DNA of 64,000 nt from Cyanophora paradoxa CCMP329 (GCA_004431415.1 QPMI01000207.1:112818-176817), one strand, 5' to 3'. Numbered from the stretch's first letter, positions 1 to 64,000 are shown. Numbers and translations are program-made. The notes: generated from the letters alone by a model not told the origin.

Positions 1-3000
1 CGCTCCGCGGGGGTCAGCCCGGGGGCCCCCTCCGCTGGCCCCGGCGGGCGCGCCGCCAGCGGCAGCGGGCCCGACACGGGGACGATCCCCCGCACGGGGG
101 CGAGCGCCGCCTGCGGTGGCGTCAGCGCGCCGCGGCAGCGTGCGGGGCGGGGCGGGGCGGGGCGGGGCGGGCCTTGTCGGCGAGGAAGAAGCGGAGGTGG
201 GAGTGGAGGAGGGCGAGGGCGCGCTCGGCGGCGGCGGCGCAGGAGCCGGCGGTGGCCTCGGCGGCGGAGCGCGCGGCCTCGGCGGCGCGCTGGGCGGCGC
301 GGCGGGCGGCCTCCTCGCCCTCGGGGCGGCGGCGGGGCCGTCGGGCGGCCCCGCGAGGGCGCGCAGCTGGCCCGGCTCGAGGGTGTCGAGGGCGCGCAGC
401 TGCCGCCCGGCCTCGGCCTCCGCCTCGACGGCGGCGCGCAGGCGGCGCGCCGCCGCCTCCGCCCAGCGCACCAGCAGCGAGAGGGAGGGGAGGCCCGAGG
501 CGCCGGCCCCGGCGGCCGCGCGCGGCGGCTCGGCGAGGAGGAGGGCGGCGGCGAGCTGGTCGAGCGGGGCGGCGGCGAGGCTCGGGGCGAAGAGGGGCCG
601 GAAGGTCGCGGCGGGGCCGGCGCCGGCGGAGCGGGCGTGGCAGAAGGCGGCGAGGTTCTCGACGACCTCGGCGAGGCTCGGGAGGCCGGGGGCCACGGGG
701 CCCTCCTCGGCGAGCGAGCAGGCGGCGAGGAGGCGGAGGGCGAGGGTCTCCAGCTTGGCCGCCTTCGCCCCGAGGCGCTCCTCGAAGGCCGCGCTCGGGG
801 CCAGCGCCGCCAGCAGCGCCGTCCCCAGGAAGAGGGCCCCCGCCCCGCCGCGGCCGCCCCGGGGGGCGCCCCCGGGGCGGCGGGGCGGGCTCGGCGGGGC
901 GGCGGAGGGCGGCCTTGAGGGTGTGGCTGAAGAGGCGGTGGTGCGCGGCGACGAAGTCGAGGGCCTGGACGGCCGCCTCGGGGTGGCCGGGCAGGGAGCC
1001 GACGAGGGCGAGGGCGAGGCGCAGCGCCGGCAGCAGCAGCTGCGCGTGCCGCTCGGCGGGCGGGGGCACGAAGTCGCCGTCGAGCTCCATGGGGGCGGGG
1101 CCGCCGGCGCCGGCCTCGGGGAAGGCGTCAAGGAAGGGGGCGCCGCGGGCGAGCAGCAGCAGCGCGCCGGCGTCGAGGAGGGCCCCCGCCCCGCCGTCGC
1201 GCCCGCCCGACTGGGCCGCCCGCACGAGCAGCGCCATCTGCGCCTCGTAGAGGTAGACGCGCCGCAGCATCTCCGCCGTCACCACCTCCCCCAGCACCCT
1301 GCCCGCCGCCCGGTCAACGCGCGGGCTCGGGGGGCGGGGGGCGGGGAGCGGGGCGGGCGCACGACTCGTCGATGGAGAGGGCGGCGCGGAGGATGTGGCC
1401 GAGGTGGCCCCCGCGCCGCAGCGCCTGCAGCGAGCGCCGCTCGACGGGGCGCCGGGGCGGGGCGGGGGCGCCGGCGAAGGGGCTGCCGCGGGGGAGCCCG
1501 GCGGCGGTGCTCTCCCGCCCGAGCTCCTCGAGGGCGAGGAGCGCGTCGAGGAGGGCGAGCGCCGCCGACTGCCACACCTGGCCCCCGGGCCCCGCGCCCC
1601 GCCCGCCCCCGCCGCCGCCGCCGAGGCCGCCTCCGCCCCGCCGGCGTCCTCCGCGTCGCGCGCCAGCCGCTCGACGAGCTGCGCGCGCCTCAGCGGCGGC
1701 GGGGCGGGCGGGGCGGGGGCGCACGGCGTCGCGGACGGGCTCGAGGAGGGCGAGGGCGGTGTCGGGGAGGGCGGCGGGGGAGGCCCAGGCGGCCGCCGGG
1801 TCGGCGGGGCCGGCGCGGGAGGCGGCGGCGTGGCGGGCGACGGCCGTGGCGTACTGGAGGGCGTGGAGGATGGCGGCGTAGAGCTGGCCCCGCACCGCCA
1901 GCGGCGCCCCGGGCCGCAGCGCCGCCTCCAGCAGCCCCTGCAGCAGCGCCCGCACCCGCCCCGGCGGCAGCGGCGCCAGCGGGCCCACCTCCAGCGGCGC
2001 CCCCGCCGGGAACGTCTGCGCGGCGGCCGGTCAGGGGCGGTGCGGGCGGGGAGGGGCGGGGCGGGGCGGGGCGCCTGCTCGCGGATCTTGGCGGTGAGGG
2101 CGAGGGCGGCGGCGGCGAGGTGCGGGGCGAGGGGCGGGTGGAGGGCGGGGGAGCGGAGGCGCAGGAGGGCGGCCTCGAGGGTCTCGAAGAGGACGCCCTC
2201 GGGGGAGGGGACGGCGGCGGCGAGCACGGAGAAGGCCTCGTATAGCACGACCTGCAGCAGCCGCCGCCACGCCCCGTGCACCCGCTCCCCCGCCCCCTCC
2301 AGCTCCCGCAGCGCGTTCCACTGCACCGCCGCCCGCAGGCCCCGCCGCAGCAGCGCCTCCGCCGCCGCCGGGCCCCGGCGGGCGGCGCCGGGCCGCCGGG
2401 GACGGGGGCCCCGCCGTCGAGGGCGAGGGCACGGCGCAGGCGCGCGTGCAGCGCCTCTATGGCGATGACCCGCACGCCGCGCTCGCCCACCTGCCGCCGA
2501 CGTCAGCCGCCGCGCCGCCGGGGCGGGGCGGGGCGGGCGGGGCGGGGGCACCTCGGTGCACTCGGCGGCGGCGCGGTCGTAGCCGGGGATGCTGGCGCGG
2601 GCCTCGGCGAGGAGGGGCGGGTTGGGCGCGGGGCCCCACTCGGCGGCCTCGAGGAGCTGGAGCATGCGGAATGGCCGCTGGCCGGCGGCGAGCGCGAGGG
2701 CGGCCTCCGGAGCGTGCTCGTCGGCCTCCGGGTCGTACAGCGCCGGCGGCGCGAGCAGCAGCCGCAGCAGCTTCTCCAGGTGGCGGCGGTAGACGACCTC
2801 GGGGCTCCGCCCCGCCCCCGCGCTCACGTGCATCTCCACGGCGGCCGCCTGCAGCAGCCAGGCGCGCTGGTTGAGGGCCGCCGCGCGGGCGTTGGCGGCG
2901 GCGGCGAGGTCGGGGCCGTCGGGGAGGGCGGGGGGCGGGTCGAGGGGCGAGGCGCGGAGGCGGGAGCAGAAGAAGTCGCCGGGGACGGAGCGGAGGAAGG

Positions 3001-6000
3001 CGAGGGCGGGCGGGGAGGCGGCGGGGTTGGCGACGAGGCGGTAGAGAACCTCGTAGGCGAGGTCAGCCAGCAGCGGCTGCCGCCGGCACACCGCCTCCGA
3101 CTCGAGCAGGCCGACGATGACGTGGAGGCAGTTGAGGGGCGGGGCCGGGGGCTCCTGCAGGGGCGGCAGCTGCCCGCCCTCCTCGAGGCGCCCCGTGGAG
3201 ACGTCGTAGCCGAGGAGCATGTGCGCCAGCGAGGCGGCCCGCGAGACGCCCTCCGCCCCCTCCAGGCCCCCGAGCAGCAGCTCCAGCACCGCGCGGGGCA
3301 GCGAGGGCGGCGGCGGGCCCCCCGGCCCCGGCTCGGCCGGCTCGGCGGAGACGGTCTCGTCGGTGGGGGAGAGGGAGCCGAGGCGGCTGACGTAGGCGGC
3401 GCGCAGGGCGGGGGCCACGTCGGGGGCCGACAGGAAGGCGAGGATGCGGTGCGGGTCCTGCCCCGAAAGGAGCGCCGTGATGCGGACGGCGCGGTGGGCG
3501 ACCTCGTCGCTGCAGGGGTACTCGACGTAGCGCGCGAGGCGGACGATGCGGGCGCGGTCGCGCTGGAGGAGCTGGAGGAGGGAGGCCGGGGCGGCGGCGG
3601 CGTCGCGCGCGTGCACCGCCGCCATGTAGTCGACCTCGCGGCGGAGGACCTCCTCGACGAGCTCGAGGGCCGCCAGCACCGACGCCTCGTGCAGCGGCGC
3701 CGCCCCCGTCGGCGACCCGAAGCGGTCCGCCGCGAGCGCCTCGTGGCCGACGGCGAGCACGCCGGTGACGCGGCGGAAGAGGGCGGCGCGGCCCGTGTCG
3801 GCGAGCATCCCCTGCATCACCTCCAGCCCCGGCGCCCGCGCCGCCGCCAGCAGCTCCTCCCGGCTCAGCTCGCCCCGGCCCGCGGGCCGCCGGCCGCCGC
3901 GCCGGCGAGGAGGACGGCGCCGGCGGGGGCGTAGGGGGCGAGGGCGCCGGCGGGGGCGGCGGGGCCGGGGCGGCGGCGGGCCGGGCGTCTCGCGGGCGGC
4001 CTCGGCGAAGTCGGCGGAGCGGACGAGGGCGAGGAAGACGCGCAGCGCCGCGCAGACCAGCGCGTGCCTGCCGGTCCCGCCCCGCCTCGGCACGCCGGCG
4101 GGCGCGGGAGAGGGCGAGCGGGCCGGCGCACCGCTCCTCGGGCTTCTTGTACTGGCGCTCGTCGGCGCGCGCGAAGACGCTGCGGGGCCGTGAGCGGCGG
4201 CGGGGCGGGCGGGGCGCGGGGCGCGGGGCGCGGGCGGGCCTGTCGCGGGCGAAGGCGAGGTAGGGGAGGAAGCCCGGGAGGGGCCGGAGGCCGGCGCCGA
4301 GGTTGGCGGGGCACGGCGCCGCCTCGAGCAGGGCGACGAGCAGCTCCATGAAGGCCACCACCTGCGCGTACTCCTCCTGCGCCCCGCTCCCACGCTCGGA
4401 CCCGGCGCACGCGGGCGGGCGGGCGGGCGGCGGGCGGGAGGGCGGGCGCGCCTGGGGCGAGCAGACGTAGTCGAGCTCGAAGCGGATGTCGGCGGGGCCG
4501 ATGGGGCGCGCGGGGCCGGCCGCCCCGAGGCCCATCGTCGGGAAGAGGGCCCCACGGGCACCAGCGCCCCCGCGCCCGGCGCCGCCTCCGGCAGCGGCCC
4601 CGCGCTCGCCGCCCGGTACACCCGAGGCCGGCGCCGGGCGCCGCCTGGCCGGCCGCGCCCCGCCGAGGGCGCCGGCGCCGACGGCGAAGGGCTGCTGCGG
4701 GGACTGGCCCGGGGCCGGGAAGAGGCCGGCGGGGCTGGGGGCGAGGAGGGAGGAGCCGAGCGGGGCGGCGGGGGAGGGGGCCGGGGCGGCGGTGGCGAGG
4801 ATCTGGGAGGCCTCGAGGTGGTGCCAGAGGGCCCCCGCGATGGCCGGCGTGCGCGCGTACGCCGATAGGGCGCCCATCAGCGCGGCCTTGAGGGGCCCGC
4901 CCACGGGGCAGCGGAGGAGGCCGAAGAGGGTCGGCACGTGGTCGCGGAGGGCCTCGCGGTGGGGCGGGGACCAGTAGAGGACGGCCCGCAGGAGCCCGAG
5001 GAAGGCCACCAGGGCCCGCTCCTCCTCCGGCCGCACCAGCAGCGGGCCGGCCGCCGCCTGCCCCGCGACGCCGGCGGCGGGGGCCGAGGCGGCGGCGCGC
5101 TCCTGCTCCTCCATGAGGCGCTGGTACTCGCCGACGGCGTAGAACATGTGGCTCCACGAGAGGAGCCCCGAGCGGTTCAGGAAGTCGTACGCCAGGCGCG
5201 GGTTCGCCGGCCAGCCCTCGTCCCCCGGCGCCGGCGCGGGGAGGCGGGAGGCGAGGCTCGGCTCGGGGCCGGCGGCGGCGATGGCGGCGAGGAAGCGGAG
5301 GAAGGGGACGAGGGAGGAGCGCTGGACGCCGCCCGTGGCGCACCAGTGGAGGAACTCGCGCAGCGGGCGGTAGGCCTCGCCGTCCCCGGCCTCGGGGCCG
5401 GCGGCGGGGAAGAAGCGGGCGCCGTGCTCGGGGTGGCCCCGGTAGAGCTCCGCCAGGAAGCTCAGCATGTCGCTGAAGTCCGTCCGCTTCGCCGCCGCCG
5501 CCGCCGCCGCCTGCTGCTGCTGCGCCGCCGCCGCCAGCGCCAGCGCCGCCCCGGGCCCGCCGAACGCCGGCGTCGCGGGGGCCGGCGCCGCAGCCGGCGC
5601 CGCCGCCGGCTCGTCGCCGCGCGTGTGGGCCGCCTCCTCCTGCGGGGGCGTCAGGGGGAAGGCGGGCGGGGCGGGGCGGGCGGGGCGGGGCGGGGCGGGG
5701 CGGGCCTTGGCGGCGAGCTCGGTGACCTCGAGGCCCTGGTCGAGGAGGGCGAGGACGAGGTCGTCGAGCACCTGCAGGTCCCGCGCCTCCGCCCCGTCCC
5801 CCACCCGCCCGCTCCGCTCCACCTGCCCCCGCAGGAACCCCAGCGCCCCCAGCTCCACGCCCCGCCCCAGCAGCGCCCGCGGCGACGTCTCCGGCGTCAG
5901 CGCCGCCGGCCGCTGCGCCCCGCCGCGTTGGCGCCGGCGCGGAGCGGGGAGGGCGGCGCGCGCACCGCCTGCTGCGTGGCGAGGGCGAGGCCCAAGGCGA

Positions 6001-7327
6001 GGAAGAGGGCCGCCCGCGGGCCCTCTGCGCGGCGTCCCGCTGCGTGAGGTGGGCGCGGCGGGAGGGGCGGGAGGGGGCGCACGGGACTCCCAGTCGGGGG
6101 AGAGGGCGGCGTGGGCGGCCCGCACGAAGTCGGCGGAGCGGGAGAGGAGGAGCTGGTCCGAGGGCCCGCCGGCGGACGGGTCGTGCAGCTCCGTGTTCAT
6201 CGGGTTCAGCGCGCACACCGCCGCCAGCAGCGCGGTGTGCGCCGCCAGGAAGAGCCCGTCGTCCCCCGGGCGCCCCGCCAGCGCCGCGTACAGCCGCCGC
6301 ACCGCCCCCATCAGCGCCAGCGCGTCGTCCCCCTTCAGCTGCCGCCGGCCTGAGAGGCCGCGGCGGCGGGGGGCGGGCGGCGGGGGCGGGCGGCGGGGGG
6401 GCGGCCGGGGCGCGCCTGCGTGTTGAAGCAGACGTAGTAGAGGGCGTCGCAGAGCAGCTTCCGCTCCTCCGCCACGTACCCCGCGTGCTCCGCCTTCAGC
6501 AGCGACTCCGGCTTCAGCCAGTCCTCCACCCGCTGCGCCCCCGCTCGCCGACTCGCGCGGCGCCGGCCGGCCCGGCGCGCGGCGGGCCCGGCGCACCGTA
6601 ACAAGGGAGGCGAGCTTCCCAGCGAGGCCTTCGCGCAGCAGTTCGTCCGTGAAGCGCACAAACACGTTGCGCAGCTCCGACGGGATCGTGTCGTCGCCCC
6701 GGCCCTGCCCGGCGGTCGCGAGCGCCCCGGGCGGCGCGGTCCCGCGCAGCGACCGGCGCACCTTGAGCAGGCTGACGAGCGACTGGAGCAGATACGAACG
6801 CTCCGTGTAGTACATGTGTGCCGCCGCGTCCTGCGGGTCGAGGCCGAGGCTCGGGCCCTGCTCGTGCGGTGAGAGCCGTTCGCGCCAAGGTCGTTGAGCA
6901 AGCGGGCCGACCATGTGGATGCCGGTCACGAGCAGCTCCACGCAAGCGATCTCATTCAGCTTGAGCCGCTCGCTCATGAACAACGTCTGCGGTGCGATGA
7001 GCGCGCCGGGTCGGTCCGCTTCGCTCGCGCAGCGAACCGCGCTGATGAAGTCCGCCGCGAGCTTCGGCATCCCTCCCTTGATCGGAACATTGGAGTTCTG
7101 CACCTTCTGCTTGTCCTGCTCGCTCGGCGGCTGCGCGGGGTAGGCGGATGTGCGGTCGGTCGCGGCTCGCGGCACGGCGAATCGCGGGAGGGGACCTTGT
7201 TCTCGAGCGGCGCCAACAGGGACGCTTTGTGCTGCCGCAGGAGCGCCTGGAGCGCCGGTACGTTCGCTTCCCGGAACGCGAGGGCGTCCTCCAGCGCTCT
7301 CTGTAAGGAAGCGAAAGACGCCGTCAT
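1..7327 (-). CDS. NUP205: Nuclear pore complex protein Nup205/Nup192 (multi-exon; 3' end runs off the window start)
   Basis: Spliced exons give MTASFASLQRALEDAL..., LFMSERLKLNEIACVELL, AAAHMYYTERSYLLQSLVSLL, TLFGLLRCPVGGPLKAALMGALSAYA, LWHHLEASQIL, IRFELDY..EEYAQVVAFMELL, SVFARADERQYKKPEE, SLAHMLLGYD, LNQRAWLLQAAAVEMH and LYEAQMALLVRAAQ..GAGALLDAG. These are all Nup205-family blocks. ATG at 7327; introns ~55-75 nt. Confidence 0.9.
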
Positions 7328-7641
7328 CGCGATCTCCCGCAGCCGACGCAGCCGGCACGCCTCCCGCGACCGCAACAAGCAAGCGCCTGCCGAGCAAGCC
7401 GACGACTTGAGCTTCTACCCCCCTCGCTCCGGCCCCCTCTCCGCAATCGGACTTCCGGAGCGCTCATCGCGGTAGCGCGCCCGCATCCGGCCTCTGGTCG
7501 AGACCGGCTAGCTTTCGGAGTACACGAGAGGCCCCAGCAGCCCCTGGAGCGGCCGGCGGCTGCCAGCAGGTTTTGAATTTCCGGGCGAGCAATGGCTCCC
7601 AGGTCGGTCCAGCAGCTGCCGACCTGTTATCGCTAGTCTGT

Positions 7642-10600
7642 ATGCTAACTACGCGTGCGACAATCCGCTGCAGGCCGCTCGCTCTGGTCGCTCTGGGCGT
7701 TATCGTCCTGGTGGCAGGGCTGGCCCAGGCGGCGGAGCCTATCGGTGCGGCTACTCTGGACTCTGCATATGTGGCACGTTCGCCCGAGTCTTGTTTGCCC
7801 CCGACGCTCGGGATCTTGCGCAGGCTCCACAACTACGTTCGCCGGCGATGGGCACAAGCAGCGCGTTGACGGCAAGTGCCGAGCATACGTCTAGATCGCT
7901 TGAAGTAGTCTCTAATGCGTCGCCTTCTTTTCCGTTCGCCGGCAGGCATGGGCATCGACGCCTCTTTCGACCACCCATGGGACATCAGCGGTGACGAGCG
8001 CGGCCGCCTTTTCTTCGTGGCAGATCGCGATTCGAACTCTATCCGACGGATCTCCTCTACCGCCTCGGTGGAGACGTTCGCTGGCTGCGGCCACGCCGGC
8101 TACATCGACAATTCGAAGCCGTCGGTTGCATGCTTCGACAGGTGCTGCCCTGGAGCGCTCGCCTGGTTTACATCTGGCTGGATGAGCTCTAGCTAACGAA
8201 GGGCGCGTGCCCGTGCAGCCCGACTGGTGTTGCGTACAACTCGAAGGACGACATCCTTTTCATTGCTGACAGCAAGAACCACCGCATCCGCCGCATCACT
8301 GCGGCCTCCCGTGCGCTCATTCCTTCCTTCTTTCGCTGGCCAGGGGCCGAGGGGCGAGCCAGATGAGGACGGCTCGGCGCACGTTGACACGATCGCCGGC
8401 ACGGGCGTCGCGGAGGCGGTGGACGGTTTCGGCACCCTGGCCTCCTTCCGCAACCCGTACGTGCTCCACTACGACCGGTACAACAAGCACATCTACGTCG
8501 GCGACGACTGGCTCATCCGCCGCATCGACTGCGACGGTAGCCGGTTTTGCTTCTTTCCCTTTCCTTTCCCCTCTCTTCCGACACGGCGCTGCAGGCCAGG
8601 TCACGACCCTCGCGCGCGTGAACGACCCCACCCTCGCGGATCGTTACGGTGCGCCTCTGCGGCTGCGGCGCGGCTCGGGAAGGGGCGGCGAGCCGGGCAC
8701 GCAGCGGGCCGCCCGGCGATCACGGGCATGTTCTTCGACTACACCGCCAACCGCCTGTACGTTGCTGATGGCTGGACCAACCGCGTCAAGGTTCTCGACG
8801 TCACCAAGTCCCCTGGTCTGGCCCAGCCCCCCGCTCCGGGGTTCGCCCCGCCTCAACCTGCCCCGCAGCCGTCCTCTCCCTGTACGCCGGTGGCGGCGGC
8901 CGCTTCCTCTCGCGCGGCGAGCGCCTGTCAGCGGGCGTCGGGCGCCCGTGGGGCGTGGCGGTGAACCCCTACACGCAGACCGTCTACGCGCTCAGCAGCG
9001 AGGACAACCGCGTGCTGAAGGTGACCCCGGAGGGCTTCATCGAGTCGGTGGCCGGCAGCGGGCAGTACAGCTTCCGCGACGGCGTCGCCGAGCAGGCCTC
9101 GTTCCGCTCCCCGCAGGGTCCGCCGCGCCGCGCGCCCCGCGCCCCGCGCCGCCCCTCCCGACCGGCCGGCCAGGCGGCCACTTCGTGATCACGGAGGGCG
9201 CGATGTACGTGACCGACGCTGACAACCACCGCGTCCGCCGCATCGTCGTCTCCGGTGCGGCCCCCGCGTTGTCCCCGGCCCGGCGCTGCCCCTCACGCCC
9301 GCCCCAGGCTACGTCGCCTCGGTCTCCCCGTCGGCCGGCACCAAGCGCGGCGGGTACCTGGTGACAATCTCGGGCGGGAACCTCGGCAACGGGGCGGCGG
9401 GCGACATCTACAGCGTGCTGCTCGCCGGCGCGCAGGCGACGATCGTGAGCCAGTCGGCGGACCAGGTGGTGGTGACGGCCGGCGCCTCGACGCGCGTCGG
9501 GCGCGGCAACGTGGTCGTCGTGTCGCGCTCGAAGGGCATGACGGTGGGCCCCGTCGAGTTCGACCTCGGCTTCACGTACCTCGACGCCCCGGAGCCGTAC
9601 ATCGCGACCGTGCTGCCGAACAACGGCCCCCTGTACGGCGGCAACAAGGTGACGATCACGGGCTCCGACCTCGCGTCGGGCACCGGCTCGGACATCACCT
9701 CCGTCTACCTCGGCGAGGTGCCCGCCACCATCGTCTCCAAGAGCCCGTACTCGGTGGTCGTGACCGCCGGCGCGGCCGCCTCGGCCGGCACGCGCGACGT
9801 CGTCGTCACCTCGGGCACCGGCTCCACCCGCCGCACCCTCGCCTACACCTACAACCCCAAGGGCTCCATCCTCGGCCTCGAGCCGCCCTCGGGACCCGTG
9901 CGCCCCGCCCCGCACCGCCCGCCCGCGCCGCCCCGCTCATCGCCGCGCAGCTGGAAGGCGGGAACATGGTGACCGTGCGCGGCTCGTCGCTCGGCTCGGG
10001 GCGGGACATCTACGAGGTGGTCATCGGGGGGAAGAGCGTGCCGCCGGTGAGCCAGACGAACAAGCGCGTCACGGTGATCGCGCCGCCGTCGGCCAAGGAG
10101 GGCCCCGTCGACGTCGCCGTCCGCTCCATCTCCTACGGCGAGACCTCCATGGCCTCCGCCTACAGCTACGAGGCCGGTGCGCCGCTCGCCCCGCTCCCTG
10201 CCCCCCGCCCCGCCGACGCGCCCCCGCAGACGGCTTCCTGACGCTGGCGGACCCCGAGCTCTCGCGCTTCAGCGGGGGCATCGTGGTGACGATCCACGGC
10301 TCGCGCTTCTCGGACGGCTCGGACGTCTCGAGCGTGGCGATTAACAAGAAGGAGGCGACGATCCTCTCGCAGAAGCAGGGCGAGGTGGTCGTCCGCGTCC
10401 CGTCGGGCTCCGACCTCGGCCTCGACCCCCGCGAGAGCGCCTACGTCAAGGTCACCGTCACCTCGCGCAGCCGCGGCGCGACTTCGAGCAGCAGCATCCT
10501 CCAGTACGTCGCGCAGGGCGTCATCATGAGCGTGAGCCCGAACCTCGGCCCCGTCGAGGGCGGCAACCAGATCACCATCGCCGGCTCGCACCTCGGGGAC

Positions 10601-13241
10601 GGCGACGACATCACCGCCGTCACATTCAACGGCGTCGGCGCCAAGATCCTCCTCCAGTCCGCCACCAAGATCGTCGTCGAGGTCCCCGCCGCCGACGGCC
10701 CCGGCACCACCGACATCAGCGTCACCTCCTCGGCCTACGGGCAGACCAGCGCCAAGGACGCCTACCGCTACGTTCAGAGTGCGCCCCCGCCCGCTTTGGG
10801 GCGCCCGCCGCGGCCGACGCGCGGGCGCAGAGGGGACGATCAAGGGGATCGTGCCGGACGAGGGCCCGCTCGAGGGCGGCAACTCGGTGACCATCACGGG
10901 GGCGTACCTCGCGGCGCCCAGTGGCGACATCGTCACGTGCCGCATCGGCTCGCAGCTCGGCAAGGTGACGGACGCGAGCGCGAGCCACGTGGTGTGCGTG
11001 GTGCCGGAGGGCCCGCGCCCCGGCCTCGTGGACGTCGAGGTCGCCAGCCTCCTCTCCGGCCTCGTCCTCGCGGAGGACGCCTACACGTACCTCGCCCCGC
11101 CGCCCCCGCTCTCCAACATCACCGCCGTCGTCGCCGGGGCCGCCGGCGACGGCTACGTCATGAGCGCCCGCTCGGCGCCCAACGGCGTCTCCGCCGAGTA
11201 CGACCTCACCGTCACCATGCCGACGCGCCACACCGTCGTCCTCGGCAAGGCCGTCGGCGCCAACGCCGGCGCGAGCGTCAAGTACCAGTGGCAGCAGACG
11301 AACGGCGACCGCCTGCGGGTGGCGAACGTGGATAGCGCGGACCTGGCGCTCTGCGAGATGGACCCCGGCTACTACACCTTCCGCCTCAAGGTGACCGACG
11401 GCGAGGACACCGATGCCACCGTCGTCCGCCTCCGCGTCAACGGCTGGCACGGTCCGCGCCCCGCCCCGGCCCCCGGCCCCCGGCCCCGCTGAGGGTGGCG
11501 CAGAGCGGGGCGCGTCGCTGCTGGCGGCGGTGATGTCGGCGGTGACGATGGCGGTGCTCGCGTCGGCGTCGACGGCGACGCTGGTGGGGCAGAAGTTCGG
11601 GCACGTGCTCCTCCTCGTCTCCTTCGTGCAGTTCCTGGCCGCGCTCAACGGCCTCTCGGTGGAGTTCCCCGCCAACGTCGTCGCCCTCTACGACGGCCTC
11701 GCCTGGTCTATCCTCCACTTCAACTTCCCCTGGGAGGACGTCCGCCAGGGCGACATGCCCGGCCACATCTTCCGGTGCCCCGCCCCCTCCGCCCCCCGCC
11801 CCCGCCCGCCTCCTCTCACCCGCCCCGCCCCGCAGCCGCGGGCAGCCGGTGCCGGACGAGGACATGCCGTGCCCGCTGGACCACGTCTTCCTCTGGACGC
11901 CGCAGTCCCTCGGCTGGGGCGCCGCCTTCCTCCTCCTCTCCGCCGTCGTGGGCGCCCTCGGCTCCCTCATCCTGCGCGCCGCCCTCGGGCGCGCGGCGCT
12001 GCCGGGGCGCTTCTCCGTGCAGAAGACCTTCTTCGTGACGGCCTCGCTCGTCTTCTTCGGGATCGCCCTCCACGCCTTCCGCCTGCTGCGCTTCGCCTCG
12101 CACCTGACGACGGGCGGCATCTACAAGGCCATCCTCGCCATCGCCCTCCTCGTCCTCCTCGTCTTCTACCTCCTCTGGCTCTTCTCCGCCCTGCGCCGCC
12201 TCGTCACCGACTTCCGCGCCTTCACGTACCGCGCCGGCGTGCAGCCGAAGATGTTCGGCTCGGCCCTCGCCGGCGCCGCCGGCTCCCTCGACGGCTCCGC
12301 CCTCGCCCGCTCCACCGACGCGAGCGCGCGCGACTCGGAGACGCTCGGCGCGCGCGGCGGCTTCCGCCTCATGAAGTGCCACGGCGACTGGGAGGCGGCC
12401 GCCGGCGGCGAGGCGCGCCTCAAGATGTTCGGCTGGACGCTGCGCAAGTACCGCGGCGTGAAGGGGGCGTACCTCTACCACCCGCTGCTGCTCGTCAAGT
12501 TCCTCCTCATGGGCTTCGTCATCGGCATGTTCAAGGGCGCCGAGGCGGACCGCAGCGCCGGCTGGACGCAGCTCATCGTCCTCATCGTGCTGCAGGGCGT
12601 GGAGGTGATGTTCCTGGCGATGACCATGCCGTACAACCACAACGCGATGAACATCCTCGCGGTGGGGACCTCCTCCATCGAGGCCCTCGTCCTGCTCTTC
12701 GCCGCCGGCTGCCACGCCCAGTCCTCCTTCGCCGTCTCGGGCCACCTCGGCTCCGCCCTCGTCGGCCTCGCCTTCGGCTGGTTCCTCATCCTCGCCGCCT
12801 GCGAGCTCCTCATCCACTGGTACGTGCGGGCCTGGAAGCGCCGCGAGTTCGTCCCCGCCAAGGACCCCCGCTCCATCTGGGACGAGTTCCCCTCCGTGCG
12901 CCCCCGCCCCGCCCCCCGCCCGCCCCCCGCCCCGCCCGCCTCCGACGCCCCGGCGGCAGTACATGGGGGCGGACGGCGGGCGCACGGCGTACGTGTCGTA
13001 CACGCAGAGCCCCGCGGCGACGACGGCGGCGCGCCTGAACGCCTCGGTCCGCTCGGCGGCGTCGGGCGAGTCGCCGACGGTGTACGGCGCCACGGCGGGG
13101 CAGCAGCGGCAGGTCTACGACGGGCCCGGCGGCGGCGGCCTCTCCCTCTCCGCGGCCTTCGCGCAGAACGCGCAGACCTCCACCCGCGTCAACGAGCGCC
13201 TCGTCGCCACCGAGCAGCGCGGCTCCTACCGCGCCTTGTAG
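7642..13241 (+). CDS. Large cell-surface protein: signal peptide, NHL repeats, six IPT/TIG domains, PKD/K319L-like domain, ~9-TM TRP/FLC-like (PF06011-type) membrane region
   Basis: Signal peptide LALVALGVIVLVAGLAQA. NHL motifs (FDHPWDI..LFFVADRDSNSIRRI, MYVTDADNHRVRRI). IPT starts such as IATVLPNNGPLYGGNKVTITGSDL and IMSVSPNLGPVEGGNQITIAGSHL. YQWQQTNG..PGYYTFRLKVTD. TM block with LVSFVQFLAALNGLSVEFP and FGWTLRKY..TQLIVLIVLQ..MPYNHNAMN. Stop TAG at 13241. Confidence 0.75.
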
Positions 13242-14603
13242 CGCCCCCGCTCCCTCCCCGCCCCGCCCCCAGCAGCCCTCCTCTCCGCTTCCTCCCCCTT
13301 CTCGCGCTCCCCAGCCTCGCCCGCCCCCGCCCCATGACCCCCAAGAGACAGTCCCGTCTAGCGTCCGTCCTCTTTTCTGGCAGCGTCGGCCGCTGCGCCC
13401 TCCCTGAAAATCCTTGTCCTTCATCTTTACGGGCCGCTATCTCCGCGTGTCATGCTTTGTTTAGTATTCAGGCAGGCATTGTGTTTTTCCTCCGTTCGAT
13501 ATGCTAGGATCAGTTTAACATCGACACAAACCATGCACACACTGGGATTGCGCGGGGGGGGGCTCCGTCAGGCCCCGTGAGGGGCGGCTCGGGCGAGGCC
13601 AGGGGCCGCGGGCGATGCTCCGTAATGCCCGGCGGCCCTAAATAGAGCCTCGGAGGCTCGGCGATGTTCAACGGTTGATCATCGGATGCTAGTGCCACGG
13701 TGCTCCTCTGGCTAGTCTTAGTAGTGCTATAGCTAGCAGTATAGTGCTCCTAACTTGCAAGTTTAGAGTTCCGCGTTCCGAAGTTCCGCGGGCCGCCCGC
13801 GGCCCGGCGGCTGGGCTTAAACTTAGAAAGTTTCGAAGTCCGCGCGATCATCGGATATCGATCGCGCCAAAACTGACTCAGTGAGCGCTAGCGCTAGCTA
13901 GCTACAGCCCCGGGCCCTAGGGGCGACTTAGGCAGGTGGGTTTGTCTCCGTTACGGTTTTAGGCTTCAATTGCAAGGCTTCAGGGGTTTAGGCCTGGCCC
14001 CGAGCCCGGCGGCCTGCACCTGGCCCGCGGCCCCCAAGCCTGCCAGGCTGGGCCCTTGGGGCCTATAGCTAGCGCTAGCCTAGTAGCCTCACTGAGTCAT
14101 GATCATCATGGCATGATCAGGGACGGGGCCGCGCATGGGCGGGGCGCCGGCCCGGCGGGGCCCCGGGCCCGGCCCTCTGATCATGAGAGCTCCCCGATTC
14201 GGTCCGAGGGTCCGAGGGTCCCGGAGTCCGAGGCCCCCTCCCCGGACTCCGGGAGTCCGAGGGCGGCCTAGAGCCCCCCCCCGCCTCGGGCCTAGCAATC
14301 GGCCCCGGGCTCTCCGAGCTTCGGAAGCTCAGTGGCCCGTCATCGCGGGCCACATGTACAGCCCCGGTTAGCCGTCGTGTCATGCCATGATGATCAGCCG
14401 TGCAGTGCCGCAGCACGTGCCCCCTGCCCTCACTTGATGAAAGACGGTGCGCCGGTGCAACTCAAAGAGAGCCTCGGAGTGCTCCTACGCGAGACTCGGC
14501 AGCGGCTCGAGCCTCGGAGAGGGCGACAGAGGAGGCGATTCTGCAGGGGGCGCTGGGCTGGAGACATACAGTGGCGGGCGGCGAGGGCCGGCCGGCCCGC
14601 TGC

Positions 14604-16146
14604 TCATTGGGTCTTCTTCGGGGGAGCGGCGGCCGGCGGGGGCGCCGGCTTCGGGGCCGCCGGGGCCGCCGGGGCCGGGGAAGGCGCGGGGGCGGGGCGG
14701 GGGCGGCCGCCCTGGGAGGGGCCGGCGCAGCAGGGGCCGCCGGGCGGGGGCCGGCGCCGCAGGGCCGCCGGGCGCGGGGTGGCCGCAGCAGGGGCGGCCG
14801 GGCGGGGCGCGGCAGCGGCAGGGCCGCTGGGCGCGGGGCGGCAGCAGAGCCAGCCGGGGCGGCGGGCTTCGGGGCGGGGGCGGGGCGGGGACGGAGAGGG
14901 CTTGGGAGCCGAGGCGCCGGGGGCGGCTGGGCCGGGGCTTGGCCCTGAGCGGCCTGCTGGGCGGCCTGCTGAGCGGCTTGCTGGGCCTGCAGCCTCGCCT
15001 GCGCGGCGGCGGCGGCGGCGGCCTGTACCAGCGTCAGCGAGCAGACGGCGGGGCGGGGCGGGGCAACGCGGGGGCGGGACCTCGGCGGCTGCGGCAGCCT
15101 GCGCGGCGGCCTGGTGCCTTCCAGTCAGAACACGGAAGGGGTACGTGAATGCGCGGGCGGGGGGTACCTCCTCACGCTCGCCCTCGAGGTCGCGGAGGAG
15201 GAGGCCGTCGTAGCGCGTCTCGCCCTTCTTGCCGCGCACGGCGTTCAGCACCGACTTGAAGCGCGCGTAGTTGCTGAAGAAGAAGCCGAGGAACATGCGG
15301 TCCATCACCGACGGCGGCTTCTCCGACTGCCCGCAGATGATCTGGCGCCGGGGCGGTCAGAGGCGGGAGCCGCGCGGGCCGGGGCGGGCGGGGCGGACCT
15401 TGTCGTCCTTGTCGCCTGCGTCGACAAAGCGGACGACGCCGTAGACGGGGTACGTGCCGCGGTGCCCGAAGGGGAGGCGCTTGCCCAGGATGAGCACGTC
15501 GAGCGGGTCCCCGTCCTCCTGCTGGATGTCTGGGATCGAGCCGTAGTTGTACGGCGTCGGCAGCGGGCTGATAATGTCGATCGAGCCGTCCTGCTTCCGC
15601 TTCACGAACGACCAGCGTGGCACCTGGCGCGCGCGCGGGTTGAGGAGAGTAGCGCGGATAGCGGGAACCGGGCTGCGGGAGAGGAGGCGGGGCACGGATC
15701 GGTTTCCTCACCTCAATAACGACGTTGGCCTGCGTGAGGCTGAGGATCACGTCGTCGGTCGCCTTGATTATCGGGCCTATCGGCGCCGCGAGCAGCCCCT
15801 CCTGCTGCTCGCCGGTGGCGCTCGAAGCTACGTCGCGCTCTGCGACGATCCGGCTCCGGCGGCCAAATCCCAGCCCGCCGACCAGCCGAGCGACGAAGGG
15901 CGCGCTGTGGGCGATGCACTGACGAATGAAAGGCTGCCTCCGTATCGCGTCCTGCTTGCGAGGTGCATTCCGAGGGGCGACAGCAACCGCTTTCGACTGC
16001 TTCGACCTGGCTGGCCGCGCCGCGGCGGCGACTTGCGCCCGCTGCAGCCGGAGAGGCGCTTCAAGCCGCACTCGCGGCAGCTCAAATGAGATGCCAGCGA
16101 ACAGGGGCCGCTGTGCCGCCGAAGGGCGCGCGGTTTGGCGCGGCAT
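14604..16146 (-). CDS. Family I soluble inorganic pyrophosphatase with N-terminal extension and Q/A/P-rich tail
   Basis: Spliced core VVIEVPRWSFVKRKQDGSIDIISPLPTPYNYGSIPDIQQEDGDPLDVLILG...VRFVDAGDKDDKIIC carries the NYG, DGDPLDV and D-x-G-x-x-DDK motifs. The 3' end is approximate. Confidence 0.85.
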
Positions 16147-16302
16147 CTTTTGCACGATACCCAAGTGTGACCTGTTCCCCCTTCCTTGCCCCCCCCCCCT
16201 TCCCGCCTTTTTAGCCTTGACGCCTAGGCCAGCTTGCTTACGACTTGCACCGTGGTTTGCAAAGGCGACTTCAATCGGCGCACTGCACAAGACGAGTGCT
16301 GC

Positions 16303-18120
16303 TCAGGAGGCGCGGAGGGAGTGGCGGCTCATGGATACGATCATGACGAGGAAGATGGGGAGCATGGCGACGACGGCCACCAGCCAGGCCACCCAGCCCC
16401 TGCCGCACCGTTTGGGGGGAGGCGGCCGTCGGCGCCGCGCTGGGGCCGGGGGCGGACCCGCGGGGGATGGTGGAGGGGTCGAAGACGGGGGCGGCGACCT
16501 CGCGCCACGCGTCGGCCCAGCGGCGCCGCTGGAAGGGCTCCACGCCGGCCGCGAGCTCGCGCAGGCGGGCGGCGCCGGCGGGGAAGCCGGCGAGGAGGGC
16601 GCGCAGCTGGCCGGCGAGCTGCTCGCCCGAGTCGAAGAGGAGCCCGTTCTGCCCGTCCTGCACGAGCTCCCCGATGCACGCGAAGGCGCGGGCGCAGACC
16701 GGCAGCCCGCAGCCGAACATGTCCACCACCTTCATCGGCAGGTCCAGCCCCGACGACGAGGCGTGCAGGCACACCCCCAGATCCGCCGACCCTGCGCGCC
16801 GCCTCGGCACCGGCAGCGGGGCGAGGCCGGGGCGGGGTGGGCAGGGACCGATGAGGCGGGGGTAGTCGTCGGGGGCGAGCCAGAGGGTGTGGACGGCGCA
16901 GCGGCGGAGCTGCAGCCCGGCGATCTCCCGCTCGTACCGCTCCCGCAGCGGGCCCCGCCCTGTGATCAGGAAGAGCGCCCGCGGCAGCTCCTCCTCCCTG
17001 TGGCGCGGCTCGCCAGGGAGTGGGGAAGGGTAGGGTGTACGCGGACGCGGCGTCGTAGGCGCGGACGGCGTGGAGGAGGAGGGAGAAGTCCTCGTCGGGG
17101 GTCCACGAGGTCGACGAGACGACGATCGCGGGGCGGTCCGCGCGCAGCGCCGGCTCCCCGCCCCCGCCCTCGAAGCGCCCCGCCAGCGCCCCCGGGATCT
17201 CCCGCTCGAGCCGCTCGAAGAGCTGCCGCCCCGCGTCCGGCGCGCTCCGGGGCGGCCGGGCCTGGGGGAGCGCGCCTCGTACTGCTCGCGGACGGGCGTG
17301 CGTCGGAAGGACTCGAAGGGCCGGTCGTGGAGGGCCTGGGCCCTGCCCGCGGCGTGAGGCTGGCCCCGGCGCGCGCCAGGGCGCCCGGCGCCGCACGCAC
17401 TTGATGCGCCAGCGCGTGGCGAGGTCCTCCTGCATGGCGCGCGTGACGCAGAAGTTCGCGTGCGCCCCGCGGCCAAACCACCGCTCGATCCTGCGGGTCC
17501 CTCAGGGGGGGGCGGGCGGGCGGGCGGGGCGGAGGGGCGGACCGCTCGGCGAGGCGGACGAGGGGGTGGCGGGGGCCGAGGCTGATGCCCATCAGCGAGT
17601 ACGCGTAGTTGTGCCAATCGAAGACGAGCCGCACGCCGCGGAAGGCCGCCACCAGGTGCACCACCAGCAGCGTCGGAATGGCCGGCGGGATCTGCGGCAC
17701 CGCCCCGCTTGGCGCGCGTCGACCTGGCGGCGGGCGGGGGCGGCGCGCCTGCACGAGGAGGTAGTCCGGGCGCTGCGTCTTGAAGCCCAGGATCCAGACG
17801 AGCTGCAGGATCTGGTAGAGGACCTTGAAGGGCGCGTACAGTAGGAAGAGCGACCGCGGAAAACGTCGCGTCGCCGGTTCCTTCAAGAGGTGTAACGCTA
17901 TGTGCTTGTGCGACGTTAACGCCTCCAGCGGCTTCGAGCCTGAGGTTCGCAGCGTCGGGCTTGTCAGCCAGGTCCGTTCGACGAGCCGGCCGGCGGGCGC
18001 ACCGCCATAACCAATCACGTCGACGTCGTCGCACGTTGGCATGGCGGCAAGGGACACCGCGTGGTACTGCATCCTCGGGCTCCGGCCGACATCGCCGAGC
18101 ACCAGGACCGCGACGCGCAT
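16303..18120 (-). CDS. ALG1: Chitobiosyldiphosphodolichol beta-mannosyltransferase ALG1
   Basis: MRVAVLVLGDVGRSPRMQYHAVSLA, PPAIPTL, FDWHNYAY, VVSSTSWTPDEDFSLLL, ITGRGPLRE, ADLGVCLHASSSGLDLPMKVVDMFGCGLPVCA. The last exon adds a hydrophobic tail; stop at 16303. Confidence 0.95.
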
Positions 18121-18245
18121 CCTCGTCCTCGCTAATTCCAAGCACGATTCGACGCGCTTGCGAAGCCCGCCGATCAATCGGCCCCAGGGGCGCGATGCTA
18201 TCGATCTAGCTGCTCGATCAAATTCGTCGGGTACCCGGGACCGGG

Positions 18246-19739
18246 ATGGCAGCGCCGCCGCTCTCGATCGGCTACATTGTGAACGCAAAGAAGCTGAAGG
18301 GCTTTCTGCCTGAGCTCCTCAGCTATGCCTGGTGCGCCGGCCGGTTTTGGTTGGGTCTTCCCAATTCGAACAGCGCCCGCAGCGAGCGCGGCTGCGCGGC
18401 CACGGCCGTGAGCCTAGAGGAGCCGGTGGATGCACAGGGATCATTCGACATCATCTTGCACAAGGTGCGTCCTGCGCGCCAGCCTTCGGCGCCTGCGCGC
18501 TGAACCGCCGCAGATCAACCAGGAGCTCATCGACGAGGCGACCGACGAGCGGGCGCGCCGAATGGTCAGGCGCCTGGAGGTTCGCAAAGCTGCGGGCGCT
18601 GCGTGCACACGCCCGCGGACTCCGACGCGTGCCGGTGGCGGGCGCAGCGGTACGCGGAGGAGAACCCGCGGGTGGCGGTGGTGGACCCTCTGCCGGGCGT
18701 GCGGAACGTGCTGGACCGCGTGCACATGTCCCACGCGCTGAACGGCGTCCTGCGGCAGCTCGCTGGTGCGGCGCGCGGCCCACGCGCCAGCCCCGCGGTC
18801 ACCCCGCGCCGCCGGCAGAGGAGGGCCTGCCCTTCGCGCCGCTCCCCTTCGCCGAGGCGCGGGAGCCGCTGGACGAGGCCGGGCTCGAGCGCCTTGTGCG
18901 GGACGCCGGCATGGCCTTCCCCCTCCGTGCGCCGCCCCGCCCCCCGCGCCCCGGCGCGCTGCGCGAGGCGGAGGGGCGCAGTGTGGAAGGCCCGCGTGGC
19001 GTGCTCAACGGGCGAGGCCCACGAGATGGACCTCGTCATGTCGGCGCGGGCCGCGGGGCGGCTGTGGGGCCCCGGGGGGGCGCGTGCGCGGCCCGAGGGC
19101 GTGCTGCAGCAGTACGTGCCGCACGGCGCGGTCCTCCTCAAGGTGTACGTCGCCGGGCGCCACATCGAGCTGCTCCACCGCGGCTCCCTCAGGGACCTCG
19201 GTCCGCCCCGGCCCCGCCCGCACCGCCGGCCCGCGGCCTCGAGCGCCGTGCACGTGCAGGGGGGGCGGACCTCGGGGGGGAGCCCCTCGTTGCGTTCAAC
19301 AGCCAGCGGGCGCCCCCAGAACTATTTCCCCCGCTCGAGTGCACGCCAGAGCGGCCGCCGGCGCCCCCCGAAGCCGCCTTGCGCCGCGCGGTGGAGCTCA
19401 CGTCCCGCGAGCTGGCGCGCCCGCTGGCCGGCCGGCCCCGCCCCGCCCGCGCGCCGGCCGTGACCGCCGGACAGGGGATCACGCTGTTCGGCGTCGACAT
19501 CATCCGCTCCCGCCTCACCGGCCTCTACTCCATCGTCGACGTCAACTTCTTCCCGGGTGGCCCACCCCAGCCCCGGACCCCTCCCCCCTGACGCCCGGGC
19601 GGCAGACTACAAGGGGATGCGGGACAGGGACGAGCGCCTGCTCGAGCACCTCCGCTCCTGCGCCGCGGCCGCGGCCGCCGCCGCCGCCGCGGCCGCCGCA
19701 CGCGACGCCGCCCTCCCCGACCACAGCCTTGCGTGTTGA
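18246..19739 (+). CDS. ITPK1: Inositol-tetrakisphosphate 1-kinase (ATP-grasp)
   Basis: QGSFDIILHK, YAEENPRVAVVDPL..VLDR, KARVACSTGEAHEMDLV, LQQYVPHGAVLLKVYVAG, LFGVDII..YSIVDVNFFPDYKG. Confidence 0.9.
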
Positions 19740-19769
19740 ACGGACGCCGTGTCCGCTGCCGGCCTCGAG

Positions 19770-21740
19770 CTCCCGGGGGGGCATGCGTCGTGGCCATGAG
19801 GCTCCCGGTCCACCGAGCAGGCCTAGGGCGGCCGACCAAAGCAGGACGACACGGCCGGCGGAGGCTGTCAAGGCCTGGGGGCGGCCGCGAGCTTGGAGAC
19901 CCCCGAGGGGCGGCCCTGGCGGCGGTCAAGGGCGCCGGCGCAGGCGGAGGGGCGCGGGGCGGCTCACCAGCGGGGCCGCGTCCAGCGTTGACGCTGTGAG
20001 CGGTGCGGCGGGCCCCGCTCGTCGAATCGAAAGTCAGCCCGGCGTCGCCTCGAGCTCTGGGACGCAGCGAGGCGGTCGGCGAGGGCGCAGCGAAAGCGAG
20101 CGAGCGGACCCGAGTGAGCCGTGTGCAGGGCCGTCGTCTACGGCGGCGCGCTCTCGCGGGAACAGCTCGCCTCGCCGGCGCCTCCCGCCGCCTCCAGCCC
20201 CCCCCTGCGCATGCGCGCTGCGGCGATCGGCACGGGACCCAGAGGCCGTCGCGAGGGAAGCGGCGCACGGCAGGGCGGCGGCCTGCCCATGCGGCGCGCT
20301 GCCGGCGGGAGCGGGCGCTGGCCCTGCGGGAGGTGCGTGCTGCGGGGCCCCGTGAGCGACGAGGGGCGCGGGCGCGGGGCCGCGGACCCTCGCCCGGTGC
20401 ACAGTGCGGTGACGCCCCACAGCGGAGGCCGTCGCGAAGACGCGCCCGCAGCCGGGCTCCGGGCAGGCGTGCGCGCCCTGCGGGGCGTCGGCGCCGGCCT
20501 CACCAGTCTGAGGGAAAGGCGAGGGGCGCACGGGCGGGGCGTGGACGGAGCGGTGGCGGGCGAGGGGTGCGGGCCCCGCGAACGCCTTCGTGCAGCCGGG
20601 GAAGTCGCAGGGGAGCAGGGCGGGGGCCGCGTGAGAGAGCGCGTGCGCGGCCGCGCCCTGCGCCGTCGCGAAGCGCCGCCCGCAGCCCGGGTGCCCGCAC
20701 GCGTGGGCCGGCGGGCCCCGCTCCAGGTGCACAGTCACGTGCGAGCCCAGGCCGCCCGCAGAGACGAAGGCCTGCCGCCCCGTCAGCCGCCGCTCCGGTC
20801 AGATCTAGATCTGATCTAGAGAGGATCGGACAGGCTGGCACCCGCCCGAAGCCGGGGTGCCCGCATCGGTACTGGGCTTGCTGTTGGCCTGCGCCGAGGC
20901 TGGTCCATCTAGAGCTCAGGCGGCGCGGCAAACCGACTGGAATGGGTCGAGATCGCGGACCGGCGCTCGGAGTGCCAGAATGCGTGCGCCTGCAGAGCCC
21001 GCGAGGTGTCGAAGTCCTTCCCGCAGCCTTCATGCTGGCACGCGAAGGGCACCGGCGCCCTGTGAGTGCACGAGCACGCCCAGTCGCACGGAGGCGGAGG
21101 GCCTCGACCTCACCTGCGGGGCGGGGGCGTGGGCGGTCGAGCGGTGACCTCCGAGCGCCGACGCGGAGGAGAAGCTGCGCCCGCAGCCAGCCTCTGGGCA
21201 CGCGAACTTCCCCTGGCCGGCGGTACGGTATGAGAAACGAGGGACCGAATGATCATGCATGAAAAGGCGAATTAGAAAGACGGACCGGGCCAGCCGCGAC
21301 GTGCGAGGAGCGATGCGCGTTCAGGCCGAGCGGCGAGCGGAAGGACTTCCCACAATCTGTGCACCGGTGTTCGCCCTTTAATTTCTTCTCGTGAGACGCG
21401 CGCGGGTGAACTGCGGGTGTAGCAGGCGGCCCGACGGCACCAGGGCGAACACGTGGGAGAGCTTGTGCGCGTTCATCGCTTGCACAGTTCTGAATGACTT
21501 CCCGCATCCTTGGTGAGGACACGAGTGTACTGGCTGATTTGCATCTTCCTGGTCTGATTTGGAGCCGCGCGTACGTGCGATCTGCGCATCACTTCCACCT
21601 ATAGCCCCTTCTATCCCGCTTTCGGCCGCGGCAAGCACGTCTGCATCGCCGCTGGCTGCCGCTGGTGCCAGCGCTGAAGATGTGGGCGCTCGCTCCTGCT
21701 CCTGCCGGGCGCGCTTTGAGAGCTCGATCTCTTCGTCCAT
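19770..21740 (-). CDS. Multi-C2H2 zinc-finger protein (3' end uncertain)
   Basis: At least six fingers: CPHQGCGKSFRTVQAMNAHKLSH, CTDCGKSFRSPLGLNAHRSSH, CPEAGCGRSFSSASALGGHRSTAH, CGHPGCGRRFATAQGAAAHALSH, CDFPGCTKAFAGPAPLARHRSVH, CPEPGCGRVFATASAVGRHRTVH. ATG at 21740. Confidence 0.8.
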
Positions 21741-21827
21741 CCGGCTGAGCGAGCCCGCGGCCGAGCGAGCCGCGGAACCGTCCGAACCGTCGGAACCGCC
21801 GCGCGTGGGGTACGCGTCGGGCAGACG

Positions 21828-24233
21828 ATGTTCTCGGCGGCGGCAGCCCGCCTTCGGGCGCGGCTGGCGGCCTATGCTGCGAGTCAAGCGTCCCGTCAGG
21901 CGAGCAGCAGCGCGGGGCCCAAGTCGGACCCGCTCGGCGACAGTTTCCTCCGCCTGCTAGATCGGCTGCTCGATGGCGCCATCAGCGCAGGGAGATTCGT
22001 TCATGCGCGTCAGAATAGCCTCATGGCCGCCTACGGACGCTACGTGGTACGTGCTGGAGCCGCTGCCCGCCTTCGCTGCGCTGCTCGGCCGTCGCCGCCG
22101 CCGCTCGCCCGCCACAGAGCGTGGCCTCTAGCTATAAGTGTAGCTACATAGAAGGGCGTCGCTTCTTTCGTCCCCGTTAGGATGCGGCCCTGGCCGACTG
22201 CTCTTCCAACGCCAATTTTCCTTATCCATCGACTACACCTTTCGGCCCCGCCTCGAGTCCTTACTCACCCTTCGTGGACGCCCGCAGCTGCTCTCTTTTG
22301 CGGGCCCGCCTCTGGGCTACGCTTCGTACTACCTGTACGCGGACCAGTTCAAGGCCGACCTCTGTGTGGAGGCCCTCGCGCGCGTCGACGAGCTCCCGCA
22401 GGCCGAGAACTGGATTGGCCGCGAGCAGGAGATCGAGCAGCTGCAGGCGCTGCTCGCAGGCTCACCGGAGCGGATCATCCTCCTCAGCGGGGGGCAGGAC
22501 AGCGGCAAGAGCGCGCTGATGAACCGCGTGCTGGCCGGGCGGCCCTACGTCCTCAAGATGGACCTGCAGGCCAAGAGCATCGCCGACGTCGACGGTGCCC
22601 CCGCCGCCGGCGCCCTCGCGCCTGCCGCCGTCGGTGGCGCTTGCGAGGGCTGAGCGGGGACGGCGGGCGCAGTCTTCGTGCGCTACTTCATCGAGTCGAT
22701 CAACGCGCAGTTCCTCTCGCTGCGGACGTGGGCGCTGGACTGGCTGCCGCTGCAGGGCACGAGCAACTGGAAGTGGAAGAACAAGCTCTCCCTCCTCGAC
22801 TTCCAGCGCGCCCTCGCCTGCCTCAACGAGGCCCTCGTCCGCATCCGCGAGCAGAGCGGCGGCAAGGCGCGCCCCCGCCCCCGCCCCGCCCCACCCCGCC
22901 GGCCGGGGGGGCGGCTGTGCGAGGCGGGCGGGGCGCAGGCGCTGCCGGTGATCTGCATCGACGACGAGGAGACGCTGCTGCGGCTCTCGGAGCGCGGGGA
23001 CGGGCGCGTGCTCGTCGACTGCCTCCTCAAGTGGGCCGTCCACGTCACCAAGGAGGCCCAGCTCGCCCACGTCGTCTTCGCCCCCTCCCACCGCTTCTCC
23101 GCCGCCTACCTCTCCCCGGGTCTCCGGCCGCCCCCCGCCGCCCCGCGCGCCCCGCCGCATCTGAGCCGGGGCGTGCGCAGAGGGCGGGATGGAGGGGCGG
23201 GTGAAGCAGATCTGCGTGGGGGACTTCACGCGGGCCGAGGCGGAGGCCTTCATCCGGAGCCGCCTGCCCGGGGCCTCGGAGGGGGACGTCGCGGTGGCGG
23301 TGGGGGCGCTGGGCGGGCGCATCACGGACCTGCAGACGTTCGTGCGGAGCGTCAAGGCCGGCATGACGGCGGCGGCGGCGGTGGCGGAGATGGTCGGGCA
23401 GGCCCGCGAGGCCCTCCGCCTCGACCTCCTCGGCCGCCCCGGCCCCCCGCGCCGCTGGTCCCCCCCGCAGGCCGTCGCCGCCCTCCGGTGCCCTCCACTC
23501 CCCTCCAGCTCCCGCCGCGGGGCGAGGGCCGGCGCTGACCCCTGCGGGCAGGCTGCTGGCGGCGCGGCACCCGGACGGCGTGGAGGCCGGCGAGCGCGAC
23601 GGCGCCGCCAGCGAGATCAAGGCCCGCGGCGCGCTCGCCGGGCGGGGCGGGGCGCTGAGGGGCGGGGCGCAGGTGCTGCGGGAGGCGTTCGAGCACGACG
23701 CGGCGGCCCTCGCTGAGGCCGTCTCCGACGGGCTCCTCGGTGCGGCCCGCCCCGCCCCGGCCCCGCCCCCCACCTTCGTCCAGCCCCGCCCCCGCAGCGC
23801 TCCGCGTCGGCTGGACCCCCGACATCGGCGGCAAGCCCAAGGTCCGCCCCGCCGCCCCGCTCCGCCGGCCTCCCCTCCGGGCCGGCGGCGAGGGGGCGCA
23901 GGAGCGGACGTACATCTGCCCGGGCTCGCCCCTGCTCCTCACCGCCTTCCGGGCGATGGCGGAGGACCCCGGTGCGCCCCGCGCGCGCCCCGGCCCCTCC
24001 CCGCCGCCCACGGCGCCCCCGCAGAGGACGCGCCGCTCCTCGCGGCGGGGAAGGAGGGCGAGGAGGCGGAGGCGGCGGCGGCGGGGAAGCAGAGGCGGGT
24101 GGCGGGGGTGGACGTGGTGCGCGAGACGAGGGAGCTGGAGCAGGACATGGCGGTCGTCGAGGCGACGCGGCCGCACCTCCGCCTCGCCGACAAGCAGGCC
24201 GCCCTTCTCCGCGCCGAGCTCGCCCAGGCCTAG
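21828..24233 (+). CDS. Probable mitochondrial P-loop ATPase, Yme2/RNA12-like
   Basis: Arg/Ala/Ser-rich presequence MFSAAAARLRARLAAYA and a short hydrophobic segment. Then WIGREQEIEQL, Walker A SGGQDSGKS, Walker B PVICIDD, KWAVHVTKEAQLAHVVF, and LGGRITDLQTFVRSVKAG..AVAEMVGQA, which resembles the Yme2 C-terminal domain. Confidence 0.7.
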
Positions 24234-24334
24234 CGCGCCCCCGCGCCCTCTGTAAATGTATTCCGTAGTTCTCACGGACTGCGGCGGCCGAGGGGGGAGG
24301 TGCGGGGGCGCCGGCAGGGGGGCCGGGCCCGCGC

Positions 24335-25545
24335 TCAGGCGCCGTACTTCTTGGCGCGGCCGAGCTTGTAGGCGAGCTCGGGGAGGAGGTGGTCGACGAG
24401 GAGGCGCATCGCCCCGCCCCGGGCCCGCACCTCCGCCTCCTCGAAGCGCCCCGCCCCGTCCCGCCGCACCGACCCGGGGTGCCACCCCGCCGTCATCAGC
24501 GGCCCGTTCACCCTGCCGCCCCCTCCCCGAGTCGGGCGCCGGCGCCGGAGCGCCAGGCGACGGGGGCCGAGCACCTTGCGTTTCGGACGAAGGCGCCGCG
24601 CAGGAAGAAGCAGGACTGGGGCGGGGGCAGGGCGGCGAGGGAGCCCGGGGCGGGGGGCGGCGGGGAGCGCTGGGCGGAGGCGGCGGGGAGGGCGCCGTGG
24701 CTGAAGGCGAGCTGGAGGAAGAGGTCGCGCTCGCGGGGCAGGAGGCCGGCGACGAGGGCGTCGAGGGCGCGCACGCCCCGCCGCGCCTCGCAGCCGGCCA
24801 CGTGGACCACGACGAGCTCGCAGCGCGGGTCGCCCTCCGCCGAGGCGCCGCCCTCCAGCGAGAGCATGCGCGCCGCCCTCCGGTGCAGCTCCTCCCCCAG
24901 CGCCTCCGCATCCCCCGCCCCGCCCCCGCCCCCCGGCGCCGGCGCCGCCGGCTCGTAGCGCTCCGTCTCCTTGAAGCCCACAGCCTCCGCCACGCGGCAT
25001 ATCGCCGGGCTCGCGCTGAGGAGCCCCGCGCGCATCCCCAGGAACCTGCGCAGCACGTTGGGACGCCACGAACGAACCGCGCTGCGCGCCGGCGCGTCCC
25101 ACGGACTTGTCTGCGAAGGACGGGAGGGGTGCGTCTGGCCCCCGCTGCGCGCGTGGCGACATGTGAGGCCCGAGCGTCGCCCACGGGAGCCCCTATGTGC
25201 CGAACGCGCACCAGGAGCTCGCCCTCGTCGTCCCAGATGTCGGCGTAAAGGCCCACGATGCTCAAAAACTCGACCACCGGGCGCGCGTCCTCGTCTGACG
25301 GGCGGTCGCGCGCAAGCTTCCGCGGGCGCCGCGCGTGGCAGCGCACCTTGCGCGTCTGCAAACCGGCGCAGCGGCGCGTTGCAGGGGGCGGAGAGCGAGG
25401 CCGGGTGGTCGCGCAGCAGCGCCTGGCCGCAGCAGCCGCTGGCCGCCACGCGATCCAGCGCGCTCTGCTCCAAACCAGCGCTGCCGGCAACCGGTGCTAG
25501 GCCGTCGCCCAGCACGAGCACCCCGCGCTTGACGGATGCGGCCAT
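24335..25545 (-). CDS. Conserved uncharacterised protein, At5g11810-like (iPGM/alkaline-phosphatase-like fold suspected)
   Basis: N-terminus RGVLVLGDGLA..LDRVAASGCCG and C-terminus VRRDGAGRFEEAE..LLVDHLLPELAYKLGRAKKYGA* match, from memory, the plant/algal family ending in ...EVAFKLWKAPKYGA. Confidence 0.7.
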
Positions 25546-25781
25546 CGACGAGCAGCGGGCTTGGCCGGTCGAATGTGCGGAAGCGCCGCGTGTCGCACGG
25601 GCGCGCTGCTGTCGAGGCGCCGCCGCGCGCTCGCTGGCGCTTCGCCGCCGCGCACTCGCTGGCGACTCGACTGCACTCAAGCTTTGACCAGACTACTCGC
25701 TAGAGATGGGCGTCGAAGACTCGCACCGCGCCTTTTTTCTGGCGGGTACGCTGTTCTTCGCGGGCTCTCTCGTCGGCCGCG

Positions 25782-28225
25782 ATGGATTTGCTGGACGCAG
25801 GCGGAGGCGCGCGCGATGCGTCAACTCTAGCAGATGCGGCGGACGCTTCCTCGAATCAGCCTGAGATTGTGGAAGTATTGAACAGCGCGTCGGAACCTGA
25901 CGCGAGCGAGCGATCGCTGCAGTGCGTTGCAGTTTCGCAGCAAGCGCTCTCTCCAGGCTCTCCTATCCTCGCTCCCGCACCCGAGCGGCGCCAGAGCGAG
26001 GAGCTCGAATCTCTTGCTTTCAATTTGCTCGGCGATTGGCGCCACGCGAGCCAAGCTGTCTCCTCTGATTCTTATTCCATTTCTAATGGAGATCCGCGGG
26101 CGGAAGGCCTTCCTCCGCTGTGTGCACTTGCCCCGGCCGATGTGCGTTTCTCGAGCCCTCCAAATTCCTTCCGGCCATTCCCCCCCGCCGATCGCACATG
26201 CAGGTGTCAAAATACAACCGGGAGCAGCTAAGAGCATACTGTCGCATGGCAGGTGCCGGTTTCTTCTCTTCTGTGCCTGTTTTCGATTGATCTGATCGCC
26301 CGGCCGCACACGCAGGAATCGCCGGCGGACGCACCAAGCCGGACCTGGAGGTTCGATTTGCTATCTCGCTCTGCTGTATGACTCCCTCTGAAATCCTCTA
26401 TGCCCGCAGCACAACCTTGTGCGCTTCGCCCTTTCGCGCTAGGCAGTTGCCCGGCGGTTTGTTGAGCGCGATCGCTCCTGCACATTGCGCGATCGCAGCG
26501 TAACTTCCTCCGGGCGCGAGCCAAGGCCGCCGCGAGCGGTAGGTCGCTGCAGGACGGGGGTGTCGCTCGGAAGGCCCCGCGCATCCACCCGCCGCCAGAG
26601 GCCCCGGCGGCCAGCGGCGCAGCCGCGCACCAGCCCCCTACACACCGCTCGAACCCGGCCTCCAGCTTTCTCAGCACCCACCCTGCAGGGCCCACCCGCA
26701 AGTCCGGGCCGAGCCCCGGCCGGGCCTTCCATCCCTACGGGGAGCAGCACAGGGCCTCGAGCGACCCGCCCATGCGCGTCAAGCAGGAGGCCACCCCGGA
26801 GTGGGGCTCGCCCCCGCCCTCCCAGCACCGCTTCTCGAACGCGCCTCCAGGCACGGGTAACGGCCCTCGTGCTCCGCGCGCAGAGCGGCGCGCTGAAGTG
26901 CCTGCAGCGGCGCCGCTGGAGCGATTCGTGTGCGCGTCGCCCTTGGCGGATAAGGGCCGAACATGGCCGTCGGCGCCCTCCTCGGTCGCGTCGAGCGCCC
27001 CATCGCCCGCCCCGCCGCCCTTCATCTTCGACGGGGTCTCCTCCGAGGCGGACGACCGGTGCGCGCCCTCACACTTCTCGCACTCCTGCCCCCGCGAAAA
27101 TCGAATCCCCCGCACTCCTGTCGCCTCCAATTATCGCCGCAGACACTACTTTGGCTTGCTGCTGACGCGTGTCCTGGTGACGGATGAGAAGGCCTCGTCC
27201 CAGCAGGTCCGCGCCTCGCCGCCGGCACCTAGGTGGCGCGGGACGTCATCTCATCTCTCACGATCGGCAGGCGGGCCTGAATCTCTGCGGGGGCGGCCCA
27301 TACCCGTCCGTCATGGGCGCACGAGCCGACCTCTACCGGTGCGAACTCCGCCTGCGGAGAAGGCCGCGGGGCGACGCGCGGGTGCGGGCGCAGGCTCTAC
27401 CGGCAGATTTCGCTGCGCGCGGGCTTCGAGCGCGTCATCGAGGCGGGATCCATGCTCGAGGTGGACCGCTTCCGGCGCGCGCCCCGCCGCCCTGGGCCCC
27501 GGCTCAGAGCGCGGGCCGGGGTGCAGGTGGCGCAGGAGTACGACGGGGGCCGGAGCGCGGCGAGCGCCCACGGCGTGCTCGCGATGGAGCTCGTGAACCT
27601 CTACCGGGTGGGTGCCGCGGGGCGCGCCCCTCCGCGCGCCCCTCGGCGCCCGCCGACGCCCCGTGCGCCCCCCGCAGACGTACCTCCTCCCCTTCGAGCG
27701 CCTCTACCTCCGCATGGGCCCCGCCCCCGGCGCCAAGGCCGGCAAGGCCCCCGCAGCGCCCGGTCCGGCCCCCTCCAGCCGCACCGCAGCGCCCCGGGCG
27801 CGCTCACCGCCGGCGGGCGCAGCGTGCCGGGAGCCGGAGGCCCTCCGCACCGCGCAGAAGGCCCCCGCCGCGGCCGCCGCTCCGGCGGCTCCGACGGCGG
27901 CGGCGCCCGAGGCGCCGGGCCGGCTGCGGGGCGGCGGGGAGCTGCCGGAGCCGGGCGAGCCGTACGAGTCGTGGGGAGCCTGAGCCGCAGCACGGGGGCC
28001 CCCTCGCCGGCCCCGTGGCCGGCCCCCGCCGACTCCCTCCCGCCCCACTCCTTCGCCGACGGCGACGGCGCGCAGCAGACGGCCGCGACCGACCCGAAGC
28101 GCCGCGCGGCCGCCGCCGGCTGGCAGTCCCCTGCCCTCGCCCCCGGCCCCGAGTGCGACTCCTCGTTCGGCGGCCAGTGGGGCTGGTCCCCGCAGCCGCC
28201 CGTCTCGGGGCCGGTCGACTTGTAG
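25782..28225 (+). CDS. ARID/BRIGHT DNA-binding protein with probable SAP-like motif (stop at 27983 or 28225)
   Basis: Spliced PYPSVMGARADLYRLYRQISLRAGFERV..EVAQEY..ELVNLYRTYLLPFE is an ARID pattern. VSKYNREQLRAYCRMAGIAGGRTKPDLE near 26203-26350 resembles SAP. Confidence 0.65.
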
Positions 28226-29378
28226 GCCTGGGGCGCGCGCGCGGCGCCCCTCCTTCCTCTGCCCTCCTTGCCGCCCCGCGGCCGTGCTCTTCCTCCTCCC
28301 ACCTCAATTCCGGCTTTTATCGGACTCGCGTTTGTCGCGTTGACGTTAGGATGTACAGCTAGCGCCAGTATCGGGCCGCGCTCTGGATCCGGCACAGCTT
28401 TCCGACGCTCCCTTTAGCTCGACTGTCAGCCTTGTACATGATCAAGACCATTGCCAGCGTTACGTACGTACGCAGACAGTCGCGGTTCTGTCAAAAATCC
28501 AGACGAATCATCATGTAGACGTCGACGTCGCGTGATATTGGCTGCTGCATGGCTGCCGCGAGCTCGCCGTCGGCAGCCAGCGCGGCCAGCAGGATCGTCG
28601 CCGCCTGCGAGTGCCCTGCCCATGCCCCGCCACCGCTCGCTCCCGCCCGGATCCCTTTCGTTTAAAAATTTGATTTGATTCAATTTCGCGCGCCGCGGCG
28701 CGCGGCGCCGGCGTCGCGCAAGCGATCCGCACGGATTGCGATGGCCCCAGCACCCCAGCTTCGATCCGACGCGGCGCGATTCGGCTCCACCTTACGCACC
28801 TCCGGGAGCGGGGGAGGCCCCCCGGTACCGGTCTCCCGGTCCGGGGCCCGTGGGAGTCACGGCCCCCTCGGGCAGCATTCCTCTCCCTTAGGGCCAGTCC
28901 GTGGCGGGAACGGGCGAGCCTCCGGGCACGGCCCGCACCTTTGATCTTTTGATCTTAAGCCCGTAGGGTATACGTAAGTAGACGTCGACCTAGGTTTCGA
29001 TCTCGAGCTTCGGCATTCGATTTCGATTTTCGACGTCGACGTCGCTTGCCTATCGATATCTGTCTGAGCCCTTACGATTCGACCGGCGGCCCACTGCTAG
29101 CCAAACCGTTGAACAGCTACTAGGGCTAGTCCAGATGTCGTTGGTCGTGTCTGAAATGCAGTATGAGCGCTAGCGCGAACGAAGTGAGCACTACGATCCT
29201 CTACCGGTACCCATCAGTCAGAGCCTTCTCAGCTTTGCATGCCTGGCCCGCGGCCGCTTCTTTTTCCCATCTCTAAGGCCACCTTCTTTCTGGCTCAGCC
29301 TAGCTAGCTGAAGCGTGGCCGGCTTCAGCCTGGCCAGCGAGCCTGACCAGCGAGCCTGGCCTGGCCGCTTCGTCAACG

Positions 29379-32300
29379 ATGGAGCACCGCATCGGGGCTT
29401 CATCGCTTTTTGCCGGAGGTCATCACGGTCTGCGACCCCCCGGTGGCCGCGAGATGTGGTATGCATATGCCCTCGATCAATCCTTCGATGTCAAGCTAAC
29501 CCAGCTATAAGGTGCCATGGTTGCCGGTCGACCGTCTTCCTCGTGACGAGCGTTACGCACTGCCCGCTCTGCAGGGGGAGTTTCATTGAGGAAGTGCTCC
29601 CGGGGACCGAGAGGGACGACAGTTTTGTGCGGCAGTTGCCCGCGCGGCACATGGGGACGATGGGGAGCAATCGGACCGCGGACGACGATGAAGAAGAAGA
29701 CGAGGAGGAGGAGGACGAGGCGCTGCGCCGGAACGAGCGCGACTTGTACAGGCGGGACCCGCGCGCATGGCGACCCCAGGCCCATCGCTTCGAGCTGCAG
29801 CGCCATGATCCAGCCCCCATGTCTCGCGGCCCCGCCACGTCCCTCGCGTCGCAGGTGCCTGCTGCGCTTCTTCTTGTTTGGACCTTTCCTCGTCTAACTC
29901 GAGTCCCCCCTTCTTCCCACAAAGAATATGGTCAATGGTAAGCCGGCTAAGGATCTTTTTCTTTCTTTCGCACCCCTGATCGGACTCTGCAGCGCTAGAG
30001 ATCTACCTCAATCTGGTCTCCTTCGTCCGCCGCGCGGGCCACATGGTTCCGGGTGCCTTCGGCGGCGGCTTCTTCGGCTTCATAGACGACGATACACCTG
30101 CGCAGCCAGCGCAGGATCCGGACGACCCCTATGACCACGAGGCAAGCTTGTGGCCACCCGCCCGCCGGCCTGTTCGCCCGCCTTTCCTGACGCGTGCGGC
30201 AGGTGGACAACCTCCTGACGCACCTCATGGAGAACGACGAGTCGAGCCGGAAGAAGGCGCCGACGCTGAAGAGCGTCGTGCAGTCGCTCGCGAAGGTGAG
30301 GATCAACGAGGGCCATATGCGGGCGGAGAGCAAGTGCAGTGTGTGCCGCGAAGACTGGAGCCTTGGCGACGAGGCCAAGGAGCTCCCCTGTCGCCACGTC
30401 TTCCACGATGAATGCATCATCCCCTGTCCGCCCCGCCCCCGCCCCGCCCTCGCCCTCCGGTCCCCCGGCGGCGCCGCCGACCCGGACGCGCGCGCTGCAG
30501 GGCTGGAGCAGCATAACACGTGCCCGCTGTGCCGGCACGAGCTGCCCGTGGACGAGGCGCAGGCAGAGGCGCTGAGGCGGCAGGCCGCGCTCCAGCCGGC
30601 GCCCTCCCCCGCTGGCGCCCTCCTCGCCCTCGCCCTCGGCGCGCGGCAGACGGGGCGGCCCCCGACCCTTGGCCGCCGCCTCTTCCAGTTCAACGGCGCC
30701 GGAGCCGGCGCGGGAGCGGGGCTGGCCGAGCCGGCCGCGGTGCAGGCCCCGAGGCGGGACCGCGACGAAGCGGAGGTCGGAGCGCAGAGCAGTGCGTTGC
30801 CCGCCTGCGCGCCCCGCCGGCTGGCGCGCCTGACGAGCGGCCGCCGCGCAGCGCTGGAGCGGATCCAGAACACGCTGAGCAGCCTGCGGGAGAGCCGGGC
30901 GGCGATCCAGCGGCAGCAGGAGGCGCGGCAGCGGCGGCACGACGAGGCGCTGGCGCGGCTGCGGGCCTCGGACCCCGTCTCGGGGGCGCGGCGGGCCCCG
31001 CTGGCGGCCCTCGAGGGCGGGGACGGCTCCGACGAGAGCTCCGACTCGGACGGCGGCGGCCGCTTCGACGTGCCCCGCGCCTCCGCCGTCGGCAGCAGCT
31101 TCCGCCACGCCCGCGCCGCCGCCCGCTCCGGCGCCGACTCGCCTCCGCCCCTCGAGAGCGTCCGCGGCAGCGGGGCCCGCGCCGCCGCCGCCCTCTCCTC
31201 CTCCTTCACCTCGTCTTCGCCCTCCGCCGCCGCCGCCGCGCGCCCCGCCTCCCGCGGCTCCTGCGGCGCACGCTGCCCCCTGCCGAGTCGTCCCCCGCCG
31301 TCCTCTCATCGGCCTCGGCCGCCTCCGCGTCGCTCTCCGGGGCGGCGACCGCCGTCGCCCCGCGCCGCCTCTTCGGCACCTCCGCCTCCGCCTCCGCCGC
31401 CTCGACCGTGCCGAGCCCCGCCACGCAGCCTGCGGCGGTGCGGCGGCCGCCCTCTGCGGCCCCGCCCGCCCCGCCGCAGGGCTCCGCCCCCAGCTCGAGC
31501 GCGGCGGGGGCGGGGGCGGAACGGGCGACGTTCAGCGGCTCGCAGGGGGAGTTCCGGCCCTCCTCCTTCCGCGTCCAGCTCTTCGACGGGCGCGACCGCT
31601 CCCCGCCCGCCTCCCCGCGCGCCCCAGCCCCAGCACTCCCTTCCTCCTCCTCGGCCGGCCGCCCGCCCTCCGCCTCGGCAGCTCGCCCTTACTCGCCTCC
31701 CGAGCCCGCCTCGGCGAGCTTCGTCCGCCGCTCTGTCGCGCCGCCGGCGGCGGCACCGGCGGCGCCTCAGGCGGGCCCCTCGTCCGCGGCGTCGGCGTCA
31801 GAGGCGGGAGCGGCGGGGACGGCGCCGAAGCGCGGCTCGTCGGCGGCTGCCTCGGGGCCCGCGGACGCCTCTGCCCCGTCGGCGGCGCCGGCGCCGGCCT
31901 CCTCCTCCCGCCCGGCGCCCCCGGCACGCCCAGCGGCTCGCGGGCGACCAACGCGTCGGGAGGCGGCGGCGGCGGCTCGAGCCTGCTCGCCACTCTTATG
32001 CGGCGCCCCTCGGCAGGCCCCACCCGGGCGAGCCGCTCCGCCAGCGTCAGCAGCGCCGGCCCGTCGGCGGCCAGCGCCGCTCCCGCGGGCGCCGTCGCCT
32101 CCTCCTCCTCGCCTGCCGCTGCCGCCGCCGGCCCGTCCCCGACCAACCTCGCCTCCTCGATCTCATCTTTCTCGTCCCGTGGCGTCGCCACCTTCGGGCG
32201 CACGCGCTCCAGCGGGGTCGTGGCGCCCTCTCCCGTGCCCTCGGCCCTGCCCCGCCGCGGCCTCGTCGGCCCCCGGCAGCGCCGTCGTGCGCGCTGCTCC

Positions 32301-32478
32301 GCCGCCGGCCGCCTCGTCGTCGGCGGTGAACGCCTCGGGGAGCGGCCCCGCGGGCGCCTCGCCAGCCTCTTCTCCTCCTCGTCCCGCAACAAGCCGCCCG
32401 GCGCCACCGCCGCCGGCAGCAGCAGCGGCGGGGGAGCGGCACCCCGCCCCGGCCGCCGCTGCCGGGCGGCGCTCTTAG
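29379..32478 (+). CDS. RING-H2 E3 ubiquitin ligase, RNF115/RNF126-like, with long Ser/Ala-rich C-terminus
   Basis: N-terminal zinc ribbon MWCHGC..HCPLCRGSFIEE; VDNLLTHLMEND..APT; RING-H2 [40 protein letters not shown]. The C-terminal frame is disturbed by homopolymer indels. Confidence 0.85.
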
Positions 32479-32633
32479 TAGCTTCTGCAGGGGCGTCCTG
32501 GAGGGGCGTCCTTCCGGGGACGGGGCCCCAAGCCCCCGCGTCCCCGCCTAGTCTTCCTGCGCGGCCTTGGCGCGCGCTGGCTGTGTTTTAATATGTGACA
32601 CTATGCAGGCCTGCGCCTCTGATGAGGCTGGGG

Positions 32634-34636
32634 CTAGATGGCGCGGTAGTCGGCGAGGATCTGCTCGGCGCGGGCGAAGGCCTCGTCGAAGAAGGCGGCG
32701 TCGCAGCCGTGCCGCGCGTACTGGTGCAGGTACGCCCGCGCCGCCCGCATCGCCGCCCCCCGCTCCAGCAGCGCCTCCAGCGGGCCCGCGATCGTCCCCG
32801 AGTTCCTGGCCGGCAGTCGGCGAGGAGAGGGAGGGGGGCGGGCGGGGGAGGGGCGGGCACGTGAGGGCGGTGGCGCTCATCTCGTACTGGTGGACGGGCT
32901 CCGGGTGCCGCGCGACCGCCAGCGGGTCCGGCACCCAGCCGGGGTACAGCGCCGGGTGCGCGAAGCCGCTCGCGTCGGCCGCTGGCGGGCCGCCGGCTCA
33001 GGCAGCGGCGGCGGGGCAGGGCGGGGTGGGGCGGCGCACTGTGGACGTCCTTGCCGCGGAGGAAGAGCATGGTGGCGAGGGAGCGGTGGATGCGGTGGTC
33101 GGGCGGGCGGCCGGCTGCCGGGCGCGGTCGGGGGCGGAGGGGAGGGGGCGAGGGGGCAGGGGCCGCGGGGCGCACGCTCGGGGAGGTGGACGCCGAAGGG
33201 GACGTTGAGGTCGAACTTGGCGTCCGTCACCAGCATCTGCAGCGCGTGCTGCGCCGCCCCTCGCCCTCCGCCGCCCGCCGCCCGCCCCGCGGCTCAAGGG
33301 CGGGGCACCTTGAGGAGGGCGGGCCACTGGAAGACGGTGAAGGGGACGGAGGCGCGCGGCATCTGCCGGCGCCGGCAGCGTCACGAGCGCGCTCGGAGGG
33401 GGGGCGCGGCAGCCGCGGCGCGCCTGGGGGGTCGTCTTGATCGTGAGGAGCTTGTAGGATGGGTGCGAGCAGAGGTGGCGGAGCGGGTCGAGCAGCACGT
33501 TGGTCGGGCGGCCGAGGGCGGCACGCGAGGCGGAGGCGGAGGCGGGGCGGCCCGGGCGCGCGGAGGGGGCGGGGGCGCAGGGTGCCGGGGACGGGGAGAG
33601 GCGGGAGGGGAGGAGGACGGCGGCGAGGGAGGAGGCGATGACGCGGTTGAGGTCGGGGAAGTTGGGGCGCGCCACGTTCAGCAGCCGCGTGCACACGGCG
33701 CTCGCCACCTCGTTCGCCTCCACGACAACCCCGTCCGAGTGCTGCGCCCCGGCCCCCGTCAGCGCTTCGACGCGGCCGTCGGCCGTACGCGTGCGGCCCG
33801 GCGGGACTCGCCTCGCAGAGGTGCGCGAGGGTCAGCAGCGCGTTGTAGTTCTGGACGACGACCTCGCCCGTTCGGTACGGCCAAACCACCTGCGCTCGCG
33901 CTCGTCCTGCGGCGCAACCTTCCGAGCGAACGCGCGCACCTGGTTCATGAGCAGCGCGTTGGGAAACTCGTCCCGCACCATCTCAGTGACGAATGCCCCT
34001 GGCGCTGGGTCGGCGGCGAGCGCAGCGGACGCGGCGCTGCCTGCGAACCAACGCCGGAGCCGGTGCCGCCTGCGAGCGACTGCAGGAAGAGGAAGCCGCC
34101 AAACCAGTCGCAGGACTCGACCTCCCGCCGAATCAAATCGGAGACCGATTCCTGCGACGCCGGGCCGTGCGTCCTGTACCTGCAGCCCAGCATGAGCGGT
34201 TGAGACGAAGTCGGACGCGCTCATTATCGACACACCCGTACGCCCAGTTGTTGCCGGAGCCGCTCTGCTTCGTGAAGTGCCGGTCGTCGGCGTACCGCCA
34301 GCGCCCGCCCCTGGTAGCATGCTGCCGAGCCTGCGTGCGAAGGTCTCGTCCCTCATCGGCAAGCCGCCGCCGAGCGCACGGACCTGGCCGACGACACGCG
34401 GCTCCATGTCGACCAGCACGCCGCGCGCAATCGGTGCGCCTACGAGGCGCTTGCCATTGGTACGAGTTTTGAAGCGCAAGCGAGCGGAAGCCGGCCGCAC
34501 CGGCGTCCGCATGGCGGAAGAAGACTTCTTCCTCGGCAGCGCTGTGCGGCCGCAGCAAGTGCGCTGCGAGCGTCTCGAAGAGATGGCAGCCGAGCTGGTT
34601 GCCGTACTGGCCCAGCTGGACCGTCACGACCGACAT
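32634..34636 (-). CDS. TUBD1: Delta-tubulin (copy 1)
   Basis: [113 protein letters not shown]. Confidence 0.93.
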
Positions 34637-34861
34637 CGATATCGCTGTGCTGGAGACCGCGCGCGAGTGCCCGGCAAATTCGATCCGCTTTGGGGGTACC
34701 TGCTTCATTGTTGCGCCGCCGGCGCGCGCTCGGTTACTGCTTCTAGCTCTTGCATGGCCCGCGGCTAGTATGCCCGTGTTATCGATGCGCACGCTCGGTG
34801 CATAGTTCCAGTAATGTCATTTCAAGTTTTCTTTGTCGACTTAGCAACAAAAAGAAGCGCG

Positions 34862-36916
34862 CTAATCGTCCTCCTTGCCGTAATTGCTGTCGTCCCTCAA
34901 GAGCTTGTCGATCTCGTCGTCCTGCGAAGGTGCGCCTCAGAGCTGCGCGGCGGCGAGAAACTGCCCCTACGCACGATCCTCTTGGCGACGTCCTTCGGCT
35001 TCGAGGCGGCGCCGCCGTTGCCGTTCCCGCTCCCGTTGCCGTTGGCGATGGGCTTCAGAGGCGACACGGGGTCCGCCGAGGGGTTCACGACCTGCCCCGA
35101 AGCGCTCGGCGCCGCGGCGGGGGGAGAGGGCGGGGGAAAGGGGGCGCGCGGGGCGCACGCCGCCCTGCTTGAGGATGTCCTGCACGCTCGAGTTGACGGT
35201 CATGCTGCGGGGCGGGGCGTGAGGGGAGGGGCGGCGCCGGGGCGCGGGGCAGGGAGGGCACCGGGTCTGGCGGACGAGGTCGTCGAGCTCGCCCTCGCTG
35301 AAGAGGTCGGAGAGCTTCACGTCGGGGGCGATCACCCGCAGCTCCCGCTCGATGTAGTCTGCCCCACCTCAGGCCCCGCAGCGCGGAGCACGGGCGGGCC
35401 CTGCCGGGATTCGAACCCGTGACCTCGAACTCGTCCAGCGCGTCGAGCTCGTACGTGGAAGGGTCCCCCGTGACCTGCGCGGCGGGGGGGAGGTCAGGAG
35501 GGGGGGGGGGGGGGGGGGGGGGGGGGCGGGCAGGAGGGGCGGGGGCGGGGCGCCTCGAGGAGGCGCGCGGGCTCCGGGGCGCCGGGGAAGCAGGCGGCGA
35601 GGACGCGCCCCAGCGCCGCCGCGTCCGTCCCGCTCACGCCCTCCCCGATTGTAGCGAAGTACGCCTGCGCTGAAGTGAGCGGCGCGGTGCCGCGTGGGAG
35701 GCTTGCAGCGCGCCTGGATGCTGTCCCTCGCATACCGGCAGGCCTCCGCGTCGTCAACAGTGGGCGCGGCGCCGCGAGGGCCCGCCGGTGTGACTGCGGA
35801 GGGGCGCTCGGGGCTTCTCCCCCTCGGGCGCGGGGGGCGGGGGGAGGCGGACGGACCGAGGCGGGAGGGGCGCGGGGGCGTGGCGGGGGCCGGGGGCAGC
35901 GGCTCCTCCTCCTCGAGGTCGAAGTCGTCGCCCTCCGAGTCCAGCAGCCGCTCGACCGCCGCCGCCTCCTCCGCCTCCGCCCTCCCCGCCGCCTCCCGCT
36001 CCGCCTGCCGCTGTCCCTGCCGCGCCAGCCCCTCCTTCCAGAGCTTCACGCCGGCGCCCCACTCCACGACCGCCTGCCCCGGGGCGTCAAGAGGCGCCGG
36101 CGCTCGGGCGGGGGCGCCGGGCCGGGCCTCGAGGTCGGACGGGGTGAGGGCGGCGTAGCCGGAGCGGGCGGCCCAGGCGGAGAAGAGGAGGGCGTTGGGG
36201 TCGACGGCGCCGGAGTGGCGCAGCTGGACCTTGATGAGCTCCTTCCCCACCGCCTCGTACGTCTCCACCGCGTACTCCCAGAACTCGATCGGATCCACTG
36301 CGCAGCCGCTCGCGCTCCAAAGCGGCCCAGCGGCGCGGCGCGATGACTCACCGCCGGTGGGACCCGCGGGGACGGGCGGCGCCGCGGCGGTCTCCTCCTG
36401 CGCCTCGGCCGCCGCTCGGCGCCGCTTCTTGCCCCCGGGGTTCTTGATGTTGTCATACACGACGACGGCGATGGCGAGGGCGATCAGGAAGATGGTCGAG
36501 GAGTCCACGCCGCCGCCGCTCGCGCCCGCCGCTGCCGCCGCGCCGGCTGCCTGGTCCAGCGCGGCCCGGGCAGGGAGGGGGGACGACAGCTTCCACTCGA
36601 ACCGCGCGGTGCGGGGACTGCATGTGAACTTGCGCTGCACGAAGGCGCTGCGGAGACTGCGCGAAAGCGGGAAGTCAGCCGTACTGCGCGCACGCGCCGC
36701 GGCCGAGGCGCCGGACAGCTCTCGATGCGCGTGCTTGATGTGTTCATCCTCCGAGAGCCGCCGATCCGGCTGTTTCATTCGCATTGAAAGGCTCGCGCAC
36801 CTCGGCTTTGGCGCAGAAGCGCGCGGCGCCGCCGTCAGGCTCAGCGCAGCATGTGGAGCAGCCGAGCCGCTCGCGACAGGCCGCACAAGGGCCGGGCAGA
36901 GGACGAACGAGGCCAT
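34862..36916 (-). CDS. Probable plastid-targeted membrane protein with TIGR02444/DUF2390-like domain (copy 1)
   Basis: MASFVLCPALVRPVAS... Ser/Ala/Arg-rich transit-peptide-like leader; TM STIFLIALAIAVVVY; FWEYAVETYEAVGKELIKVQLRHSGAVDPNALLFSAWAARSG resembles TIGR02444. Acidic C-terminus ...DDEIDKLLRDDSNYGKEDD*. Confidence 0.6.
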
Positions 36917-37411
36917 TGGGTACAGACTAGATGGAACCGTGGTTCGTGGGTAGAGGGGCATACTCGAGGGCCAGTGTGCAACTCCAACTTCTCGTAAGAA
37001 TCGTGTGATCTGAACAAGAATCAATTGAGGACCGCTCGAGAGTCTGCAGTTGCAGAGGGGAAAATTCCGGAAACTTCTCCCCCTTCAGTTGGCGGGGTAC
37101 ATTCATCAAGTCGAAGTTCGCGAACAGGAGCGCAGGATCAGCACAGCTTGCGCCAGCGCACACAGGTCGACGCCGCTCGTCTCAGCTCATCCCCTGTGAT
37201 GGTGTGCACTCCCTCACTCGTGAACCGCCCTTTCTAGAATGAATAATCGCGCGCGCGCTCTCCGGGCGACCTAGGACGACTTTAGGCGTGCAACTTCGCG
37301 AAGCATTGTTATTACATACCATGCCGTGCAGCCTGCGCGGGTTGAGCGCGCCACCGCCGCCCCCTCCGCGCAATCTCTGCGCGCCAACTTGCTGACCCTC
37401 GCAACGTGCAG

Positions 37412-38152
37412 AGCAAGAGCTTCTCCGTCAAAGGAAGACTTTTTCGCCCGAACTTGACTGGACTCTCGATTGATACGTCTGATTAAGTGAGGCCCACTCT
37501 CGCGCTTCTCCAATATTCGCTTTGGCACATTACTAGAAGTCACTCTGGTGTCATTACCGCGGCCCACGTGTCCTAGGGATCGAACCGACGGAAGGCTGAT
37601 CTCGCCCGCCTGTGCAGGTACTGCGCCTTCAGAATGCTCAACTCTGGAACTGCTATCTCGTCCATCGTTCCCCCCGCTTGTGTCGTTTCGAGTCCGAAGG
37701 CATTGCCTGTGAAGGCGAAAGTTCTGGGCGAGCTCGGCGCTGCCGCAATGTCCGCTGACGTTGGTCGGTTCACACGGGTGTGGAAGGGTTTCGTTTGTTG
37801 TTTAGTCGCGCCTCATTCTCTTATCCCTCTCTTCTTGCAGGCGGCGGAAGAGGCGATCAAGTGCGGGTTTGTGGCTGAAACCGTGGCTGCTCGCAACCTT
37901 TTCGAAATCGAGCTGGAGAAAGCTGCAGCCCGCGCTCAGATCCGCCACGCTCTCGAGGTCCGCGCGATCGCGATCTTGGACATTCGACGCCCGCTGATCG
38001 CTTGGGCTGCGCAGTGTGGGGATTGGGCCATGCTCTCGGAGGCCTGCGATGCTCTTGAGGAGATGCAGTGCTTTGAGGAGGCGAAGGCCGCACGCGATTC
38101 TGTCCAGGCTACGCTCAAGCACCTTGCGGACGTCCGGGCAAAGCTCCTCTGA
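37412..38152 (+). CDS. Small hypothetical protein or gene fragment (copy 1; 5' end unknown)
   Basis: Exon-like segments flanked by AG/GT: VLRLQNAQLWNCYL, AAEEAIKCGFVAETVAARNLFEIELEK, CGDWAMLSEACDALEEM..VRAKLL*. Confidence 0.35.
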
Positions 38153-38661
38153 ACGGGCCCCGTCCAGCCCTTTTTTTATGGAACTAGAGCGATACGCTGC
38201 CAGAATTCTTAAGCTTGCATAACATCTTCGCTAATTCCTTTCGAGATTTCACGTGAGCTGCCTGTGTACATAAATCCAATTTGTTCCGCCTTTTCTCTCT
38301 GATAAGTATGTGCCGTGGGTTAAAGTGAGTGATTCGCACTGGGAGCGTTGTCTACGTTTAAATATCCGGCGTGACATTCCAGCGTGCAGGGGCGGCCTTG
38401 CTAATGGGCCGCGCTGGGCACTGCGGCATTGTCGGGCATGGGCATGCGCAGCTCGCGATCGCGTCCTGTCGCGGGGATCGGATGCTATAGGGCGCCAGCT
38501 GCAGCGCCTAGCTATAGATCTCATATGTACATGTGGACCGCGCGCGCGGCCGCGGGCACCGGGGGCCCGAGCTCCAGCGGCTGGAGAGGCCTAGGGAGCG
38601 TTGGGAGACCCGGTAGCCAAGTCGACTCCTGATTCACGGGGCCCGGGGCCGGATTGGGGGA

Positions 38662-40190
38662 TCAGCAGTTGGGGAACGTGAGCCCGCCGCACGCTGAGGC
38701 AAGGGACGCGCGTGAGCGCAGACCGCTGATCTCCGATGGCCAAAGCGATCACGTACCCGTTGAAGCAATGAAGAAAATAATGACACACAGCACGCCGAAA
38801 ATAGCGACCACCAGCCTGGCGGGGGACCGTGTGTCAGCGCCACCCGCTGGGCAACAGGGCGGGGAATAAAAATGGGAGGGGGAGGGAGGGAGGGAGGAAG
38901 GAGGTGGGAGGAAGGGAGAGACCGGGGAAGGGAGGGGAGAGAAAGGGGGCAAGGAAAAGGGGAAGGGTGGGTGGGGTGGGGGAGGTGAAGGGGGGGAAGG
39001 GGGGGGGGTGAGGGGGGGTGGGGGCGGGGGGCGGCAAGACGGGTTCCCCTCACTTTGCGTTTTGTATCCAGAGATGTCGCTTCAGCTGCGTGGCGCCGCG
39101 CTTAAAGCTAGCGCACGAGCGGCCTGATCAGCCACTGCGGCGCGCGCGGCGCCGAGACTGGGAGAGCGCACCGCATGGCTGAGGCGTTGAGGAGCTGCGG
39201 GCGCCTTGCGTTAGCACACCCGGTCCGCATAAAGAACGAAGTCGCACGAGGTTCTTACCTCGGTCTTATCCACGAGGAGCTCGATCTACTGGAAAAATCA
39301 AAACGGCGCAGTGCTGGATCCGGAGCGCTGGTATTGGAGCTGGTGACGGCGACTTCTAGAGTTGGGGTGGGTTTGGGTTTCGGGGAGTGGGGGAAGAGAG
39401 GCTACCGAGGGGAAGCCGGCACCTTTTCGCCGCGTGCGAGAACCTTCTCGATGTTCTGCGTCATTATGCCCTTCACCTGGTCGTTCTCTTAGGTGGGGTA
39501 GGGCAGGGGGGCAGGGAGGGAGGGAGGGAGGGCTGGCGGTGCCGGGGGGCGTGTCAGCGCACCTCGTCTATCTCGCTCTTGACCTTGGCGATCTTGTCGC
39601 TGCCCGGGTTGCCGTACTGCTCCACCAGCCGCGTCAGGACGATGCCGCCGAAGTCATCCTGCATGGCCCCCTCGCCCGCGTTCCGGCCCCGGTCCCCGTA
39701 CGCTTGCTTCCACTTGTTGCGCATCTCCTCCAAGAGCTGAGTAGCTTTCAGACGAACCGAGCGAGCGCCTGGGGGAAAGCGCGTACGACGAAAGGCATGC
39801 GGCGACCGTAGCTTTCCTCGGTCATGACCAGAAAGACGAGCCCTGTGGGTCACCCAAATGAGAGAAGAACATCACAATGGCGCGGCGCCGCTCCGAACCC
39901 ATGTCGCAGAGCACATGGAAAACATGATGCTCCAGAGAATAGCTGCGCCGCTCCTCCCCCACAGACGCGGGCAACCTGCTGCAAACTTCTCGAGCGATGT
40001 TGCGAAAGTTGCCTGAGCGGTGCGCACGTATGAGGACGCGTGGCGCGTGCTGAGCGCGGCACAGCGGGTACGTACCGGTTGTTGTTGCGTAGTCTGCAAG
40101 CGCGATGGGGCCCCTGGCGACCAACGCGTACACGATAGAGCTCGAGGCATGGCGCTCCAGATCGAGGGCATCCGCTCCCGGAAGCGCCAT
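38662..40190 (-). CDS. VAMP7: Longin R-SNARE VAMP7/VAMP71-like (copy 1)
   Basis: Longin [115 protein letters not shown]; ends CGGLTFPNC*. Confidence 0.9.
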
Positions 40191-40518
40191 TGCTTACGCC
40201 ACCGGGCGCAGAACGATGAACGCACTGCTCGTGCGACGACCGCGCTGCTGTTCGTGCGTTGTAAGGGCTGTTGTTTCGTCCGACCGCACTGCTGTGACTC
40301 AAGATCTTACTGTGTCGTGCTTCAGTTTCGTGCGTGTGCTGCTGCGTGCTGCGTGCCGGAGCCGACTGCGAGAAAGCACGGGGAGGGGGGAGCCGCATGG
40401 GGCTACACGCGTAATTCATTCGGTGCACCGCCGGGAAGCATCCTAGTCATAGATATTGCGTTGAAGCAGCAGTTAGAACAAAAGGAAACGCGTGACGTGG
40501 GCGGACGTGGGGCGCCCA

Positions 40519-42531
40519 ATGGCGCCCGCTGAGATCGCAGAGGCGGCGCCGGTGTTCTACCTACTGGGCCCGGGGCGCATGGGGAAATCGTGTACCGTTC
40601 GTCTCCTCAAGATCCTTTACTCCCACGAGGGCATCACAAGTGCGCCCCCTTGCCGCCGCGCACAAATGCGATTTCGATGCAATCGCAGGCTGGGAGCGGG
40701 AGCTCGCAAAGGAGCGGTTGGTAGAGAACCTCATGGACGCCGTGAAAGTCCTTCTTGACGCGGCCGGTTCGACGAGCAAAGCGGCGATCAGTTCGATAGA
40801 ATAGCGTACATGCGCAGCTCACAAAGCGCAGACCTGGAGGACTCCCGCCTTCCCGCGAACAAGATTAAGGCGCGTCCGTGCACCCTCTTCCCCCCGCGCC
40901 GCGCAGCCAGCGCCAGCTCCGCCCCGTATACGCGCCCCGCTCAACCGCATGCGCAGGAGACAAGAACGCTGATGGAGAAGTGGGCGGATCTAGACGAAAG
41001 GGACAAGACGCGGGCAACGTCTCACTTCAAAGAACTCGCCCAGGACCCCGGTGCGTCTCGACTTGCGGCGGGACCTCTCTCCGTGGCCAACCTCTCCCAG
41101 GCTTCCGCGCTTCGATGCTGCGCGTCCTGCACGACCCCAAGAACCCTCTGTGGCCCGGCATCTTGGCCGTCCCCTCCGCTGGTGCGGCGAGCGCTAGCGC
41201 GCATCGCCAGTGCATCGGCTCGTACGCGTGCGCGCGCTGAGAGAGGCGTCGGCCAGAGTACCTCACCGACCACCACGAGCGCATCCTAGACAAGGTTCTT
41301 TGCTGCATCTAGACCCAGCTTTCCAGTGCGGACGCCAGTTGCCAACCTTTCGGGCGCAGGATTACCTGCCGACGGCGGTCGACTGTCTCCACGTCCGTAC
41401 TCGAACGACGGGGTGTGCCGCTTCAGTTCTGCTCCTGTTTCTCCGCGCAGCTGAATATCGCCTTGCGTAGAATCTACTCTACCGAGTGAGGACAGTGACC
41501 CATCCGCTTCACCCGAGCCAACGCACCCTTGCAGCTTCGAGGGGTCCCACTTCGGTCCATTTGCCGTCGTGGACACGGGAGGCGAGCGCTCGGAGCGCAG
41601 GAAGTGCGCGTGGCCGGCGCCAGCCGCGTCGAGCCGCCGCGCCTGAGCGCGGCTGGCAGGTGGCCCATGTGGTGGGCGCGCGACGGGAAGCAGATGGCCT
41701 CGCGCGTCTTCCCCGTCTTTGTGGCGCGGCTCGACTCGTTCGGCGAGCAGCTCTTCGAGGCGCGCCCCGCCGCCCCGCCCTCGCCTTCCGCAGCCGACGG
41801 CGGCGGCGCAGGCGGAGGGGGACATGATGCGGGACATGGTCGACTGCTGGCGGGGGACGCTGGCGGCCCCGTTCGTGAAGGAGGCGGCCACGCCCTACTT
41901 CCTGCTCCTCAGCAAGGTACCCCCCCGCTCCCGCGCCCTCGGCGCTGCCGCTGACCGCCCGCGGGGAGGTCGACGGGCTGCGCAAGACGCTCGGCGACGG
42001 CTCGAGGCTGAAGCAGGGTGCGCGCCCCCCGCGCTTCGGCGCGCCCGCCGCGAGCTCCCGCCGACGGGCCGCGGCAGTCTTCCCCGGCTACTCCGGCGGC
42101 TCGAGCGTCGACGCCGCCGTCGACTTCGTTCGGGAAATGTGCGCAGCTCGCCCAGCGAACGCGCGCCGCCGCTGCAGCCGGCGACCGTCGGCGTAGGCTG
42201 GAGGGCGTGGCGGCTGAGGAGGCGCCCGGCCTCCCCATTCGCTCGCACGTCGTCAACAGCGTGGACGTGGAGGGCGCGCGGCCCGTCTGGGACTCGATCC
42301 TCACGGTATGCGCTCAGCCCACAGATCTTGATCTGCGACCTGCTAAGCTCCGGCCGCGCGCTGGCAATGTGTGCGCAGGAGGCGATGCAGTCGCTAGGTC
42401 GCATTACGGACCGTGGAGACCCAGATGTCGGGCCCTCAACACGACATTGTCAGCCCGCTGCAAGCTCGAATTGCGAATATGATGTCGTTGAATCCGGAGC
42501 TGGAAAGTGGCGGCCACCCGCTCGACCGTGA
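40519..42531 (+). CDS. Divergent stand-alone heterotrimeric G-protein alpha-like protein lacking an N-terminal lipidation motif (copy 1)
   Basis: Spliced: PVFYLLGPGRMGKSCT (G1), EYLTDHHERILDKDYLPTAVDCLHVRTRTTGI (G2), FAVVDTGGERSERRKW (G3), FVARLDSFGEQLFE, FLLLSKVD (G4), VFPGYSGG, HVVNSVD..VWDSILTEAMQSLGRI. Confidence 0.88.
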
Positions 42532-42825
42532 TCATCGGATCCCTTAGCCCTGCTGCATGCATATGTCCAGGCCAGCTGCAGGCCAATGCAATCAGACTCC
42601 GGGAGTCACTGAGTCCTTGTGAGATTCCAAAGTTCGGTATATGATCATGATCATGAGCAGCCTGGCAGCGGAGTCTACTAGAGTCTATACGGTTCAAGAC
42701 TACAATAGTGCAAACCGACTACGACGGCAAACTAGGCCAATAAACAAATACCTAAAATGGATCCAGACCTCGATCCCATGATCCGGATGGGGACAGCTGG
42801 GAGAAACGGAAGCCTCAAAGGCTAG

Positions 42826-43550
42826 GGCGGCGCCTCAGGCGGGCCCCTCGTCCGCGGCGTCGGCGTCAGAGGCGGGAGCGGCGGGGACGGCGCCGAAGCG
42901 CGGCTCGTCGGCGGCTGCCTCGGGGCCCGCGGACGCCTCTGCCCCGTCGGCGGCGCCGGCGCCGGCCTCCTCCTCCCGCCCGGCGCCCCGGCACGCCCAG
43001 CGGCTCGCGGGCGACCAACGCGTCGGGAGGCGGCGGCGGCGGCTCGAGCCTGCTCGCCACTCTTATGCGGCGCCCCTCGGCAGGCCCCACCCGGGCGAGC
43101 CGCTCCGCCAGCGTCAGCAGCGCCGGCCCGTCGGCGGCCAGCGCCGCTCCCGCGGGCGCCGTCGCCTCCTCCTCCTCGCCTGCCGCTGCCGCCGCCGGCC
43201 CGTCCCCGACCAACCTCGCCTCCTCGATCTCATCTTTCTCGTCCCGTGGCGTCGCCACCTTCGGGCGCACGCGCTCCAGCGGGGTCGTGGCGCCCTCTCC
43301 CGTGCCCTCGGGCCCTGCCCCCGCCGCGGCCTCGTCGGCCCCCGGCAGCGCCGTCGTGCGCGCTGCTCCGCCGCCGGCCGCCTCGTCGTCGGCGGTGAAC
43401 GCCTCGGGGGAGCGGCCCCGCGGGCGCCTCGCCAGCCTCTTCTCCTCCTCGTCCCGCAACAAGCCGCCCGGCGCCACCGCCGCCGGCAGCAGCAGCGGCG
43501 GGGGGAGCGGCACCCCCGCCCCGGCCGCCGCTGCCGGGCGGCGCTCTTAG
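42826..43550 (+). pseudogene. Promoterless 3' fragment of the RING E3 gene created by the duplication
   Basis: Copies only the Ser/Ala-rich last ~720 nt of the 29379-32478 gene. Confidence 0.7.
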
Positions 43551-43707
43551 TAGCTTCTGCAGGGGCGTCCTGGAGGGGCGTCCTTCCGGGGACGGGGCCC
43601 CAAGCCCCCCGCGTCCCCGCCTAGTCTTCCTGCGCGGCCTTGGGCGCGCGCTGGCTGTGTTTTAATATGTGACACTATGCAGGCCTGCGCCTCTGATGAG
43701 GCTGGGG

Positions 43708-45710
43708 CTAGATGGCGCGGTAGTCGGCGAGGATCTGCTCGGCGCGGGCGAAGGCCTCGTCGAAGAAGGCGGCGTCGCAGCCGTGCCGCGCGTACTGGTG
43801 CAGGTACGCCCGCGCCGCCCGCATCGCCGCCCCCCGCTCCAGCAGCGCCTCCAGCGGGCCCGCGATCGTCCCCGAGTTCCTGGCCGGCAGTCGGCGAGGA
43901 GAGGGAGGGGGGCGGGCGGGGGAGGGGCGGGCACGTGAGGGCGGTGGCGCTCATCTCGTACTGGTGGACGGGCTCCGGGTGCCGCGCGACCGCCAGCGGG
44001 TCCGGCACCCAGCCGGGGTACAGCGCCGGGTGCGCGAAGCCGCTCGCGTCGGCCGCTGGCGGGCCGCCGGCTCAGGCAGCGGCGGCGGGGCAGGGCGGGG
44101 TGGGGCGGCGCACTGTGGACGTCCTTGCCGCGGAGGAAGAGCATGGTGGCGAGGGAGCGGTGGATGCGGTGGTCGGGCGGGCGGCCGGCTGCCGGGCGCG
44201 GTCGGGGGCGGAGGGGAGGGGGCGAGGGGGCAGGGGCCGCGGGGCGCACGCTCGGGGAGGTGGACGCCGAAGGGGACGTTGAGGTCGAACTTGGCGTCCG
44301 TCACCAGCATCTGCAGCGCGTGCTGCGCCGCCCCTCGCCCTCCGCCGCCCCGCCGCCCGCCCCGCGGCTCAAGGGCGGGGCACCTTGAGGAGGGCGGGCC
44401 ACTGGAAGACGGTGAAGGGGACGGAGGCGCGCGGCATCTGCCGGCGCCGGCAGCGTCACGAGCGCGCTCGGAGGGGGGGCGCGGCAGCCGCGGCGCGCCT
44501 GGGGGGTCGTCTTGATCGTGAGGAGCTTGTAGGATGGGTGCGAGCAGAGGTGGCGGAGCGGGTCGAGCAGCACGTTGGTCGGGCGGCCGAGGGCGGCACG
44601 CGAGGCGGAGGCGGAGGCGGGGCGGCCCGGGCGCGCGGAGGGGGCGGGGGCGCAGGGTGCCGGGACGGGGAGAGGCGGGAGGGGAGGAGGACGGCGGCGA
44701 GGGAGGAGGCGATGACGCGGTTGAGGTCGGGGAAGTTGGGGCGCGCCACGTTCAGCAGCCGCGTGCACACGGCGCTCGCCACCTCGTTCGCCTCCACGAC
44801 AACCCCGTCCGAGTGCTGCGCCCCGGCCCCCGTCAGCGCTTCGACGCGGCCGTCGGCCGTACGCGTGCGGCCCGGCGGGACTCGCCTCGCAGAGGTGCGC
44901 GAGGGTCAGCAGCGCGTTGTAGTTCTGGACGACGACCTCGCCCGTTCGGTACGGCCAAACCACCTGCGCTCGCGCTCGTCCTGCGGCGCAACCTTCCGAG
45001 CGAACGCGCGCACCTGGTTCATGAGCAGCGCGTTGGGAAACTCGTCCCGCACCATCTCAGTGACGAATGCCCCTGGCGCTGGGTCGGCGGCGAGCGCAGC
45101 GGACGCGGCGCTGCCTGCGAACCAACGCCGGAGCCGGTGCCGCCTGCGAGCGACTGCAGGAAGAGGAAGCCGCCAAACCAGTCGCAGGACTCGACCTCCC
45201 GCCGAATCAAATCGGAGACCGATTCCTGCGACGCCGGGCCGTGCGTCCTGTACCTGCAGCCCAGCATGAGCGGTTGAGACGAAGTCGGACGCGCTCATTA
45301 TCGACACACCCGTACGCCCAGTTGTTGCCGGAGCCGCTCTGCTTCGTGAAGTGCCGGTCGTCGGCGTACCGCCAGCGCCCGCCCCTGGTAGCATGCTGCC
45401 GAGCCTGCGTGCGAAGGTCTCGTCCCTCATCGGCAAGCCGCCGCCGAGCGCACGGACCTGGCCGACGACACGCGGCTCCATGTCGACCAGCACGCCGCGC
45501 GCAATCGGTGCGCCTACGAGGCGCTTGCCATTGGTACGAGTTTTGAAGCGCAAGCGAGCGGAAGCCGGCCGCACCGGCGTCCGCATGGCGGAAGAAGACT
45601 TCTTCCTCGGCAGCGCTGTGCGGCCGCAGCAAGTGCGCTGCGAGCGTCTCGAAGAGATGGCAGCCGAGCTGGTTGCCGTACTGGCCCAGCTGGACCGTCA
45701 CGACCGACAT
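43708..45710 (-). CDS. TUBD1: Delta-tubulin (copy 2)
   Basis: Duplicate of 32634-34636. Confidence 0.88.
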
Positions 45711-45935
45711 CGATATCGCTGTGCTGGAGACCGCGCGCGAGTGCCCGGCAAATTCGATCCGCTTTGGGGGTACCTGCTTCATTGTTGCGCCGCCGGCGCG
45801 CGCTCGGTTACTGCTTCTAGCTCTTGCATGGCCCGCGGCTAGTATGCCCGTGTTATCGATGCGCACGCTCGGTGCATAGTTCCAGTAATGTCATTTCAAG
45901 TTTTCTTTGTCGACTTAGCAACAAAAAGAAGCGCG

Positions 45936-47991
45936 CTAATCGTCCTCCTTGCCGTAATTGCTGTCGTCCCTCAAGAGCTTGTCGATCTCGTCGTCCTGCG
46001 AAGGTGCGCCTCAGAGCTGCGCGGCGGCGAGAAACTGCCCCTACGCACGATCCTCTTGGCGACGTCCTTCGGCTTCGAGGCGGCGCCGCCGTTGCCGTTC
46101 CCGCTCCCGTTGCCGTTGGCGATGGGCTTCAGAGGCGACACGGGGTCCGCCGAGGGGTTCACGACCTGCCCCGAAGCGCTCGGCGCCGCGGCGGGGGGAG
46201 AGGGCGGGGGAAAGGGGGCGCGCGGGGCGCACGCCGCCCTGCTTGAGGATGTCCTGCACGCTCGAGTTGACGGTCATGCTGCGGGGCGGGGCGTGAGGGG
46301 AGGGGCGGCGCCGGGGCGCGGGGCAGGGAGGGCACCGGGTCTGGCGGACGAGGTCGTCGAGCTCGCCCTCGCTGAAGAGGTCGGAGAGCTTCACGTCGGG
46401 GGCGATCACCCGCAGCTCCCGCTCGATGTAGTCTGCCCCACCTCAGGCCCCGCAGCGCGGAGCACGGGCGGGCCCTGCCGGGATTCGAACCCGTGACCTC
46501 GAACTCGTCCAGCGCGTCGAGCTCGTACGTGGAAGGGTCCCCCGTGACCTGCGCGGCGGGGGGAGGTCAGGGAGGGGGGGGGGGGGGGGGGGGGGGGGGC
46601 GGGCAGGAGGGGCGGGGGGCGGGGCGCCTCGAGGAGGCGCGCGGGCTCCGGGGCGCCGGGGAAGCAGGCGGCGAGGACGCGCCCCAGCGCCGCCGCGTCC
46701 GTCCCGCTCACGCCCTCCCCGATTGTAGCGAAGTACGCCTGCGCTGAAGTGAGCGGCGCGGTGCCGCGTGGGGAGGCTTGCAGCGCGCCTGGATGCTGTC
46801 CCTCGCATACCGGCAGGCCTCCGCGTCGTCAACAGTGGGCGCGGCGCCGCGAGGGCCCGCCGGTGTGACTGCGGAGGGGCGCTCGGGGCTTCTCCCCCTC
46901 GGGCGCGGGGGGCGGGGGGAGGCGGACGGACCGAGGCGGGAGGGGCGCGGGGGCGTGGCGGGGGCCGGGGGCAGCGGCTCCTCCTCCTCGAGGTCGAAGT
47001 CGTCGCCCTCCGAGTCCAGCAGCCGCTCGACCGCCGCCGCCTCCTCCGCCTCCGCCCTCCCCGCCGCCTCCCGCTCCGCCTGCCGCTGTCCCTGCCGCGC
47101 CAGCCCCTCCTTCCAGAGCTTCACGCCGGCGCCCCACTCCACGACCGCCTGCCCCGGGGCGTCAAGAGGCGCCGGCGCTCGGGCGGGGGCGCCGGGCCGG
47201 GCCTCGAGGTCGGACGGGGTGAGGGCGGCGTAGCCGGAGCGGGCGGCCCAGGCGGAGAAGAGGAGGGCGTTGGGGTCGACGGCGCCGGAGTGGCGCAGCT
47301 GGACCTTGATGAGCTCCTTCCCCACCGCCTCGTACGTCTCCACCGCGTACTCCCAGAACTCGATCGGATCCACTGCGCAGCCGCTCGCGCTCCAAAGCGG
47401 CCCAGCGGCGCGGCGCGATGACTCACCGCCGGTGGGACCCGCGGGGACGGGCGGCGCCGCGGCGGTCTCCTCCTGCGCCTCGGCCGCCGCTCGGCGCCGC
47501 TTCTTGCCCCCGGGGTTCTTGATGTTGTCATACACGACGACGGCGATGGCGAGGGCGATCAGGAAGATGGTCGAGGAGTCCACGCCGCCGCCGCTCGCGC
47601 CCGCCGCTGCCGCCGCGCCGGCTGCCTGGTCCAGCGCGGCCCGGGCAGGGAGGGGGGACGACAGCTTCCACTCGAACCGCGCGGTGCGGGGACTGCATGT
47701 GAACTTGCGCTGCACGAAGGCGCTGCGGAGACTGCGCGAAAGCGGGAAGTCAGCCGTACTGCGCGCACGCGCCGCGGCCGAGGCGCCGGACAGCTCTCGA
47801 TGCGCGTGCTTGATGTGTTCATCCTCCGAGAGCCGCCGATCCGGCTGTTTCATTCGCATTGAAAGGCTCGCGCACCTCGGCTTTGGCGCAGAAGCGCGCG
47901 GCGCCGCCGTCAGGCTCAGCGCAGCATGTGGAGCAGCCGAGCCGCTCGCGACAGGCCGCACAAGGGCCGGGCAGAGGACGAACGAGGCCAT
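45936..47991 (-). CDS. Plastid-targeted TIGR02444-like protein (copy 2)
   Basis: Duplicate of 34862-36916. Confidence 0.58.
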
Positions 47992-48488
47992 TGGGGTACA
48001 GACTAGATGGAACCGTGGTTCGTGGGTAGAGGGGCATACTCGAGGGCCAGTGTGCAACTCCAACTTCTCGTAAGAATCGTGTGATCTGAACAAGAATCAA
48101 TTGAGGACCGCTCGAGAGTCTGCAGTTGCAGAGGGGAAAATTCCGGAAACTTCTCCCCCCTTCAGTTGGCGGGGTACATTCATCAAGTCGAAGTTCGCGA
48201 ACAGGAGCGCAGGATCAGCACAGCTTGCGCCAGCGCACACAGGTCGACGCCGCTCGTCTCAGCTCATCCCCTGTGATGGTGTGCACTCCCTCACTCGTGA
48301 ACCGCCCTTTCTAGAATGAATAATCGCGCGCGCGCTCTCCGGGCGACCTAGGACGACTTTAGGCGTGCAACTTCGCGAAGCATTGTTATTACATACCATG
48401 CCGTGCAGCCTGCGCGGGTTGAGCGCGCCACCGCCGCCCCCTCCGCGCAATCTCTGCGCGCCAACTTGCTGACCCTCGCAACGTGCAG

Positions 48489-49228
48489 AGCAAGAGCTTC
48501 TCCGTCAAAGGAAGACTTTTTCGCCCGAACTTGACTGGACTCTCGATTGATACGTCTGATTAAGTGAGGCCCACTCTCGCGCTTCTCCAATATTCGCTTT
48601 GGCACATTACTAGAAGTCACTCTGGTGTCATTACCGCGGCCCACGTGTCCTAGGGATCGAACCGACGGAAGGCTGATCTCGCCCGCCTGTGCAGGTACTG
48701 CGCCTTCAGAATGCTCAACTCTGGAACTGCTATCTCGTCCATCGTTCCCCCGCTTGTGTCGTTTCGAGTCCGAAGGCATTGCCTGTGAAGGCGAAAGTTC
48801 TGGGCGAGCTCGGCGCTGCCGCAATGTCCGCTGACGTTGGTCGGTTCACACGGGTGTGGAAGGGTTTCGTTTGTTGTTTAGTCGCGCCTCATTCTCTTAT
48901 CCCTCTCTTCTTGCAGGCGGCGGAAGAGGCGATCAAGTGCGGGTTTGTGGCTGAAACCGTGGCTGCTCGCAACCTTTTCGAAATCGAGCTGGAGAAAGCT
49001 GCAGCCCGCGCTCAGATCCGCCACGCTCTCGAGGTCCGCGCGATCGCGATCTTGGACATTCGACGCCCGCTGATCGCTTGGGCTGCGCAGTGTGGGGATT
49101 GGGCCATGCTCTCGGAGGCCTGCGATGCTCTTGAGGAGATGCAGTGCTTTGAGGAGGCGAAGGCCGCACGCGATTCTGTCCAGGCTACGCTCAAGCACCT
49201 TGCGGACGTCCGGGCAAAGCTCCTCTGA
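48489..49228 (+). CDS. Small hypothetical protein or gene fragment (copy 2)
   Basis: Duplicate of 37412-38152. Confidence 0.33.
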
Positions 49229-49737
49229 ACGGGCCCCGTCCAGCCCTTTTTTTATGGAACTAGAGCGATACGCTGCCAGAATTCTTAAGCTTGCATAACA
49301 TCTTCGCTAATTCCTTTCGAGATTTCACGTGAGCTGCCTGTGTACATAAATCCAATTTGTTCCGCCTTTTCTCTCTGATAAGTATGTGCCGTGGGTTAAA
49401 GTGAGTGATTCGCACTGGGAGCGTTGTCTACGTTTAAATATCCGGCGTGACATTCCAGCGTGCAGGGGCGGCCTTGCTAATGGGCCGCGCTGGGCACTGC
49501 GGCATTGTCGGGCATGGGCATGCGCAGCTCGCGATCGCGTCCTGTCGCGGGGATCGGATGCTATAGGGCGCCAGCTGCAGCGCCTAGCTATAGATCTCAT
49601 ATGTACATGTGGACCGCGCGCGCGGCCGCGGGCACCGGGGGCCCGAGCTCCAGCGGCTGGAGAGGCCTAGGGAGCGTTGGGAGACCCGGTAGCCAAGTCG
49701 ACTCCTGATTCACGGGGCCCGGGGCCGGATTGGGGGA

Positions 49738-51262
49738 TCAGCAGTTGGGGAACGTGAGCCCGCCGCACGCTGAGGCAAGGGACGCGCGTGAGCGCAGACC
49801 GCTGATCTCCGATGGCCAAAGCGATCACGTACCCGTTGAAGCAATGAAGAAAATAATGACACACAGCACGCCGAAAATAGCGACCACCAGCCTGGCGGGG
49901 GACCGTGTGTCAGCGCCACCCGCTGGGCAACAGGGCGGGGAATAAAAATGGGAGGGGAGGGAGGGAGGGAGGAAGGAGGTGGGAGGAAGGAGAGACCGGG
50001 GGAAGGGAGGGGAGAGAAAGGGGGCAAGGAAAAGGGGAAGGGGTGGGTGGGGTGGGGGAGGTGAAGGGGGGGAAGGGGGGGGGGGTGAGGGGGGTGGGGC
50101 GGGGGGCGGCAAGACGGGTTCCCCTCACTTTGCGTTTTGTATCCAGAGATGTCGCTTCAGCTGCGTGGCGCCGCGCTTAAAGCTAGCGCACGAGCGGCCT
50201 GATCAGCCACTGCGGCGCGCGCGGCGCCGAGACTGGGAGAGCGCACCGCATGGCTGAGGCGTTGAGGAGCTGCGGGCGCCTTGCGTTAGCACACCCGGTC
50301 CGCATAAAGAACGAAGTCGCACGAGGTTCTTACCTCGGTCTTATCCACGAGGAGCTCGATCTACTGGAAAAATCAAAACGGCGCAGTGCTGGATCCGGAG
50401 CGCTGGTATTGGAGCTGGTGACGGCGACTTCTAGAGTTGGGGTGGGTTTGGGTTTCGGGGAGTGGGGGAAGAGAGGCTACGAGGGGAAGCCGGCACCTTT
50501 TCGCCGCGTGCGAGAACCTTCTCGATGTTCTGCGTCATTATGCCCTTCACCTGGTCGTTCTCTTAGGTGGGGTAGGGCAGGGGGCAGGGAGGGAGGAGGG
50601 AGGGCTGGCGGTGCCGGGGGGCGTGTCAGCGCACCTCGTCTATCTCGCTCTTGACCTTGGCGATCTTGTCGCTGCCCGGGTTGCCGTACTGCTCCACCAG
50701 CCGCGTCAGGACGATGCCGCCGAAGTCATCCTGCATGGCCCCCTCGCCCGCGTTCCGGCCCCGGTCCCCGTACGCTTGCTTCCACTTGTTGCGCATCTCC
50801 TCCAAGAGCTGAGTAGCTTTCAGACGAACCGAGCGAGCGCCTGGGGGAAAGCGCGTACGACGAAAGGCATGCGGCGACCGTAGCTTTCCTCGGTCATGAC
50901 CAGAAAGACGAGCCCTGTGGGTCACCCAAATGAGAGAAGAACATCACAATGGCGCGGCGCCGCTCCGAACCCATGTCGCAGAGCACATGGAAAACATGAT
51001 GCTCCAGAGAATAGCTGCGCCGCTCCTCCCCCACAGACGCGGGCAACCTGCTGCAAACTTCTCGAGCGATGTTGCGAAAGTTGCCTGAGCGGTGCGCACG
51101 TATGAGGACGCGTGGCGCGTGCTGAGCGCGGCACAGCGGGTACGTACCGGTTGTTGTTGCGTAGTCTGCAAGCGCGATGGGGCCCCTGGCGACCAACGCG
51201 TACACGATAGAGCTCGAGGCATGGCGCTCCAGATCGAGGGCATCCGCTCCCGGAAGCGCCAT
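49738..51262 (-). CDS. VAMP7: Longin R-SNARE VAMP7-like (copy 2)
   Basis: Duplicate of 38662-40190. Confidence 0.86.
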
Positions 51263-51589
51263 TGCTTACGCCACCGGGCGCAGAACGATGAACGCACTGC
51301 TCGTGCGACGACCGCGCTGCTGTTCGTGCGTTGTAAGGGCTGTTGTTTCGTCCGACCGCACTGCTGTGACTCAAGATCTTACTGTGTCGTGCTTCAGTTT
51401 CGTGCGTGTGCTGCTGCGTGCTGCGTGCCGGAGCCGACTGCGAGAAAGCACGGGGAGGGGGAGCCGCATGGGGCTACACGCGTAATTCATTCGGTGCACC
51501 GCCGGGAAGCATCCTAGTCATAGATATTGCGTTGAAGCAGCAGTTAGAACAAAAGGAAACGCGTGACGTGGGCGGACGTGGGGCGCCCA

Positions 51590-53599
51590 ATGGCGCCCGC
51601 TGAGATCGCAGAGGCGGCGCCGGTGTTCTACCTACTGGGCCCGGGGCGCATGGGGAAATCGTGTACCGTTCGTCTCCTCAAGATCCTTTACTCCCACGAG
51701 GGCATCACAAGTGCGCCCCTTGCCGCCGCGCACAAATGCGATTTCGATGCAATCGCAGGCTGGGAGCGGGAGCTCGCAAAGGAGCGGTTGGTAGAGAACC
51801 TCATGGACGCCGTGAAAGTCCTTCTTGACGCGGCCGGTTCGACGAGCAAAGCGGCGATCAGTTCGATAGAATAGCGTACATGCGCAGCTCACAAAGCGCA
51901 GACCTGGAGGACTCCCGCCTTCCCGCGAACAAGATTAAGGCGCGTCCGTGCACCCTCTTCCCCCCGCGCCGCGCAGCCAGCGCCAGCTCCGCCCCGTATA
52001 CGCGCCCCGCTCAACCGCATGCGCAGGAGACAAGAACGCTGATGGAGAAGTGGGCGGATCTAGACGAAAGGGACAAGACGCGGGCAACGTCTCACTTCAA
52101 AGAACTCGCCCAGGACCCCGGTGCGTCTCGACTTGCGGCGGGACCTCTCTCCGTGGCCAACCTCTCCCAGGCTTCCGCGCTTCGATGCTGCGCGTCCTGC
52201 ACGACCCCAAGAACCCTCTGTGGCCCGGCATCTTGGCCGTCCCCTCCGCTGGTGCGGCGAGCGCTAGCGCGCATCGCCAGTGCATCGGCTCGTACGCGTG
52301 CGCGCGCTGAGAGAGGCGTCGGCCAGAGTACCTCACCGACCACCACGAGCGCATCCTAGACAAGGTTCTTTGCTGCATCTAGACCCAGCTTTCCAGTGCG
52401 GACGCCAGTTGCCAACCTTTCGGGCGCAGGATTACCTGCCGACGGCGGTCGACTGTCTCCACGTCCGTACTCGAACGACGGGGTGTGCCGCTTCAGTTCT
52501 GCTCCTGTTTCTCCGCGCAGCTGAATATCGCCTTGCGTAGAATCTACTCTACCGAGTGAGGACAGTGACCCATCCGCTTCACCCGAGCCAACGCACCCTT
52601 GCAGCTTCGAGGGTCCCACTTCGGTCCATTTGCCGTCGTGGACACGGGAGGCGAGCGCTCGGAGCGCAGGAAGTGCGCGTGGCCGGCGCCAGCCGCGTCG
52701 AGCCGCCGCGCCTGAGCGCGGCTGGCAGGTGGCCCATGTGGTGGGCGCGCGACGGGAAGCAGATGGCCTCGCGCGTCTTCCCCGTCTTTGTGGCGCGGCT
52801 CGACTCGTTCGGCGAGCAGCTCTTCGAGGCGCGCCCCGCCGCCCCGCCCTCGCCTTCCGCAGCCGACGGCGGCGGCGCAGGCGGAGGGGACATGATGCGG
52901 GACATGGTCGACTGCTGGCGGGGGACGCTGGCGGCCCCGTTCGTGAAGGAGGCGGCCACGCCCTACTTCCTGCTCCTCAGCAAGGTACCCCCCCGCTCCC
53001 GCGCCCTCGGCGCTGCCGCTGACCGCCCGCGGGGAGGTCGACGGGCTGCGCAAGACGCTCGGCGACGGCTCGAGGCTGAAGCAGGGTGCGCGCCCCCCGC
53101 GCTTCGGCGCGCCCGCCGCGAGCTCCCGCCGACGGGCCGCGGCAGTCTTCCCCGGCTACTCCGGCGGCTCGAGCGTCGACGCCGCCGTCGACTTCGTTCG
53201 GGAAATGTGCGCAGCTCGCCCAGCGAACGCGCGCCGCCGCTGCAGCCGGCGACCGTCGGCGTAGGCTGGAGGGCGTGGCGGCTGAGGAGGCGCCCGGCCT
53301 CCCCATTCGCTCGCACGTCGTCAACAGCGTGGACGTGGAGGGCGCGCGGCCCGTCTGGGACTCGATCCTCACGGTATGCGCTCAGCCCACAGATCTTGAT
53401 CTGCGACCTGCTAAGCTCCGGCCGCGCGCTGGCAATGTGTGCGCAGGAGGCGATGCAGTCGCTAGGTCGCATTACGGACCGTGGAGACCCAGATGTCGGG
53501 CCCTCAACACGACATTGTCAGCCCGCTGCAAGCTCGAATTGCGAATATGATGTCGTTGAATCCGGAGCTGGAAAGTGGCGGCCACCCGCTCGACCGTGA
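51590..53599 (+). CDS. Divergent stand-alone G-alpha-like protein (copy 2; two exonic 1-nt G-run deletions)
   Basis: Duplicate of 40519-42531. A G is missing at ~52612 (gagggtcc vs gaggggtcc) and at ~52888, likely sequencing errors. Confidence 0.8.
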
Positions 53600-53921
53600 T
53601 CATCGGATCCCTTAGCCCTGCTGCATGCATATGTCCAGGCCAGCTGCAGGCCAATGCAATCAGACTCCCGGGAGTCACTGAGTCCTTGTGAGATTCCAAA
53701 GTTCGGTATATGATCATGATCATGAGCAGCCTGGCAGCGGAGTCTACTAGAGTCTATACGGTTCAAGACTACAATAGTGCAAACCGACTACGACGGCAAA
53801 CTAGGCCAATAAACAAATACCTAAAATGGATCCAGACCTCGATCCCATGATCCGGATGGGGACAGCTGGGAGAAACGGAAGCCTCAAAGGCTAGGGCCGG
53901 GGAGGGAGATCATGATCATGA

Positions 53922-56900
53922 TCAGTGGGCGGGGGCCTGGACGGCGGCCGCGATGACGGAGCCGGAGGCGAAGCCGAAGGCGACGCGGAGGAGGAGGTCG
54001 CCGCCGGGGGGGGCCCACTGCACGTCCGCCGACTTGGCCTCCAGGACGGCGATGTCGGCGGAGAGGAAGGGGCACGCGAAGAGGGCGGACCCCGTGCGGG
54101 CGTCCAGCACGGAGACGGTCTTCTCGTGCGAGACGAGCGCCACGCGGGCCCCGTCCGGCGAGGCCGCCATGGCGAGCGCGATGGCGGCCGGCTTCACCCG
54201 CGCCACCCGCCACGCCGCCGCCTCCGCCCCCGCCCGCTTGCCCTCGTACGCCGCCACCTCATCCCCCACCCCGACAGCCAGGCCGCCCCCGGGCAGCGGG
54301 CCCGCCGCTGCGAAGACGGGCTGCGGCCGGCCGGCCTGGTACCGCGCCGCCTCGCGCAGCGCGCCGCCGCCGAGCGCGAGCAGGCACGCCGCCCCGTCCA
54401 GCGCGGCGCAGGCCAGCGTCTGCCCGTCGTGGGAGAAGCGCAGCGACGCCACCGCCGACTGGTGCGGCCGCAGCTGCCCCTCCGCCCGCAGCGCTCCCCC
54501 ACCACCGCCCACACCTGCACGTTCCCCGCCCGATCTGCTGACGCCGCCCGCCCTCCGCCCGGCGCTGCCGCAACCGCGGTGACGGGCTGGCTGTGGGCGC
54601 GCTGCACAGCCGCGAGCGGGGCGACGGCGGGGCGGCCGTCGGGCGTCGGCGCCGTGGCGAAGAGGGCGACGGTGCCGTCCGCGAAGCCGACGAGCGCCGC
54701 GTCGTCCCCAGCGGCTGCGACCGCCGAGATGGGCGCCCGGGAGGCGGCTTCGCACGGCACCTCGAGGCGGGCGGGGCGGCCTTGCGGCCGGGCCACGGCG
54801 GCCGTCACCACGAGCACGGGCCGGTCGAGCGCGCAGCTCACCACGACGGGCTCGCGCCCCGCCGCGCCGGGGGAGAGGGAGACGCAGGTCACGGCGCCGT
54901 TATGCGCGCGGTCCGCCGCCTCCTCGGCCTTGCGCAGGTCCCACTTCTGCACGTAGGGGCCGGTGGAGGTGTAGAGGTGCTGGCCCGAGGGCGAGAAGGC
55001 GCCGTGCGGGACGGGCCCGCCGATCCCGAAGAGGAAGGCGATCGCGCGGCCTGCGCCGGCCGCCGGCTCCCACACGACGATGCGCCCGTCGGCGCCCATC
55101 GAGGCGACCCGCGAGGCCGCCCCGGCGCCGGCCCAGGCGAGCGAGAGCACCGCCCGCCCGTGCCGCATCGAGGAGGCCGCCAGCATGCCCTCCTTGCCGG
55201 AGGCCCTGCCCGCGTCCTCCGTGTTGAAGACGCGCACGAAGCCGTCCGCCGAGGCCGTCGCGAAGCGCGCGTCCCCCTCCTCGAACACCGCCGCCGTCCA
55301 CTTCTGCTCGTGCGCCCCCGCGCGGACCGTCTGCAGCTGCCCGTTCAAGTCGACGATCGTCTTCTGGACCTTCTCAGGGCGTCAGAGGGCGGCCGCATGC
55401 AGCGGATCCGCGACTGCGCACCTGCAGCTCGGACGCCGGCATCGCGAAGCGCACGCTCGTCTTCACGTCGTCGACGAGGTTCTTGTTCTGCAGGTCCCTG
55501 AGGCTCTACTGTCAGCGGCGGCCAGGGCGCGGTGCAGCGCGGGGATTTCGAAGGCACCAGATGTAGCCGAGGTGGCCGTGCTCCGCGCTCTCCGCGCGGA
55601 AGCCAACGAGGAACCTGAAAGGCGATCTCGATTTAATAGCGGAACAAGAGACCAGCGCAGGGAGGGGCACCGGTCGCTGCGAGAGAAGCCGAGCGGCCGG
55701 ATGCTCGCAGACCGAGAGGACTGGTTGCTCGGCGCCGTTCCGAGGATGGCGACCTGCTGCCACCTCACCGGGTCCCGCGTGTCGTACAGGACGATCTCTG
55801 GGCCACGGGTCGGCGAACCACTCGAGGATCTCACAGTTTCAGCAAATCGACTAACCGTCGCCGAGGACACCGACGGCGGCGGCGGCGCCCGTCGGAGACC
55901 ACACCATCGAAGTGATTTCCGCGTTGGGGTGGCGGCTGGTGGAGCGGGCGCCGAAAGGGTGGGCGTACTCGTTTGAATCCGCATCCAGAACCTAGAGCGA
56001 GTGTGAAACAACGAATGAGCCTCGTTGGAACGGAGGCAGGGACAGGCAAAATGAGAGGGGGAGGGGAGGGGGGAGGGGAGGGCCGGGGGGGGGAGGGCGG
56101 GGGACGGAGGGAGGGACGGAGGGAAGGGCGGGGGGGAGGGGGGGGAGAGAGAGAGGGCGGAGCGAAGTGTAGAGGAAGGCGGGGTAATGCAAAGTGGGAA
56201 GAAGGTTTTAGAAGGTGCGGGAGAGGCGCCGGGAGGGAGGGGAGGGTGTAAGGGGATAGAGGGGGGAGGGAGGGGAGGGGCGGGGGGTAGGGGCCAAGTA
56301 GGATAGAGGGGCGGGCGGGGGGTAAGGGAGGGGGTAGGGGGGGAGGGGAGGGGGGAGGGGGGAGGGGGTTGCGGAGAGAAAGAGAGAGAACGGAAGGGCG
56401 TCGTCACACCAAAACGCCGTCTGCGACGGCGACGGCGATGTGGCGACCCGCGGGGTGCGCGCCGTAGCCCAGCTGCTGCTTCTCCAGCCCTGGCATGTAC
56501 TTCCGGACGCTCCCAGTCCTAAAGGCCCCGGCGTGATGAAGCGCGGCAGCGTGCGAGATGGGACACGTACCGTTCGTCCCACCAGACGCGGACGCTCTCA
56601 CCGAGACCGACAATGACTCCCTGCCCAGTCACCGCGATCTGCGCCAGCGGCTCGTCCTTGTATGGGCGCATGCTGCGGCGAAAGTGAGACGAGCGAGGGG
56701 CGGGGCCCGGAGAGACCTCGTGCACTTGTAGGTCATGACGCGGGGCTCGCTCGGCGAACGAGGGGATGCCCAGACGGCGGACGCCGTGCGGGCGTAGTTC
56801 GCGCAGATGTACTGCGCCGCGTACGCGACGGGGCTCTCCGCGCTCCCAGCGCTCCCCAGCGCGTTGACGGCGAGCGGCAGCGTCAGCTCGGGGCTGGCTG

Positions 56901-59900
56901 TGAGCAGAGCGGCGTTCGCCGACACGAATGCCTGGTAGTCGGCGAAGTGGGGCAGCGAGGGCCGCAGCGTCTCCGGCACCGTGACGTACTCGGCCACCAT
57001 CTCCCAGACGAGGCCGGCGCGGGCGCGGCACTCGATGAAGCTCAGGTTCAGCAGCGTCTTCTGGAGCAGCTCCGCGTGCCCCGACGCCGTTGCGTGGTAC
57101 ACCACGTCCCGGAGCGCCTTGGCGTGATTCGGGTCCGCTTGCCAGCGCACGTACAGGAAGTTCGCCATGAGCCTGCAGCGTGCGCGTGAGCGCGCGGAGC
57201 CTCCTGCGTCGCTGCATGCACGTGACGCGCGCACCAGTGGAAGCTTTGATACGCCTGGCTCGTCCTGCGGGCGGGATGAGGATCGCTGCGCGGAGAGCAA
57301 TCTGAATCGCCCGCGATCGCGATCGCACGCACAGAAAATCGCCGTCGAAGTAGCGGCGGCTGCGGCCGGCATTAAAATTACTGTACGCGTGCATGGCAGT
57401 GTCGAGCACTCGGTCGGGCGCACATGACGGCCTTGGCGATCTGCCTGTGGAAGAAGTCGATGACGCCGTTGTTGTGGCGGGAGTGGTCGACGGGGCGCAG
57501 GAGAACTTGCAGCGAGAGGTAGATGCGGGCCCAGGCGTTGGCGACGATGGTGGACTCGCCGCCGGCGCCGCCCTCGCGCTGCACCTTGAGCTCCCCGATG
57601 AAGGCCACGAGGTCGGGCTCCGGGAAGCCGCCGCGGGAGCACTGGACGGCGCACAGGGAGTCGCGGACCATGTCGGGGCCCAGGAAGCCCTCGAGGCGCT
57701 CGAGGACGGCGTCGATGAGGCCCGGCATGTCCTCCGGCAGCGATGCCTGCAGCGGCCGTCAGCCCGCCCTCTCCGGAGGTTCGACGCGGGAGAGAGCCGG
57801 GCGAGCGGGTCGAGGGGGCGCACGATCTTCGCCGTGAGCTTCTCGTACACGCCGAACAGACGCAGCTCCTCGCATGCGACGGCGAGGTAGAGGGGCGAGG
57901 CGCTCTCGGGCTTGGCGACGAGCATGCCGAGCTGGTCGTTGTCGCGCGCCTCGGAGAGCTTCTTGCGGAAGGGCGCGAGAGTCCGCCGTACCAGCTCCCT
58001 CCGCTCCTCGGCGTCCAGCGGCCCGACGGGCAGCTCGCGCGGCCGCGCCGCGCGCGCCCGCATCGCCTCCAGCACGGGACCCTCGAGGCTCGAGACGAGC
58101 AGGCGGGCCCCCTCGGGGAGCGAGGCCGGGATCCACTTGGCCCCGGAGCCCGTGTCGAGCTGGTTGAGGGCGTCGATGACGATCAGCACCGCCTTCTTCT
58201 TCGCCGCCTTCGTCAGCAGCTCCGCGAACTCCTCCCGCAGCCCGTCCACCGTGTCCGCCTGCGTCGCCGCCGCCGCCGTCAGGCCCCAGCCAGGCTCGCG
58301 CACGGCGCAACGCCCGGCTGCCGCCCCCGCACCCGCTCCTCCTCGCTCATCGACAGGCCCGCGATCGCTTCGAGCGCGCCATTGACGGATCGCAGGAGCG
58401 TGGCGAGGGACGTGCTGGTGGGCGTCGTCCCGACGAAGAAGGGGATCACATGGGTGTCCCGGTGCTTGTCGGCGTGCCGCGTGCAGAACGCAGCCAGCAG
58501 CGAACTCTTCCCGCTCCCGGGGAGACCTACGACCACGCATGGCTGCCGCGTCCCCTTTGCCCCCTCCACCATCCCCTCCAGGCTGATGGCCCGTGAGCGC
58601 CGCGCCGCGCGCCGGGGCGAGCGCGGGCGCACTCGCTGAGCAGCCGCTCGCGGCCGATGAACTTGGCGGAGCGCAGCTCCATGAAGCGCCGGTGCAGGCC
58701 GAGCTCCGACATGTCGTCCTCCCCCTGGCCCCCGTCAGCGGTTCCATCCCGCAGGCAGGCCGCGGGGGCGTACGCCCGTGGCGAAGTGGCTCTGAACGTC
58801 CGTCCAGAGATCTTCAAGCATGCGAGCGCTGAACGCCTGCGCATGCCGCCCGTTCACGTTTTCCCCAGGCGGGGCTAAGGAGGGGCAAGGAAAGCAGAGC
58901 CGAGGCGCGCCTCGAGGCTGCCGACCATCGCCTTCTCCTCCCGCAGACCCGCCCACGTGCACGGGTAGTCGAACGTGCGGTCGGGGAAGGTGGCCCGCAC
59001 GCGCTGCTTCAGCTCCGCGAGGGCGCCCTTCGAGTGCTCGGACGTCTCGACGAAGCGCTCGACCAGCTCGGGCGGCGCCGTCCGCAGGAAGGATCCGTCC
59101 CGTATGTAGAAGCGGGCGAGGCACGCCGTCGGGTCCCGCATCGCCCCGTACTGCGCCGCGCCCCGCGTCGGGCCAGGCGGCGCGGGGCCGCGGAATTCGA
59201 AGGGACGGCAGATGCAGAGCGCACGTGCATCTCTCTGCGCCGCCGATCGCCATCGCGAGAATCAGCACGCTTACGGCCATGAGCAGAACGGACCAGAGAG
59301 AGAGAGGACGCACAGCTCGGTGACCGATCGTCGAGCTGGGTACTTCCTGCGGATCCGGATGCGGTCAGGGCGGGGAGTTCGGCTTGGAGGGGCGGACGAG
59401 CTCGCCGAATCCATTCGAGGAAGGGGTCGTCGGAGAAAGAGTCGGGGATCCACCTGAGACCCGGTCTCGCCCCGCCGGTGCCTACCCATTCCCCGCCCCA
59501 GCGCGAAGCACGGCTCGCACCCATATCGGTCGCCAATGAGACCGACGAAGAAGGGCCGCGCGCGGTCGATTTCCCGGAGACAGATCTCGACGACCTGCCC
59601 ACCGGAGCAGACTCGCGGTCATGATCAGCTGCGCATGCAGAAAGCGCCACGAATATCGAATGGCCGGCAGATCGAAGACGCGCCTCGTTGTTGTCCGCCT
59701 CGTGGGCCGTCACCTGCGCGGAGCAAGTCGGTGGAAGCGGTGCGAGACCGGAGCACGACTGGGAGATCTAGAGGGAGGCAGGCGCACGCCCCAGCGAAGA
59801 TCGACTTCCACGACCGTCACGCGGATCGAATTGCAGCGGTCCTGCAGGGCGTGTAAGAATTCGAGATCATCGGGAGTGGGCGCCCCGCGACGGGATCTTC

Positions 59901-62329
59901 TTACCTGCAAACCCGGGAAAACGATGCGAGTAATTTGGTCGCGCTCGCCGTGCCTGCGAACGCGTCACACGCCGAACCAAGCAGATGTCTCGCCAAGAGC
60001 GCACATGTCCTGGAAAGTTGAGGAGAGGAAGATGCGAGCGACGCGCCACTCGCGCTTCATCGATTCGCTGGGGGCGCGGTCGATCCGCAGCCGCGCTCGC
60101 ATCTCTGCCTTGGCGGCCGCCAGAGACGGTCCGCGCGGGCCGCCCGGTCCGCCTCCGCCTCCACCGCCGCCTCCAATGCGCCCCAGTGTCCGGAGGGCCG
60201 TCTGCGAAACCAGCGTTGAGCCCGGGGCGAGATGCTGAAATTCTCAGCGCGGCGCATGCCGTTAGAATCTCGTCCCACGCGGGCCCCGAGGAGGCCGGGT
60301 CGATGTTGTTGACGACGTGCACGCTGATGGAGAGGTTCGGTGCCACCTCAGCCGCCACGCCTTCGAACCTGCGGCCCCCGCGCGCCAGTGTCAGCGTCGG
60401 CCGAGGGATAGGCGAGCGGCAGAGCCCGCACAAGCTGCGGACGAAGTCGACGGCGGCGTCGACGCTCGAGCCGCCGGAGTAGCCGGGGAAGACTGCCGCG
60501 GCCCGTCGGCGGGAGCTCGCGGCGGGCGCGCCGAAGCGCGGGGGGCGCGCACCCTGCTTCAGCCTCGAGCCGTCGCCGAGCGTCTTGCGCAGCCCGTCGA
60601 CCTCCCCGCGGGCGGTCAGCGGCAGCGCCGAGGGCGCGGGAGCGGGGGGGTACCTTGCTGAGGAGCAGGAAGTAGGGCGTGGCCGCCTCCTTCACGAACG
60701 GGGCCGCCAGCGTCCCCCGCCAGCAGTCGACCATGTCCCGCATCATGTCCCCCTCCGCCTGCGCCGCCGCCGTCGGCTGCGGAAGGCGAGGGCGGGGCGG
60801 CGGGGCGCGCCTCGAAGAGCTGCTCGCCGAACGAGTCGAGCCGCGCCACAAAGACGGGGAAGACGCGCGAGGCCATCTGCTTCCCGTCGCGTGCCCACCA
60901 ATCGGGCCACCTGCCAGCCGCGCTCAGGCGCGGCGGCTCGATCGCGACGGGGCTGGCGCCGGCGAGGCGCACTTCTTGCGCTCCGAGCGCTCGCCGCCGG
61001 TATCGTAAACAGTGAAGTCGCCGAACTTAGTGCCTTTATACCTGCGAAGGAGGCCCGCGCCAGTCGGGGTTCAGGCGAGGGACCGCTTTCCACCACGCGC
61101 ACTCGGTTGAGGAGATGCTGCGGGTGCGAAAGGCGGGTTTGAGGAGGCTGAGAAGGCGAGCGGCAGGCGGCGGGCGGCACCCGGTGCTTCGGACACGGAT
61201 GTGAAGCATGTCCTCTTGAGTCGGACGGTAGTCGGCGGAAAGGATGCGCGCGTGGTGGTCGATGAGGTACTCTGGCCGACGCCTGCTTTCAGCGCACGCG
61301 CGACCCGGTGTGCAGGCGATGCGCGCGCGCCGCACCGGCGGACGGGACGGCCAAGATGCCGGGCCACAAGGGATTCTTTGGGTCGTGCAGGACGCGCAGC
61401 ATCGAGGCGCGGAAGCCTGCGAGAGGCTGGCCACGTGCACGGAGAGCGGTCCCGCCGCAGATCTAGACGTCGACGCACCAGGGTCCTGGGCGAGCTCCTT
61501 GAAGTGAGCCATGACTAGAGCCTTTTCCCCGGAAGCCCCAGCCTCCCCCTGCGCATCGCTCCACCTCTTGAGCAGGGCGCGCAGCTCCTGTGCCCGGCGT
61601 GAGCGGCGCGCGACTGGGATCCGGAGGGCGAGAGGGTCGCACGTCGAGCTTGTCGGCGGCGAAGCGGACGTCCTCCGCGAACCCCACATGTTCAAGAACG
61701 ACGCGCAGCGCGTCCTCGAGATTCTCCCGGAGCGGCTCGCGATAGCTCGCGTACTCGACATCGCGTGCGTGGAAGTTCGAGTAGAGCATCTGCAGCATTC
61801 TCGTGCAAGTACTTTTGCCGACACGGCCTGGAAAAGCAGGCGCGTGGTTTAAGCTACGCAATAGCACTGGCCCGAAGCTATCAGTCTGGATCGAAATTAA
61901 AGCGCACCAGGGCCGACGAGGAAGAAGACCGGGCGTTCGCCAGGGACGATCACTGGCGCCTGCTGCATTCGAGGCAGGTGTACGCGTTACAACGAGAGTG
62001 ACCCAGCAGCCAAGAACGAAAGCTCTTTAATTATGGGAGCGGGTCGGAGATCTAGACGCGTACGAGCAGGAGCTCGAAACTCCGTGACGTTCAGCACGAA
62101 CCTGTTGCGGACGCGGAGCCGTGCTAAGCGCTTGTAATGGACCTGCATGTGTTGCGGATGTCGTCTGTGGCTTCGGTGTCGCGGTCGCTGAAGCTTTAGC
62201 TTGCGTGGCTGCCGCAGGCACAGCTGGCAAGCGTGCGGGCCCCGTCACCGCGGCCGGCCGATTAGGAGCATCGACTACGACCTCGATGGTCTCTCCCGCG
62301 CCTCTGGGCTTCGAGCGACAGCAGCCCAT
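53922..62329 (-). CDS. G-alpha-like domain fused to DUF4062-NACHT(STAND)-WD40 (TEP1/NWD-like), roughly 1,800-2,000 aa
   Basis: MGCCRSK start. G-alpha motifs GPGRVGKST, DYRPTQEDMLHIRVRSTG, DTGGERSERKKW, LSKVD, WDEILT. A 58-nt GC-AG intron 60259-60202 is followed by TALRTLGRI-G9-PGGPRG..ESMKREWRVARIFLSSTFQDMHGERD..VDLRWGVT..CLREIDRARPFFVGLIGDRYGWIP..SVTELEMH (DUF4062). Then FIGRE..GLPGSGKSSLLA..LIVIDALNQL..SPLYLAVACEELRLFG (NACHT), followed by WD40 repeats (FATASADGFVRVF, HNGAVTCVSLS, HQSAVASLRFSHDG). One apparent 1-nt frameshift near 54505. Confidence 0.82.
60441..60941 (-). repeat. ~500 bp inverted near-identical repeat shared with the stand-alone G-alpha genes (41629-42129 and 52698-53197)
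   Basis: Exons and three introns match almost base for base from tcgagccgccgcgcctgagc to gccgtcgacttcgt. The flanking exons and introns are clearly diverged. Confidence 0.9.
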
Positions 62330-62767
62330 CGGTAATCTCCTGTCCTACGTACGTCCGCAGTGCTGCACACCTTCGTACACAGTCTCCTGCCGTCTCAGGC
62401 ACAGGCAACAGCTAGTAACAGTGCCGGTCTCGCAGAGTTCTATACCCCCCTAGGCCTGGCCATGCGTCGCATGCGCGCGATGGCATGCGTCTGCGGACTC
62501 TAGATCGATCTACCCGTGCCGCTTACTGGCCAACGCCGCAAGATTACGAAACCTTCTTTGATTTCGATTACGATATGTGCACCGACGACGTCGACCGACG
62601 ACGCGACATACAATAAGTTATCCGCGGTACAACCTAACTGAAAAGAACCTGCTTCTCCTGCGTGCCTGACATAAACTTGCGACTCTAAGCAAATACGCGT
62701 ACATAACCTGAAAGGGCTGAAGCGCTCTAAACGATGCGGCAAGAAAGCAATACGCGAGACTCCCGGA

Positions 62768-64000
62768 CTATACAGGGGAGCCGTAGTTCGGGGGGCCTGG
62801 GCCAGGGAGCCCAGGCTCATCCCCGTCGACGCGAGGGAGGACGGGCTCGTTCGCGCCGTACCCGCCGGGCGTGACCTCGCCCTGGCCCCACGAGGCCGGC
62901 GGGGGCGAGGCGAAGCCGCCGGCGGAGACGGAGGCCGGGGGCAGGAGCGGCTCCGGCCCGCCGGCGCCGTAGGTGGCGTAGTTGGGGTCCTTGCCCGGGG
63001 GCGCCTCCTCGTCGGGGTCCTCGAAGGAGGGGACGACGGTCGCCAGGTTCGCCACCACGAAGCGGTTCACCGAGATCAGGCCCAGCGTCACCGCCAGGAA
63101 CCCGAAGATGCCGCACACAAGGAACGCCCCCCACACCACCTGCACCCCGCCCAGCCTGCCCCCGCCCCAGCCCCCTCGGCCCCCGGGCGCGGGGCGGGGG
63201 GCGGGGGGCACGCACACGGCCTTGCCGCAGAGGGCGCCCTTGATGCCGTTGGTCCAGAGGGTGCGGACCTGGTCGCAGGAGAGGGAGCCCTCGGCGCCGA
63301 ACATGAGCGCAACAAGCCGCGTCGCCGCCCCGAACTTCTTCGCCTCGAACGTCTCCATCTGCGGCGCGCCCGTCAGCGCGCCTCCGCCGCGATGCCGAGG
63401 GGTCCCTCCGGCACCATCGCGAGGAAGCCGTCGGCCGTCTCCAGCTGCCGCTCGAGGTCGGCCCGCCGCGCCGCGATCTGCTGCTGGTTCGCCCCCGCCT
63501 CCGTCGCCTGCTGATCCAGCTGCCGGACTGGGGGGCCGGCGAGTCAGGGGCTCCGCGCCGCGCCGCCGGGCAGCGCCGCGGGGCGGGACGCACGCTTGGC
63601 CTGGACCTCGGTGCGGCGGAAGTTCCAGGTGTCGGAGACGTGCCCGTTGCGGAAGAGGTCGATGACCAGCGTCCTGCTCTGCGTGAGGCGGGGCGGGGCG
63701 GGGCGGCGGGGCGGGGCGGCGGGGCGGGGCGGGGGCGGGGCGCACGGAGAGGCGGAGCACTTGAGAGTGTTCAAAGTGTCCTCGAAGTCGTAGACGGTGC
63801 TCGAGGCCACCGAGGGGTCGCCCCCCACGCGCGAGATCACCCCCCAGTCTGCTCCCGCCCGTCACGCCGGGCGGGGCAGGGCGGGGCGTGGCGGGGGCGG
63901 CGCGCCGATGGGGCGGACGGCGGGGATGGCGGTGCCGGAGGCGGCCTGGGAGGCGGCGGGGGCGGCGCTGGCGCGGCACGTCGCCGCGTAGTCGTCCCCG
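62768..64000 (-). CDS. 3' part of a membrane protein (prominin/tweety-like C-terminal region suspected; 5' end outside window)
   Basis: Spliced exons end ...LSCDQVRTLWTNGIKGALCGKA..VVWGAFLVCGIFGFLAVTLGLISVNRF, then a Pro/Gly/Tyr-rich cytoplasmic tail; stop at 62768. Confidence 0.45.
   Translation of the reverse strand, partial: RGRLRGDVPRQRRPRRLPGRLRHRHPRRPPHRRAAPATPRPAPPGVTGGSRLGGDLARGGRPLGGLEHRLRLRGHFEHSQVLRLSVRPAPAPPRRPAPPPRPAPPHAEQDAGHRPLPQRARLRHLELPPHRGPGQACVPPRGAARRRGAEPLTRRPPSPAAGSAGDGGGGEPAADRGAAGRPRAAAGDGRRLPRDGAGGTPRHRGGGALTGAPQMETFEAKKFGAATRLVALMFGAEGSLSCDQVRTLWTNGIKGALCGKAVCVPPAPRPAPGGRGGWGGGRLGGVQVVWGAFLVCGIFGFLAVTLGLISVNRFVVANLATVVPSFEDPDEEAPPGKDPNYATYGAGGPEPLLPPASVSAGGFASPPPASWGQGEVTPGGYGANEPVLPRVDGDEPGLPGPGPPNYGSPV

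Follow-up and report, generated by a model that had tools for sequence, protein, structure and literature searches.

A single gene on the minus strand of Cyanophora paradoxa CCMP329, at positions 53,922 to 62,329 of the 64,000-nt stretch of DNA that was analysed (the window), joins a G-alpha domain to a TEP1-type STAND protein and is expressed as one spliced transcript, as the offsets of its RNA contigs show. The best explanation of the data is that it encodes a lipid-anchored protein of about 1,900 aa, with G-alpha, TIR-like NADase, NACHT, helical and WD40 parts in that order. The initial annotation had proposed such a fused, expressed gene, and the junction in a public gene model and the RNA contig offsets agree with it. 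It overlooked that DUF4062 is a TIR-like NADase; because the residues essential for NADase activity are kept, the protein most likely acts by hydrolysing NAD+ and not through G-alpha signalling.

Gene structure and transcript support

The fusion model has 37 exons, with 31 GT-AG and five GC-AG introns, and its frame is open throughout except for a one-base shortfall. Exon 1 (62102..62329, minus strand, as are all fusion features below) starts at the ATG at 62329 (MGCCRSK), the first in-frame ATG 3′ of an upstream stop; the transcribed 5′ region contains no second ATG. RNA contigs begin upstream of this ATG and splice at 62102, and one of them ties exon 1 to G-alpha exons 2-9. The shortfall lies in the last exon (55369-53922), where one extra base near the G5 run at 54500-54496 is required to reach the stop at 53922. 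It is probably a long-read homopolymer error, since the RNA contig over the 3′ part exceeds the model by a single letter (2577 versus 2576).

The public C. paradoxa gene model tig00000880_g5213 already contains the G-alpha, DUF4062 and NACHT parts in one protein, spliced at the identical 58-nt GC-AG intron; it lacks the MGCC exon and exons 33-37, and ends at the 418-nt intron 56409-55992. Chance is not a sufficient account of the fusion model, because the public protein contains, unchanged, the peptides encoded by 31 of the fusion model's first 32 exons, and the RNA contig offsets agree exactly with the model. Homology searches used either single exons or the database protein P0001, which is the source of residue numbering here.

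The features described in the initial annotation were all found at the coordinates it gave. The G-alpha domain (60175..61962; exons 2-13 plus 27 nt at the start of exon 14) reaches WDEILT (60277-60260) and is then interrupted by the 58-nt, phase 0, GC..AG intron (60202..60259). Splicing gives TALRTLGRI, nine glycines (60174-60148) and a frame open into WRVARIFLSSTFQD; the unspliced G-alpha frame continues to a stop at 59867. The linker and a short spacer together cover 60049..60174. The free G-alpha paralog has an intron (GT..AG, 53374-53446) at the matching place and its own stop at 53599.

Offsets across 60260/60201 fit the spliced junction with single-base precision in RNA contigs from three runs and two studies: in all three runs the exon at 60201 starts at contig position 149, which is 30+9+109 letters past the branch point. 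These contigs carry G-alpha exons without the intron, and their offsets rule out a retained junction intron as the main form. A misassembly at the linker is ruled out by a DNA contig (57452-60470) that crosses it with zero differences. We also rejected a swap of the 5′ halves by inversion at the identical tract described below, by contig depth only, which is a weak basis: low-depth 5′ contigs (4-8) pair with low-depth junction contigs (6-9), the shared tract having a depth of 20-66. Depth climbs towards the 3′ end of the fusion.

Domains of the fused protein

Exon 1 encodes the MGCCRSK N-terminus and a 70-aa Pro/Ala/Thr-rich tether that replaces the G-alpha alphaN helix, and has no Pfam match. 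The acylation motif MGCC is present as first annotated, and myristoylation at G2 and palmitoylation at C3/C4 are predicted from it. All the profiles suggested for checking (G-alpha, DUF4062, NACHT/AAA_16 and WD40) matched. The G-alpha match (E 1.5e-37, residues 16-334 of P0001) scores 129.9 bits, the cut-off being 48.8, and spans profile positions 25-320 of 333, with both the Ras-like and the inserted helical domain. A PDB search with the domain matched 253 sequences, and all 60 matches listed are G-alpha subunits, as are all the top ESM Atlas matches; the single-sequence fold has a pLDDT of 40.

Like heterotrimeric G-alpha (PF00503), the fused domain has Ras-like and helical parts, the MGCC acylation motif, the G1 Lys-Ser (GPGRVGKST, fitting GxxxxGKS), the G2 Arg (with Thr changed to Ser), DxxG and KxD. 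It differs at the catalytic Gln of G3, here Glu (DTGGE, codon 60992-60990), at G4 (SKVD, Asn changed to Ser and Asp kept) and at G5 (VNNID, with CAT changed to NNI and thus Ala to Asn), so that neither the catalytic Gln nor the NKxD and TCAT of canonical cycling G-alpha was found. It has neither the alphaN helix used in G-beta-gamma binding nor a free C-terminus, the alpha5 helix continuing into the linker. The Gln-to-Glu change is the one made by PMT, and blocks GTP hydrolysis in animal G-alpha (PMC3202810); by analogy with known families, the fused domain would have lost hydrolysis. Because of this change, the altered G4 and G5 and the missing alphaN helix, the fused G-alpha is probably a locked, non-cycling switch, the G4 Asn-to-Ser and G5 Ala-to-Asn changes adding further doubt about normal cycling. 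C. paradoxa is reported to be without G-beta, G-gamma and RGS (PMC3971589).

The DUF4062 domain (58774..60048, exons 14-23), also called TeTIR or NIR, belongs to a family of TIR-like NADases (bioRxiv 2026.05.01.722283, 2026.09.04.749371, 2026.09.21.753143), some members of which were inactive in vitro. It matches Pfam DUF4062 (E 1.1e-13, residues 401-510 of P0001, directly upstream of NACHT at 656-819) and the human TEP1 TIR crystal 11gz (E 1.7e-48). The invariant columns F403, S406, R415, R443, W444, C460, R478 and E508 are present, as is the RWG loop. All residues essential in TEP1 (F902, S905, R914, R942, C959, R976 and E1008) are kept, as F403, S406, R415, R443, C460, R478 and E508, the last being the catalytic Glu, encoded in a 10-nt micro-exon (codon 59233-59231). 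TEP1 R908, which is partly dispensable, and R954 are changed to Gln and Glu, respectively. From these residues and from known family members, NADase activity is predicted for the fused domain.

The NACHT ATPase (57824..58724, exons 24-26) has an intact core, with Walker A GLPGSGKS at 58527-58504 and Walker B VLIVIDALNQ at 58189-58160, and matches Pfam AAA_16 and NACHT; the best fold match of its AlphaFold model (pLDDT 88.5) is inactive APAF-1. The winged-helix and helical domains that follow (56726..57746, exons 27-30) match APAF1_C (E 3e-4) and resemble APAF-1 in fold, and RNA joints support the exons. With the C-terminal repeats the STAND set is complete: Walker A/B, helical, winged-helix and second helical domains are all present. 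The WD40 region (53922..56672, exons 31-37, about 680 aa), whose extent fits the RNA contig size, matches Pfam WD40 (E 1.6e-13 and 2.5e-5) and Beta-prop_TEP1_2nd (E 1.7e-7), and from its length probably forms two propellers. The G-beta-like propeller of the initial annotation did not hold up. Pfam WD40_Gbeta gave no match when the WD40 exons were searched singly, and a PDB search with a WD40 exon found generic WD40 proteins first and G-beta5 far lower (E 1e-4), which together rule out G-beta identity; the G-alpha, besides, is without its alphaN helix.

The free paralog and related proteins

A free G-alpha paralog (51593..53599, plus strand, 5′ end approximate) lies convergent with the fusion and shares its Gln-to-Glu change and SKVD. 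An 11-kb tandem duplication, probably an artefact of assembly, contains a second copy of the free gene (40522..42531, plus strand); the two 11-kb units are distinguished by 31 single-base G/C indels and one two-base swap. A 451-nt tract of the fusion (60441..60891, minus strand; exact match to 41679-42129) is identical to the adjacent free gene across four exons or parts of exons and three whole introns, and forms a node common to RNA and DNA contigs. It encodes about residues 211-306 of P0001: the end of switch II, switch III, alpha3, G4 and alpha4. Outside the tract most exons are about 40-65% identical to the paralog, with divergence in switch I and the helical domain, a point against the bait role considered below. 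Over 165 codons there dN is 0.32 and dS 0.86, pairwise values that are not copy-specific. With dN below dS, the pair is under purifying selection there. The duplication is old, as judged from the dS of about 0.86 and the differing intron positions in the 5′ half. Purifying selection together with tract identity is as expected if a bait must track its target. Conversion between inverted neighbours, here 7 kb apart, can also be neutral, and majority-rule polishing may have produced the tract's full identity.

The DUF4062-NACHT core groups with eukaryotic TEP1 in a 15-row clade (support 96/98, long branch 1.24), in a tree of 40 rows picked from the 150 best matches that places it at clade level only; this grouping rules out derivation of the core from a prokaryotic group. 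Within the clade are TEP1 proteins with TROVE and amoebozoan forms with BRCT; in relatives the N-terminal slot is taken by a TROVE, BRCT, ankyrin or EF-hand binding module. Pfam found no N-terminal TROVE-vWA pair in the fusion, but G-alpha instead. Judged by sequence, then, it is a TEP1-clade protein and not a TEP1, with G-alpha in the TROVE position; Pfam, the crystal match, fold and tree bear out the TEP1-type order first proposed. In common with TEP1 (TROVE-vWA-DUF4062/TeTIR/NIR-NACHT-helical-WD40) it has an NADase with the essential residues, NACHT, helical and WD40 domains in equal order, whereas it lacks the RNA/vault-binding TROVE-vWA module, has an acylated G-alpha by motif, and has a shorter WD40 region. 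NWD1, NWD2, NPHP3 and prokaryotic DUF4062-NACHT-TPR/WD40 proteins (e.g. Ca. Methanoperedens) share the core, at no more than 44% identity over 495 columns, but start at DUF4062 and, where sampled, lie outside the TEP1 clade.

Limited searches found no second G-alpha-STAND fusion in other organisms. The architecture had been thought undescribed, and we found no paper on a G-alpha-NACHT fusion, an earlier mention in the Anantharaman 2011 or Bradford 2013 surveys being possible; the G-alpha-to-NACHT join itself, however, was already in the public gene model. Plant XLG2 is an atypical G-alpha without hydrolysis residues, for which a function independent of nucleotide cycling has been proposed (bioRxiv 10.1101/795088). 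Compared by features and not by relationship, XLG proteins also hold a G-alpha domain inside a larger protein, but they have an N-terminal extension, bind G-beta-gamma and RGS, and have no STAND or NADase part. In plant NLRs, baits built into the receptor are well established (PMC4759884, PMC9528084). As in Pik-1 (HMA) and RRS1 (WRKY), a host-protein copy is joined here to a STAND receptor, the adjacent free paralog with its identical tract being the host protein; those receptors are NB-ARC-LRR proteins with a demonstrated bait role, whereas the fusion is NACHT-WD40 and its bait role is conjectural. No paired helper receptor was seen near the fusion. In Dictyostelium Spalten a G-alpha-like domain is fused to PP2C and, as proposed here, is a regulatory module in a larger enzyme, but the output is a phosphatase and there is no STAND part.

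Possible roles of the G-alpha domain

We tentatively favour, at somewhat less than even odds, a membrane-anchored STAND NADase in which G-alpha serves as bait or input rather than as a cycling switch. The domain would duplicate the alga's own atypical G-alpha as a bait or guard, sitting at the same membrane and exposing the same binding surface. When a partner or pathogen protein that acts on free G-alpha binds or modifies the fused domain, the APAF-1-like structure would leave its closed state, and NACHT would swap nucleotide and oligomerise, a step suggested by known families. The clustered NADase domains could then cleave NAD+ to give a stress signal or cell death. No TeTIR protein, TEP1 included, is so far known to exchange nucleotide and oligomerise in response to a ligand. 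The bait role and any immune function are our inference, and we know of no Cyanophora pathogen or effector that targets G-alpha. The more specific proposal of an NLR-like receptor guarding G-alpha signalling, with a hydrolysis-dead, lipid-anchored bait, matched by conversion to its free twin and wired to an NAD+-destroying STAND, is possible if rather unlikely.

G-alpha might instead do no more than set the location: with its acylated N-terminus and surface it would park the STAND NADase at a membrane or complex, much as TROVE parks TEP1 on vault RNA, while the WD40 propellers sense as in APAF-1. The strong dual-acylation motif, the binding or localisation modules in the clade's N-terminal slot and the model's resemblance to closed APAF-1, whose sensor is WD40, all suit this idea. 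We nevertheless consider it unlikely: the 76-aa acylated exon would suffice for it, yet all 340 aa of the domain have been retained, at a dN lower than dS, and G1, the G2 Arg and the G4 Asp are intact. The same intact elements (GxxxxGKS, switch I Arg, DxxG and KxD) would suit a G-alpha that still works as a nucleotide switch, either controlling the NADase in cis (GTP versus GDP) or relaying a signal after STAND activation. Some GTPases hydrolyse GTP without the Gln, and the Glu of the free paralog may be the subfamily's normal state. Gln-to-Glu stops hydrolysis in animal G-alpha, however, G4 Asn and G5 Cys-Ala are altered, the alpha5 C-terminus gripped by receptors is bound into the linker, and RGS and G-beta-gamma are not reported in the alga (PMC3971589), which makes a working switch improbable.

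A recent, nearly neutral chimera, in which a duplicated G-alpha landed before a TEP1-like gene and lost its stop, with the NADase-NACHT part perhaps starting alone at the ATG at 60102 or 60060, would account for the fusion's occurrence in one species in limited searches, and an internal start would also give the 3′-ward rise in depth. It is quite improbable, given the old duplication, 37 exons open bar one probable assembly slip, and spliced junction contigs with G-alpha exons in three runs. An intramolecular G-alpha/G-beta-like pair, the WD40 propeller replacing the missing G-beta and holding the protein closed, seems very improbable, even with G-beta and G-gamma reported absent (PMC3971589) and some G-beta-contacting switch II residues (Lys-Trp) kept: the WD40 region is no nearer to G-beta than to other WD40 proteins, its repeats are the ordinary C-terminus of the clade, and a low-complexity tether replaces the alphaN helix.

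The pairing of G-alpha with a TEP1-type NADase-STAND is known so far from one species, C. paradoxa, in limited searches. TEP1-type DUF4062 was first shown to be an NADase only in 2026, and G-alpha in place of TROVE offers a handle on how the N-terminal slot controls it. The fusion also provides a G-alpha that naturally carries the Gln-to-Glu change produced by bacterial deamidases, and suggests, for an alga reported without G-beta-gamma and RGS, a role of G-alpha that can be tested. If the guard reading is true, the integrated-decoy principle would extend to glaucophytes, and an orphan G-alpha would gain a role in immunity.

Transcript and DNA support for the fusion gene

The minus-strand gene that joins G-alpha to DUF4062-NACHT-WD40 is real and expressed, so far in one species. 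Contigs from three spliced runs (two studies) and one DNA run were placed on 56450-62400; the spliced runs were taken as RNA by guess, and the DNA run shows none of their joints. The spliced model predicts 148 letters before exon 60201-60004 (30 common with the free paralog, nine unique, 109 from the last G-alpha exon), and in all three spliced runs this exon starts at contig position 149. Retention of the junction intron would have given one longer piece. An X3 contig extends to 58908 with offsets 640 and 886 as predicted, and X6 record 12 joins exons 1 and 9 through 414 letters, again the number expected from the model. The joints listed (15 of 33) are others than the G-alpha/DUF4062 junction, whose support is the contig offsets and the agreeing public model. 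The MGCC-to-NADase link rests on the long-read assembly and matching low depth, because zero contigs cross the tract shared with the paralog. DNA contig 14 covers 57452-60470 with no differences, which answers the concern of a misassembly at the linker.

The model has 37 exons from the ATG at 62329 to the stop at 53922, encodes 1,904 aa, and is open in frame except in the last exon, which is one base short near a G5 run (54500-54496) where the frame changes; this is probably an assembly shortfall. Its introns are 31 GT-AG and five GC-AG; high GC and many short introns in the window agree with the published C. paradoxa genome (PMC6704402). The sole long intron (418 nt, 55992-56409) contains a GGGA-rich purine tract. 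Searched against 1.84 billion proteins, exon 26 has a single 100% match, P0001 (EukProt EP00741 Cyanophora paradoxa P005375, gene model tig00000880_g5213.t1, 1217 aa), which contains verbatim 31 of the first 32 exon peptides. This public model lacks MGCC because its start codon lies within intron 1, and most of the WD40 region because it ends at the 418-nt intron. All features named in the initial annotation were found in the sequence.

Downstream, the fusion and the free G-alpha gene (51593-53599, plus strand) are convergent, and at 53447-53922 one RNA contig, by its length, appears to bridge the two. X1 record 1 (4166 letters) agrees with the model across the 3′ end into the paralog, with one extra letter; the two 3′ ends probably overlap. 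The paralog lies in an 11-kb tandem duplication (31758-42828 and 42826-53897, 99.7%), which is probably false because its differences (31 single-base G/C indels and one two-base swap) show the long-read error pattern. The free G-alpha is arranged head to head with a VAMP7-like gene (longin plus synaptobrevin, read by eye; about 50540-51230, minus strand; copy near 39470-40160). Ordinary neighbours are a Nup192/205-like nucleoporin (122-7397, minus), a group 1 glycosyltransferase (16271-18145, minus) and a RING finger protein (30194 onwards, plus).

The NADase-STAND part and its relatives

Domain searches used single exons or P0001, so the 1,904-aa form was covered piecewise. In P0001, Pfam finds G-alpha (residues 16-334, E 1.5e-37), DUF4062 (401-510), NACHT (656-819) and APAF1_C; the 3′ exons match WD40. 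DUF4062 is a TIR-like NADase (three 2026 preprints: bioRxiv 2026.05.01.722283, 2026.09.04.749371, 2026.09.21.753143). The DUF4062 domain of the fusion matches the crystal structure of TEP1 (11gz) with E 1.7e-48, and with a single offset of 893 each of the ten TEP1 residues that these preprints name falls on the correct letter of the chain. The essential residues F403, S406, R415, R443, C460, R478 and E508 (P0001 numbering) are kept and are invariant among 24 relatives; TEP1 R908 and R954 are replaced. The catalytic Glu is carried by a 10-nt micro-exon (59225-59234), whose skipping would shift the frame and lose it; no form skipping it was seen among the contig rows listed. The NADase-NACHT-helical part has a predicted fold (pLDDT 88.5) whose best match is closed APAF-1.

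In a 40-row tree drawn from the 150 best hits, the fusion core, on a long branch, falls together with the TEP1 proteins that carry TROVE and with BRCT forms from amoebozoans (support 96/98). With the 11gz match, this bears out the proposed TEP1-type architecture. Lacking TROVE-vWA, the fusion counts as a NADase-STAND protein of the TEP1 clade rather than as a TEP1 itself. The N-terminal slot of relatives holds TROVE, BRCT, ankyrin or EF-hand; none of the best 150 carries G-alpha. Among P0021, P0062, P0101, P0147 and P0150, the amoebozoan proteins have BRCT or ankyrin repeats ahead of the NADase domain, and a single metagenomic one has EF-hands there. A second C. paradoxa DUF4062-NACHT-WD40 protein, P0097 (tig00000889_g5298), is very divergent, has a 215-aa N-terminal extension and does not group with the fusion. 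The G-alpha part, searched against 670-2130-aa proteins, gave only P0001 (8000 candidates scored), and a literature search, with two relevant surveys beyond its reach, turned up no publication describing a G-alpha-NACHT fusion.

The G-alpha domain and its possible roles

Against solved G-alpha chains, the fused domain keeps the P-loop Lys-Ser, switch I Arg, DxxG and G4 Asp. It departs from them in having Glu for the catalytic Gln, Ser for the G4 Asn and NNI for the G5 CAT. The free paralog carries the same Glu and G4 Ser. Pasteurella toxin arrests G-alpha in the active state by a Gln-to-Glu change (PMC3202810). The fused and free genes share a 451-nt tract, three introns included, without a difference; polishing may have erased the last mismatches, but this would require copies already about 95% alike, so recent gene conversion is likely. 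Outside it, the 165 aligned codons show 62% identity; dN is 0.32 and dS 0.86, estimated roughly from this one pair of GC-rich sequences. Exon 5 (61336-61416, paralog 41103-41180) is identical in protein and about 91% in DNA, which would fit either an earlier conversion event or strong constraint on a surface of the helical domain.

By analogy with TEP1 and APAF-1, the output would most likely be NAD+ hydrolysis after STAND activation at a membrane. For the fused G-alpha itself we tentatively favour a bait or input module; that it serves as an address label is possible, though less probable. The domain belongs to the G-alpha family but departs from a canonical cycling G-alpha; it is unlikely to cycle, and a working switch is improbable. 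A near-neutral chimera is slightly less probable again. The proposed built-in pair of G-alpha and G-beta-like WD40 fares worst and is very improbable, since a low-complexity tether replaces the alphaN helix. Pairing with any G-beta is unlikely; in an older C. paradoxa assembly G-alpha was reported, and G-beta, G-gamma and RGS were reported absent (PMC3971589). A bait or input module and an address label would differ in whether the state of the G-alpha changes NADase activity.
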